A DNA stretch of 64,000 nt, taken from assembly GCA_030704615.1 (NCBI GenBank), contig CM060733.1:38874001-38938000 (forward strand), written 5' to 3'. This DNA is from Takakia lepidozioides. Its lineage: Eukaryota; Plantae; Bryophyta. Shown here piece after piece: positions 1 through 64,000 of this stretch. How positions within the stretch are numbered: position 1 is the first letter of the stretch; each line of letters opens with the position of its first letter. The notes below the pieces were generated by a model. That model was not told where the DNA came from, searched no databases, and saw nothing but the letters and a program-made list of their open reading frames with translations. The position numbers and the translations under genes are program-made.

Positions 1-7
1 GAGATCG

Positions 8-1084
8 GTGCCGGATGAGGTGATGGAGCTCATACTGAAGCGGCTGCCAACTCGGGATTTGCTCAGATTCAAGACTGTCTCCAAGCGATGGTACGCTATG
101 ATCTCCTCCCCAAACCTGCAGTCTGACTATTCAGGGCCCCCATTCACTGAGCAGTGGCTGCTCATGCTTCCCGTAAATTCCCATGTGGACAAGCTGTATG
201 CATTCATACCGCGGATCAATCGGTGGCAACCGCTCACTCTCCCCAAGACGATCTCTCACCAATTTCAGTATGTAGACGCTGCAGGTGGTAATCTAGTGTG
301 CTTGACCGATCGCGGATCCAACAAGTGTGGAGTCACTAGAGTTGTTGTGTGCAATCCACTGATGAAAACATGGCAAGAGTTGCCCCCACTTCAGATACCA
401 GGGCAGATTCAGATTATGGGTATGAATCCAGATACCAAGGCCTTCAAAATCCTTGCAACTGTTCCGAGCACTGTTCCGAGCACTGTTACTGATTGGAGCG
501 CGCAGACTTTCGTGGAGGTATACGATTCTGAGCTCAATTGCTGGAAGAGAATGACAACCCCAGTCTCATCAGTAGCGGCTGATTCCACCCCGATGATTTA
601 CTGTAATTCTTGCTTCTACTTTCTGGGTTCAAATTTTAGTCTTTTTGGCTTGGACATGGAGCGAGAGGTCTGGATTGAGGTCCGCACGACAGGCCTGCAC
701 TTTGGGATAGGAGTCATATGCGAAGACAGAAAGCTGATAGAAAGTGGCGGGCATTTCATCCTCTTTACCGCGGAGGTCGACCTTTATGGAAAGAGGGACT
801 TCACTCTCTGGACGCTGAATGCTGCGCTGAAGTGGGAGAGGGCAGCAGAAACGCCGTGGTTTGTGTCAAGCCACTTTTTAAACGATCATAGTAGCTTCAG
901 TGTCCTGGCTACCAGGTGTGGTAGCTCTATTTATCTCAAGAACTCTCAATACTCTCGAGTGGCCCAGGTTGATCTTCTTGATGATGGTGACGGATGGACT
1001 CCTCGCAAAGAGTGCTGGCGATGGATTCCAGAGCATCCAGCTGCAGTCCCCCTTCGCACAATGTTTCAATCTCTTTGGCTTTGA
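8..1084 (+). CDS. F-box protein with C-terminal FBA/kelch-like beta-propeller region; 5' end probably lies outside the window
   Basis: N-terminal F-box signature (PDEVMELILKRLPTRDLLRFKTVSKRW), followed by typical plant F-box motifs VVCNPLMKTWQELPP and VEVYDSELNCW. The frame is open to the window edge. Confidence 0.9.
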   Translation: MPDEVMELILKRLPTRDLLRFKTVSKRWYAMISSPNLQSDYSGPPFTEQWLLMLPVNSHVDKLYAFIPRINRWQPLTLPKTISHQFQYVDAAGGNLVCLTDRGSNKCGVTRVVVCNPLMKTWQELPPLQIPGQIQIMGMNPDTKAFKILATVPSTVPSTVTDWSAQTFVEVYDSELNCWKRMTTPVSSVAADSTPMIYCNSCFYFLGSNFSLFGLDMEREVWIEVRTTGLHFGIGVICEDRKLIESGGHFILFTAEVDLYGKRDFTLWTLNAALKWERAAETPWFVSSHFLNDHSSFSVLATRCGSSIYLKNSQYSRVAQVDLLDDGDGWTPRKECWRWIPEHPAAVPLRTMFQSLWL

Positions 1085-3487
1085 CCTTTTGACATGAGCA
1101 GTTCTCCGCCCCCGGCCCCCCTTATTTTTCCTCGCTCTTTCCCTGTGTCCCCTTCTCCTCTCGTCACCACTACTGCCTCAATCAGAGGTGGCAACCAGCA
1201 TGCCAACAGATCTGCCGACTACATTCGTCTTAGTGTGGACGAAGGGTTGTCAATACTTAGAGCATCTGGCAATATGACGTTCGAGAACAGGATTCAAGTA
1301 GATTTTCATGGTATCTGTCTGCAAGATTGCGATGGCTTGGTTTATGGTGAACTGCCAACAACATTCGATTGAATAGATGTGCCTATTAATTAGCATGACA
1401 GCTCCAAAGGATTTATCACCAAACCAAAATAGTGAAGGTTGTGTTTTCGTCCCTGAGCGTCTGTTGTCTGTGCCTCTCTTAACAGTGGTGTTAACCCCCA
1501 CAAATAGGCTGTAGCAATCTTCACTGTAACAGTGTCATTTTCTTCTATATCCTTTCAGCACTTTCAGTGCCAGAATAGCAACTAGGCTGGAATAAACTTC
1601 AACTTCACCAATGATAGTGAGCACCCAAATGAGGGGTACTGGTCCCTTTCCCTCGTGTCCCATGCTTTCCGCTCTACATTTATTTCTTCTTTGCAAACCA
1701 CAGTCACATGTCACGTGTACGCTGTTGGAGGCATCATCTTCTCCAAAATCATTTCTGTGCCTCTCCTGGATCATCCTGGCGAGGACTGTGGGATGCTATT
1801 ATCTGGTGGATTTAACCCATGCCAGGTCTTGGAATCCAACACTAGTTACACTGGTGAAGAAAAATCGGAGGACAATAATTAAATGTCTCAGGTAATATGA
1901 GAAGATTATGGATGCTCGAGTGGTCCAAGGAAGTAATACTTTCAACTGCCGCTCCAGTGCATGCATGTCCATTGTCTCACTTATTCGCTCTACTTATGCT
2001 CGAGATGGCAATGACACTGGTACAAACTTTAGTAATATGATATTGCACCAAGAACGTGTGTAGTTTGCAGTAACCAGATTCATAGAGAATCTTTACAGCT
2101 GAGCCCAATAAGGAAATGCAAGCCATTTTTAAGTAGTTTCTGGATTCGATAAACAGCGGAGAGAGACGATGGTGGAGAGAGACGAAAAAAATTGTGCTGC
2201 AGAATGTAAGCAGCATACTAACGACGAATGTGTCTTTCATACACCTGCCTGTGCCTCAGCTTCTGACCTCACTCATTTTGGGTTTATTGGCCCTGCCTTC
2301 CTAAGGCTCAAAGGGTTTTGATTCTTAACACGAATTAGTTCAAGACTGGGCGGGGCTGAGGCGCGGCGGAGCGGTGGTGGGCGGGGGGGTGTTAGCTGGA
2401 ATATTTGGATGAAATATGTGTGCAGCAGACTAAAATGCAGAAAAAGGATCCCCAGTTGCAGAAAACTGGGTTTTATTCCTTTTAATTTTTTTTTAAAAAC
2501 TGGCAAATGCAGGTCATGGAATGTTCCAGCAAAGTGCCAGTACTGGTGATCTCCAAGATATATATATATGTATAGGTATAAGTAATGTTTTTTTCCAGAT
2601 TATCTTTACAACCTATTCATACTTACAATAGGGCAGGGCTGGCATGTATTCCATGCATTTATTCATTCGCTATGGGGACATCTCATTCGATGTAGAGAAG
2701 GCCTTGACGGCTTGCTCTATTCCTTCATAATAGTGCGGTGCCCACATCTTGACCATCCGAGACATCTAAGGGCCAGAATCTGCCCTAACTGCCCGAGGAA
2801 TTAAAAACTGAATTATGAGAATCAATTTGTCAGGAAAAGGGACAATGGAGGAGGAGGAGGAGAGCTCCGCGTTCTGCGGTGAGAGAGAAAGCTTCCTCAA
2901 CAGCTTTCCCCCAAGCTCTCAAGTCCTCAACCCCTCTTGCAGGCTTAACCTATCGCCCTTGTCTTCGGGCCTGTCCTGCGGCTTTTCCGCCAGTTACTAT
3001 CGCTTCAAGAGAATACATCATCACCCGAATGCGCTTCTGGGACAACCCCATCAACCTCTAAAATCTTGTTAAGGTTTCAAATGAACTTCCCCACCTTCAT
3101 CCCTTTCGCTCGCACGACGTCTTATCCCTCTCATGAATACACATCAGCCTCCTTAATGCAGGGCCGCCTTTGCTCTGATCCCTTCTCTAATCACCTCCAA
3201 TATCCAGGCCTCAGCCAATAGCCTTCCACCCCTCTCATGGAAGTTATGGCCCCCGACAGGCTCTGTCAACATCAGCCATGCAGCCGTCTCACATCCTGAA
3301 TTCCCACCACCTTAAGCCCTTCCCCCGCAACTCTATGCCCTTCTCTCCTGCCTTCCCTTCCCGCTCTCTCTCCCACTTGCTCGAACTCGCTTGAGATTCA
3401 TCTTGCATTTGGCAGGAGAATCGGCATTCCCCAGCTCTCACTCTGCCTATCTAGCGCAGATTCTGGACGTTTGCTCATCGACAGTTT

Positions 3488-4928
3488 GTGTCCGGTTACT
3501 CTCGAGCTCTCCCTTTATCTAATTCAAACTGGTCGCTTGACATGGGACCCATTCTCAACAGAGCCTTTGGTACTGCAACCTCCCATTCGGGCCTACCAAG
3601 TTTCCAATTGCCCCCCACTCAAGCGGCTGCAGTGTTGGATCCTGCTACGCACGACTATTCTCCGCCGAGCCAAGACACTGAGCACCTGGATGAGACGATG
3701 GATGATGCGTCTACCTTGCAGCTAGCAATGGAGAGAGAGGTCCACCCTCTAGTTGATGTCGGGCTGTTGGATCAGCTGTACAGCAGAGTTTCAACTTTTG
3801 AAAACAAGGGAGTCCTTCTTCACTTCCCGGGGAAGAAGATCAACAGGGACTTAGCTAGAGAGTGGGTTATAAGGCATCTTGGAGGCTCAGGGGACCTGCA
3901 GCCGCACTTCTGTCACTCAAGAGGAAGAGGCTTCTACTCGATTGTGCTGGAGTCTAAAGAGGCAGCCGATCGGGCGTTGGCTTTCAACCCGCACCTGCAT
4001 GGCCTCAAACGTTAATATTTTCCCATGGTCCCCATCCATGGGCAATAGAAATGGGAAGGTCTGGAGTCCTAGAATCATTACGCTTCCCTACATCCCTGAT
4101 CAGTACCTATACAATTTACCAGACATATGAAACTTCTTTGGAGCTTATCTGGGTTGCTTGGGAGTATTTGACCCCAATTTATGCACTGACAAATTAAGAG
4201 AGGACCTAGCATGGAGGGGGGGAACTATTATTTCAAGAGCACATGAGACAGGGTTTCCCAAGATTGTTGTTATGATGCCCAAGGACTCAGTTCTTCCAGA
4301 ATTCATAAGGCTTCCAATTGATGCTCAAGGCAACTATTTCTCTGTCAAAATTTCTGAGGTCAGGGATTACTCAGCATGTTTTTATTGTGGGCTCTTTGGA
4401 CACATCAAAGCAAACTGTCCAAAGGCCAAAAGGAAAAGAGCTGTTTCATCTCCAACGCCATCTACCCCGGCTGAAGCCCAAATACCCAACATAGTCCAGC
4501 CTAATGCCACTCGCCTGCCCACATCAGGCCACATTAGGCAGACACAAGTTTTGGTGGCTACACCGCAAGGATCAAGCTGCCAGGTAGCAGATGCGGCTCT
4601 CAAACAAATTTCCACCTCCCCCCAGACCAAGAGAAGGAAGCACCTGTTGGACCCTATGCTTCTGGAAGCCAACTACAATGCACCCACAAGCTCAGCTTCA
4701 CGCATACAGGAGACCAGCACGAAGGATAAGGCAATGGATATCAAGGGAAAGCAAAAGATCCAAAGCTCGCATGACGTCAACCATACGCAGCAGGATGAGG
4801 TCACCCCCACCCCAACATCCCGTCCCTCACCCATTGCTCATAACCCTATGGTTGCCAGCATCTGCTCCAGCATTAACTCTTTCCCTTCCTTACCCATTGC
4901 GGGATGTTCAGTTACACTCCTCAGCTGA
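3488..4928 (+). pseudogene. LINE A ORF1 (RRM/DUF4283-like region plus CCHC zinc knuckle), frameshifted
   Basis: Contains RGRGFYSIVLESKEAADRALAFNPH, continuing in a shifted frame as NIFPWSP, and the knuckle CFYCGLFGHIKANC (CX2CX4HX4C). Confidence 0.8.
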
Positions 4929-5055
4929 TCCAAAGGCTACATGCCTCACACCATTGGTTTTCCGTAAGAAGCCTAGGCCAGCCTTTCTTCTAACAGCCAG
5001 GGACGGTATAAACTTCAATTCACTCTAGATCACAGTTCACGATGTTCAATCCTTC

Positions 5056-5913
5056 ATGGACACTTCTCCCAGGGAAAGTAGCCCAATTCCCACACTCTTC
5101 AAAAAGATTCAGAGCTATTTCTGGTCTTATCTCCCCTTCTACTCTCTTGAATCACAAGAGACTATAACCTGGGGAGCCTACTCTGAGGCCTTTCCAAGTC
5201 TTTGCTCGGATCTGTCTCCATCAACTCATATTCTGGCTTTGTTGGATGAGGCAGTCCTCTTGGGCAGTAAGTTCTCCTTACCAAGTGTGTGGGCGGAGCC
5301 GGGGCACTTCGACGATACAAGTGTCGTCAACAAAGCCATCACCAGAACTAAGGACACACTCAAGAACGCTTTTACAATCCTCAACACTTTTCTAGACGTA
5401 GAGAACTATGATATCAACGACGAAATCGAAAGGAAGCGTATTGCAGACAATGTCACCCATTTTTATGAACCAGTCAAGCACACATACAACCCAGTGGGGT
5501 ACATCTCGACATCCAGCTCCTCGGACTTGCAGTTGTCCAACTACACACCCAATATGGTTGCCGAGCCTCACCACCTCTTGTCCCTCCGTATGCCGCTCCC
5601 CTCGCCGACCCCAGCACCTATGCATACACCTCCCTTCCATGTAAGTGCCTTCCCCCAACCATCAATTCCATTTCTAATCTACTCTGTCAATGCTAACAAT
5701 CCTAAGAGGTATAGAATTCTATGCTTCCAACCGGATCTCTCGCCTATCCCTTCAAACATGTTGTTCCCTTCCATAGCCCTTTCACCCTCGGAGGAGGAAT
5801 TCTCCATCTACCTGGGCCCTGGCCCTCTCCCTCCAGAAACCCCTATACCACTCAAACTAGTACTGTTGTCTGACTTCTTTATGCAGCTGGCCACACCCAA
5901 ATCTATTCGGTGA
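5056..5913 (+). CDS. LINE A coding segment of unknown function between ORF1 and the endonuclease
   Basis: 285-aa open frame. Blocks SSSSDLQ, NPxRxRxLCxQ and PLPxETPIxLKLxLLSDFFMQL are shared with LINE B at 15340-15821. Confidence 0.6.
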   Translation: MDTSPRESSPIPTLFKKIQSYFWSYLPFYSLESQETITWGAYSEAFPSLCSDLSPSTHILALLDEAVLLGSKFSLPSVWAEPGHFDDTSVVNKAITRTKDTLKNAFTILNTFLDVENYDINDEIERKRIADNVTHFYEPVKHTYNPVGYISTSSSSDLQLSNYTPNMVAEPHHLLSLRMPLPSPTPAPMHTPPFHVSAFPQPSIPFLIYSVNANNPKRYRILCFQPDLSPIPSNMLFPSIALSPSEEEFSIYLGPGPLPPETPIPLKLVLLSDFFMQLATPKSIR

Positions 5914-6144
5914 AGATTGATGTCTTGCCATAGATTTAAACCTATCCACACCAACGGAGCCCCAAACCTTCATCTGCAGAACACCCGTGCTCTTTTTATT
6001 GAGATAAAAAATCAGCACGCTCGGCACCTCTAGCTCACCACTGGTCCCCATCCTGGCTCCCTTCCGATAAGCGTACCTTGTTCCGCTTCTTTCACTTCAG
6101 GCCATCATTTGAGAGCAACCCTCTCAGCCTGCCTCCCTCTCTGG

Positions 6145-7108
6145 ATGCAAGTTAATATTTCCTCCTGGAATATTAGGGGCTTGGGGTCAGACAGTATAGC
6201 ACTAAAAAAAACAAAGTTGGCTACCTGGCTCGCCCCTCATATTCCGACGCAAGCTGTTGTTTTCCTACAAGAACATAAGCTCTGCAATAGAAAAATTCAT
6301 AGTCTCTTTGATCAACTTTGGCCCAAATCTTCGGCCCTCTGGAAGCCTTCCCACGATGGCACCAAAGGGGGTACAGCCATCCTTCTTTCTCCCTCTCTCA
6401 AACCCTTCCTTCTCAAAGATGAAGTCTGGGAAATAGGGAGAGTGCAATTCTGCTCTCTCTTGTTTCCCAATGACTCGGAGCCTACAGGATTTATCAACGT
6501 CTATGCTCCAAACAACATCCAGGACAGAACAAAACTTTGGGACAAAATCAATACTCTTATGGCAAACGAGTCAACTATCCACAACTGGATTCTCGCCGGT
6601 GACTTCAACATGGTTAAATCCTCTTAGGACAGAAAAGGCCAGGGTTCCCACCATCTCTGTTCGGAGGAGGAAACCTCCTAGCAATGTTTAACCCAGGGCC
6701 ACAGCTTGTTGGAAATTGAAAGACCTCCACCCCTCCCATCCACTGTTCACCCTTTCTTCACCTAGACAAATAACAGAGGGGTCAGCGACCTTTCTATGGC
6801 TAGGCTCGACCATTTTTACACCTCGCTCTCCCTTTCTCCGAGAGCCTTCCAAAGTCCCCAGGAGCCAATTGCACAGGGGTTTGATCACGCAGTAATTTCG
6901 GCTTCCATCAACATGCCTAATTCTTTTCCTAGAGGGAGGGGAATTTACAAGATGAACTCCTCCCACCTGAGTCCTATGTTGAAAGCCTGAAGCTCGCTTG
7001 GTTACAATCAGGGAACCTCCTTCACTGCCCAGTTGCCAGGTTTCAAGAAAAGCTCCAGGCAGCATGCACGGTAAGTCAGAACAGCAGCAGACTTATTACT
7101 GCCTCACG

Positions 7109-7143
<35 letters not shown>

Positions 7144-10100
7144 GGCCCTAGGGAAATGCCTAAGTGTTTGTCAGAAGAAAATAGAAACCGATTATTGCGA
7201 TGACCACACTTTTCAAACTTACCTTGAAGCCCGGCTCAATCTAGATTGTCACAATCTTCTTCAGGAAAGCAAAATGAAGCTTCAGACAGGCATCAACTGG
7301 TCAACTAAGGGGGAAAAAATGTCGAAATACTTCTTTCAGAAAATGAAGCTGCGAAGGGCTACCCAATCCATCTCTGAGCTATACACCAATGGTCTTGGAT
7401 CCAAATCCTCAAACCCCAAAGAGATGTGCTCTTCTGCATTTTGCCACTTCTCTTCCATTTTCCAGGCAGACCCAAAAAAACCCACACTATGATATCCACC
7501 TACGTGACTGTCTTCAATACTTCCCGCAAAAGCTTCAGGCACATGACTCCCCAGCCCTAGAGGCTGATTTCACGGCTCTTGAACTGAAGAAAGCTCTTGA
7601 CCTCATGAGCAATAACAAGGTCCCAGGGATTGATGGGATGCCGGTGGAATTTTATAAAGCAGTCTGGACAACTATTGCGGACGACTTCTGCAATATGGCC
7701 AACGGGATTAAAGCCTCTGGAATTATGCCCCAGTCCATGTCACAGGGGGTAATAACCTTGCTTTTCAAGAAAGGAGATAGGCCGGAAAGCTGGTCTTCCA
7801 CCCGGTTTCTGCCAATGGGTTTCTATCCTTCTAGATGGAGCCTCAAGTAGGGTAACGGTCAATGGACATCTCTCCAAAGCCTTCCGGCTTCAGAGATCAA
7901 TTAGGCAGGGTTGCCCGCTGGCCCCCTTCCTATTCTTGTTTGTGGCAGATGCCCTAGGTTATATGCTTGACAATAACGGGGCTGTTAGGGGCCTGAAGCT
8001 TCAAAATCCGAGAACCAACGATTGGTGTGAAGTCAAGGATTCCATGTTTGTTGATGACACCTTCCTCCTTCTTGAGGCAACCCCATCCACCTTAGCTACT
8101 GCTGAACAAACCCTTATGCAATTATGTGCCGTCTCTGGCTTTAGAGTCAACTGGTCCAAAACCAGGGCCCTACTTCTGGGTGATACCTCCAAGTCATCCA
8201 TAGGAACGGCTCCAAACTGGGGACTACACATGGGCTTGGTTTGGCTGAAAAAAGGCGAAACCACTATGCTTCTGGGGCATACATTTGGCATCAATCTTAC
8301 TGAGGATCAAAGAATGGGCCCAACCATCCAAGCCCTCAAGAAACAGCTACTGGGGCTCTCTCCATCTTTCAATCACCGGAAGAGCCCTGGCTGCCAATCA
8401 GGTTCTCATGGCAGGCATTTGGTACTTTGCCTCCTCCTGGGGCCCGGACAATAGGTTCATCAACGAGGTCAAGAAATGTGTCAGGAATTTTATCTGGGGG
8501 GGCAACATCAACCTCGCAGAATAAGAGGCCGCAGGTATCTTGGCATCAGATCTGTCCCCCCAAGAAAATAGGTGGTCTGGGGGTGCTTGATGCACAGACC
8601 CAGATCAAGGCCCTTCTTGGTAAGTGGGTTCCTAGGTTTTTGGGACGTGAGGGTGGTTGGAGGAAACTAATGGTAGCCCCCTCCATTACCACATCCTCGC
8701 CAATGCCTAGCATAGTCTGGCCCTCCTCTACTCGCTGGTTGGTTCAAGGATTTAACCATAAATCCGAAGGATCCCCACTATGGAAGTCCATTTGGGATGC
8801 ATGGAATTGCTTTAGGCAATTTCTGAGGAAACAAGAGCCTTCCTCGTACCATGAGACTATGAGACAACATCTTTTCCTGAACTCTCACAACCCGACCCAG
8901 CAGGAGAAAAGCCAGGCCAAAAGATGGGCTGCCTGGGAGACCAGGGGCTTTTCTACAGTTCTAAACCTATGGAATAGCGTCTGCCTCCCTTCAGCTCTCC
9001 CTGGGGACCCGCCGTCTTCGCACAGGCATCACTGCTATCATTGAATCCATCCCTAACTCTTGGAAACAGATCCTCAAGGATGGCCCTGCCCCACCGTCCC
9101 CTCATCTTTGGGTCATTGCCTCTCTTCCTGTTCTACGTGTACTCTACCTCACTCAGCTACAGTCACCGGCTATGCCTTTCAGGCTGATGCCATTACCGGA
9201 ATCCTTACCATGTCCTCTATTCCATCGGTCACCCTTCCCTCCTCCATTACCTCTCCTGCTCGCATCTTTCTCTGGTCTGACCCTTCAAAATCATTTAACC
9301 CTTCTGCTCCCATGGGTACTCCTGCTGTGGACTGGCTCAAAAAAAGCACCTTTGCCCTCATAGGAGGCTGTGGCATCTCCTACCTGCAACTGGACCCAGT
9401 AGAATGGAAATGGGCCTTCGATAATGAGCTCCTGCCTTTCTTTGCTTATACAGCCAAGACAGGTTACAGAGCCATGCTAAATGCTAAACCATTATACGAC
9501 AAATGGAACGACAGATGGGGCCACATGCAGTTTGCACAGGTTGATTGGAAATGCATCTGGAGGTTGACCCGCACACCGGGTTGCGGTGGGGGTGGCTCCA
9601 CAAGGGGTGGTGGTAGCTTAGTGGGACTTAGTGGGGGTGGCATATGGGAAAAATCCAAACCTGCTAAGGCCAGTGCCTTCCTGTGGCAAATAGCAAACAA
9701 AGTGCTTAAAGTTGGGCAATTCCTAAATTTTGCGGAAGCCCTCCTATGCCAGTGCTGCTCTATAGGGACCATCAAATCCCTGGAACATTGTCTCCTACAC
9801 TGCTCGGCCCCTACAATCATCTGGCCCTTGGCCCGGATCTTATACAGTTCTTGGGACAATATGCCAGTAGCAACTGTGGCTCTTCTTCTCAACTACAACC
9901 AGCAGAGAAAGGATATCGCTTTGGACTGTCCGGTTTTCGAAACAATGAGATACTCAGTTCTATGGAATCTATGGAAAGCCAGATGTGCATGGGCCCTAAG
10001 CAATGACAACACATTTGCCACTGCAATTATTTCTCTAGTGTTCTTTGATTTCAAGGTAGCTATGCCTCTAAGAAAGCATGGGCATTATTGTGTGCAGAGG

Positions 10101-10340
10101 CTATCAGGAAACCACAGCGCCAGCCGGCCCTTCTCTCTGCCTTCAGAGCAACCTGGGGATAGCATGGGATCATTTGTCGCTGCACTAATGATCTCACCTG
10201 TGTATGGACGGACAGACTCCCAGACTGCTGGCAGGGACACCGTGCCAACCTCTTTGGTATCTCCTGAATACGAAAGATCGGAGGTTAATTGGAAACACAT
10301 CAGAACCTCCTCGGCCACCAGGCTCCATTTCCACAGATAG
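6145..10340 (+). pseudogene. LINE A ORF2 (APE endonuclease, RT, zf-RVT)
   Basis: Motifs SWNIRG, FLQEHK, NVYAPN, AGDFN, ARLDHFY, KVPGIDGMPVEFY, RQGCPLAPFLF, SMFVDD, VNWSKT, GGLGV and CQCC...SLEHCLLHC. There is an internal RT deletion near 7781, a poly-A run at about 7089-7139 and several stops. Confidence 0.92.
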
Positions 10341-10849
10341 TCCTCATGCCGCTACTGTCCTTTCACTCTTCCTGCCTTCTTCCCCCATCCCTCCCACTCT
10401 CAATGTTTGTCCTCCCTCCGCTCTCTTGGATGTCCTCCCTCGGTTCTCCTGCATGGCCATAGTTTTGGCAGTTCTTTTGTAGGGCCCAGCATAAGCATTA
10501 CTTTCTCTCACAGCCTGGGGGTTTCGCCTCAGTCATTAGTCAAGCATTAGGCTGGCTGGTTCAAAAATGCAAATAGCAAAAGGCAGATAGCTAATGTACT
10601 TAGCAATTACAGATAGCAATGAAGCTCTACCAAGAGCTTGCATGACTTGGTTCGATCAAACAGGAGGAACTCAGTTCTTCTGGTATCAAACACGACCCCG
10701 TGTGTTATACCTTATGGCAGCCTTCGGGCACCCAAGGGTTTTAATTTTTTTCCCTTCCAATAATTATTAATAAAGCTCTAAAGGGCTTCCTCCCCTTTCT
10801 CTATATATATATATATTGTCAAAACTGCTCTACTACTACTATAGACGGG

Positions 10850-13800
10850 TTTATTTTATTTTATTATTTTTATTATTTTTATTATTTTTTTGGTGAAAGG
10901 GTTTGGAGCCCTTTTTAGTTTTATTGTAGGAAAAAAAATCAAAACCCTTATATGCCCGTAGGCTGCCATGAGGCTTAACACACGAAAACCGTGTTGGAGA
11001 TACCATGCAAACTAGCCTGAATGTCTGCCATGAGGCCTGAGACTAGAGCTCTAATCTATGACCTGGAAGTGATCAGAGACTTAAGCTAGTAAGGAGCTCT
11101 TATTGAAAGATGCAAGACAAAGTAGACTGTAGCAGTTTGACGAGACCAAAGAGCTCTACGAGGCTAATAGGGAGGTAGCCGAGGTTGAACACAAAGGATG
11201 AGCCAAGACAGGGATTATGATAAAGAGCCAGCAGCAGAATCGATGGTGTCTATCCTTGAAAGTGCAACCAAGCCCGAGATGCCACCTTTACATGTTTCCA
11301 ATTGATGTCCAATTTGTCAAACTCCGGGGATGCTGAAGATGAAGGCCCAGTGATGCCTCCAAGAAATGGGAATTCCTGAAGGCCACTTGCATGAGCTCGA
11401 GTCAGAGCATCTGCAAATGAGTCCGTCTCTTCCCCAGGTCGCCTGGAAGGTGTCGAAGAGGGCAAATTGACGTTGGGGTCTTCTGGCGATCTCTGCACAC
11501 ATTTTGTTCCATTCGTGTTTGGCAGCAATGGTCAAGTCAAAGAAAACCTGAGTAAGGATTGTTGTGACTGAGGTGTTGTGAGAGTCCAAGGTAAGTGCCA
11601 TAGGGTAGCTGATCTAAGGGTTTCATAAACTGGGCAGTCCGAGGCTTTTGTCTTTTCTCTCTGATTATAATTGAGGAGCAGGGCAATGGGCCAGGCTAGA
11701 GGTGGCGATCCCCAGGGATGGTAGAATGCCAGAACCAAGCACCAGATTGCCATTGGAGCCAAACAGTAGAGAAGACAGTGTTCCAGACTTTCTATAGTTT
11801 GAATCGAGCAACATCTGCATAAAACTGCGTCCTGGAAAGCCAAAAACTGCCCTACTTTCAATACCCTATTGGCAATCTCCCATAAAAAGACGCTCATCTT
11901 TGCAGGCTTGCTTTTTTCCCATAGATACAGTTCCAATTTTCCAACTCAAAATTAGCATGCCCCCATCTAGTGTTCCATTTGGCATAGAGAGGGGTTGCTT
12001 TGCTAAGCGCTTTGTAAGCCTTCTTAGTGGTGAACGTGAAGAAAGGCTGAGGAGAGTTCCCAAATTTCCACAGCCACTCAAGTGGGTCCAATTGTAGGAG
12101 TTACAGCTCCTGACCCCCTATCCATGCAAATGTCTCTTTAGCCAACCATGGAAGAGCTCCAGCCCTGAGCAGTATTCTCCAAGGGTTCAATGACCAGAGA
12201 GAAGATCCAACTATCTTATGGTTGAACCCTTGAGATATCCAACGGAGAGATGGTGCCTAGGAGGTGGATTGAATGGGGGAACTGGCAGAAATGTTAGTGA
12301 TAATTAACAGTTTCCACCAACCTCCTTCAGGCCCTAGGAACCGTGGGATCCACTTCCCGAGCAGTGCCTGGATTTGAACACCCGGGTCTAACACACCAAG
12401 GCCACCCTACTTCTTAGGCTGGCAAATTTGATGCCACAATACCTGTGGTCATTTGTTTTGCAAAGAAGACTGTGCCTCCCAGATGAAGTTGCGCACACAA
12501 CGTTTGACCTCTTGAATAATCTTAGAGTTGGGGCCCCATATAGACGCAAAATACCATATACCAGCCTGTAGGATTTGGTTGGCAACTAGGGCTCTACTTG
12601 TGATGGATAGAAATTTGGAACCCCAATACACCAGTTGGTGTTTGAGCTTGGAAACCGTAGGCTTCATCCTCTGCTCATCAGTGATATTATTTCCAAAGGT
12701 GTGACCCAGCAGAGTGGTCGTCTCTCCATCTTTGAGCCATACCAGACCCAATCCGGCGCCCCAGGTCGGAACGATCCCAATAGAGGATTTAGATGAGTCC
12801 CCCACAAGGAGAGCTTTGGTTTTTGACCAATTGACTCTGAATCCCGAGATACTACAAAACTTTAGCAAGGTTTGTTCCGCAGCTTGCAATGTATCTGGGT
12901 GGGCCTCTAGGAGTAGAAATGTGTCATCCACAAACATTGAGTCCTTGACTTGGATCCACATCTGCGATTTAGGGATTTTAAGTCTGAGGCCTTTGACGAG
13001 AAGGTTGTCATCTAGAAGGTATCCTAGAGCATCCGCCACAAAGAGAAATAGGAAGGGAGCCAGAGGGCACCCCTGCCTCACTGACCTTTGCAGCTGAAAT
13101 AATTTGGAGACATGGCCGTTGATTATGACTTGACTGGATGAATTGAAGAGGAGAATTTGGACCCACTGGCAAAAGTGAAGAGGCAGACCGACTCTTCGCA
13201 AGACTGCTAGAAGGAAGTTCCAGTCAACTCTATCAAATGCGTTTTCAAAATCCAGAAGCCATAGAGCCAGAGCTTGATTGGAGTTTTGAGCATAGATAGA
13301 GGCTTCCTGGGCCAGGAGGACGTTGTCCAAGATGTACCTGCCTTTAATGAAGCCAGCCTGACCAGTACGGATAAGCTTTGGGAGCAAAGGTTGAATGCGA
13401 AGTGCCAAGGTTTTGGCTATGATTTTGTATGAGACATTCAGTAGAGTAATAGGCCTATAGTTGCTAATGTCTTGAAAAGAAGGGAGATAACACCTTGCGA
13501 CATCTGTTTAGGCATTGTTCCGGCCCAAATTTTGATTTCATTGGCCATATTGAAGAAATCAATGGCAATTTTGGGCCAAAAGGCCTTGTAGAATTCTACT
13601 GGCATACCGTCAATACCCGGGGACTTGTTGTTGCTCATGAGGTTCAACGCCTTCTCCATCTCCTCCGGGGTAAACACTGCTTGGAGGTTTTCAGCCTCCA
13701 AAAGAGAAACTTTGGCAGGGATGGTCTGCAGCCATTGTTCTAGAATGGGAAGGCAGTTTTGGTCTTGGGGGTCTCTTGAGAAGAGCGAGCTGAAGTGGGT

Positions 13801-15825
13801 GAATGCTTTGTAACAAAGCAATCTGAGAATGGAGGATTTGGTGCCCAAATTATCCACGTAGAACTCTGCTATGTTCTGAAGAGCTCTTCTCTGTTTCATT
13901 TTTTGGAAGAAATACTTATACATTTTCTAACCCTTGGCCGACCAATTAATCCCTGCCTGCATTTGGATCTTTTGTTCCTGAAGGAGTTGGAATTTCCCAA
14001 GGTTGGAGCGCGCCTCAAGGTATGTCTGGAAAGTATGTTCATCGCAAGTGTTATTCTCAATGGCTTTCTGGCAAATGCCCAGGCATTTTTTAAGGGCCAG
14101 GATTCATCTTTTTTGCGCCGCCAAGATCTCCCTACTTAGGTCTTGACTGGTTTTGCAAGAGGCTGCTATTTTTGCCTGGAAATTGAGAATAGGGCAGGTA
14201 GAGCTAGTCCCTGCTTGCGACCATACTTTTTCGAGCGATGCTTTGAAGGTAGGGTTCTTACGATGAGGAGAATTTAGCTTGTAAATGCCTCTACCTCTCC
14301 TCTGAGCAAATGGTAAGACTATGGAGGCTGCCAGTACAGCGTGACCGAAACCTTGGGTGATGGGTTCTTGGGGCCATAGCAGGGCTCCATTAGACAAGGC
14401 AAGCGAGAGGTAGATTCTATCTAGACGGGCCATAGAGAGGTCATTAAGCTGTCGATTGTTTGACCAAGTGAACTGAGGGTTGATGGAAGAGGGATTGTTG
14501 GGTTGTTTGGCAGGCTCAATGAGGTTGTGGGTTTGAGTAAGAAGGAGCCAGGCCGCTTCTTCTTCAGAATGAAGTTTGGGGGAGGTGTTTCCCAACCTAT
14601 CCACTTCACTTTCTACCATATTGAAATCACCAGCAAGGATCCAGGTGTGGATAGAGACCTCATCTGTCATGCATTGGTTGATTTTACTCCAGAGGGTTGT
14701 TCTATCAGGGGTCGTGTTAGGCGCATAGATGTTAACGAAGCCCAACGGCTCTGTACGTTTGAGAGCTTGACAGAGCAGAACTGTACTCTGCCTGGCTCCC
14801 AGATTTCTTCTTTGAAAATGAATTGTTTGAGCGAAGGGGCCAGCAAGATAGCCGTTCCTCCTCTAGATCCTTTGTAGGAGGGTTTCCAAAGTGCCGAGGA
14901 GAGAGGCCAAAGGTGGTCTGAAAGAGAGGCAATTTTTTGTTGGTTGAGCTTGTGTTCTTGGATAAAGATAATAGAATCTGATTGCTGGAGGGGAGCCAGC
15001 CAAGCTCTAAGTTTTGTTTTTTTTATGCTAGAATGCTCAGAACCTATTCCCCTAATGTTCCACGATGAAAGACTAATCTTCATATGAAGCAGGGGACAGG
15101 CCGAGCGGGCTGGACTCGAATGATGACCTGGAAAAGTGAAAGCGAAACCTTGTTCTTTTGCCCAAAGGAAGGAAGGAAGGCACCCAGCAGTGGCGCATGG
15201 GAGCTTGAAGCGTGCATCGGCTTTCTTAGCTCAATGATCAAGACCAAGGTATCAGAAGAGGACTTGGCTTGGCATCCGGCGGCAATAGTGGGAGCAAGAG
15301 AGAGGTAGGATGCACTCTAGCATGGATACAGCAAGGTCTACCTGAGAGCTGCATAAAGAAGTCTGAGAGAAGGATGAGTTTGAGGAGGATTGGGGTCTCA
15401 ACTGGTAAGGGGTCAGTCCCCATGAAAATGGAGAAAGTTTCTTGATTGGCAGGGAAATTAATGGAGGGCAGAATCTTCCAATGATCTGGGTAGGGAGAGG
15501 TGTTTTGGAGACAAAGAACTCTACATCTGCTGGGGTTAGTAGCAGATTTGAAATAAAGTACAACAATGGAGCCGTGATGAGAAGCCTTCCTTCAATGTGA
15601 GATGGTGAAACAATTTGAAGAGTCGATGGAGCTGCATCGCTCTCTCCATGAGGCACTGGCGGGGTTGGCGTTGGAAGAAACTGGGTATCTGTCGTGAGCC
15701 CGATAGAGCCTTCTTGACGGGATGTAGGAGGAGAGACCTTTAACGAGGAGAAGTGAGTTATCTGAAGATCCGAAGAGGAGGAAGAGGAGAGCTGACCAGA
15801 GTAGTACTTAGTGTTTTTCACATAT
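10850..15825 (-). mobile_element. L1-type LINE retrotransposon B, 5'-truncated, same family as A, tail-to-tail with A
   Basis: Minus strand shows SWNIRG, AGDFN, KSPGIDGMPVEFY, GQAGFIKGR, DFENAFDRVDW, RQGCPLAPFLF, SMFVDD and zf-RVT CRCC...SLEHC. A-rich tail at 10850-10891. Confidence 0.92.
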
Positions 15826-15930
15826 TCAATCTAAATGTTATAACACTTCTAAGTTTTATTTGGCTTTGTAATAAGCATATTTTATTTTATTAATTTTTTA
15901 CAATATTAGTATGAATATGATAATGATAAT

Positions 15931-16260
15931 AACTCGCCGGAATTTGAGAGAGACGTGAACTGGAAACACGTCAAGCACCCCGCCACTACTTCCAGGCTAA
16001 ATTTTCGTTAAGTGTAGTTGTAGATTAGCTCCTCGGTAATCTCACCTGCAGGCTTGACTTTTTTGGAAGTCTCTGGGACAGGGCTAGGTTGCTGCGAGAG
16101 GTTTTCTCTCTTTGAGCACACTGCTGCACTTTAGCAGCGGGCACTGGATCTCCCTTCACTGACTACAGTTTGTAGCCCTCATGGTGCAAAAGGGGTTTTA
16201 TTTTTTTCCCCTCAATTCTGGAATAAATGCAATATTTAACGTTTAATTTTTTTTTTAAAC
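15931..16260 (+). mobile_element. 3' remnant of a related LINE
   Basis: Encodes SPEFERDVNWKHVK, matching the C-terminal motif of LINE A (SPEYERSEVNWKH) and LINE B (SPEFDKLDINWKH). Followed by a similar 3' UTR (cctcatgg...ggttttatttttttccc...aataaa). Confidence 0.7.
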
Positions 16261-17045
16261 TAATGAAATGTCGAAATTCTTAATAGTTTTTGTCTCTTGT
16301 CTATAATCTGGACAATTAAAAATATAGATGTATTGATATACTATAAATACACATCAGCAAATTCAGTCAAATTCTTATTGAAAATGAAATGGATATCAAG
16401 CCCATCAATACACCCAAAAAGTTATTACTGCAAAAAGGCAAAGCAAAGGATAAGATGGAGAACCCTAAGAGTACTCTATGAATTTCACCCTTAACTTTCT
16501 AGGCGAGGGACCATCCCAACTTTTGCAGATGAACTTTTCTTACATTCATTCCTTCTGAGCATTCGTAGCGCATGAGGTGGCCCACCAGCTCCAATTTATT
16601 GCATGCCATTTGGAGCTTGCATACGACCTCCAGATTTTTCTAAAGGGATAGGGGTCAAAACTTTATTGGGTGGAGGGGAGTTGACTAGATACGTGCCCCC
16701 CCCCCCTCATTGGGCCATTGAAGCATACTAGACCAGTGATGCCAAAATTGTTCGATGCTACTGGACCTATTTGAATTTCGGTTTTCACCAATATTCCATC
16801 TTGAAAATTTTCCTGATGCTTATGGGCATTGGAAGACAGCCCCTCACCAACGGGATTTGTGTCATTTTGGTTATGACATGGTTTGGAGGAAAGCTTTAGG
16901 CTTGAATGTGCTTGCTAGGGATGGACATGTCCACCCTCACCAAAACACATACAAAGCATCATATGCAGCAAAATGTTGGTTTGATGTAAAATTTGGCATG
17001 CACTTTGCATTTGTACTATATATTATGAATAAATAAATATAGATA

Positions 17046-17196
17046 CTCCCCAAGGGAGCGTAAATTATGGTGTCTCTTCACCACAAGGGATACTAACTTT
17101 ATTGAAAGGTGAACATTATGAAAATTTGAGGTAGCCCCTTTGGAAAATTCCAAAAGCCCCTCAACATGCTTGGTCAAAGCAAATAAAGGTTCTTTT

Positions 17197-17233
<37 letters not shown>

Positions 17234-17643
17234 TTTCCAGAAAATCAATATAATCTCTCAAACTCAATGGTGAAAATTCCTCAATTTGGGGAGATGGTGT
17301 AAAGGCCCGGTAGGCCTGTATGTATACGGTTCCCATGGTGCTTTCTGGCACCACCTAGCCAGGAACCGAGACATTCTGTTTTTTCTTTTCTTTTCTTTTC
17401 TTTTCTTTTTCTTTCTTTCTTCCTTTTGGTAGGAACCTTTTTTTAGGGGTGTCGCGGGCCCATTTATTTTTGTGCTTTTAGGCTGAATATCGCCTAAAAA
17501 GGTAGGGCTGGCACATACCACCTCGGAAGTGGTTGTGGGTTCAATCCACCGATTGGTGTAACAAAGGTGTCCACTTTCCTAGCGGAAGGCAATAACCCTT
17601 CGAGGTCAAGAGACACCATAATTTACGCTTCCTTCAAGAGGAG
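17046..17643. mobile_element. MITE-like non-autonomous DNA element, possibly Tc1/mariner (Stowaway)-like
   Basis: Roughly 34-bp imperfect TIRs: ctccccaagggagcgtaaattatggtgtctctt (17046-17078) versus aagagacaccataatttacgcttccttcaagaggag (17608-17643). The left end is TA|CTCCC. No coding capacity. Confidence 0.65.
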
Positions 17644-18409
17644 TTGTATATATATATATATATATATATAGTGAGGAACGTGAGCAACGCAATCCTAGTA
17701 CATTAGAATTCAAGATTGTGTTGTAGCCGTAAGTAGCATGCGGTGCCGGTTTGGATTTTTGATGGGTGGCTAATGTAATCCCGAGTCTATGTAACTCCAG
17801 TTGGTGTAACTCTTGTGTAATTCCTTAATCCATTTTATAGTTAGCCAAATTTGAACTTAGTCAAATTTTGAGACCAAGTGTGAGTTACACTGATGTTAGG
17901 GCCACATAGGCCACACAAGTCCGTGGAACGCAACTCCCATAACGCGGGGCCTCGGCACTCAGCGTTGTCAAAGCGTCCTTGGACTGTCGCCCTCAGGTCC
18001 GCGCAACCCAATTTTCCAACATAAACATAACTACGTTATGTTGCCTAACGTACGTTCCGAGAAGCTTATCGTAGAGTTCTACACGTCCCGTGTCATTTTT
18101 ATTTACGTCTTTGTGAGAGTACTAGAAAGTCACCAAGTAATTTTTGAAAAAAACCACCAACAGGTAAAGTACGTTCGTCACAGAAGCAAGAGGAGGCATC
18201 TACCTTGCAGCCAGCATGTGTGATTGATTTAGCTTGCATTTTCTTGGGACATGATGATTGGAATGCGATGAAAGACTAAACACATGGAGCAAGATGTGAT
18301 GTAAAATGAGAAACTCTTTGTATGAAAGTGCTACCTGAAAGCCTATAATGCACATGAATCAAGCTTTCTTTATGTCTTTCATGTGAAAAGTATTGTTATG
18401 CCACAACGA

Positions 18410-18815
18410 TGCACCATCACTCACTAAATTTGAGTGAGTGACACTATTTCTTCAAGCTACATTCTTTCACATTATCCCTTTGAGCACATTATAGGTGTTA
18501 AGCATCGTATGACATTAAAAGTTTTTGCCTTCTATCATATTACATTTATACAAAGGCTTGTGTGAGGACGACGTTCTACCAACCCCCACTCAAATTGAGT
18601 GAGTTGGTCATTACATATAGCCTCTAATGTGAAGAATACTTCGAATTGCAACATAGGCATATAGGGGGGTATCTTAGGTGTGTGGAATGGTATCACACCA
18701 TTTTTTTTTACATCCTACAACACTATAAGTTTGTGAAGGCTTCTATAAGGATCCCATTGCACCAACCCTCACTCAAATTGAGTGAGTTGGTCAATAGTTA
18801 GAGCCTCTAATGTGC
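18410..18815. repeat. Three degenerate repeats about 170-185 bp apart, each with a CACTCA...TGAGTG hairpin core
   Basis: cactcactaaatttgagtgagtg at about 18418, and cactcaaattgagtgagttggtca...gcctctaatgtg at about 18587 and 18770. Confidence 0.6.
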
Positions 18816-20449
18816 AAAGCCTTCTAATGTGCAGAGTTTTTCATCATGTATGTTTCCAACCCCGTGGCATCTCTAACATGAGGACTAAAATGTCAAACAT
18901 CATTTTGAATTGTTTTCCAATTGTGATTAGAACGAGGAAATTTCCACTCTCGCCTACATCTCTTCTGCACATAATCACTCACCACTACCGTACATAACAA
19001 GAGAAAAATGTGCAACTATAATCTGCATCTGTTCCAAAAAGGGGCGACAACTTTAAAAATTCTATAGGGTTAATTGTTCAAATCTACACAGAGAGAAACA
19101 CTATACCATCTACAACATCACAACGTTAAAAAAGATGATGTGTATGTGGGGACAAATAGATATCAGCTCAACAAAATGGATAGTCGTAAGCACGACAACA
19201 ATTTGCCAATGTTGTTGCTTGTTTTGGGCCATTGGGCACCCAAGCCTTTCATATCGATAACAAGCTTCTTCTACTTCTATTTGTCCTCACCGAAATCCCC
19301 ATCTAAGGTTTGGCTGCTCAGTTCCTAATAATTGGGAGGATGCGAGGTGCCGACATAGGCCTGCAATTGAGTTTTGTGCCCAGTTGCCTTGACTGGATAG
19401 GAAGAGTGCAGGTTTTACTATCCATTTGCAAATGATAGCAAACAGCTCGAAATAACTCTGCACAACAATTTTGAAGCTAAATGGTGGAAGGGCATGGTGA
19501 GCTGCATACGAAGTCACTACCATTGTAGTTGGAGAACATCAACAACCCTGCTGATCCAAGCAGCCTGGGAAACAAGAAGGATTTGCTTCAGTTTGATGGT
19601 CCGATCGGACAGTGAGTTAAATACGCATTTGGACCGCACAACCCTATATAGACCAGCTAGCCTCTGTGATGCAACATCTCAAAAGAGTCTCGCTCTGTCC
19701 CGTAGGCCCTTGGGCCTTACCTGAACTAAAAGAAATGTGTCCAGCACTAACAATTCCACTGCTGCCCATGGTGCCGAGTCTGCAACATCTTGGGTAGCTA
19801 GCCATTTGTGGACTTGTAGTGGTCATCATTGATTGTAGAGTATATGAAACAATGTTTGGAACACCTCTACAAATCAGATCCACACCCCAAAACAGTATTG
19901 ACCTTCCTTCCCATCCACATCATCCCTTCTCAAGGTTCTAGCATCCAGGGCCGCCTTGTTTTGCTGGCTGAAGACACAAAAATATAAGGAAAAGGAACAC
20001 AACAACAGCAACCATCCTAACCCTGAGATGAGATATCCCTGTCCCCTCTCATTTTCCTAATGACAGTGAAACAACAGGTGCATCCATCTCCACACCATCC
20101 TGGTTTGAATTCCAGTGCCTTCATTCCATTCTCCAAAAGCTCTCTACTCCTCACATTTCTGTCCCTTTCTATAGAAACAAGAGACAGTTCCAAAAACTTC
20201 ACACAGTCATTCCTAAGTGCCAAAAAAAGGAAGCCAACACTCTTCGAACTTATCTGTCTTATACTCATTGAAGCGGTGGGTCTGCCTGTCAAGAAGGCAC
20301 CTTGTCATCTCCCTCGTCAGCCATTTCTGACGTTTCTTCTTATCGTGATTCCAGTCCTCATTAAGGCATGACGGCTCTGCTTCAGCTGCTGGCACATCCT
20401 TGTGCCTGCCAACCTCTACCCTATCCTTCTACATGTGCATTTCTTCCCT

Positions 20450-20790
20450 ATGAAGTGATCTGGTCCTACAGCCCTTAAGACAAAGAGCAGATACAAAACT
20501 TAATTATAGATAGCTTAAGCGCCATACACACCAGAAGGCGGCACCGCTTCCTCTTGCACAGAATGCCAAGCCAGATCCCTTAACGTCGCTCTTTAAGGCA
20601 AGCTGATTCCCTTTGCGTAGGTGGAACTTCCTAAGATATGCTGTACTGCCAACACCACTGCAGCAGCTGCGAAAAGATGCTTACACTCTCCCCTTACAAA
20701 GTGATCTGGTCCTAAAGCTCTAAAACAGACAACAGCTACAAGATTTGATCACAGACAACCTAAGGCGCTATACACACCAGCCTGCACTTC
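20450..20790 (+). repeat. Degenerate ~246-bp tandem repeat that continues on the far side of the Mutator-like insertion
   Basis: gtgatctggtccta occurs at 20455 and 20701. The block agaaggcggcaccgcttc...cagctgcgaaaagatgc (20533-20680) recurs at 28324-28467. Confidence 0.7.
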
Positions 20791-21683
20791 TCATCCCCCA
20801 ACACCTGCTGAGCCGCTCCATCTCCTCATTAATGTGCTCATCAAGACAATGGCGACAGTAGTGGTGCACTGGGGGTTGCTATTCCATGAGCTCATGAGCG
20901 GGCATGGCTCACCCATGAGCCGCAAAGTATCACACTTCGAATTTCGGCAGATTTTTTTCGGGCCCAAAACTATAAAATAATCAAAAATCGAAGATTTCCG
21001 CGCTCATGCTGGAAGCACTCCGCTCATGAGTACCAGTGTACGCTCATGACTTGGAGCCCAGGCTCATGGACCGCTAGGCCAGGTCATAGAAAAACTGAAT
21101 TCTGGGCAATAACGGCACCGAAATTATCCCAGAGGCAGAGACGCAAGCGGAATTAGGATCCGGGTTTGCAGACTCCGAAAACGCAATGGCGACCTATAAC
21201 CGTGGATAGTACTGTTGCAGAAGTACATGATGGTTGGGTATAACGGCGCCGTAATCGGGCACAGGAAAAGAAATAGCCGACTGAAGGCTCGGGAGTGAAG
21301 CCAACAACGGTGAAAGTAATTGGGCTCCACCAACCAAATACCCAGAGTGCAGGCGATAACGGCGCTGAAATGGGCCCCGAAAACCAAATACTCGGTTGAA
21401 GCCACCGGAGTGCAGCCGATAACGGCGCCGAAATTGGGTCCAGAAACCAAATACCCGGCTGAAGGCTAGGGATTGCAACCAATAACGGCGCCGAAATTGA
21501 CCTACGGAAACAAAATTCTCGGCTGAAGCTTCCGCACTCCATCCAATAACGGCGCCAAAATTGGGCTCCGGAGAGCAAATACCCGCCTTACGGTAAGGGA
21601 GGCCTTGCTCTCATTTTGCTCTTCACTCTTCTCTGTTGTGCCCATCTCCTCCCTGCTTTGAGTTTGTGCTATGTCGTGAGGCC

Positions 21684-22247
21684 ATGTCGTGCCCGAATCA
21701 CATCTATCGACGCCAGACGGGAGTCATTTTCCCGAAAGCACACGACATCATTGTTTTCCTGGATGTTTACAGGGACGATCCTCGACTTGTCCAGCTGAGA
21801 GCAATGGAGTTTCTTCCAGGATTGCACGATTCTCCTGGACCCCGGCTGGGGAGCAGGTGGTTCCTACGCATCATGGACCTGGACTTTCCGCATGAGTGGG
21901 AGCCGAATAGATCACGCACAGCGTTACTGTATCGCTGGAATTGTTGCGAGTGGACGTATGATGAGTGCATAGGTGAAAACTTTACGCGTGGACGGACTGG
22001 CTCGGAAAGTGGGGACATTCTCTTCAGTTATGAGGATGAGGAGGAGGGGAACACAGGGCCCACTGTGAAAATGTCCTTCTACCAAGGGGGCGCTATCGAT
22101 AAACACGACATCCTCGTTAGTTTCAACCGGGCGACAGAACCACTGACATTTTGTTCAAATATAGGCACCCGGTCACTCAGGAGGTCCTTGAGAGGCCAGT
22201 TAGAGTTCCTTTTCTTGGGCGAGGGGACCATAGGTCTTGCATGCTAG
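21684..22247 (+). CDS. 187-aa uncharacterised protein (family X, copy 1)
   Basis: Intact ORF starting at gccATG. Homologous to 39050-39613 through WxLRIxDxDFP, RTAxLxRWNCCxWT, IGE, GDI and VKxSxxxGGxIxxxDIxV. Confidence 0.75.
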   Translation: MSCPNHIYRRQTGVIFPKAHDIIVFLDVYRDDPRLVQLRAMEFLPGLHDSPGPRLGSRWFLRIMDLDFPHEWEPNRSRTALLYRWNCCEWTYDECIGENFTRGRTGSESGDILFSYEDEEEGNTGPTVKMSFYQGGAIDKHDILVSFNRATEPLTFCSNIGTRSLRRSLRGQLEFLFLGEGTIGLAC

Positions 22248-22915
22248 AGTAGACATGTTTCGACTCGCCGACACTCATGGCACATACATTTTCATTCAGA
22301 AATCAAGCAACTTCCCTGTGCCATATGGGGAATATACATGCTTGGATAATCTTCTGTTAAGGTTTTTTGCAATTCACTGCCAATATGCTGGGACGTGTCC
22401 TTTGTCGTATGGATTGCTGTTTGCACAAGGTGCAGTATGCAAATGCTGGAATGTGCAGTAGGACCCTTCCCACTGGGACACAGAACTAGCAATCTTGTAA
22501 AGGCATCACATTTGCAGAACAGTAACAATGTATTTGTAGCAAATTGGAGTCTTCTCATAAAGGTGGACGAAAACGCCAGGATGGACTGCGAAATCACTAC
22601 AAATTGAATGAAGAGCAGTAACAAGGAAGCACTATGCAGTACATAGACCATAAACGGCGCTGAAATAGGCCTCAATGCCCGTTAATCTCCACACAATGTA
22701 TGCTTTACTCGGATCCATTTGTAGACAACCAAAATAAAAAAACATGCGCATGCCATTCATGGCCAAAAACCACATTCTCATGTATTGCGGCACCGAAATT
22801 CACATGTAGCCATGGCGATGCGGCACCACCAAGTGTATAATTCCTCACAAAAAAATAGGGTACAAGAAGATGAATGTAATATAATTGCCACTTTCTCCTT
22901 CCCGAATGTGGAATG

Positions 22916-23330
22916 TCAAGCAGTCCGACCAGTGTCCTGCCGTAGGGCCTTGTGCAGCTCGTTGAAACTCAGTGTTGGAGCATGGATGAAGACGTCCACT
23001 GCGGATATGCAACTCATGCGCTTCAGAAAAATGTAATAAAGGTGTTTGCAAGGGGACGTATGCTGCATTCTTCGATTCCATAACAAGGAAGTCCTCACAG
23101 TTGCAAGCTGGGTACTGTGAAACCATGATTGTATACACGACACTGCGCGCAGCAGACCCGGCTGTTGACAACTGAAATATGCGCCCTATCCCGGGGTGAG
23201 GAACATCCCTGCAACCTTGCACTATGCAGGGCATTGCAAGAGCGTTGGCCATCCTGGTGTCGTTCGCCTTTGTTGGTGGCCGCCGTCTTTTCAGTTTCCC
23301 CCACCGATGGTGGGCCAAGCTGCGGGGTCA
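22916..23330 (-). pseudogene. SWIM zinc-finger protein fragment, transposon-associated, with one frameshift
   Basis: YTIMVSQYPACNCEDF...YVP/CKHLYYIFLKRM gives the CxC-xn-CxH SWIM pattern, split across ORFs 22845..23318 and 22916..23143 by an extra base near 23053. Confidence 0.8.
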
Positions 23331-24112
23331 CCCACCGGTATGCGGGGCGAAGAGCTTCTCGTGGGAGGAGGATGACGACTGGGAATTGGATTTCGTGGAA
23401 CGTATTTTAGCTTTCAGAGAATCAGGATAGAAGTACACGTTTACCCAAACACGGGAGTCCATGTTGAAGACGGAACCTCTCGGTACGCTCCGCAGCGAAG
23501 TCCTGCAGTGAGAAGAGTGTGTCCTACCTAATAACACAAATGATTTTCTAGAGGATTCCGTATCCAACAGGATGGGTGATCGGTGCACGTAAGATGAAGG
23601 TATGTAACGTACGTTACAAAAACGAACGACAACAGCAAGTTCACATCGGATATTTGGTGCCTGAATTGTAATGTACAACCACTTGGGCTACAATAAATCA
23701 GGCCTTCCCATGAATTTTGGCACCGAAATCTGGATGAACATCTCTGTCATGTAACAACTTTGGAAGCCAGGGGATGAATTCCGGCGACAGAAATAGTAAT
23801 TTGTTCACCTCATGAAACTGACCAAGCACCCAACGGATGGATTTCGGTGCCGAAATTCGGATGAACATCTTCTTCATCAAATTGTTTCTGCACATGAGGG
23901 TTGAATTTGGATGCCAAAATACGGATGAATGTGTTTCTGATTACAGTCGTGATTCACCACGTGTCCGGATATCGGTGCCGACATCCGAATGACAGTAATC
24001 CTGAATCGGCAGAATGGATGTATTTCGGTGCCGAAATTCATTCTTCATCTCCTTTTCCGACCCTAATTCTGCTGCCCTGCGGATGGATTTCAGTGCCAAA
24101 ATTCATCTGAAG

Positions 24113-24147
<35 letters not shown>

Positions 24148-24157
24148 CTTTGCGACA

Positions 24158-24636
24158 GATGAACTTCGGCGCCGAATCTCATCCAAGTACTCCCTTCTAA
24201 TTTTCCTTTTCCTTCGCGAGCAATGAATTTCGGCGCCGAAATTCATCCGAAGTCCTCCCGAAATTTTTTTTTTTCTTCGCGAGCAATGAATTTCGGCGCC
24301 GAAATTCATCCGAAGTCCTCCCGATATTTTTTTTTTCTTCGCGAGCAATGAATTTCGGCGCCGAAATTCATCCGAAGTCCTCCCGATTTTATTTTTTTTC
24401 TTCGCGAGCAATGAATTTCGGCGCCGAAATTCATCCGAAGTCCTCCCGATTTTATTTTTTTCTTCGCGAGCAATGAATTTCGGCGCCGAAATTCATCCGA
24501 AGTCCTCCCGATTTTAATTTTTTTCTTCGCGAGCAATGAATTTCGGCGCCGAAATTCATCCTTATTGTCCGCAATGAGTAACTCTAATATTACATTTTCT
24601 ATGCGACGGATGAATTTCGGCGCCGAAATTCGTCCA
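24158..24636. repeat. 62-63 bp tandem array built on the 24-bp perfect palindrome ATGAATTTCGGCGCCGAAATTCAT
   Basis: Perfect palindromes start at 24223, 24286, 24348, 24411, 24473 and 24536, with degenerate copies at about 24159 and 24610. The intervening sequences are near-identical. Confidence 0.97.
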
Positions 24637-25923
24637 AACCTGACTCTTACTATTTGCTTCTAGATGATATAATTTTCGGTAAATCGTTGGAAATACCCCG
24701 TTCCGACGAAGATAACATGAATATTCTGCATTTAATGGATAAATCGGCATATTGAACCCCTTCTGTCAAAATTAATTGCATTTTAGCCGTTTTTTTCATT
24801 TGAAACCGACAGTATCCATTAAGTGGTCTTTTTCGCACGGGACGTTGCCGCACATAAAGTATAATTTCGGCGCCGAAATTATAGTTAAATGTCCAGAAAT
24901 GGCAAGTCCAACAGGCATGGACAGCATCCGTCAGGGGCAATGATGGCGGCAAAGCATAGCATGGTGCCGATTTAGTCTTCGCTCTGGATGAATTTCGGCG
25001 CCGAAATATGGATGATTTCACCTCGTCTACGCGCGGACGGAGATATTCGTAATGAATTTCGGCGCCGAAATATGGATGAAATGTGCCCAAGTGCAGCCGT
25101 TTCCACTGTCCCGGAATTAATTCCGGCTCCGATATCCCACTGACAGGTTTGTTCATGACGAATGAGGACTTGGGAAGCGATGAATTGCGGCGCCGAAATT
25201 TGTAAGTTTGTGTACGAAAGCACTTGAATAGGATGAATTTCGGCGCCGAAATTCATCCGTCCGCTGATGAAACGTACCGACCTGACTGTTGAATGTCATA
25301 GGCAGGGGATTTTCATGGCGGTTGGGTTTCATGATGTGCGGATATTTCATTCAATGTCGGCTGCTCCGGGAACAGCATCCGGTGAACGGAAGGTATTTCG
25401 GTGCCGCAATTCGGATAAACCGTCTTGTACTGGTGGCTGGAACTGGCACGCGTCGTGTTCCAGTCGACTTCATCCGTGCGAACGTGTCAGGGGTCACAAT
25501 CTCTTCATCACCCATACGGCAGAAAGTGGTGGACGGTGGCAACGCTTCGGGAGACGTGGCTGCTTACACATCTGCTCGTGCATAGTGGTTGCATGTTCCA
25601 CCGCTTCGCTCTCTCGCTCCTTGCCCTTCTGCAGTGACATTCTCCTGCGTTTCCTCTCCTTATGCGGCATAGTGGTAGCATAGAGTTTGTGGAAGGTCAG
25701 GCAACTCCGGCAAAGAGAAGGAGGACGCGGGATTTTGGGAAGCCGCCGACGACACGACTTAAGCTCCGTCTCATGCATGAAATGCAGACCTCGTTATCCG
25801 GAGACTCGGATCGCCCACCAGTGAGAGATTCGTGCTTTGCGGATGTGAAGCACTCCATACGCAATATTCCTTTTACACCTTTTTTTTTGCGTGCAGTGTC
25901 TCATGTTTTCCTGTTTGTTTGAC

Positions 25924-27577
25924 ATGGGAGCTGGGGAGGGATCGCAGGGGGGCGAAGCAACACAGTCAACTTTGGATACTCCTGCCCGGGTGCTGCGCTC
26001 GCAAGGTGGAAGTGCATCGAGGCAGGCGAGTCCTCATTCAACACCTCAGATATCGCCTCAGAAAAGCCCACCTAGAGTTCGGAAGTCGAGGAAGCAGAAG
26101 GAGCCCATGGCTTCGCCAGTAAAACCCCTAGGGAGACTGGAAGCGGAGATATTGGGTTTGCAGTCAATTTCAAAAAACACGGATGCGGTGGAGGCCGCTG
26201 GAGATGTGGGAGTTGGATCTGCAGAAGGGCGGCCCATTGAGCTGACAGAAGGAGAGGACGACAACGTGGTACGACTTGGCGACGATCAGAACCTGCTGGA
26301 GCTTGCGGAGGAGCAAAACCTCCAGGACATTTCCTTCTCTGCAGACTCTTATCTTTCAGGCATTTTGCTTCGTGAAGAAACATTAGAAATTCAAATTACG
26401 TGAAACAGGAAGACTTGTTGATTCCACAGTTGATCCACTGGAGTATAACGTCCTGTTCAACCATGTGGGAGAGAAGGACATTCTTTGTGATTTGTCGGGC
26501 AAGCCATGGAGGTATGGCAGGACCAGGAGTCCTGCATTCATCCCAGACGCTCATGGAAACATGTACGGATGTTGAAGGCAGGGTCCTCACATCACTGCAA
26601 ATACAGGTGAGAACGTTAATTGAATGCGGCACCAAAATTGACACCATTTCCGTTTGTGTATGTTTGCTTGTGCGAGGAAGCGACTCATTCTTGAGTTTGG
26701 TTGTGGTTGTGTCGTATGAATTTGCAGGTGCCTGTATGTGGGCGGGAAGGATGTCGAACCGATTTGTGTTCTCATTTGAGGGGGATACGGCCTTGTACGA
26801 TTACAATTTGGCGGGCCTTCAGCGTTTGCCTCCGACTGAGGATCCCAAAAACGCAGAAGATGACGTGGAAGGGGAGGAGGAAGATGAAGAGGAGGAAGTC
26901 CAGGAAATTCGTTCGATGCAGGGGCGCCCGAAGCCGCTTCCCCCAATGCCTGTCTTCGAGTGAGTTGCACCATAGTAAGTGTATTGGTTTCGGTTGTAGG
27001 GACCATGCAACCTGCCGATGATTCCCTGTTTGAATTCTCTAATGTACTTCATTCTATGTTTGTGCGTACACTCAGCCTTGCAGAGTCGTCCGACGAGGAG
27101 AAGCTGGGAGACTTGCCCGAATCGGACCCTGTTGCAGAGGAGGAGACAGAATCGCATCGGCCATTCTTTGCCAGAAAATCGTTTCTCGCGAGTCCCCAGA
27201 AGCCTTTTTTTCTACCAGCCTATGCAGACACGGCTGCCAGAGAAGCCATCAGGAGGGAGGATAGGCCTACTCGGTTAGAGCAATTGACATACGGGAATGA
27301 GCAGAGAATTATAATGAGGCGTGAGGCCAAACATAGAATTGTGAAAGACAGAGTAGGGAAGTTCGTAATAGAATCCGCGTCCGAGAGCGAGGGGAATGTT
27401 GAGGACACTTCCGCACCCAGGTGGACAGTTCCGGCTGGTGAGGATGGTATTTTTGAGGGGAGGGCTTCTCAGAGTAACAGCGGTAGCGGCAGTGCAGGTT
27501 CGGAGGCAGGTGGAAGGCAGCCATCCTTGCATGAGGCCGGGGATGCATCGGACAGTGATAGCGGATCCTCACCATAG
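25924..27577 (+). CDS. Putative multi-exon acidic, Ser-rich accessory gene of the MULE; exon structure approximate, with a likely frameshift near 26400
   Basis: Consecutive coding-like ORFs at 25924-26403, 26400-26963 and about 27075-27577. Intron-like signals CAG|GTGAGA (~26607) and TTTGCAG (~26727). Contains acidic tracts such as EGEEEDEEEE. Confidence 0.55.
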
Positions 27578-28999
27578 CAAAGTTTCATTTGGATCCTTTT
27601 GTTGTACAGTTCTGAAACACTTAATGAAAATATTGACGATTTGAAAAATCATTGTGTTCAGACTGCTTGTCCGATTCCCTACATTTCTTCGCCAACCAAA
27701 ATGTATAATAAAAGCAGAAGAGACGCAAACTTCAGTGAAGAACCCTACAAGTAATTTATGCACACCATCGAGCCGAGAACTTGAAGCCATGAAAACCCTG
27801 CCGTTTCTAACATTCCTATTGGGAAATTTGGCGCCGAAATAGCCCAATGCGCGCCTTCGTTATATGGGCCTCAAAAATTCCACGGATGAATTACTGTACC
27901 AAAATATCGCGATGGAAGCCTTCAACACAAGGCACTTCAGCACATTCCACTTGGGTATTTCGGCGCCCAAATAGCCCGTTCTGCGCCATTAAATACCGCA
28001 CTATATCACATTTTAAGAGGTAATTTCGGTGCCAAAATACCCCGGTGGATGTCTTCAAAACACCATTTAGCACACTGCTCTTGGAATAACGGCGCCGAAA
28101 TACCTCATTCCGCATCCTGGACCAGGAGAAACAGACCCTATTACCGAGGTAAGAGGACATAACACCGTCAATAAAGGCAGGAAAATTCCAATTCCGCGGA
28201 TGTCCGCTCATGAGCTCATAGGCTCATGGGCTCATGGGCTCATGCGCTCATGAAATAGTAAACCTCGTGGTGCACCGCCCTTATCACAAACCTGATCCCT
28301 CGGGTTTGATCATTGCTTACGAAGAAGGCGGCACCGCTTCTTCTTGCACAGAAGCCAAGCAGGAGCTCTAACGTTTCTCTTTAAGCAAGCTGATACCCTT
28401 TGCGTAGGTGGAACTTTCTCAGATATCCTGTGCTGCCAACACCACTGTAGCAGCTGCGAAAAGATGCATGCACTCTTCCCCTTCGAATTTCACCTCCTGC
28501 TTCTAGGGTTCAACATCATGGATGAAAATCATTCATCCTAGGGATGAAAAAGGTGCATGTCATAACTTAGCCATATTTTGTTCTTGGCAGATCAATAGCA
28601 TAGTTTTTCCATGGAATTACCTCAAGTTATGGACAATTCCTCCCCTTCATTAGCACGAAGGGCACTCCCTTTGTAGTAGTGCCGAAACCTGATGCCAAAC
28701 TTGAATTTTTACCCCCTGCATTCACACTACAACTCAAATGACAGTAACACAATAAGATGCACCATTCACTGTCAATGCCTGCAGTTCACACTGCGACAGT
28801 AATTTGACAAACTCTATCACAAGGTTGATTACTGCCACAACTTAAGCACAAATGAGGCTGGCAATGGCACAAGGGAGTCACACAAAAATTCGACCACGGA
28901 GTGTACCACACTACAAAGTATGTTACCTGGCGAGGCTGAATGGCTCGAGGGCTGATAGCTTGTTGCCCAAATGTGGGTTGCCCTTTGAGATATTTTGGA

Positions 29000-29548
29000 A
29001 TGCTCGGAGCCTTAGCTGCCCCCTCCAAGAAGGGCCATAAGCTGGTCAGAAGAAAATTATCATTGTGCGCCTCTACAGAACGACTTCTCTAAGGCAGTGG
29101 GAAAATTGCGCTGTATGCTGGATTGTTCGACCCCTTTGCGGTGTGTCGTCAACAAGAAGAGTCGTTTCAAGATTCCAGTCACGGTTGCCCCGCCACACTG
29201 TAGATAGGTTCTTCAAAAACCGTGGTTTCATGGGCAGGCTCCCATCCATGTCAGTGGACTGCTCACAATATCCCCCATCCCACTTGAATGCAAGGTCACC
29301 GTGCCCATGGAAAAGCCAGTCCACTGTGGGTAGGAAGTTACGTGGTTGCATACAAGACCATGCTGCCACTTCAAAGTGTTCAAAACACTTGTCCAAAAAA
29401 GCTTTGCAACCAGGCCTTACAACGACCCTCTTGCTACCACATATTTGTGCTCAAGGCCATTTTGGAACCACAAATGCATTACCACTCTCCCGACATGGAC
29501 GCACTCACACAGCAAGCCATTAATATCTAGGATGAGCAAATGCTTGCC
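29000..29548 (-). pseudogene. FCP1-homology (NIF/HAD-like phosphatase) domain pseudogene
   Basis: KHLLILDINGLL at about 29545-29510, then in a shifted frame RPGCKAFLDKCFEHFEVAAWS...FLKNLSTVW...TLLVDDTP. Confidence 0.75.
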
Positions 29549-32500
29549 CTTCTCCACTGTTCTGTGCACGACATTCTCCTTCATGAATGTTTTGGGAGTG
29601 GAAGTGACAACCGTGGGTTGCTGGGTAATATCTGCCAGAGGGAAACAAGGTCAATGTTTTCAGGGTTCTCTCCAGATGCCCCCCACCGCGACACCAGCAG
29701 GCCGGAGTTCTGCATGCTCCTCCACTACCGCACAGTGTGACAAAACTGCACGAGGACGCGTAATTCCTTGATAGGGGTGTCCTCCCCTCCACCTGGGCCA
29801 ACATGCTCCACCTGCACATCATCCCTCGAATGCATCAACTGGAGTGACGTTACCTGGTGACAATGCCAAGCAAGTCAAACCTGTCCTCCAGACGTCTCGA
29901 GGCTGAAGGGCCAGCGATGCACGAGATGTTTGCTATGGATGAGCCCACTAAGGCAGTTGAGGAATGCTGATCCCAAATTTCTTTGCCATGGCCTTCTGGT
30001 ACATCATCACATGCGATATTGTAGCCTTCAAATCCATTATATCTTTGTGTTGTGCACCCTGTGCTCTTTCCATATCCTCCACTTTGCGAGCAACTGCTGA
30101 ATACCCAGAGGTCCCCTCCTGCCAGGGCCCGCAAGTCCATGAACCATGAACACATGAGAAATCATGCCGTTGGTAGGGAAATGCCTAGAACAAAATAATC
30201 GACAAAAAATGGGAGAAAGAATGATCTGCTCGAATCTCACCATCCGCTCGCTGGTCAATGTTCTGCTTACTGAACCTTCTTGGATTTCATGCAACGATGG
30301 ACTTTGGGCCTCGCTCCTGTGCCTGCATTGGAAATTGCCCAAGCATGAGTGCAGGCTAGTTTCCTCACCATCAAGGCATGGTTGAAACAATCAAGTGCAA
30401 ATTATCTCTTATAATGAGTTTCATTTCATTTGGGGAATGGCCTTAATACAAATTATTGGTGCCTCCAGAACTCAGAAAGCAACAATTTCTGGAGCTTCAC
30501 AACTCTGCCAGTACACATAATCTGAAATCAGAGAATGAGAGCAGCTCTCAGGCAACGACATCGACACAATATGTCTAAGCAGAAACTGGTGAAAATCACT
30601 CGTCACATAGACCTCGCACTCCCCCGATATAACTTTCAAACGATTCTACTTGCCTTTCTTGATGAACATGAGGGACAACTTACATGAAGTTGCACCACTA
30701 TTCTGACCATGGCGAGACGCCAATTGGAAGAAATACAGAATGTAACACAAGGCATAACAAATTGCAAAACTGGGTCTCTATCCCTTCAAGAAGTCTGGCA
30801 ACTGTTTACTTCCCACTTGCTAGGACCAAGTACTTACGATTGCAACCTCGCCCAATTTTACAGATGACTACTACGTAGCACTCACAAAATACTCCTTCCC
30901 CACAAAAAACGTCCACAGTGATTCGCTATTGAAGTGAATCTTGGACACACCTCCACCCTTAAAGATGCGCTAGGTAGGGTCTCCCTGCAATAGAAAAGGC
31001 TAGTAGCACTCGGGAACGAAGCGTAATTCAAGATACCTGCCTCCCCCCCTAAAGAAAAGCCTACAAGCACTTTCTGACAAGGTGAATGAACACTTTAGTT
31101 CACTCCACAGGCAGCACCCCTTCAAGACGCACCCCTTCACACGCTGGTCAGATCTAGGATCTGCACCCTTATCAAATGCATATTGCTAGGTTGTTTTGAG
31201 TTGAATGATTTGTACTTCGAATTACAATTCTCTACTGTCATGTGGCGGAATTCAATCTTCTCATGGGCTGTCACAGATGTAAGTCCCAATTTTTTTAGAG
31301 CTTGATCAGATTGGGTTTAAGTGGGGTCACAGCATCAAGCCTGTATGCCCTTCCTGGAAGGGAGAGTAGACACTAGACACCTCAGAGCCAGAAAAAAAAA
31401 CTCTTTTTAAAATGTGATGTTGGTGTCTGGGATTGACTTGTATTTTATGACTCTTGGGAAAACCTTGTCACAGCAAATAGTGCTCCCCCAAATCTATGCA
31501 CTGCACTAACAATCCACTGTTCTGCAGATTTTGGTTGTTCACTTCAAGAGATTGGGCAGGTACAGGTTTACTAACGGTGATCCACAAGCTGCAGGCTTCC
31601 GGAGTTTCTGTTCAACTTGTCCGTCAAATGCCACCAACGAACAGGGCAATTGTCTCACTCCTGGCCATCAGTAACTTAATAAATCCAGTTAAGTTTGGAA
31701 TTTGAAGACAAACTCTGAAATTTTGCTGTAGATGAAGCACCTGCCCTTTCCACTCTAGAGAGTATGGAAGTATGGCCTTCCAAATTAGTATAAGACTTTT
31801 AAGAGAGAAGTACTTTCATCTATTAGTACCTTCCTCGCCTTCATTGACCAATTTGAATCCGTGGCTTCACCCCAAGTTCAGCATATAGGCAGATTTGCAT
31901 GCACCAATGCTGCACTCTCAACAAGAGTTCAGTCAAGAGATGCCGAAAGCAAGGTCAGACGACATGGTGCAAGACGTCAAAAATCACAGCCAGCCCTCTC
32001 CTCCCAGACATCCAACACTCAACGAGTAAAAGGAGTCACCGTTCTATCGCAACTATTAAGGCATCTTTATTTGGTGCATAGAGACCAGAAAAGATGTTAT
32101 CTTTGAAGGAGTAATTGGCTTGAGTTTGCTTCGAAAGAACTGGAATGCTATTGCAAGAACTTGCAAGCACAATCAGCTTCTATTTCTACCAAAAGACAGC
32201 AATAGCATTCCCGAAAGTGGAAACGAGCCACAGTCCGTGCATTTCTGTACAATCCTCCAGGGGCATTCATCATTACTGACAATCACAGCCACCGCAACGC
32301 CCTCCAACATTACTGACTGTTCACTCTTCAAATTCACAACCTTGAAGGCAACATGAGCAATTGTACAGCTGGAAATGGAAGTAAGTCAAGTATACCCCAA
32401 TTAGACCAACAACAATCCCTAATATGGGTAGTGATACAACAGGACATGACATCAGTCTCCAGGTTAAGGCCAGCTTTTCGCCACAAGTTCTGAACTTCCA

Positions 32501-34693
32501 TAGTCCATCCACAATGTACATAAGGTTTCGTCATGCAATATTTTTAACTAATGACACTTTTCAGCTGTAACATTGCTGGGATTGATATGCCGAACCACAG
32601 TTGCAAGCACACTTCTAAACATGTTATCGTCTCTGTTCTGGAGATAGAGAATAGAGTGGATCTTACCAGTCTGGCACCTCATTCTCACCTGGATACTTGC
32701 AAGGTAGTGGTAACACCTGTTAGGACAATTCATCCCCTTTGTCAGACCACTTCACATAAAAGAATGTACTCATAAGACGTTGTTTGCCGTCGTAGCCTTG
32801 TGGCCATTGACCCGCGCCCAGTTTGACCGGAAACCAAGGGACAGAAACAACCTCTGTCAGGGGCTGACTTACTTTACACAAAGAATTGGTTTTCCAGATA
32901 TCCGCTAGAAATCCTCCTTCACACAAACTCAATCTGCTGTGTGTGATTTGCCCAAAAACTAGGCCTCAGAAAGGGCCTGGGCTTTTGGCTCAGGCCTCAG
33001 CACCCTCCAGACTTTCAAGTTAAAGTTCTAACAGAGGTACAGGCACAATTCTCTTGAATATTGGAGAGAGCTTCTTCTGGTGAGGTACCCCGGACAGTGA
33101 ATCAGAAAATGAATATTGTCTTCGGGTTGCCCACACAACGGGCAATTGCACTCTCCTTTCCTCCTCTCTGCCTCTGTTTACTGTTCAAGGTAGGCTTCCT
33201 GCCCTGACTTCACATAAAAGAATGAGTCTAATAGCTTACCTACACGATTGGCCAGCTAAACTTCTCCACCGGCAGCAAGCTGTCCCTAAGAGAAATTTGT
33301 GTTCCTCAGACTTACATGAGGGTCAAGAGCCCATCATCGGCACGGGTTTCGCCACAAGGTAGCCGCTCTGTCCATCTCAAAAATTTCGTCGCACACGCTT
33401 GCCACCTCAGCGCCAAGCATGTACGAGCGCATTGACAATCAACGTATGAGAACAAACTTAATACGAGCTGCCATGATCAGAATGTGCATCCGAAATGCAT
33501 CTGAGGCTCATCTAACACGCTGACCCTACAGATATTTTGGCGAGAGATATTAACCTCCGGCTGCAATAAGAAATCCGTTGTTTTAAAGGCCCATGTCTCC
33601 GCTTGTAGTTGTACTACCTTACTACCTTACCTGGTTTTCTCCTGCCCTACAAGTCGTTCTCCCGAAAGTTGCTGAGAAATATCTTGAGCGTGGGCAAAGT
33701 CATTTCAAACCGGCTAACATCACGATCAAGCCGCTGCTCTCACTGCTGGACAGACTCTGCATTAATATATAATTGAGTATCACCCACCCGACTAAGACCA
33801 TAGCAATACTACTAATGCTTGACGCTCATTAGACGACGATCGAAGACGAATAAAGTCCATCATGGAGCCATATCCATTAAAACCACATTCTCTCACCTCC
33901 TTCTCACCACATACCGAGGTTGCTGAGAGAAGGCAGGAGAAGCGGATGAACCGGCGATGGCAACCCCCTTACTGTCGAACTCTCATCAGAACGAGCTGTT
34001 GTTGAAAGGAGCCTTGGGAACACTCTTCCTCCTCCTTGGGAAGAATTTCCTTCGCTTCAGTCGGCTTTTCCACTGAAAGTCTTTACCAGGTCCAGGGCCA
34101 TAGCATCCCGCACACGCCATACCGGACCACGCTTGCTCTGTCTTTCCATCATTTATGTAACTTGGATTTGAAGTCCCTCTCCGCTTACGGGGTGCCATCC
34201 ATCCCTGCATGAGGCGGCGACTCTATAATCGACCTAACGTGCACTTACACCCATGGCCGAATACATTGGCAAGCGAGAAGCAATGTTTGCTAAACAGCAA
34301 CTTGCTCTACACAACAAGAATCAACCCGTCCAAACACTCCGATGTCTAAATCTCGTGTGGATGAGACGAGAAATGGCTTCCTAGGATGAACTGTGGAAGA
34401 AGGGAAAGAAGTATTAGGGAAGGGTCGTTCCCAAGGCCCTTCCTGAATTTGAGAGCACCGCGGAAGGTACTTCCCGCAAATTGGGGAACCCTTCCAAATG
34501 CGGAAGGTACTTCCCGTAAATCGGGGGAACCTTGCGGCCAAGGTCCTTGAGAATCTTTTCTACTCTCTTCTGCCAGGACTTACCCTGTTTGACATTATAA
34601 ACAACAATCAGCCAAGGCAAAGAGGGCAAAAAGACTGGTGTGTGAACTTACAAGCCGAGCCTCAACAGATGCCTTCCCACCACGTCCTGTTTT

Positions 34694-35447
34694 TTAAGGC
34701 TTCTTGATTGATGAATTTGCAACCTTCATGAGGGCACTTTTTGCGCTGAATCCTACTGTCTGCCAATACGATACCAGCCTGTCCCAATGAGCTTCCTTCA
34801 GATGCGCAGGCCTCCCCTCGCCTGCCTTGTACAGTGCATGGATCTCGTGTCTTTGGGTTTTCAAGGCAATGCCAAGTGTCTTCCTCATGTGCTCATAGTC
34901 AAGACCACGTGGCGTGTACGCAAATGTAGAGTTTAGAATCATGTATATTTCTTCAATGACAGATTCATCCTGCGCTGCAATATGCATTGACATGTCACAC
35001 AAACGCCACATCTGGCCTTTGAGGGCTGCATGCCAGGTATTGCGTGCTGGTCCAATGGGCTCTCCAGCTTTGTCAACCGGAAGCACTTGAGGGGGGAGTC
35101 CATCTTCCTCTCGCGCATCATGGTTTCGGTTGCCTCTCTGCCTCTGCCCACTGGCACGCCTGTTCGCGCCGCCTCAAAGCATTAGCTCGGTCCTTCTTGG
35201 TCATAGGGATGTCTTCCTTTGCCTCCTCAGGTGGTGGGGCAGCTAGGGGTTGCCATGGGGAATGGGGGGCGGGACGGTATCGCCCACCGTATGGCCCAAA
35301 AGGTTTGTATGGTGGACGTGTAGATGCCGGGTAAGCATGTGGGTCTGGGAGGTAAGGGGGAATAGGCGGAGGAGAATGGGCATATGGCTGCTGTGGGTAA
35401 CCACCTGGAGGGGGCTTGTATTGGATGTGCGGGTTGTAAGGCCCCGC
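34694..35447 (-). pseudogene. CACTA/En-Spm TnpA-like (Transposase_24-like) fragment with a Pro-rich N-terminal region, interrupted by an LTR
   Basis: RPAHLKEAHWDRLVSYWQTVGFSAKSALMK resembles the PxxxxxxxWxxLVxYWxxxxxxxKS motif of plant En/Spm ORF2 proteins. Confidence 0.6.
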
Positions 35448-36380
35448 TGTTAGAGGACTGTCTGGGACTTAGACACTTATAAGGGATCTGTAGGGTACCC
35501 TTAATTTTTGCACAGACTGAGACCAACAGGAGCCTTAGGGGGGTGACCAGCGCACTTTAGAGGGGGGTTACACAGCCCGACACAGCCCATCACAACCAAC
35601 ACAGCGCGTCACAACCGACACAGCCACACAGCCAAACACAGTCGCACAGCCAGTCACAGCCCGACACAGCCTGTCACAGTTTCACACAGCCAGTCACAGC
35701 TTGACACAGCTGTCACAACCATAGGGAACGGATAGCAGGATAGGGAACAACTGTGGGGAACAACACCTGTGAATGGAACATGTTAGTTCATGGACGACGG
35801 TTAGTGAGGAAAACGGTTAGAACAACGGGTAGGAAGATAAAACTAGGAGCAAGAGAAAGAGAGGATTGATTCTTGAGATCACTGGGGGGGGGGGGGGGGA
35901 CTTCGGACATCACTAAAGGAAAATGAGACAGAGAGCGTATCTCTGAGCAGAAAGAGGGAGAGCACGGAATATGAGGAGGATGATCTGTTGTTACTTGATG
36001 AATGCAAACTATAGAATTGTAATGTAGAGTAGATTAGAGACACCATGACTTTAGCCTGATACTTGATAGATATTAATCTGATACATACTTCATACTCACA
36101 CTGTGTAGAGAGACCTGAGTGAAGCTGTGGAATGAATGGATGAGTTGATGGAATCCGATAGATTGATGAAGCAAACTGATACTTAATTATCAATAGTAAG
36201 GTAGCCTGCTAACATGAATGCGGGAAGGAAAACAAATAGGAAACACCCCCGTGATACACTAGCTGTAGGTTATGACTGATTGTTCTGAGCGGGGCTGAGT
36301 ACTTAGAGATTTCCAACTCTTCTATCTTGGAGTTTCCGCCTCGGATAGCGAAGGGATGGGTGAGTAAAAGCCGCGCGACA
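35448..36380 (+). mobile_element. Solo LTR (TGTTAGAG...GCGCGACA)
   Basis: Bounded by TG and CA, and an inverted homolog of 36621-37638. No adjacent PBS or PPT, and no clean TSD (cccgc versus tttgc). Confidence 0.7.
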
Positions 36381-36620
36381 TTTGCGACCATACTGGGGAA
36401 CTGGGTCATGAACAACCAGATGTGAAGGCATCTGGTGGGATCATGGTGGTTGGAAAATTAAAGAATTTGATGTGAATCAAATTCCTTGTGAAACTGAGAA
36501 GGAAAGATTGTCCAAACGATTCTTCCAGAGGTTTTTGGAATTGCCAGACGGTTGTAAAGAAAACATTCTTAAGAGAGTGCATGATGCTGACCTTGAGTGG
36601 GGTCTGGAGAAAGGAGTGAT

Positions 36621-37992
36621 TGTCGCGCTGCTTTTACTCACCCATCCCTTCGCTATCCGAGGCGAAAACTCCAAGATAGAAGAGTGGAAATCTCTAAGTA
36701 CTCAGCCCGCGCAGAACAATCAGTCATGACCTACAGCTAGTGTATCATGGGGGTGTTTCCTATGCGTTTCCCTTTCCGCATTCATCTTAGCTACCTTTGG
36801 CATTGATAATTAAGTATCAGTTTGCTTCATCAATCTATCGGTTTCCTTCACTCATCCATTCAATCCACAGCTTCTCTCAGATCTCTCTACACAGTGTGAT
36901 TGTATCGTATAAGTATCAGATTATGATTTATCAGGTATCAGGCCGAAGCCATTATGTCTCTAATCTGCTCTCTCCATATCACTACAGCTTTGCATATACA
37001 AGCATCTATTAATCCTCTTTTCTCCTTCATCGTGCTCTCCATCTCTTGCCTCCGATCTCCGCTCCTGCCTGACTCCGAAGTCCTCCTCCGAATAATGATC
37101 ATCCCATCCCCTCGTCATTCCCCGTTTCTTCCCTTTATCCTCCTATCCGCGGTTCTAAACCGTTTCCCTCTCTAACCGTCGTCTGTGAACTAACATGTTC
37201 CCTTCACAGGTGTTGTTCCCCACAGTCGTTCCCTGTCCTACTCTTCGTTCCCTATTATCGTGACAGCTGTGTCAAGCGGTGACTGGCTGTGTGTGGCTGT
37301 GTCGGGCTGTGACTGGCTGTGGTGGCTGTGCCGGGCTGTGGACTGGCTTGTGGGCTGTGTCTGCTGTGACGACTGTGACGGACTGTGTTGGCTGTGTGGG
37401 CTGTGTGACGACTGTGACGGCTGTGTTTGCTGTGTGGGCTGGACGACTGTGACGGCCTGTGTTGGGTGCTGTGTGGGCTGTGACACTTTGACGGGCTGTG
37501 TCGGCCTGTTGACGACTTTGTACCCCCCTCTACAGTGCGCTGCTGTCACCCCTAGGCTCCTGTTGGTCTCAGTCTGTGCAAAATTAAGGGTACCCTACAG
37601 ATCCCGTATAGTGTCTAAGTCCCTACAGTCCTCTAACATTACCCCTTCCCCCCCTCAAAAGCCTTGTCCTCACGGTTTACTGTTTTCGAGTAGCAAACCT
37701 TTGTGAGTGAGCACCTTGTTGACGTTGATAGTTTCGTGGTGGGCTGTGTGTACGAGCCCGAGGTCTGTCTCGCTGGTTGATGGAGATCGGTTGATCACTA
37801 CCTGGATAAGTGAGGCCTTTTCTGGAGGCTATATCGAGGTAATCTTTTCCGGTATAGGAGATCCCCTTTGTTTCTCTCTTCCATCTGAATTGCATAGTCC
37901 TTCTCCCATGTCAAAAGAATTCTGTGAAGAAACATTTGTATCAGAATCCTTCGTTCTCTGTCATGTGTTTTAATTTTTGAGACTTTTTGTGG
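36621..37992 (-). mobile_element. 3' end of a minus-strand Ty3/Gypsy element: 3' LTR (36621-37638), PPT and a short internal stretch cut by the gap
   Basis: On the minus strand, GAGGACAAGGCTTTTGAGGGGGGAAGGGGTAA (polypurine tract) immediately precedes TGTTAGAG. The LTR contains (CACAGC)-like degenerate microrepeats at 37260-37510. Confidence 0.75.
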
Positions 37993-38492
37993 NNNNNNNN
38001 NNNNNNNNNNNNNNNNNNNNNNNNNNNNNNNNNNNNNNNNNNNNNNNNNNNNNNNNNNNNNNNNNNNNNNNNNNNNNNNNNNNNNNNNNNNNNNNNNNNN
38101 NNNNNNNNNNNNNNNNNNNNNNNNNNNNNNNNNNNNNNNNNNNNNNNNNNNNNNNNNNNNNNNNNNNNNNNNNNNNNNNNNNNNNNNNNNNNNNNNNNNN
38201 NNNNNNNNNNNNNNNNNNNNNNNNNNNNNNNNNNNNNNNNNNNNNNNNNNNNNNNNNNNNNNNNNNNNNNNNNNNNNNNNNNNNNNNNNNNNNNNNNNNN
38301 NNNNNNNNNNNNNNNNNNNNNNNNNNNNNNNNNNNNNNNNNNNNNNNNNNNNNNNNNNNNNNNNNNNNNNNNNNNNNNNNNNNNNNNNNNNNNNNNNNNN
38401 NNNNNNNNNNNNNNNNNNNNNNNNNNNNNNNNNNNNNNNNNNNNNNNNNNNNNNNNNNNNNNNNNNNNNNNNNNNNNNNNNNNNNNNNNNNN
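37993..38492. other. Assembly gap (500 N)
   Basis: Run of N. Confidence 1.
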
Positions 38493-40076
38493 ACGGCATC
38501 CTTGAAAAAGAGTAGCGGAGTACGCTCAATGACAGCAGCTCCCGGATGGAGGAGGAGCAGCGCGGTGGCTGGAAAAAGTTCAAGCTAACGCTGCAATTCC
38601 TCACAAACACTTCAGGGCACATTTAAATTTCCCCCCTACAGGATCCTGGACCGATGAAGATTGGCTGCTGCATGAATGTAGCCGTTTCTGTTTCCTACCC
38701 TGCCATGCAAACTATGGGCAGTCACTGCCAGGTGGGCCGATAGCCACTGGACACGACGAAGTCCATCCCCTCTTCGATGTAAATGCGGCGCCGAATTTCC
38801 ATCCGGGGGGATGGACTTCGGTGGCAGATCTCAAACTATAACTTGTTGATGAGAAAGATGTATGGCTTCATCCACCGCTACCGTGATGAACACGTTCCAC
38901 CTCCGTCGGTGGGTACGTGTGACCCAGATGCTCCATTATTGGAGGCCGGACTGCTCTTCCGCTTCGTATCATTTCCAAAATCTAAGGGCTTCGTAGCTGT
39001 CCGCAAGGTCATCGGCATCCAAGTCGTCCTCAGGTCCTCCTTTGCAAGGATGCCGTGCTTCCGGAACCGGGACGACTGCCCCTTTGGAGGCATCGATTAT
39101 GCAATGTATTCGGCCACATCGGGAGACATTGTTATCTGGTACACAGATTACACAGAAGATACTGGTTCGATTGTGGAAACATTGGTGGCTTTTGAGTATA
39201 TCGTAGGCCACTACGCCTTCGAGCGGGGTGACGATCTTGGTCTGAGGAGTCCGTGGCTCCTGCGCATCCTCGATTCCGATTTTCCCAGCTACGACGGTCA
39301 CCCATGCAGAAGAAGGCGCACTGCTATGCTGTTGCGGTGGAACTGCTGCCACTGGACGTGGGTGGACTCCATCGGAGAGACCTATTCTCCTCGAGGAGTG
39401 CGCTCCTCTTCTCCATTGTATGGGGACATTCGCATTGGTGTAGACGACGAAAACGTGAAGATTTCCATATTCGATGGTGGTATGATTGAAGGGCAAGACA
39501 TTGTGGTGAACATCACTAGGGGCGGTACAACGGCTGCAATCGACTTTACATGGAGGAGCCCCATGACTCATGAGCTAGTTCTGAGAGCAGTCGAAGTCCC
39601 ATTGACAACGTGACTTGTATTCAGTAGGCACAGGGCTCAAGATTTGATGGCACAATCAGCACAGTAGACGTGCTTCAAATGCAATTCATGTGGATCAATA
39701 AAAACCTCATTGTGCCCTCTTTTTATTCTATTCTGTGTCCATCGTTCCGAGAATGCGTCATTGCTCATTTCGTTTGGGATTGGGAGTGTGGGTGAATTTT
39801 GCAAATGGCTGGTAGGCTGAAATGGGCCCCCATTGTACAGAGCAGTACCACCCTACCATTCGCGAAACATTGCCTTTCAATATATAATTCTAAATAACAT
39901 TGCCGAACCTCCTTCATCGGGAGGTCCTTCTCCCCCTATGACCGTGGCACCCTAAACCCTATTCCCGCGGACACTCATTTCCGGAAAATAGTGCTGCTCA
40001 TGTTTTTTTCCACACTTACGACTCTGCTCATGGCTCATGCCGCTCATGGCTCATGGCTCATGAAATAGCAGCCCCC
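38493..40076. mobile_element. Terminal part of a second element of the same TIR family
   Basis: Ends in GCTCATG repeats plus CATGAAATAGCAGCCCCC, whose reverse complement matches the 20871 terminus at 16/18. Contains GGCGCCGAATTT at about 38788 and family-X copy 2. Confidence 0.75.
39050..39613 (+). CDS. 187-aa uncharacterised protein (family X, copy 2)
   Basis: Intact ORF (the frame is open from 38783). From the ATG at 39050 it has the same length as copy 1 and shares its motif blocks. Confidence 0.75.
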   Translation: MPCFRNRDDCPFGGIDYAMYSATSGDIVIWYTDYTEDTGSIVETLVAFEYIVGHYAFERGDDLGLRSPWLLRILDSDFPSYDGHPCRRRRTAMLLRWNCCHWTWVDSIGETYSPRGVRSSSPLYGDIRIGVDDENVKISIFDGGMIEGQDIVVNITRGGTTAAIDFTWRSPMTHELVLRAVEVPLTT

Positions 40077-40139
40077 CTGGAAAAATGGCGCCGAATTTCT
40101 TTTTTTTGGGCCAAAAACTGACTAAGTCCCAACATGTCC

Positions 40140-41640
40140 TCGTTGTCATGTTTGCAATGTGTGCGTGGGATGCAAATTCATAGGAACAAACTATCGTTGG
40201 AGATGGGGGTTGCATGGACTGCCCGGGTTGTTCCTTCAATCTATTTAGTGTTTTGCGGAGCTCACAGGCTTGTGTGCATTGCAAAAACAAACAAACGTCT
40301 TTGGTTCGGGTAGAGCATTCTCGCATCATTTGCTCGTTGGTCTCCAAACCATTCCTGCTAGAAGAATGCTTGGTAAATCCATCATGATAAAGTCCACATG
40401 ATCAAAGAGCGTTTAGGCATTCTCAATTCTGGTGAGCATCCATGATGCTCCCACACATACATGGCATGTTTGCAAGGGTGGTGAGTAAAAAAATATTTCG
40501 CAGGGATCCGCTTTGGATGATGTGAGTGTGCACCTGCTCACGACGTAGGCACATTCCAATGCAGAGGCTTGGTATGTTGATAACGTCTAAATGGATGCAA
40601 TGGATAGAAAGGATGGATACAATGGATGTAACACATCCAGTCTGCATTCCCTGGAAATGGCTGATCAACCCGCGGTAATAGGTGACACCCGCGGAAATAG
40701 GCCCTGTATGCATGCTGACGTGGCGTGAGCCTGTGCTGGGCTCACAGAATAGCACCCCCCGATTCCGGCATACCCATTTTGGCCAGGACTTTGTGCAGGA
40801 AAACCCAATCAATATTGTAGCATAAGAGGAGCATAAGAATTGTCAGGGGTTGCTCCGAGCATTTGGCCTCATGCAAGACCTCGTTGATTAGGAGCAAATT
40901 GTCAAGAATCATTATGCCTCTAAGGAATCCTGTTTGCTCCGGCCTAATAACACGGGAAGGAATAGTGTCGCGGCCCTTCGCCTTGAGGGCAGGGGGTCGG
41001 GACACAAAAGGGACTGCCCCTGTGGTGGGGGCAGTGGCAATAATAGATACGGGGGCTGAAGCACCCTTGAGTGCCCAAGGCACTCAAGGAGGCGGAGGCG
41101 CTCACTAGGTGGAACCCTGCACACTGGGTTGCGGTGGGGGTGGTTCCACGAGGGGTGGTGGTAGCTTAGTGGGACTTAGTGGGGGTGGCAGAGGACTCAC
41201 CATGGGGCGGGGACCTTGTGGTGGGAGTCGTGGGGAGTCTTGGGACTCATCACGGTCCAATGGGGCCGTGGTGGGTGGGCCAAGACTCACCGCAACTCAC
41301 CACCGGGAATGGAGGGTCTTTTGTGGTGGTTCGCCATAAAAGGACGGTGTTGTTTGTGAAACCCCCATGGACAATCATAGAAATATATATAGGGAGTAGT
41401 AACCCTGAGAACGGTGCAAGCCCGTTGGTGACCAAAAACTAGTGAGTAAGCGTGCGAGGCGGGAAACGACCAAGGTGTGGGGAGCTGTTCCGGACTGCCA
41501 ACAACCAAAGGGAATTTCCACTAGGCCCAAATTGAGAGAGGGTCTTGTGGAGGAGCAAAGGGGGACCGTTATGTCCCGGTGAGGCAGCCGAAGCTCCAAG
41601 TTGGCCCGACGGCCAGTTTGGGAGTTAGGTGCGCGCATCA
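40140..41640 (-). mobile_element. Heavily deleted LINE remnant (ORF1-like Pro-rich part fused to an RT fragment)
   Basis: VIRPEQTGFLRGIMILDNLLLINEVLHEAK...IDWVFLHKVLAKMG corresponds to LINE RT subdomains 2-3, with internal deletions. Confidence 0.7.
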
Positions 41641-41694
41641 AAGCGAGTAACTATGACTTGAAGGGGAGATTACCGAAGTGAGGTGCGCGACACT

Positions 41695-41706
41695 TGGTAT
41701 CAGAGC
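41695..41706 (+). other. Primer-binding site (tRNA-iMet) after an LTR-like end; orphan remnant
   Basis: GCGCGACA-CT-TGGTATCAGAGC. The GCGCGACA terminus is the same as that of the LTRs at 36380 and 36621. Confidence 0.7.
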
Positions 41707-42819
41707 TTAGAGTTCAGTATGATCGTCCTTGAGATCGGCCTCATCATGGGGTCGGGCAAGCCAAAGCGCAAGCGGAACGCAACATGGTTTACCTCCAGGC
41801 CAGCTGCCTCCCCAGCAACAACAATACCGGGTATTCCGAGGCTGGGATGCCGGGACAGACATATCTAGCTCTGTATACAGCAGGCTGTTTGTTTTTGTGA
41901 CACATAGGCTTCAAATGGTGCTGTTTGCCTGCTACTTGTGTTGGTATGAGATCCCAAGGCCTCAACATTATTTGGTTCATAGCCACATTGCCACGTTGGT
42001 TGTGTTCATGGGCGCTCAGGGCGCATTTGATACCATCTACTGTTGTTGACTTGCAGCGGCAGCCGGACGGGATTTTGGAAATGGGGGATGGCATTGCAGG
42101 GTTGGCCAGCAACATAGGTCTCGAAGCAAAGCGAGCAGCAACCATGGTGACTGCTGCTGTGGCAGCTCGGACACGTGCGGGGTACGATGCCACTTTTATG
42201 CAGGTCGATTGCTGCCGTGTGTCAGCCCTCAAGGTTGTTTAGGGTTGTCAAGCCCTCAGTAGCAGTAGCAGTGCCACAAGTAGATAGTAGCCTATTTTTT
42301 CTAGATAACTTTTTAACACAAGTGTTTTGGTTGATATGCAGACATGGATATGAGAGACAAAGTGGAGGCACGCGGCTTTACACTCTAAAGGAGTTGGTGC
42401 CTGGTTCGCTGGACTTCAAGAAAGTGACTGCTGCCATACCTCTCTTTAGCAGTGTCGTTGAGGTCCAGAATCCCCTAATCTGCTTCCGGGGAACTGATGG
42501 GTTTGTGTGCCTATCCCTCCCTCCCCTTTTCTGTCATAATACACCGTGTCAAAGGAATACAATTCGAGTATGAAGACAATCTCAGGTTCTAAGTCAGTAC
42601 TGATTCAATCACCTGTCATCCTCTACAGCTGGCACATGGTTTCTTATGGCATGACATATAACTAGGATGTGGCCCAGATTCTATGAACTCTGGTTTACTG
42701 GCTGCACAATATTGATGTTGAAAGGTTTGATCTGGGGTATAGTACCTTTCCTATTGACAAGAGAAAAAGTTCAAAAGAGAAGAGACAAGAGAAAAAGAGT
42801 GTGTTTGTATTGGAAAGTA

Positions 42820-44697
42820 CCTGACTCAACATTCACCGGCTCTGTAGTTGAATTTGACACATCCTCAAGCTCTGATACTGCATTTGGTACCCACCTGCTT
42901 CCCTTACGAGTGCATTTTGCTCTCCATAGCTCACTATGTGCTGCAGCACTGGATCTTAGGGAAGCTTCACGTCTTGCGGCTATCGCTTCCTCGCCTCGCA
43001 ATGTATCAAATTCTGATTCGTTTGTAAAGTTCTCTTTGTTTCTAAATCTGTGTGCGATTATCCTGTACCAGTGCTGAAACGTTTGAACTAGTGGACTTTT
43101 CTTATTTTTGCCACCGGAGTGTTGTTTGTGCCTTTGATAGGCAGTCTTCGCAGCGTGATGCGAGTTCTCCATGCCCTGGCAGGACCACACTGCAAGGCTT
43201 CCATATCAATCTACAAAGTACGGAGCATGTTGAACAAGCACATGCTGCCAAAGACACAAATTTTGTTAGTTGTGAGCTCACAAACAACCAAATCGATTTC
43301 ACCAAATTCAAACATAAATTGAAATGACGGGATCCAGAGTTCACTTGCCATGTAATGTGTAACATGATGCTCTCCAAAACATTTGATGTAGAGTCGGCCC
43401 CATTGTTCCACCTTCTCTTTGAAATCTGCAGCCGATTGATCGACACCAAATCTGAGACCATTGAAATAGGGCCGCAGTCGATCCAAGGCATGCCACTGCT
43501 CCAATCTCTCTCTTCGTGCTGCTCCATTATTCATTCTGTTCTTTTCTGCATTCACGACATCCACATATAACTTCCGAGGCTCTATGGCAACAGGATTGTC
43601 CTTGAAAAGCTTCAATGCATGGGCTCCACTAAAAGAGGGCTTGTTTGGGACATTGTTTGCCCTCCCAGACAAATCTTCATCCTTAAAAATTTGAACATTC
43701 CCTCCATGGGCACCCGTGAGTGACAACAACTTCTGCATCTCATCAACGGCCAATTTTTGGAGAGCTTTGTAACGAATTGTCCAAATATGAATGAAATGCA
43801 AGTGAACAATCTTTTCAATCACTCGGTTGAAAGCATGTAGGGTGCATATGTGGACTCTGTCCAGTGGTATGGGCAAAATGGGCTTCCAACGTCCTGAAGT
43901 TGCAGCCCCTGTGAGTGGTTGCGCTGCCACTTTCCTTGAAAACAACCCTTCATTCCAAGTGTACTTGGTTCGTTTTTTTATGGCTGCTTGGGCTTGTGCA
44001 GTGGTGCCCACTACAGGCTTCGTGCGTTCTTGGTTGCAGTAGATGCAACTGTGTAAGCTATTTGCTCCAGCTCCCAAGTTGTACATCACTTTTATTGTCT
44101 TCATATCTGCCGCCATATGCCATTCCACCTGAAAGGATCCAATACCAGGGACATCCAGTGGCTGTCCTTGCTCTTGTGCTTGAATCAACGCAGGAATGGT
44201 AGTTTGCGAGAAGACCCAACTCAATGTTTCATAGGTTTCCCGCACCACTTGGAATGAAGCGATGGGCCAAATTTCCCTCTCTGACTGAACTGAGAAGAAT
44301 TGTTCACTGTTTGGCTCAATCGTAGTGTCCAAAGCCCGGTTCATCAGTGTTAGAGACACTCTCTCCATCTTTTGAGCGTGTACAATTTCAGCTGCATCTT
44401 GATGACAAAAATGAGAGGATGTCCCTGCAATTCTGAAACCAAACACAGCCAAATCCTCAATGCCCAGGTCCTCAATGCCCAGGTGTTTAATCAATCGATT
44501 CCTATCAGAAGCTTTACCCTACATCTCTTGCAACACTACAAAATTAAGGTGTTACCTGCGGGTGTGATGCCGTAGAGCTCGACCATTGTGCGCTGCACTT
44601 GTTCCACATCGACAAAGATGGAATTATTATGATTGAGTGCTATTCTGACAGGCTCTTTGCTCTTTGACTTGGCAGTGGCTTTGCACTGGTACAGTGT
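42820..44697 (-). pseudogene. RAG1/Transib-like DDE transposase, spliced and 5'-truncated
   Basis: Exons at about 44697-44556, 44432-43349 and 43244-42820. Motifs: LIFVIK/DAAE (first Asp, with a frameshift), AADMK, ANSLHSCIYC, CTLHAFNR, FSGAHA, and THYM|HVLVQHAPYFVD*YGSLAVWSCQGMENSH (catalytic Glu region). Confidence 0.78.
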
Positions 44698-45152
44698 CTG
44701 GAAAAATGACGCCGAATTTCCCTATTTTGCGCCGAAAACTGGCTAAGTCCGAACATGCACTGGAAAAATGGCGCCGAATTACCTGTCATGAGGGGACCTA
44801 TAGCCGCGGAATTCGGCACCATTTTTCGCCAGAGAGACCTATTACCGCGAAATACGTTGCCGTTTTTTCAGGTTACGGACCCTACTACCGCGAAATTCGG
44901 CGCCATATTTGCACATGTCGCTGGGAATTGGCATGAGCGGAAGACGAAATATCATGAGCACAACTGTCAAAACTGCAATTTTCCCTTCAAGGGGCCGAAT
45001 AATATATTTGTTTTTCCTGACACATTGCATTAAATTATTGTTTTTTATTGTTTTTTATTTTCGAAATTTGTACTTCTGCTCATGAAAACCGATTGTCTTA
45101 CTACTCCGCTCATGCCGCTCATGCCGCTGATGCTCATGAAATAGCAAACCTC
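44698..45152. mobile_element. Terminal part of a third element of the GCTCATG/GGCGCC TIR family
   Basis: Ends in CATGAAATAGCAAACCTC (17/18 identical to the 28266 terminus), preceded by GCTCATG repeats and several (G)GCGCCGAA motifs. Confidence 0.75.
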
Positions 45153-46773
45153 ACTCTCCGTAGTGTAAAGTCTAACCCTAAGAGCAGATCATGCTTGCAG
45201 TAGATGAATACTACTAGAAACTTACAAAGTTAGAGTTTTTATATTGATATGTGGACAAAATATGGACATTATTAGGCAAACTTAGTGTTGGTATCATGAA
45301 ACTGTCATATAGCTGATGAATATGAAGATAACACCTATCATGGTGAAGTTCATTAGGTGAAATCACAGGGTTCTCCCTGAAGGGAGGATTGGGAATTGAA
45401 AACATGGATTAAATGTGTCGAAATCCTGTTTATTGCTGCATGTCAGGTGGAAACTTATTTGGAGGCCATAGGGGGGCCATAGCCTGATCAATGGAATAGC
45501 AAGATTGATTTCTCCTATGCTGTCCCAAATACTCAGAAAATGCATGCTCCCCACAAATATCATCTGTCCTTGTTTTTTGCTGTCAGTGCCTGAACGATCT
45601 GGTAACACTTGATTGTCTGTGTCTAATATCTGCTTCCAAATTTGCTGACTCCTCAAACTCTTCAAGAGATACTTCCGATGCTTGAAGCAGACCCCCCTTA
45701 TTGGAAATTGAAATTGAAAGCACGTCAGGGATGGAGTGCTTCATGGGAAGTTCAAACTCAACACTCAATGCACCTAACCATGTTCCCACAGTACAGCTGG
45801 AGATAATGATAGAGAAGAGGATAATGGCACATAAACTGGAGACAATTTTGGGAAGGAAGTGACCCTTGATGGCTCTAGCAGGCACCCAGCAGGACAATGA
45901 TTCCTTCTTAAAAGGAAAACTTACTTTCAGGGAAGTCAAACCTGGGGCAACTTTCCAGACAAGAAGACCCTATGCAACATATCTTCTTAAGCTACGGAGT
46001 CATTTATTAATCTCTTGGGTTGTCAACAAGTTTAGGGGTTTTTTGCTCATCCAGATCGGCCTCTCAGGCATCCACAATATCATGCATTGCCAGAGGGCCA
46101 AGTATATTCACACTTGCCTCATTGGAGTCCAAGCATCTACAGAGTAGTGTAAGAATGTCCAAAACTGACCTAGCCCACATCAAGGAGCAAATGTGAAGAC
46201 ACAGGTTGAAGGGCATGCATTTATTTTGTTACATGATCGAGTTCAGACCAAGCAAACAGCCACACTCTCTCTCTCTCTCTCTCACACACACACAGTATGC
46301 TGCATATGTCTGCTCTCTTCTTGTCTCTTTGGATTGGATGTCAACCACAAAACCAAGGAACAATAATGGAAGGTCCTGGTCTCTTTACCACAAGGGGACT
46401 GTCGTGTCCATGGGTGTGACATGTAACTTAGTGGGGTTGCTGGAACATCACTGCCACATTGACATACCCACGATTTGGCTGCGGCAAGAATGCCAATTGA
46501 GATCATCTTAAATACCTCCAGTTGCCAGTCCAGTCAGGCTTGTGTTTGCGACCAGCAAGAGTTCCAGCTCAATCTTCCAAATGCAAGAGCTATGACAGTG
46601 CAATAATGAGATTGTCACCCCAGCTGGGAGGGATTATACCTCAATGAGTATCCGTTGCAAGGCTACAATTGTGTGATGGTAAAGCATAGCATTTGTGCTG
46701 CTTCCCCACTGAAGCGTCCACGAATGGAAGTTGAAAGATGTGTTGATGTTGAGTATACAAATTTTGAACCGTT

Positions 46774-48402
46774 TTAATTATCTTTAGGAAGCACAGCACC
46801 CAGCACAGAACTCACCAAGCCTGTCAAAAGCAGTGTGAGCTTCAAAAAATACTCGGACATGCCTCCTACGGTTGCCCACTGCAATTTGGTTGAGCCCTCC
46901 ACTCTTGCAAAGTCCCCATCTCTGACATTATTGAACCCACCAGCGACCCATGCGAGCTGGGTATACCCAGCATTCTGAAGCTCCTCTATGGCCAGCAGAG
47001 ACCTGTCGATCAATGTCTTCATAAGTTTGTCATCTCCGAATATTTATGAAAGATGGTAGTACTCCAAGATTTTTCCAACTAAGAGTACACAGAAACATAC
47101 ACATTCGCACGCGCGCACATGCAGACACCATCCACTCACCTTAAACCCTCGCCACATGCCACCAGCAACCTCTCCTCTTTCCTGGGGAGAGCATCCTCTA
47201 CTTGCTGCACAAACTGCTCATTTCGGGCAGTCAATCTTTGACCCAGCCACATTCCACCAAAGCCCAACTGAATCCATTTCCTCAATAGTGTCATGGCACT
47301 GGTGTCACTGTCCTCAATGAAGAGAGGAACATGAAAAGAACCATCCACATAAGCCTTTTCCCACTCCCACATTGGGCGAACATCTAGCAATTTGTAGGGG
47401 TTGTTCTCAACAGAGAGGAGGGGTTGTGCATCCTTGGGAGATACTAATTGAACCTCACCCGACCGCACCATTTCTTCAGCATCCTGGGTAATGCAAAGAG
47501 CCAATTTCCTCCTGTTTAGATAATGTGGACCTCACACTTTGACAACAACATGCACTTACTGTCTGTTTTCTGAGTTGCAATGACACATTTTCAACAAGCG
47601 ACCAAATCTCCTTTTGGGAAACCCTGTACAACTTTATGTGAACTAATTTATTTGGATCTCACCGCTCTGGTTAATTTTCACATTACTCATTCTGAACATT
47701 TTTTTGCCTTCTATAATCCGTTCTACTTGAGCTGCAACTTGTCTCCAACCTCCTCTTACTGGGTGGGTGTTCATCTCTCTCTCTCTCTCTCTCTTTCACT
47801 CTCTCTCTAAGACAGGATCGGCTAACCGAAGCTATTGGAGGCTCTGTACCGAGACCATCACAGACCTGCGTGGAGGCACAATGCAATGACATCCATGCTG
47901 TGACATCTTACGCAATCTATAAAAAAAATTGTGATCCGGCCCAGCTAGTTCTCAGTGTCAGTATGGAACTGTGATAGCTCTCTCACAGCCAATGTCTACC
48001 AATTTCGCAACACTGAGGTTGACGCTACCAGGTCTCAAGCGAAGTGGCGTTGGATGGCGAGTGCAGGTATTCACCACAACTCCCATATGGTGTTCAACTA
48101 CGATCGTGCGCACCTACACAGTAAGAAACAAGACCTATCACGTCCGAGAGACTCCCAAAGGACCCAATAGAACAGAAACAGAACCAAAGAAGGAAGAGAG
48201 AGAGCGAGACCCGTAGTGAGGCTCTTATAGCTATCGATGGCCACCGGAAATTGCGTCCCTGGATTCGCAATGCGGGTCCTCGGGGAAATTTTCGCTTCCC
48301 TTGCAAGTGTGCTCCTTTAACAACATGGACTGATGATGGTGGCCTCGTGCACAACCCAGCAGGGCATGGGGTGGGTAAAGGCCTTGTCAGCACTGACCTC
48401 AT
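46774..48402 (-). CDS. STR10: Rhodanese-like domain protein 10 (plastid-targeted sulfurtransferase-like); exons 48402-48211, 47483-47140, 47002-46774; 254 aa
   Basis: GT-AG introns preserve the frame. Motifs LLDVRPMWEWEKAYVDGSFHVPLF, LLVACGEGLRS, LAWVAGGFN and ATVGG. Exon 1 resembles a transit peptide. Confidence 0.9.
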
Positions 48403-48797
48403 ACTTGCACAGCTGCGGAAGGACAGCAAGCTCCGCTCCAAGATGCTCGCTTTGTGCAGCTTATTAGGAAAGAGAAGATGAAAAAGAAGTGTCTCGCCCA
48501 GCCCAGCGTAACAGGGCATACAGCTCTGCACACAGGCAATGCCCCACAAAGTTAGGGAGTAGGCCACAATCCAGCCCACATGTCACTCTTCTTGTACTAC
48601 TACGCACATGAGGGGGGCGGGCAGGGCTGATCAGCCCAGCGGATGTGGGGGCGGATATTCGCCGTGACCACGCACATGGGCGGATGAAATCTGCGGATAG
48701 CCAAGTTTTCAGTGCCTTTAATTTTCCATTCTGAGTGATTGATAAAGCATTGTAATTTCTTTGATTTATCAAATTGATCTAGGAATAGCCTGTATTA

Positions 48798-49262
48798 GGG
48801 TCCCTTATCAACCGTTTAGGTGATAATTAATTCAAAATGAAAGTGCCTAACGCGTTTTGGGAATTTTTCAGATTTTGGCATAATTGTTCGGAAACTATGG
48901 GACCATAGTGCCTAATGCCTGAAAATTGCAGCAAAAAACTTTCAAGCCTCTTCTCATGTTATTTGTAATAAGATGAAAATTTCATTGAACAAAAATAAAT
49001 ACAAATATATGCGTGCGGAAATAACTTCCTACAAATCCTATGAAAACCTAATGGAGTATGGACTCATGAGGCATTGGGTTTCTATTTTGTATTTTTATTC
49101 TTAAGAAAATAAATGTTTTCTCTTCTCATGTGCCTAACTAAAAAAATATATAGCATGAAGATGCCTAATGTGAGAAATGGTTTGAGAAACGTGCCTAAGC
49201 AGTCTGTTTAGTTTTTAATAATTATTAGGCGCAAAAATGCCTAAACGGTTGATAAGGGACAG
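48798..49262. mobile_element. MITE with TA TSD (Tc1/mariner-like) upstream of STR10
   Basis: Perfect 21-bp inverted repeat gtcccttatcaaccgtttagg (48800-48820) and cctaaacggttgataagggac (49240-49260). TA flanks at 48796-97 and 49263-64. AT-rich interior with TGCCTAA repeats. Confidence 0.8.
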
Positions 49263-49709
49263 TACCTTAGGCATTTGGTCCCGTTATGAATATAATATTT
49301 GGCTGCATATGTTTTGTGTGCAGTGTCTGTCTGGATAGGATGCTATGTGCGATTGGAAAAGGCTCTACGGACTTTAAAGCCATTATGTGACTAGCCACTT
49401 TGTTTTAATATGGAAACTAACTTTTGTTTTTCATCTAAAAGGTTTTTTTTTCCATCTACTTTTATCCGGCGGATCAGCTCGCAGGCTGAGCGATCGCGCG
49501 GGGCGAATATTGCTATCAGCGCGGGGAAGCGGTGTCAGGGGCGGATCCGCCCACTTTTCCAGCGGATCAGCCCCGTTTTTTGGTCATGTGCGCAGGACTT
49601 GTGGCTGGGAGTTCATCATCTTCCAATTGTGGAATATTAGGCCCCGAATGAATTCCCACCACATCAAACATTCTAGTAAGTGTCGCATTTTTAAAAATAA
49701 AAATAAAAA

Positions 49710-51112
49710 TAAAAAATTAAACAAGGGATGGTGGCCTTGGATTTTTATTGAGAACGAGAGCCAAATGTGCAGCCAGATGGCCTTTTGTTCAATCCAGTGC
49801 CTCAAGAAAGTCTTTTGCTTTAGCTCGGGTAAATCTAACCCTACATCTCCATAGGAGCTGCAGCACTACAATGATTCTTTCATGTGGTTTCTTTCAGCAC
49901 CAATTAGGTTGCTGCAATTTGATCCGGGTGAGAGGTTCTGGATGAATAAACATCATGACCACTTTTTCACTTACACTGTTAAGCTCTGGTATTCCTTGCT
50001 AATGCCCAAATAGTCTTTTCAAAGTAAGTGGCAGAAAAAATGGGCCCATTCCCCTGAGCAGTATATACTATCCTGGAAACATGTTTGGATCGATATCTAG
50101 AAAAAGCATAGATCGACGAAGATTTCTGCGGATATGGAAGATAGCAAATAGAATTGTGTCTGTTGGTGCTTCTATCTCAGACCCTCCTTCCAATTGCGCT
50201 ATGTGCAGCCTCAATCTTCCGGAAGATATTGAACACTGCTTGGTGTTCTATCCTTTTGTTGCAGCTGTTTGGTCCAAAGCCTTCTCCCTCTACTCTCTTT
50301 GGAATCCCAGTCTTTCTTACTCTGCCACTGCTGTTCTTTTGAACATTAAAGATGATATCCAGTTTTGCTCATGCCTGTTTGGGAAACTTTGAGGGGTACT
50401 ATGTTGTGGCAGATCTGGAAAATGAGATGTTCAGTAGTATTTCAAAATTCTATGCCTTGTTTGCAGCAGGTTCTGCACCTTGCTCACTCAGACCTCATGT
50501 CTGAAGCTCGTAAATGTTGATTGACCCTTGTTTCAGCTCTTCCAAAGTGTGGAATCAGGAGGAGAGCCCAGCTCATCATTGCCTTCGACAATTCTTGGGG
50601 AAAAGGTGGGGTGTTCTGCAGGAGAATATCGGATACCAGAATCAAATGGGAAGATTGTCTCCCAAGCTGTTGGCAGCTCGGTTAGCGCTCGCATTTCTCC
50701 CTTAGGGTATGATGAAGCTGAAGTCAATTGGAGGCACCACATCTCAAAAAGGGGAAATCGAAAGCTCAACTCTCGTTTGAGGCTCCTAAAAGGAAAATGG
50801 GTAGCTCATAGTTCTTTTCTCTATTCTATTGGCAAAGCCTTTGGAGTAACTTGTAGTTCAAGCTCTTGTAGTTCTGAATGTTTTGTAGATTATGTGGCCC
50901 CTCTAGCTGAGACTACATGTTGCCTTCTTTTCTTACTTTTTTTCCCTCCTTGATCTTTATACTTTCATTTTCTTATGTTTCTGACGCTGAGTGGAACCTC
51001 AATCATCTACCTTATGGCTCTTTGTAAGGTTATTTTTTCCTTATCTTATTAATAAATTTTTAAGGACCACTGTCCCCTGTTCTCTATTTTTTTTTTAAAA
51101 TAAAATAAAAAT
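49710..51112 (+). mobile_element. 5'-truncated LINE (zf-RVT and 3' UTR), related to A and B
   Basis: WKIANRIV...CAMC...EDIEHCL, LWQIWKMRC and PLGYDEAEVNWRHH. The 3' UTR cttatggc...ggttattttttcc...aataaa resembles those of LINEs A and B. Confidence 0.75.
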
Positions 51113-51959
51113 CGAGAGGACCGCGGAAAAATACCAGAATGACCGAAATATTCCGGAGAATATTGTGCACCCATCATGAAAAGGGGGAAAGCATGCCCTC
51201 AGATCTATATCCTTGGATATAGGCCCTCTTTCTCTATAACAATACCATGTGCTCATGGTTTAGCAAGCATGAGCCTAGGTTCACATTTAGTGGGTGAAGT
51301 GGGAGCCGAGCTCACATGCTCATGGGGCTAGGCTCACACCGTAGCTACGCTGCTACCCTATCGAGGTGTTTGTTGCAATCTTCAGCAAACAAACAGCCGC
51401 CATTGCATTCATTTCGGGTGATTCTTCTCATTTCTTAGTAATAGTATATTTGTAAGGCTATATAAGAGCCTTCAATTGTCATGGGTTCATCTGACTTGCC
51501 ACCATCCACGCTTGAGCACTTGGCTGTTGAAGCGGCGACATCGCAGAATGAGCTAGGGGGCTTGGTGCGTCCTTCCTTGTGGGGGCTCTCAAAGACATGT
51601 TATATCTGAAGCGACCACCCAATGTGCATGTGTCTGCCTTCCCCACACCAGGTAACTTTAGATATTTTTGGAGGAGACATGTTGTACGAATGTTGGGGTG
51701 GGGTGATAGGAAGAAGGAGAGAGACCCGTTAGTATAGTGAAATCCTAAAATGTCAATTCCAGACCGCTTATCGCGTAAGGAAGGTAAAAGGCTTGAAGAG
51801 GGAATAAGTTGCTTTGGAGGAGAGAGGGGGCGATCCTGCTTTCCGTGTACAATGGCCAATAGGTTTCGTCTGTAGCAATCTCACAAGAGGATTCCTTCTC
51901 GGCGTATTAGCTTTTCTACCCATGGGACACAATGGTTTTCGTTGGCAGAAATGTCGATG

Positions 51960-52300
51960 TGTTGAGTAGGAATCATGACTTCGGAAGTGTGCACGTAAGT
52001 TGTGGCATCTTGTGGATGCCTTTCTAGAAAGGCTTTATGCACACAACGTTGTGCTAACCCCACTTTGTCATGAAGTCTGTAGGCACGAAGCAAGCCCCCC
52101 CATACCACCATGCCTAGGTCCATTGGCAGTTTGGCAATCAAATCGTCTGCCTCATCCAATATCCCCGGGCGGCCAAGAACCTTCACCATGACCAGTAGTC
52201 CCACATGACTGCAAGCAAATATAAGTGGAATAAAGGTGATACTGTCTGATGTATGATGCAGTTCATGTTTTTTGAATGAGATGAGCATGGACTTGCTTGC
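51960..52300 (-). pseudogene. PLS/E-class PPR protein fragment
   Basis: DSITFIPLIFACSHVGLL, MVKVLGRPGILDEADDLIAKLPM, VVWGGLLRAYRLH and PQDATTYV, with internal deletions. Confidence 0.8.
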
Positions 52301-52439
52301 CCTTCCCCAGGTATCCAAGGTTGGCAAGAAATCCATGCTGGGTAAATGCCAGGTCTTTTGCTTGCAAAGCAGGGGTTGGGGTCATTTGCAAGTTTTTAAG
52401 AAAATTAAAAAATCCATTTTTAAAAAAAAAAATCCGAAT

Positions 52440-52875
52440 GTGCCAGATTAACGTGGCGTTGACGATAGCTTAATCTGGCTGGTTGGGATTAAGCTTCTAC
52501 CAACTTAAAATACACTTATTTAAACTCAACAATACATACATTTTTGGGTTTTTGTTTTAATTTGTTCTGTTGGGTTGAATTCTCATGTGCCAACAGGGGC
52601 TGGGAATTAAGATGGCATTGATGACACCTTAATCCCCATCCCTTGCACGCACATGCTTGCCGCTAAGGCTTTTTTCCCTGTGTTGAAATGTCATGTGCCC
52701 CTGCTCGGAATTAAGCTCACGTTGATGCCACCTTAATGTCTGCTTCCCTGCACAGAAATGCTTATGGGTAAGGTTTTTTTCCTCGGGAGTTATTTCTTTC
52801 TTTCATGGGTAGAATTGTCATGTGCTGACAGGGGCTGCGAATTAAGCTGGCGTTGACGACAGATTAATATCTGTT
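52440..52875. repeat. Four degenerate repeats with an ATTAAG-N-CTTAAT hairpin core
   Basis: Cores at about 52446, 52604, 52708 and 52839, for example gaattaagatggcattgatgacaccttaat. Confidence 0.6.
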
Positions 52876-53254
52876 TCTCTGCGCACATGCTGATCGGTAA
52901 GGATAGATGTTATTGTAGTCATCTATGGTTCACTCATCAGGCCAATGTTACATCCCACACTCATCCATCGTTCATTTTTTTTTTTTTCCCCATTCATCAC
53001 ATATTCATTCATCCGGCAGCTTTTCATCGCACATTCGTACCACATTGTCGTCATGGAGACTGTTTGTCTTCGGTCCAATGGAGAGGAGATTGCGTCCATG
53101 CAGTGAAGTTTGCGTCCACGACAATATGCCCTCTTTTCCTCTCGGTTGTAGGCTCCACTTCACTAATCTACTCACGTTTACAATCTACTCACGCTTAAGG
53201 GATTATGCTCACGTTTACCACGTAAAGCGTGAGCGTGCTCACAGGTTCTGCTCA

Positions 53255-54282
53255 CATGGTAGCTGCCCTCCTTTGAGGGCGTCCAAAATTGGAAGACGCT
53301 CAATATTTGGCTCCTAGAGTTGGAGCAGTATTTCCAGGCTGCCAAGTTGTGACGAAGATCGCGTGTAAAGTGGCTCCCACCTATTTGAGGGGCTATGCTC
53401 AACAATGGTGGCAGAAGTGCCTTCAGGACTAGGGGCCAAGCTCGGAGGCCGTGATCAACTGGACTAGTAGGTTCAAGGAACTCATGAAGAAGCAATTTGT
53501 GCCCCTCAATGCGTCTTGGCTCGCCTGAGATAAGATGAGGAACTTGAAGCATTATGTTTGGGGCTATGTGCAGGCTTTCAATGTGAGATTTCTTGAAATC
53601 GCAGATATAGCGGAACTAGAAATGGTCTTCCACTTGTGGCAGGACTAGTTTAATGGCCCAAGCGGAAGTTGGAGGAGAAGCCACCAAAGACTTTGAATGA
53701 GACAATTGAAAGAGCTGATTGTTTCTCGGATGTCCCTAGGGGTGGAAGACAAGGTCGTACGGAGCCGAATCACAAGAAGGTCCCACGGGAGGATGACTCC
53801 TCTTGGTCGGAAAAGAAGTGGGATATGTCACGCGGCGACAATGGTGCTTGGAAAACGAAGGGAGTGCCTTGGCATGCCAGGGCGACACTTGGTACTGCTT
53901 CGAAAAAAAAATCAGGCGTGATGGCAAATAGCGAGCAAATGACAACGTTTGATGGAATGTGCTTTAATTGTGGGAAGACGGGGCGCATGGCCAAAAAGTG
54001 CCCGGATCCAAGGCATTTGAATATGACCCAGGCGACCACGGAGCTGTCGGAAAGCTCAATCAACCGTTTGATGGAAGTGGTCGCCAAAACTTACAAGGTA
54101 GGCAACTACACTTGTGAGTTCTACCAGGAAGTGGGAGCGCTCCGTAGCGAAAACTAGTTAATAAGTAGGATTGTTTTTGGAACTAACATTTCATTGTTGG
54201 TGGACACAGGAGCATCGTACTATTTCATGACACTGGGAATATCGCGGAAGTAAGGGCTCCCGACAATTGACATGGGGGCCTC
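53255..54282 (+). pseudogene. Ty3/Gypsy gag, zinc knuckle and protease remnant, truncated by the next element
   Basis: WLLELEQYF, YLRGYAQQWW, FKELMKKQFVP, PKTLNETIERA, CFNCGKTGRMAKKC, and protease LLVDTGAS at about 54195. Confidence 0.8.
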
Positions 54283-56706
54283 TGTCAAGTTAAATAAGCA
54301 CAGTGTGAAAACAGCTAGAATAAAACTAGTTATTTGTATTTAACACTTGGATTTAGGTCAAGTGTTAAATCAGGTGTCAAGTTTAGTTTGACACCTGGTC
54401 CGTCTTATCTTCACGAGAGCGGCAGTCGCGCAGCTCATCTCTCTCGAGTTGAGCCTGCGCAACCGAGCTCCTTCATGCTTTAGAATCTGAGTGTGCTTAT
54501 GTAGGGGTATAGGTTGTTGTGGGGTGGAGTCCCCATAGCTTGGGGTGCCCCTGGCTCGACTATTATATTAAAGAGTGATGTTGATGAATTTCATATTTTG
54601 TGTGAACAGTGTGTTTTGAGTTTTCTTATCACTCGAGAGAGCTGACCTCTTACCTGTGAGTGCAAGGTAGGAGTTGAGGGTTAGCACTTGTATGATTACA
54701 TGTGTGTAAGTAGTGCTTAGTTTAAGAAGCTTAATAAACAAAAAAAAAACATGCAGGTTTCGATCATCTTTGGTTTCTGGGTGGTGGGGGAGGAGATGGG
54801 AGCGGAACGAGCTCCGCTGATTGTGCAGCGATGAGCGCTGCGTGCTTGGTTGAACTCTTCCGTGGTTGACAATTGCAGGTTGCGGGTGCTGCGGGCTTAC
54901 CAAACAGATATGGCCAGTTCTGTAGCAGACAAGTTCGCTGCAGAATTTTGAGAGCTCAAACGCGAAGAAAAGTTGTGATTTTGGATGGCGAGAGACTGAG
55001 GAAGTCGCAATGATTTGTACGCATGCGCTCCGAAAGCCAGAGAGAGGCTGGGGTTCTTGCAGGAGGAGGCTCTTTCCGGAGTCTTGGAAATCATCGAGTG
55101 TGCAGGGATGGTCTGGAGAAATTTGAGTTGTGCAGCCTGAGTCTGGCTGACTAGTCTGATCCGGTTGGGTTGCTGAAGAGAGCAATAAAATCTTGGGTAC
55201 ATCTGAGTGTGCAGCGGCAGGCAGTGATTCGGGGGTGTGTTTGTTTTGGACAATCTTGGCCTGGAGGGCAGGTTGAAGTCAACTAAGGCATTGCCATGCG
55301 CCGAGGAGTCGTCATGTGATCTCTCGGCGAGACCCTATCATTTCGGGAAACGACGCTGATAAGTTGTGGCTGCTAAATCAAAGCCTCGTACATAGAGAGA
55401 GAGTCAACTGAAAGATGTTGATGCTAGTCACCAACTGCTGAGATGGGGCTGAGAGTCATGCATGGCGAGCCTGGCTCAACGTAGGCGTGATTATAGGAGT
55501 GCCAGTTGGCTACCACTACAATGACACTCTAAATGGAATGCAACATGTGGAGAGAACGCCGAAAAGCAATGCCGTAGCCGAAGAGCCTGTGATTGCAGTG
55601 GTTAGGCCAGCTGTGGGCCATAACGATCCTTTGAGTCCTGTGAGTGATTCCCCACCCATATTTTCCAGGGCTGGTGCCAAGCAGCTGAGAAGATCTCGGT
55701 CGATTCCTTCAGGTGTACGAGGCCACGCAGCTACTCCTGTGTTCCCTAGTCCATTGCTTCCCATTGTCAGGCGCTTAAAACAGCTCCCCAATTTCTACTT
55801 ACACTAACCGGAACAATGTAGGATCAGGGGATACAAAAGGAGAAGCAAAGAACTAAATGCAGATGTTGGAATCAAAGATGGCAGTACACACCATATTGCC
55901 AAAGAGATTGAGGACGATCAGGATATGGGTGCAAAGCAGGATTCTAAACTAGAATTAGAGACTGGAAAATTGGCAGAAGTAATGGCAAGCAGGTGCAGGG
56001 TTTTACAGAAACAGGAAGAGATGTTCTGCCAAATACTCTCGCCGTCAAGCAAGTGCACCTGAAAGCTCTGTGATATCGAAGGGATCCACCAATGGGACAA
56101 CTTGTTTTTCCTCTCACACTGGCAATGTCATATGTGGGAGTCAGTTCCTCGGTTTCACCTCCGATGTGGTAGATGTATTGTGCAAGTCCAGCAACCATCC
56201 ACGAATCTTTCGATTGCAGGCCGCCTGTCCATAAGCCATGAAGGTGCTGCGCAGTGCATCTCTTGACCTGCTCTTGAAATCGCCCTAGGGTGTGATACCC
56301 CATCCATAACTGAGGTCGAGTTTTGGAATTAACGAGCTCTGGTGCCTGGAGAATCCTGGAGGGGAACGACCTCGGGAACTCGTAGATAACCTGGGAACAG
56401 GTTGTAATGGCAAAAGCGTTTTGGTGTTAAAAAAAAAAAAAAAAACCTTTTTGATCTAAAAGGTGTTATGTTTAAAGAGCCTGGTTGGTCATATCTTTGT
56501 CAAATGAGCTCCGTTTGACTCAGTTTTTGAGGGGATAGTTGCAGAAAGGGGAAATCTACTTATCTAGACCTGGTTTCTGTTTTTGGGACTCTGCTAAAAA
56601 TCTATGGAATTTTTAGAGTGTGAGTGTGCCATGAAAGATCCACAATCCTGTTTCTAGAACCTGTGGTGGTCTATATTAGAGACAAATCTGTGGATGTACT
56701 CCTTGT

Positions 56707-57457
56707 ATGGCTGGGGGAAATGAGGACGTAATTGAAGGGCAGGTCTCTTCTCTTAGCCTGTGCACACAAGGGGACAGGATTTATGTTTCCCAAGGAACTC
56801 AGACTGATTTGAGTGGAGAACAGTTGGACGAGTTGATTGCATACTGGGAGTCAGGCATTAGCAGTAGACAACAGACTGCTGTAGTTGGCATTGAGGGCCT
56901 CAATATCGCCTTGGACAGTCAGAACTCTGTTGGAGCCAGCAGTTTCTGCAGCTGTAGGTGAAATACCAAAGTGGGTGAAAGCTAGGCTTGGAACACAGCC
57001 AAAGACAGCCCCGGGGACCAAGGTGTTCAGCCACAAGGCCGTGGTGTACTGGAGCAGAGGAGCAGGAGCTACACAAGTTTGTGCAATCAGACATGGTTGC
57101 AGCCGGATACGCTCTGCACAGGGCAACCACGAGCGGGGGTTCATCAGCAATGACATGTTTGTTGTGCGTGAAGGAGATGCAGTCATTCGCAATGAGGACA
57201 CCCGCAACCGTCTCAAAGCTTTCGAGTTGAGAGACTATCAGACCCTACCTTTGTTTTCTTTAGTGTTCAGTGAGCGGGAGATAGCAGAGTGTTGCTTTGT
57301 CTCTACCTGGCAGAAAGAGGAGGAGGGTTGGTTAGAGCGAGCTACTGTAGCTTGGGACAAGGTTAGTGGCAGGTTTCTGGACATAGATATACCTCCTACA
57401 CCTTACCATCAAGCAGAGCGAGGCACTTTGAGAGAAGTCTGGAAGCTGATAGAATAG
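56707..57457 (+). CDS. Unknown ORF upstream of gag, possibly frameshifted near 56900-56950
   Basis: Overlapping ORFs 56707-56961 and 56885-57457, with globular-looking composition and no recognisable motif. Confidence 0.45.
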
Positions 57458-58192
57458 ATCAGGATTAGATCTTGCTTGGGCGGGCTTCTATTCTTCCCCT
57501 CCATCTCTGTACTTTTTTCATTACCTTGTACTTGTAGTTGCCAAAGCCTCTCTTGGTGGAGGCCAGTCAGTCCGGGGTTTTGGGCTGGGATATTCTGCAG
57601 GATCAGCGTTGCTGCTGGATTTTGGTGTGGGGGTGTTGATGTTTTGATTTCTTGTGTTTGGATCCCCCCCAACACCTGCATGCTTGACTGTGCGCCATGT
57701 TGGTTTTGTGTGGGCGCTTGCTTTCATAGGGATTAGGCCGGATTTGATCACCGGTCAATCCTAGAGTATGCTGTCGGTGGTGAGGCTGGAGTGATGACCA
57801 GCAAGACCACCAGTGTTTCTTCTATGGTGAGGCTGGGTTGATGACCAGCCAACCATAGGAGTTCTTGCGGTGGATGCAGGTGCAGGTGCCCTGAGCCATT
57901 GGGATATGACCCTTAGACTGCAACAGGTGCCCACCCGTGTCACTATTAGATTAGTACTAGAGCCTTATAGTGTCACGTGGAGGAGGTGCACATTGTGAGT
58001 GTCATTACGGAGTTACCCAAGGGTTTTGAGGGAGTACGGCTACAAGCAGTGACAGTGAGAGTGGGTTCACAAGACGAGGTATTCGGTTCAGACCACCTTC
58101 ACCGCCACCCCTCAACTACTGTAGAGTCAGACACAGACTCGGAGGCTTCATCAACAGGTGTGCACTTTCATTCGCCATTGTTGTGGGACGAC

Positions 58193-59250
58193 ATGGAGGA
58201 GATGTATGGAGCTACCAAGGGGCCTCGTAGGTACTCTGGAGCTGTGGGCACAATTGAGTTGGATGACTTTATCTGGTGTGATTTGCAGCAGATGCGCAAT
58301 CCACAGCTATTCACCCCATTCATGGCGTGGAAGGGACTGTTCCAGCATTTGGAAGGCCCGCCTATGGACGATTACCACGAGTTCAGGCGAGGACATGAAG
58401 CAGAGATTGAGGAGTGGAGGATGTATTGGTCACCTGACTACGTCTCCATTACTCGAGGCACGACGCGACCAGTAGCTGCATCAGTACCAATAGCTCCCAC
58501 TGCCAGCACTAGTAGTGGAGCAAGTAGTGCTGGTACTTCTGCAGGTGGTACCAGTTCAAAAGGTGCTACTACTCCTCCTGCCACGACTACAACACATGTG
58601 CCTAGATTCAACCCGGTGGTGGAGTTCTTCCAGGAGTTGCGGAGGAACTACCAAGGTGTACGGACAGAGAAGCTGCGAAGTTTGCAAGACTTCCAGCGCA
58701 AACCCAGTGAGAGCCTGCGAGAGGCGTACACTCGTATGAGGCGCTTGATAAGTGTGACCCAAGGGGTTACTGAAGCTCAGGCAATCCAGTTTTGGTATGG
58801 AATTCTGGACAAGGAGCTCAAGAGAAGGGTGCGAGATGCAACCCTGTTACAAGCAGCCCAACCCACCTTAGCAGATGTGTTTCTGCTGGCTGAGCGGATT
58901 GAGCTCAACATGGTGGAGGAGCGAGTTGTTACAATTGGATTTGGCAAGGACATGCCTGTACGGGGCACAGCTGTCAGCCCACAGGCACAAGGACTGCCCA
59001 ACAGCGTGGTCAGGGGGGCAAGGTTGCCCAGCCCAAGTTCCATGGAGCTTACAGGGGACCTCAGGTGCAGAGGCCCGTGGCATCTTTTGCAGGCCAACAG
59101 CAACCAGGGGTGATATGTTGGATATGTGGAGGACCCCATGTCAAAGAGATTGCCCAGAGAATGGCAGAAGGCCGCCACAAGCACAGCCTGCACAGTTGCA
59201 GTGTGGGCATTGTGGCAAGTATGGGCATGGAGATGCCTAGTGTTATGACT
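58193..59250 (+). CDS. Gag (retrotransposon gag domain plus two CCHC knuckles, frameshifted)
   Basis: FFQELRRNYQG...LQDFQRKPSESLREAYTRMRRL; CWICGGPH (~59117) and CGHCGKYGH (~59202). Confidence 0.8.
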
Positions 59251-60169
59251 TGCATCCTGAGTTGCGCCCAGGCCAGTTCCAAGGGAACAATGGTGGCCGG
59301 GGGCAAAATGGACCAGCCCAGAGAGGACGAGGTGGTCGGGCACGAGGTGCAGGCCAAGGGCAACCTCAACATGGCCAAGGACGCGGAGGTCAGGGTGTTG
59401 ATCAAGGCATGGCCAACCGGCTTCAGTAGCTAGAGCAGAGGCTCGCTGCCATGGCTATAGCTCAGGCGGTACCGGCTCCCAGGCGGGATGGTCCACCTCC
59501 TGCTCCTGAGGGAGGAGATATGGGAGGCATGGGATTTATGTGCGGAGCAGCACTACCACTAGAGCAGGTGGAGTCTGCTGCAGCCGTGACTCGAGGAGCA
59601 GCACGAGTTCCTGAGCCACGAGGTGCAGAGGTGGAATTGGATCCACAGCGTGGGGAGGCAAGCCGTCAGGCAAGGCTTCCTCAGTCATTCACATTGGCGG
59701 AGACTGTGTCGACGCCATCCATGGCACCTAGTTCTCGCCCGACTGTTACCGAGGCGGAGGTTACTATGCCATTGGGGAGAGCTACACGTGCAGCATTGAC
59801 TCCTGCTGCCAAGGCTAGTGCGGCCGGTGTGTTATTGGGGGCAGCCACCTCTGTGTGTCAGGCCCCACTGTTCTCGGCAACAATGATTGCGACGCCGGGG
59901 GTGAGACCAGCTGCAGTGTTCAGACTAGCAGCAACACTCTGTGAGAGTGGGGAGGTCACTTCATCTTCTGCGGAGTTAGTAGAAGATGTAGTGGCAGAGG
60001 GATCCTCGGATTTGAGGGTCAAGACTGCCACGGCTGCGCCATGGCAAGTTGCAGCTGCCAGGTTAACGGAGCTGCCAGCTAGGCCAGCCATTGAGCGCGC
60101 CATGGTGACACCTGGAGTTGTCTTGTTAGACAACCAGGGAGGCATTTTCACTTTGAGTGGACCGGCAGA

Positions 60170-60550
60170 CAAGAAGTACCGGCCACTGCGGGTCTTGTTG
60201 GACTCAGGAGCTCAGCCACTGATGTTGGGCAGAGCTGCTATTGCAGGTTTGGGCCTCATGGAGGCGGATATGGAGCCTTGTCCTTTCCAGATACAGACAT
60301 CTCTGGGAGGATCAGAGCAGGCTCGCGGCATGACACGGCATCAGTTGGCTATTAGACTGCATCCGGATCATCCTGTAGATGGCTCAGTGATGCAAGCCAA
60401 GGCCATTGTGACAGACGCGGTCTCTTACGATGTCCTCGTTGGTGGGGCAGTGTTATACCCCATGGGCTTCACCCTGGATTTCTGGGAGGAGTCAGCATCC
60501 TACAGGCCTGGATGGCAGTCAGGGGAGGTCGCCGTGCACAGCTCCCTGTG
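60170..60550 (+). CDS. Retropepsin aspartic protease domain
   Basis: LRVLLDSGAQPLML active-site motif at about 60190 and the YDVLVGG motif. Confidence 0.85.
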
Positions 60551-60900
60551 ATATTCCATTGGGGTATTGCAGCTGGGGGTATTGCAGCTGCCCAGCGGGG
60601 CAGATGAAACACTAGCCGCTTCACAGCTGCAGTTAGTTGGCCTGGAGAGTGCTGGAAGGGCAATGCCCATGCAGAGGATGTGCCACCTCCAGCAGAGCAG
60701 GATGACATGCATGGTACGGCGGAGTTGCCTGCCATGGTTGCTCACACTCCGTTGTGGGGTACGAGCAAGGATTTGCAGCAAGCTGCTGATGGACGGGTGC
60801 AACAAGCTTGGGTAGAAGCTTTTGTACCGTCAGGAGAGGAGGAGAGTGCGGTGATTGCACCAGGGCCACCTCAGTTGTCGCCATTGGACACCACACCTCT

Positions 60901-61860
60901 GTGTGGCAGCGGCCGGATGAAGGCATTTGCCTTCTGGACTTGTTTGGCGGGATCAGCACCGGATTGGCTGCTGTGCTACAGGCAGGTGTGCGGGTAAGGC
61001 GTTACCTGTATATGTGGAGAGGGATGAGACTGCACGACGCGTCTCACTGCGCCATGTGGCTCAGTGGTACAGCAGTACCCTGACTTGTTGCCGTGTCTGC
61101 AGTTCGTGGATACCAACAAGCCTTGCCAGCAGACATTCCTTGTTGGGGGGGCGCAAGATTTGGAGCAGGTTGGCTCCATTGATCTGATAGTGGCAGGTTG
61201 GCCCTGCCAAGGGCATTCATCAGCCGGGCATGGCAATGGATTGCGAGACTCGAGGACGGGTCTGTTTTGGGAGATGGTGCGGATTTTGCGTGCTTGCAGC
61301 TTCATCAAGCTGTATCTCCAGCATACATCTTGGAGAATGTACCACTGATGGGTGATTCTCGGGCCAGGGTGATGGCCAGTGTGCATCAAGTCCGGTCGTG
61401 GCTTGGGTCAGCAGTATTGCTGGATGCAGCTGTAGTGGGGTCACGGGCTCATCGTCCACAACTATGGTGGACTAACTTGATGCCACCCGCACTGCTCAAG
61501 CGTGCATTTGATGGGGTGCAGCGGCCAGCACACCTCCCGGTGGATGGCATTTTGGACACAGGGAGGCAGTCTCAACGTGTGAGACACGATGACCGTTCGC
61601 CTTTGGCAGTGGTCAACAGGGTGGGTCAACCACGAGCAGCATTACCTACACTGCTCAGCTTCCAGGATCCCATGCTTTTCGGGATGGTGGACCTGGCCTC
61701 CTGTGGGATGCCAGTAGTGTAGTGGAGCCTAAATGCCGACGACGAGAGGGGCTAGGGGGTTTGTCAACTAGGACCACGCGTGCCTTCTCTTTCAGAGGCA
61801 TACAGTCGTCAGGTGGGTTGGGGGGCAAAGCAATGGATTCTCAATTGCTTGACTGGATTG
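60901..61860 (+). CDS. C5 cytosine DNA methyltransferase domain within pol (frameshifted in this assembly)
   Basis: Motif I LLDLFGGI (60931), II YVERD, IV DLIVAGWPCQG (catalytic Cys at 61205), VI YILENV (61333), VIII GSRAHRPQLWWTN (61450), and IX/X remnants EPNAD (~61725) and GQAMD-LNC (~61825). Confidence 0.92.
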
Positions 61861-62199
61861 TCGCTGGTATGGCTGAGCAAGTATAGAGTGGCGGAGTGCA
61901 ATTCCCTTGACGGTCTCTCTGCCTACCGAGACGGTACAGGCCGGACAGTGGGGGCGAGCCGGTGAGGACCACGAGTTGTAGACATCATGGCACAGTGGGA
62001 GGTGCTCGAGGTGAGAGTTGGCAGCGAAGGCAGAGTGATGGATGAGGTTGAGGAGTCTACTCGGGATGAGGAGGTTTCAATGAGGAGTGATGGGGCCGGA
62101 TGAGGCCTTGTCATTGACTGAGCAGGAAGGGGGTACGCTCAAGAGGTTGCAGCAATCGAACCACGGGATCGTCCTCAACTCTAAGCCCACTGGACTTTA

Positions 62200-63660
62200 G
62201 GGGCAGTTACGGAGAACAATTGGGAGCCTGACATTGGACCCATTGTCACCGGAGGAGAGAGACGACGTATACGGCGGTTCCTGAGGGCTTATAGGAATTG
62301 CTTTGCCTTCAGTTTGAAGGACTTGGGGAGCACTGAAGGGTCAAGAGATCGTTATTGAGTTGGCCACTGACACGCCATCTTTCGGAGACCTATAGATACA
62401 GTGACATAGAGAGGTCTTTGATTCAGATGAGGACTCAAGATCTCTGGGAGGCAGGTTTGGTGGAGCTCTCTGGTGGAGAGTATGACTTCAGCCACAGTGA
62501 TGCCAGCTAAGAAGGATGTTATGGCAATGACGGGAGAGATGTAGAATGTATGTGCGGTGATTACCGGCCTGTAAATCGTCAGACCAAGTCCGATAGGTAT
62601 GCCATGCCAACACCCAGAGGGACTTTGATGCCAGTGGGCATTCCAAGGTACTTTGCAGTTGGATTTACGATCGGATATCACCAGTTGCCGATCAGGAGGC
62701 GGATACAGCAATAGACGGCATTCTGGGGATCAATGAGCACGGGAAGGATTGCTATACCAGTGGCGTTCTTACCATTTGGGCTTAAAAATGCTCCCGCTGA
62801 GTTTCAAAGAGTCAGGACAGGATTTAGCAGGGGTTTGGAGTTTGCTCAGTTGCTACATAGATGACATCATCATCTTTAGTGCTTACGGTGAGGAGCATGA
62901 GAGACACCTTCAGGGGGTATTTGAGCGCTTGAGGAGCATGGATTGAAGTTACATCCGGGCAAGTGCAAGTTTTTTCCACAACCAGATTGGTATCTGGGTC
63001 ACATGATATATCTGGAGGATTGGGGGTTACAGCAGACTAAGGTAGAGTCCATTGCACAGGTTCCACGCCCCCACGGATGTGAGCGAGTTCGAGCTTCATG
63101 GGGTTAGCAAACTATACAGACGGTTTGTTAAGGGATTTAGGCCATTGCCAAGGCTCTAACCAAGCTGACCAAGGTGGACCGGAAGTGGCAGTGGAAGATG
63201 AGCAAGAACAAGCTTTTCAAGAGCTCAAGGCGAGGTGACCTCGGCGCCCATCTTGAGACGACCTATCAGGGGGCCGTCCTTTTAGCTACATACAGATTGG
63301 AGATGATGCTGGGCTTGGAGCGGTGCTCCACACAGGTGGATGATGAGGGAAGAGAGTTCGTAGTGCTTATGTAGACGCTCGAAAAACTGCTAAGAGTCTA
63401 AGTATAGCTCATATGAGGGAGAATGCTAGCTGCAGTGTGGGCCGTGGCACACACTTCAGGTGCTATTAACGGGCAATCCTCTCACCCTTGTCACGGATCA
63501 ACCACCACTCAAGTGGTTGCTGGAGTCAGACAAGCTTACGGGGAAGCTTGCACGGTGGGGCACTCATCCTTCAAGAGTATGACTTTCAGGTGGTGCATCG
63601 ACCGGGGTTGGTCAATCGAAATGTAGATGGGTTGAGTCGCAATCCATGCACGGCAGCAGG
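62200..63660 (+). CDS. Gypsy-type reverse transcriptase and RNase H (many indels)
   Basis: MCGDYRPVN, LDLRSGYHQL, TAFWG, PFGLKNAPAEFQR, CYIDDIIIFS (62851), YSSYEGE, QPLKWLLESDKLTGKLAR and LILQEYDFQVVHRPG...VDGLSR. Confidence 0.92.
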
Positions 63661-64000
63661 ATGCACTGGCGCTGGAGGGTGGCATGGTGAGACGGACGAG
63701 GAGGATGGTGCCAGGATGGCATGCATCTGCCATTTCTGGTATCTTGGCAGCGGAAAAAGGCCAGGTTGGACCTACAACAGGGATGACTGTAGATCAAGTG
63801 TATTGGGGACCTGAGGCCAGCAATGAGCAGGGTTGGCCGCAAAGATATACATGAGGATCAGTTGTGTTGGACTACCTCCGCGGAGTGGAGACCGGCAGCA
63901 CGATGACTGCCAAGAGAGAGGGATCGGATCCTACAACGAGCCAAGAGGTTCAGGGGGCGGGGACACACCTACTCCGAGTGTGGGAGGATGGTTGAGTGAG

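Follow-up and report, generated by a model that had tools for sequence, protein, structure and literature searches.

A relic transposase gene in Takakia lepidozioides from a large family likely to lie in the RAG1/Transib branch

RAG1-type transposases and their plant record

RAG1 is the enzyme that assembles antibody genes. The biochemistry of RAG1 and Transib, as set out in the available part of PMC10629977, comprises dimeric binding of the ends, excision by nicking and flank-hairpin formation, and strand transfer with a short target duplication. The wider CMCT clade is marked by C(2)C and H(3-4)H motifs, lying after the second Asp and before the Glu of the catalytic triad, and by CA..TG ends (accessible sections of PMC12730594), and one of the CMC lineages, Plavaka, is reported from algae and moss, an earlier example of a lineage that algae and early land plants have both retained (excerpted text of PMC13519894). 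Plants seem free of Transib according to the available portion of PMC1131882, and Tao et al. (2022, PMC9435367) list 39 sequences resembling Transib from plants, of which those with a named source come from angiosperms (Capsicum, Juglans, Silene, Hordeum, Corrigiola and Arabis).

Here we describe a transposase pseudogene in a 64,000-nucleotide stretch of Takakia lepidozioides DNA (the window). This dead copy derives from a gene that probably encodes the enzyme moving a cut-and-paste DNA transposon; the element would belong to an old green-plant lineage, and the intact enzyme is predicted to be RAG1-core-like. With the RAG1 core (mouse and zebrafish; PDB 4WWX, 6XNY, 6DBO) and the lancelet ProtoRAG protein RAG1L (6B40), the family shares a predicted fold over 450-500 residues (Z 15.9-17.7), a D-D-E triad with a long distance between the second Asp and the Glu (D2-E), a zinc set of a C2 motif and H-x4-H, and an end in two parts set about 23 nt apart; as in ProtoRAG, some relatives carry a convergent second gene. 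It differs from both in its identity of ~14%, its coiled-coil N-terminus with no RING seen, the lack of a detected RAG2/kelch gene, an end starting CAT, its own introns, and its plant and algal hosts. The likeness to Transib (HzTransib, PDB 6PQX/6PQN) extends to the core fold (Z 11.8-15.7), a single transposase gene and a bipartite end starting CA, whereas the family's proteins of ~850-900 aa show no sequence match to Transib and are accompanied by partner genes in some relatives, and the left end conserved in six relatives does not start CAC. The D2-E distance, 257-277 residues in four relatives without intron read-through, is closer to the 253 of RAG1 than to the 206-214 of Transib (values from the available portion of PMC1131882).

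A doubly truncated pseudogene and its neighbourhood

The pseudogene comprises three exons on the minus strand, running from 44680 to 42771 of the window, and is flanked by repeats on both sides:

44556..44680, minus: remnant of an upstream coding exon (pre-RNase H region), matched by tblastn to P0014 143-203 and to P0060, broken at 44680
44433..44555, minus: intron 1, GT..AG, 123 nt; in several close relatives intron-like sequence stops just before the same Glu codon
43349..44432, minus: main exon with the first Asp, second Asp, CxxC, C-T-L-H and a helical zinc-binding region
43245..43348, minus: intron 2, GC..AG, 104 nt, at a position common to 12 relatives' loci
42771..43244, minus: last exon with the H-x4-H zinc pair, a TGA, the third catalytic Glu and C-terminal helices, matched by tblastn to P0001 755-889
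41780..42770, plus: continuation of the repeated unit on the downstream side, marked by a depth exceeding that of the unique flank, variant contigs and a loose end at 41780
44681..45165: repeat of very high copy number that adjoins the 5' break and lies outside the transposase element; it has subterminal repeats and, at 45165, a CACTA-type end
40965..41779, plus: LTR-retrotransposon piece (LTR, what we take to be a primer-binding site, short internal part) of very high depth, abutting the downstream break, with loose ends at 40965, 41690 and 41779

Both introns lie where a first-pass annotation of the window had placed them (44555-44433, GT..AG; 43348-43245, GC..AG), and the motif order it had read, from IFVIK (44412), the first Asp codon (44398), the second Asp (44107) and CxxC (44047) in the main exon to the third catalytic Glu (43169) in the last, is reproduced once both are spliced out. 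Intron 2 is backed by relatives: among 26 sequences surveyed (25 metagenome loci and the window), 16 show both flanking motifs, and these comprise three intronless sequences, 12 with a GT donor at the exact position, 11 of which have an AG acceptor, and the window with its GC..AG pair.

The coding sequence carries more damage than the single frameshift, TGA and 5' truncation first listed, all of which are present. The frameshift falls at about 44397, at the first catalytic Asp, leaving IFVIK and this Asp in different frames, and the Asp is followed by Ala, at a position where Glu stands in 67 of 68 aligned rows. The premature TGA occupies 43208-43206. The break at 44680 removes ~360 N-terminal residues relative to full-length P0001, including the region that in the P0001 model falls on the RAG1 NBD/DDBD, and a second break, at 41780, cuts the unit further downstream. 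The window copy is a dead, doubly truncated relic, ordinary in itself, and the interest lies in its family.

Contigs from three or four sequencing runs, which represent one sample and, in addition, a plant metagenome, were aligned to the region. In run X1 the unique flank has a depth of ~60, and the transposase and the downstream kilobase mostly 90-530, with variant contigs; sequencing depth is no copy number in itself, and it is the raised depth together with the variant contigs that points to several related copies. Contigs of other copies have four more bases at the frameshift, and the TGA is missing from roughly half of the depth. These contigs also run past both 44680 and 41780, with sequence differing from the window beyond 44680, and both truncations therefore belong to the window copy or accession.

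We weighed the high-copy repeat at 44681 as a possible end of the element itself and discarded this reading, since coding sequence follows past 44680 in other copies. The same non-autonomous repeat also occurs at 40033-40136 and 38757-38820, with GGCGCCGAATT subrepeats in both orientations. Its position bears on a very improbable alternative, in which the gene is no longer mobile, having been domesticated or captured, and was copied by segmental duplication or by the neighbouring CACTA-type repeat. The window offers this reading some ground, since it shows no ends or target duplication, the gene abuts the repeat and few copies are indicated; it is opposed by the coding sequence, rather than repeat, that other copies carry beyond 44680 and, at the level of the family (the window copy being dead), by the many divergent subfamilies within one assembly, the many broken relatives and a shared terminal motif.

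In the downstream part of the unit, convergent ORF pieces lie at 41901-42242 and 42151-42573 (plus strand); they have no Pfam match and no counterpart in the relatives' loci and are of a third, unassigned kind beside the two partner genes of the relatives. Within them, a short stretch at 42340-42500 (plus), also without a Pfam match, presumably looks like the beginning of a catalytic domain of PARP type.

The wider surroundings hold exons of a spliced rhodanese-domain host gene at 46774-47531 (minus; Pfam E 6e-4) and, around the copy, plant-type retroelements. Retrotransposon gag and protease ORFs at 57971-61722 (plus) are followed by an ORF piece (61183-61722) without a Pfam match at E 0.05, whose motifs we take to be like those of C5 DNA methyltransferases, so that this is possibly a retroelement carrying a methyltransferase. 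Two decayed LINE-type elements, 64-70% alike, lie in opposite orientations at 5800-9000 (plus) and 12300-15435 (minus); two similar-looking plus-strand ORFs of 216 and 276 aa without a Pfam family lie at 21597-22247 and 38783-39613, the second in high-copy DNA. A long inverted repeat (35567-36380 / 36621-37409; ~830 nt, 79% identity, 240-nt spacer) precedes an assembly gap, a run of N at 37990-38490. Two further minus-strand segments have no fitting Pfam match; we take 34694-35173 to resemble a CACTA TnpA-type protein and 51881-52381 a PLS-class PPR E motif.

The family and its predicted RAG1-type core

Searching proteins with the main exon at E<=1e-3 returned 97 proteins of similar length and six longer ones, with 73% identity to the best relative and 39% to full-length P0001 (E 5e-64), and the family amounts to 316 representatives at 50% clustering; a match of this breadth places the main exon far beyond chance. 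Full-length members have ~850-900 aa with a coiled-coil N-terminus. In the 103-row alignment the key residues are strongly conserved (Asp 67/68 and 91/95, Cys 95/99 and 93/101, His 101/102), and the last-exon motif with the third Glu is present in 19 of 25 loci. The marks of the CMCT clade are present, namely C(2)C with H(3-4)H in the stretch from the second Asp to the Glu, and a known end starting CA, as are the D-D-E triad with a D2-E distance above 200 aa and the C2H2 zinc ligands; by inference, the triad would correspond to D600/D708/E962 of RAG1.

The full-length relative P0001 was modelled from the 103-row alignment (pLDDT 72, pTM 0.65), and the model shows the RAG1-core fold (DDBD, RNase H, ZnB, CTD). 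Foldseek gave 49 matches at E<=1e-3, and among the matches listed all are RAG1, lancelet RAG1L or HzTransib (E 4e-11 for RAG1, 4e-8 for RAG1L and 1e-6 for Transib, against 0.016 for the P element). Structural comparison with VIA-align, carried out on this relative, likewise placed RAG1 best, with Z 17.7 over 448 aligned residues (rmsd 4.5; model 244-846 on RAG1 460-1008), followed by RAG1L at 15.9 and HzTransib at 11.8-15.7, and the next transposase at 8.4 (ISCth4, P element and Hermes, 5.5-8.4). An unbiased comparison with 48,161 chains reproduced this order; its top match had Z 17.6 over 501 residues, with an rmsd of 7.6, and extended as far as RAG1 residue 405. The structural match thus spans DDBD to CTD and extends into the NBD, at a structural identity of 14%.

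In the ESM atlas a RAG1 cluster ranked first (0.95, 201/256 features), and the neighbours with a family assignment are RAG1 clusters. Pfam searches of 42 diverse members returned RAG1 as the sole recurring family, in two of the 42, at E about 0.003, below the cutoff, and over profile positions 553-593 in the last-exon region. By sequence, and with two profiles, the PDB gave no match to RAG1 or Transib; Pfam on the window pieces gave no transposase family, Transposase_21, DUF4218 and Plavaka included. A viral fold library gave no match at E<=1e-3, and motif searches of viral contigs for a CACTA transposase to serve as a fold control yielded 0 and 33 matches, none of them a transposase.

The first-pass annotation had called the gene RAG1/Transib-like from its motif order. 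Motif order alone is insufficient, since the same C2/H2 motifs recur in EnSpm, Mirage, Chapaev, Plavaka, ESTA and Lanisha (accessible sections of PMC12730594), and the assignment instead draws on the predicted P0001 fold, the ESM features and the weak Pfam signal. The fold searches returned no CACTA, Chapaev, Mirage or Plavaka structure; RAG1 and Transib being the sole CMCT structures to appear, the best fold match may only reflect what is solved. With sequence similarity only marginal and the fold comparison confined to solved members, membership of the RAG1/Transib branch is likely rather than proven.

The family could instead belong to another CMCT lineage or form one of its own, either akin to Chapaev or a new superfamily alongside Plavaka, ESTA and Lanisha. 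The match to RAG1 would then arise only from RAG1 and Transib being the sole solved members of the clade; we judge this placement rather unlikely. We take the contexts of the second Asp and the third Glu to resemble those of Chapaev transposases, which counts in its favour, as do the lack of a sequence-level match to RAG1 or Transib chains and a left end starting CAT. Moreover, the C2 and H motifs and CA..TG ends are common to all CMCT lineages, and ESTA likewise matched RAG1 in HHpred (both from the accessible sections of PMC12730594). Against this placement, EnSpm and Plavaka Pfam models matched none of the 42 members at E<=1, compared with two for RAG1 (25 of 30 families listed), the ESM neighbours with a family are RAG1 clusters, the fold match runs from DDBD to CTD and into the NBD, and the bipartite end with its variable spacer of 21-23 nt has an RSS/Transib-type layout. 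We retain the RAG1/Transib branch as the likely home of the family.

Element ends, partner genes and origin

Upstream of the gene, several relatives carry a motif consisting of CATTAGG, 21-23 variable nt and the 12-mer GCCYTGTAAGRA, which was seen by eye in four of 25 metagenome loci and extended to two more by a subsequent scan. It is thus found in six of the 25 loci, and in six of the eight that include the gene start together with 400 nt or more of upstream sequence; all six come from one assembly and none belongs to the window's subclade. Their transposases are only 31-57% identical and the DNA 5' of the motif is unrelated, and in one pair (L015 and L017) DNA similarity begins exactly at the motif's first base. 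The motif occurred in 0 of 120,000 shuffles, a generous test because the pattern was derived from these same loci; it gave no match in IMG/VR and 13 stretches in the 596 billion bases of GTDB, none with a relative. We read it as the left end of the element, bipartite and RSS-like, and an RSS-like left end common to six divergent relatives would be new. It is absent from the window, whose own ends are lost.

CAC-starting ends, which the earlier reading had led us to seek, were not found, the conserved left end of the six relatives starting CAT instead, and partly for this reason the family should not be classed as a Transib proper. A scan of 12 loci for terminal inverted repeats and target duplications returned chance pairs only, the search for an inverted CATTAGG downstream in the six loci gave no right end, nor did any contig, and no target duplication was seen in the available contigs.

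Two kinds of partner gene accompany the transposase in relatives' loci:

L001:2200-2704, L002:1675-2226, L015:3633-4436 and L012:2610-2888: histone H3-like ORFs, in two separate subclades
L005:3261-4884, L009:3045-4962, L014:3290-5120 and L016:3467-5347, minus: convergent ORF conserved across loci

The histone-fold ORF lies just downstream of the transposase, on its strand, in L001, L002 and L015 (Pfam E 7e-34 to 3e-18), and L012 has the start of an H3-like tail in the corresponding position; the tails are divergent, and L001 and L002 have an insertion in the fold. The convergent ORF encodes ~600 aa with a C-x2-H-x3-C motif. Its L016 version received no Pfam, ESM, PDB or fold assignment and no kelch match; its model is mostly helical (pLDDT 43, best Z 5.7), Dachshund and Ski (Z 4.7 and 4.4) being a weak lead. 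No RAG2-like or kelch partner gene was detected in the relatives' loci or in the window.

By analogy with RAG1 and Transib, the transposase would act as a dimer that contacts the inner 12-mer with an NBD-like arm and the terminal CATTAGG with its core. It would cut at the CA end through nicking and the formation of a flank hairpin, and the element would insert with a short target duplication. The partner genes, H3-like or convergent, might assist the element in dealing with chromatin or silencing and not play the part of RAG2, although this role is a guess.

Organism names accompany three of the 30 clusters looked up, comprising two Adiantum nelumboides proteins and one marine cluster. The fern members lie on contigs of 0.6 and 5.7 Mb, and the Adiantum gene models P0294 and P0226 fuse a family fragment to unrelated sequence, a retrotransposon integrase in P0294; the family is therefore hidden in fern annotations as chimeric hypothetical proteins. 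The marine cluster consists of transcript fragments of 62-70 aa that are identical in Pyramimonas (prasinophyte) and Prorocentrum (dinoflagellate) data, and so one of the two algal labels is likely contamination. No relatives were found in IMG/VR or GTDB, and a broad-profile protein search returned just two proteins. In a quick, midpoint-rooted tree of 53 rows without an outgroup, most rows having no host label, a 44-row clade (support 98) contains the window's subclade and both fern proteins, and the marine cluster lies outside it with other divergent rows.

The two origins proposed by the first-pass annotation, an overlooked plant lineage or horizontal acquisition, fare unequally against these data. 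Recent transfer of an animal or fungal Transib, or contamination, appears to us highly unlikely. Transibs do transfer horizontally, and the 39 plant sequences show Transib-like DNA in plant assemblies (PMC9435367). However, none of the 30 clusters looked up has a named animal or fungal relative, the family is deeply diverse internally with probable algal members outside the 44-row clade, and the Takakia copy sits amid plant-type repeats beside the spliced rhodanese gene, with one sample covering flank and gene. An old green-plant lineage fits much better: the family is extensive and deeply branched, its introns are conserved, and it includes fern and algal members. It would probably have passed vertically from green algae into non-seed land plants.

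The angiosperm Transibs in print bear equally on whether the family is already catalogued across plants. In the supplement text of PMC9435367, where line breaks could hide a match and representatives alone are given, three family motifs and CATTAGG are absent, and neither text nor supplement contains a fern or named bryophyte term. The protein displayed in the available part of that paper is of canonical insect type, and while both sets are Transib-type transposases in plant assemblies, the angiosperm sequences appear to be a different, insect-type family. A literature search, which covered sources other than Repbase, Dfam, subscription papers and bioRxiv supplements, found no paper on this transposase family, which is apparently undescribed.

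More tentatively, green plants may possess their own ancient branch of RAG1-type transposons, from prasinophytes to ferns, with RSS-like ends composed of a CAT heptamer, a ~23-nt spacer and an inner element, possibly a partner end with a shorter spacer, and with H3 variants or else a convergent partner recruited instead of RAG2. If so, recently copied intact members would represent a RAG2-free, spacer-dependent recombinase outside animals, and would offer natural enzymes for testing the origin of spacer-length recognition and of the CAC rule without RAG2. A native and deep family with the complete RAG1-core fold and an end built of heptamer, spacer and inner element would also give firmer grounds for tracing the RAG1/Transib lineage, and with it the design of RSS-like ends, to early eukaryotes, and its intact members likely mobilise a type of element that plants were long thought to lack.

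Follow-up and report, generated by a model that had tools for sequence, protein, structure and literature searches.

A DNMT3-type methyltransferase in a Ty3/Gypsy lineage of mosses and liverworts, encoded ahead of a conserved and probably leaky stop codon

A Ty3/Gypsy retrotransposon that carries a DNA methyltransferase raises the questions of whether the enzyme is an inherited part of the element, how it is produced, and what it might do. We addressed them for a stretch of 64,000 nucleotides of Takakia lepidozioides (GenBank assembly GCA_030704615.1, contig CM060733.1, positions 38,874,001 to 38,938,000 of the forward strand), hereafter called the window. Our main reading, to which we assign a probability of about 0.7, is that the window holds a broken copy of a lineage common to mosses and liverworts, in which Gag, protease and methyltransferase form the first frame, and reverse transcriptase (RT), RNase H, integrase and PHD lie behind a likely leaky stop codon.

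The element in the window and its methyltransferase

The window contains a high-copy Ty3/Gypsy element with a DNMT3-type C5 methyltransferase (DNMT) between protease and RT (Table 1). Frames were read by three-frame translation and by frameshift-aware alignment to a relative, locus L007. Compared with L007, the roughly 3.4 kb from protease to RNase H show 36 frameshifts and seven stops; the RT is 74% identical over 202 residues, and the methyltransferase is 63% identical over 311 residues, with no in-frame stop. A preliminary description of this DNA had reported methyltransferase motifs in canonical order, without introns and on the same strand as pol, and both translation and alignment bear this out. 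Indels separate the window from public contigs at numerous sites (12 of 180 rows listed), a pattern compatible with poor polishing and equally with private decay of the window copy. This copy is very probably defunct or poorly assembled.

Parts of the stretch were present in 14 of the 16 listed runs. Summed contig depth, which is not a copy number, was 2,398 in a flank bin of run X1 and 247,000 to 1,195,000 in bins fully inside the element; over the DNMT bins it was 363,000 to 1,195,000, within the range of the rest of the element. In four of four runs the depth went up within bin 56267-56533, near the putative 5' end of the element. The sequence there is TGTTATG, and relatives start with TGTCATG. 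Run X6, guessed to be RNA, had no cover at 61073-61606, a gap that was left out of the evidence. Gag was located by a tblastn match to the gag of Marchantia protein P0022 (58193-58951) and by a weak Retrotrans_gag match below the Pfam cut-off (E 0.0013). Upstream of gag lies a 190-codon open frame of similarly high copy (56885-57457, among open frames at 56680-57457), which a contig indel at 56943 may join to the preceding frame. It had no Pfam or NCBIfam match, no useful Atlas match and no counterpart in related loci. The window stops before the integrase, so that integrase and PHD are known from relatives only.

Table 1. Features of the window (whole-window coordinates)
Feature	Position	Strand	Basis or remark
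F-box protein with kelch-like repeats	2-1081		near-cut-off F_box_assoc_1 match
Rhodanese-domain exon	47139-47531	-	host-type gene
PPR-like remnant	51884-52381	-	by eye
5' non-gag part of element	56464-57970	+	start inferred at TG like the 5' end of relatives
gag	57971-59113	+	likely start about 58193
Two Cys/His zinc-knuckle-like motifs, frameshifted	59116-59260	+	read from translation
Aspartic protease	60177-60527	+	DSG(AQ) at 60201; weak Pfam aspartyl protease matches under cut-off; L007 alignment
DNMT3-type C5 cytosine methyltransferase, 7 frameshifts	about 60919-61877	+	LDLFGG 60934, VERD about 61014, AGWPCQG 61193, ILENV 61327, AHRPQLWWTN 61447, broken IX/X about 61730-61850; Pfam, translation, L007 alignment
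Site homologous to conserved DNMT/RT stop	62155-62163	+	no stop in window letters; flanking residues match L007
Reverse transcriptase, 12 frameshifts	62220-62999	+	YIDD at 62854; L007 alignment
RNase H, frameshifted	63197-63586	+	locus searches and L007 alignment
Linker towards integrase, to window end	63850-64000	+	by eye like the C-terminal stretch of Marchantia P0010

The domain has motifs I, IV (PC), VI (ENV), VIII, IX and X in non-permuted order. A search with PF00145 (DNA_methylase), which the preliminary description had proposed, matched the piece around motif IV with E 2.8e-11 (43.8 bits, cut-off 22), showing that this match is not due to chance. Ranking by sequence against solved structures gave DNMT3A first (E 1.6e-16), then HhaI (3e-7) and DRM2 (4e-6). 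A predicted model of the relative P0008 (pLDDT 92), built on 70 sequences and replacing one from a four-sequence alignment (pLDDT 50), matched DNMT3A/B/C first, with a TM score of 0.83 by target. Of the DNMT3/DRM-type affinity suggested earlier, the DNMT3 part thus stands, and DRM identity was rejected because the motifs are not permuted. By sequence and predicted fold, the domain is closest to DNMT3 and not to DRM, DNMT2 or bacterial enzymes.

Relatives were collected in several searches. One in-frame DNMT piece retrieved 47 proteins, including those of Marchantia polymorpha, Calypogeia fissa, Riccia sorocarpa and two Sphagnum species. Profile searches yielded 125 more or overlapping matches (120 listed), 85 confirmed metagenome loci, 80 of which were kept, and, with a limit of E<=1e-30, 441 representatives, of which 150 were listed. 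In aligned relatives the catalytic motifs are conserved across copies: the catalytic Cys is present in 66 of 66, the Glu of ENV in 68 of 69, and the two Arg of motif VIII in 68 and 67 of 70, respectively. The Pro of the PC motif is less constant, being present in 38 of 66 sequences of the wider set.

In the window, the second Arg of motif VIII is replaced by Gln (codon CAA). The idea that this substitution characterizes the family was rejected, given the Arg in 67 of 70 relatives. The corresponding codon was CGA in 35, CAA in six and TGA in three of the 44 loci, out of 80, in which the motif was found, and judged from these codons the Gln is an ordinary CGA>CAA deamination or error of the individual copy. 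This second Arg matters for catalysis in DNMT3A, and by analogy the Gln of the window copy is predicted to harm catalysis.

Selection was estimated from 13 pairs. The dN/dS ratio, another check put forward at the outset, was 0.18 to 0.21 in the five between-family DNMT pairs with computable dS; the other four of nine between-family pairs were saturated, and four within-family pairs of decayed copies gave 0.52 to 0.93. RT comparisons with L005, inflated by an apparent internal frameshift, were ignored. On these ratios the DNMT is under purifying selection between families and is less constrained than the RT.

Elsewhere in the window, a palindromic GAATTTCGGCGCCGAAATTC-type motif occurs in dispersed and tandem copies (21090-28113), the tandem ones with a period of 62-63 bp at about 24050-24640; a DNA transposon with subterminal repeats is their probable source. 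At 35499-37590, just before a gap of 500 N (37993-38492), lies a nested inverted repeat some 2 kb long, of foldback or MITE-like type. By eye, there are two L1-like LINEs in opposite orientation, at 3300-10340 (+) and 12450-15830 (-), with frameshifted endonuclease and RT.

A conserved stop codon between methyltransferase and reverse transcriptase

The preliminary description had placed the methyltransferase inside pol and suggested testing for a continuous frame from protease to RT; such a frame is not supported for the land-plant-type relatives. DNMT and RT do share a frame in most loci, yet an in-frame stop intervenes. We scored it in 40 of 43 loci (28 TAG, 12 TAA); it lies exactly 17 codons before a conserved Trp in 38 of these 40 and is followed by CAA in 38. 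Beside the scored loci, the stop is visible by eye in L008 and L025, and L063 is damaged. Because this scoring picked the nearest stop by design, all 927 codons between protease and RT were examined as a control. A stop was present at the same codon in 58 of 59 land-plant-type loci (42 TAG and 16 TAA, the remaining one being TAC), and the next-highest codon was a stop in 28%, with the sense precursor retained in most copies. At the conserved position, none of the 59 loci had a CAG, CAA or TGG precursor, for which reason recurrent decay was rejected as the origin of the stop.

Most of the stop-scored loci represent one Sphagnum-like family with many near-copies, some of them the same insertion with shared flanks. 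Four lineages with near-saturated synonymous sites have the stop in common. Divergent lineages concur, namely L007 (TAG CAA CCA), the decayed L055, and L048 (TAG CAA TCA), in which the conserved stop is the only one in 1,699 codons from protease to PHD. At 62155-62158 no contig depth backs the letters of the window, and TAG is found there in X6 and X13 contigs, in the main X5 contig and in a minority of X1 depth. Long Gag-PR-DNMT proteins in ENA and Logan terminate 70 to 162 residues past motif X, as expected from the stop. Thus, ORF1 of the relatives is Gag-PR-DNMT, and the frame behind the stop, which encodes RT, RNase H, integrase and PHD, likely needs readthrough. The Closterium protein P0132 is a single ORF with DNMT and RT; the stop is therefore not universal and is a feature of the land-plant-type branch.

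The leaky UAG of tobacco mosaic virus (TMV) has CAR-YYA as its essential context and about 10% readthrough, and rice RIRE2 has been cited as a candidate readthrough case, according to the available parts of the sources (PMC2754532; also PMC3441728). As in these two, the stop described here is in frame, followed by CAA and upstream of the polymerase. Unlike that of TMV, it follows Gag-PR-DNMT in a retrotransposon, and its readthrough is a prediction from sequence. L007, L048 and L031 match CAR-YYA in full. The commonest context, CAA CCC in the Sphagnum-like family, matches five of six bases, with the last one off. No conserved RNA structure 3' of the stop was evident in four folded sequences, examined without a shuffle control. 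Readthrough of the conserved stop is the likely source of RT, RNase H, integrase and PHD.

The position of the DNMT before a probably leaky stop predicts that the enzyme would be made at Gag abundance. Readthrough of UAG-CAA would yield a minority of long polyproteins; the methyltransferase would then be about as numerous in each particle as Gag and far more so than RT and integrase. The enzyme would thus be present where cDNA is made, and its most likely task would be to methylate new double-stranded cDNA in cis, before or at integration, such that the copy would arrive pre-marked like host chromatin. Self-methylation of cDNA was proposed in 2018 (PMC5890265), and we give it about even odds here. 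The observed to expected CG ratio of the element is 0.48, against 0.38 and 0.41 for the two LINEs of the window; as it is not more CG-depleted than they are, the element bears no footprint of extra self-methylation.

The same CG ratio would fit an abundant DNMT that acts mainly in trans or without catalysis: its targets might be host chromatin or rival elements, or it might serve in the particle as a DNA-binding coat or as a decoy. Expression at the level of Gag would exceed what a single cDNA needs, the Pro of the PC motif is variable, and the Klebsormidium domain was inactive in yeast (PMC5890265). The conserved catalytic residues argue against this account, as does de novo CG methylation by the related SymbioDIRS-Dnmt3 domains reported in the available text of the same paper, and we regard it as a serious but somewhat unlikely rival.

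Splicing or reinitiation might produce RT, RNase H and integrase in place of readthrough. In the Sphagnum-like family an ATG stands two codons past the stop, right after CAA CCC, which makes reinitiation possible there, and NCBI gene models of Marchantia link DNMT to RT over the stop stretch. Production of this kind has been reported for some Ogre/Tat elements. However, L007, L048 and L055 have no ATG at this place, the frame is maintained at four spacings (429, 471, 549 and 555 nt), and the CAA is conserved whereas the flanking residues are not. The Marchantia models join at differing places, as would be expected of predictors skipping a stop. We therefore consider splicing or reinitiation quite improbable and retain readthrough as the favoured route.

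Distribution and descent of the lineage

The gag-PR-RT-RH-IN order of Ty3/Gypsy elements was read in the window up to RNase H; the DDE integrase, like the PHD, lies behind RT and RNase H in relatives. The succession of protease, DNMT and RT recurs in proteins from the named genera Marchantia, Calypogeia, Sphagnum and Closterium and in most of the 80 metagenome loci. Hence, as had been supposed, the DNMT is an inherited trait of a Gypsy family. There is a charophyte precedent, and close relatives occur in land plants.

Among 317 proteins with a DNMT, 74 were assigned to type A (DNMT after gag/protease or before RT) and 159 to type B (DNMT between RNase H and integrase), and 84 were fragments. 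Where a source organism is named, type A proteins belong to bryophytes and the alga Closterium, and type B proteins to the chlorophytes Tetradesmus, Scenedesmus and Haematococcus. The type B order RT-RH-DNMT-IN-PHD, with a methyltransferase of the same clade, occurs in many green-algal Gypsy elements (P0046, P0084, P0199, P0127, L078, L079), and no description of it was found in the literature examined.

In an RT tree of 45 rows (12 of type A and 33 of type B, 31 of the latter from 89 candidate proteins), type A formed one side of a 100/99 branch, with Closterium joined to the bryophyte elements. In a DNMT tree of 65 rows, type B formed one side of a 99% branch, and the window fell into a group of 11 with Marchantia, Calypogeia and Sphagnum (100% SH-aLRT), separate from Closterium. 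The RT and DNMT groupings are broadly similar. Six distant phage methyltransferases, the only matches from IMG/VR, served as outgroup. No Klebsormidium-labelled sequence was among the listed matches of the protein and profile searches. As both trees are without Klebsormidium, host DNMT3, DRM and methyltransferase-free Gypsy elements, they suggest, at most, a single origin of the elements.

An algal scaffold, which would turn the finding into a repeat of the 2018 charophyte report, would fit the position of the window DNMT outside a 98%-supported Marchantia-Calypogeia-Sphagnum subset of its group, and the lack of a named match to host genes, the rhodanese exon having three matches at 53-66%. 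It is very improbable, given that the window DNMT shares 62-75% identity with the Calypogeia copies and most of those from Marchantia and groups with them apart from Closterium, that the window also contains an F-box gene and a PPR-like remnant, and that named land-plant copies exist whatever the host. A one-off nested insertion, captured host retrocopy or assembly chimera, for which only the many indels of the window copy relative to public contigs might speak, can practically be dismissed: dozens of independent proteins and loci, from several named genera, have the DNMT at this place, contig depth is even, and the RT and DNMT groupings agree broadly.

Terminal repeats, known systems and significance

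The 3' end of the element lies outside the window, and its split repeats are known from relatives alone; in the 5' region of the window, neither a self-priming site nor the end of an A repeat was found. In the relatives, the ends are not two ordinary terminal LTRs but take the form A-int-B-A-B (L036, L056, L064, L080, and the 3' end of L074) or A-int-B (L025, L031, L033, L043, L072), with TG..CA termini. The target duplication is a perfect 4 bp in eight of the ten loci with both ends, three of four bases match in one, and one is truncated. B comes after the polypurine tract, the B1/A2 junction reads CA-NN-TG, and the A2/B2 junction looks like the end of A fused to the start of B. What follows B was flank in 13 cases, A in seven and a contig end in one by script tally, corrected to about eight and eight because four B copies lacked a polypurine tract and L074 was mis-scored.

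From these arrangements we infer that the true LTR is B+A, cut inside by the integrase. An attachment site cut from circles or by internal cleavage would give rise to both forms. The A-B-A-int-B form predicted by a simple circle model was not seen among the loci with repeats. In 14 of 22 loci, scored without a shuffle control, the bases after A1 are complementary over 8 to 15 nt to a site inside A. This complementarity resembles that of self-priming elements, and self-priming may replace a tRNA primer.

The closest precedent is KnitGypsy-Dnmt3 of Klebsormidium nitens (de Mendoza et al. 2018, PMC5890265), compared here by domain features and from the available text. It, too, is a Gypsy element whose Dnmt3-like domain has no introns, is not rearranged and evolves under purifying selection, and it has DIRS-like A-coding-B-A-B repeats, here found in the relatives listed above. 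It was described as an independent acquisition by one alga, whereas the present lineage comprises land plants and Closterium. Its DNMT shares an ORF with RT and RNase H, as here only in Closterium P0132 and similar proteins; in the land-plant-type relatives the frame is the same but interrupted by the conserved stop. As the one Gypsy DNMT with a published activity test, it gave no methylation in yeast, a result that its authors call inconclusive, and the survey table of that paper contains neither Marchantia nor Sphagnum.

SymbioDIRS-Dnmt3, which methylates CG in yeast, and SymbioLINE-Dnmt are likewise retroelement-borne C5 methyltransferases (PMC5890265), but they belong to tyrosine-recombinase or LINE elements of dinoflagellates, in contrast to the DDE integrase and 4-bp target duplications found here. 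EpiLTRs are LTR elements that also combine a C5 methyltransferase with a chromatin reader; theirs is DNMT4-related, located at the 3' end of pol and accompanied by DAM and a chromodomain, in Cymbomonas and Euglena, and they are stated to be distinct from 'streptophytes (Gypsy-DNMT3)' (bioRxiv 10.64898/2026.05.21.726589, available part). Bryophytes also have a host enzyme of this class, PpDNMT3b, which unlike the element-borne domain is encoded by a host gene for CHH methylation of heterochromatin (PMC6453930, as far as available).

A literature search, with most subscription papers outside its scope, found no description of Gypsy-DNMT elements in land plants, of readthrough in such elements or of split repeats in Gypsy elements. 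Later papers, in the parts available, speak only of 'streptophytes' (PMC12344493; bioRxiv 10.64898/2026.05.21.726589), and their supplementary trees may include bryophyte copies. The accessible main text of the REXdb paper (PMC6317226) contains neither 'methyltransferase' nor 'PHD', and no mention of 'methyltransferase' or 'methyl' was found in the accessible text of two liverwort genome papers (PMC12885004, PMC9985172) and of PMC8226300. A Gypsy-borne DNMT3 is already known; as far as this literature search reached, the land-plant range, the conserved and likely leaky stop that would set enzyme abundance, and the unusual ends are new.

A broader picture would be that of an ancient Gypsy lineage of green plants, from algae to mosses and liverworts, that makes an active DNMT3 at capsid stoichiometry by means of a leaky stop, methylates its own cDNA, and integrates through an attachment site cut inside the LTR. 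If so, the sheer abundance of the enzyme might allow it to methylate the host genome as well. Taken as a whole, we deem this picture unlikely.

The split ends with their target duplications may indicate that the DDE integrase works by an unusual route. The conserved stop is a candidate natural readthrough signal of plants, and it predicts that the enzyme is a bulk component of the particle rather than a minor Pol domain. The finding extends methyltransferase-bearing retrotransposons from one alga to land plants, including the model liverwort Marchantia. The methylation mutants and transformation available in Marchantia allow a direct test of the question left in 2018, whether and why such an element methylates its own cDNA.
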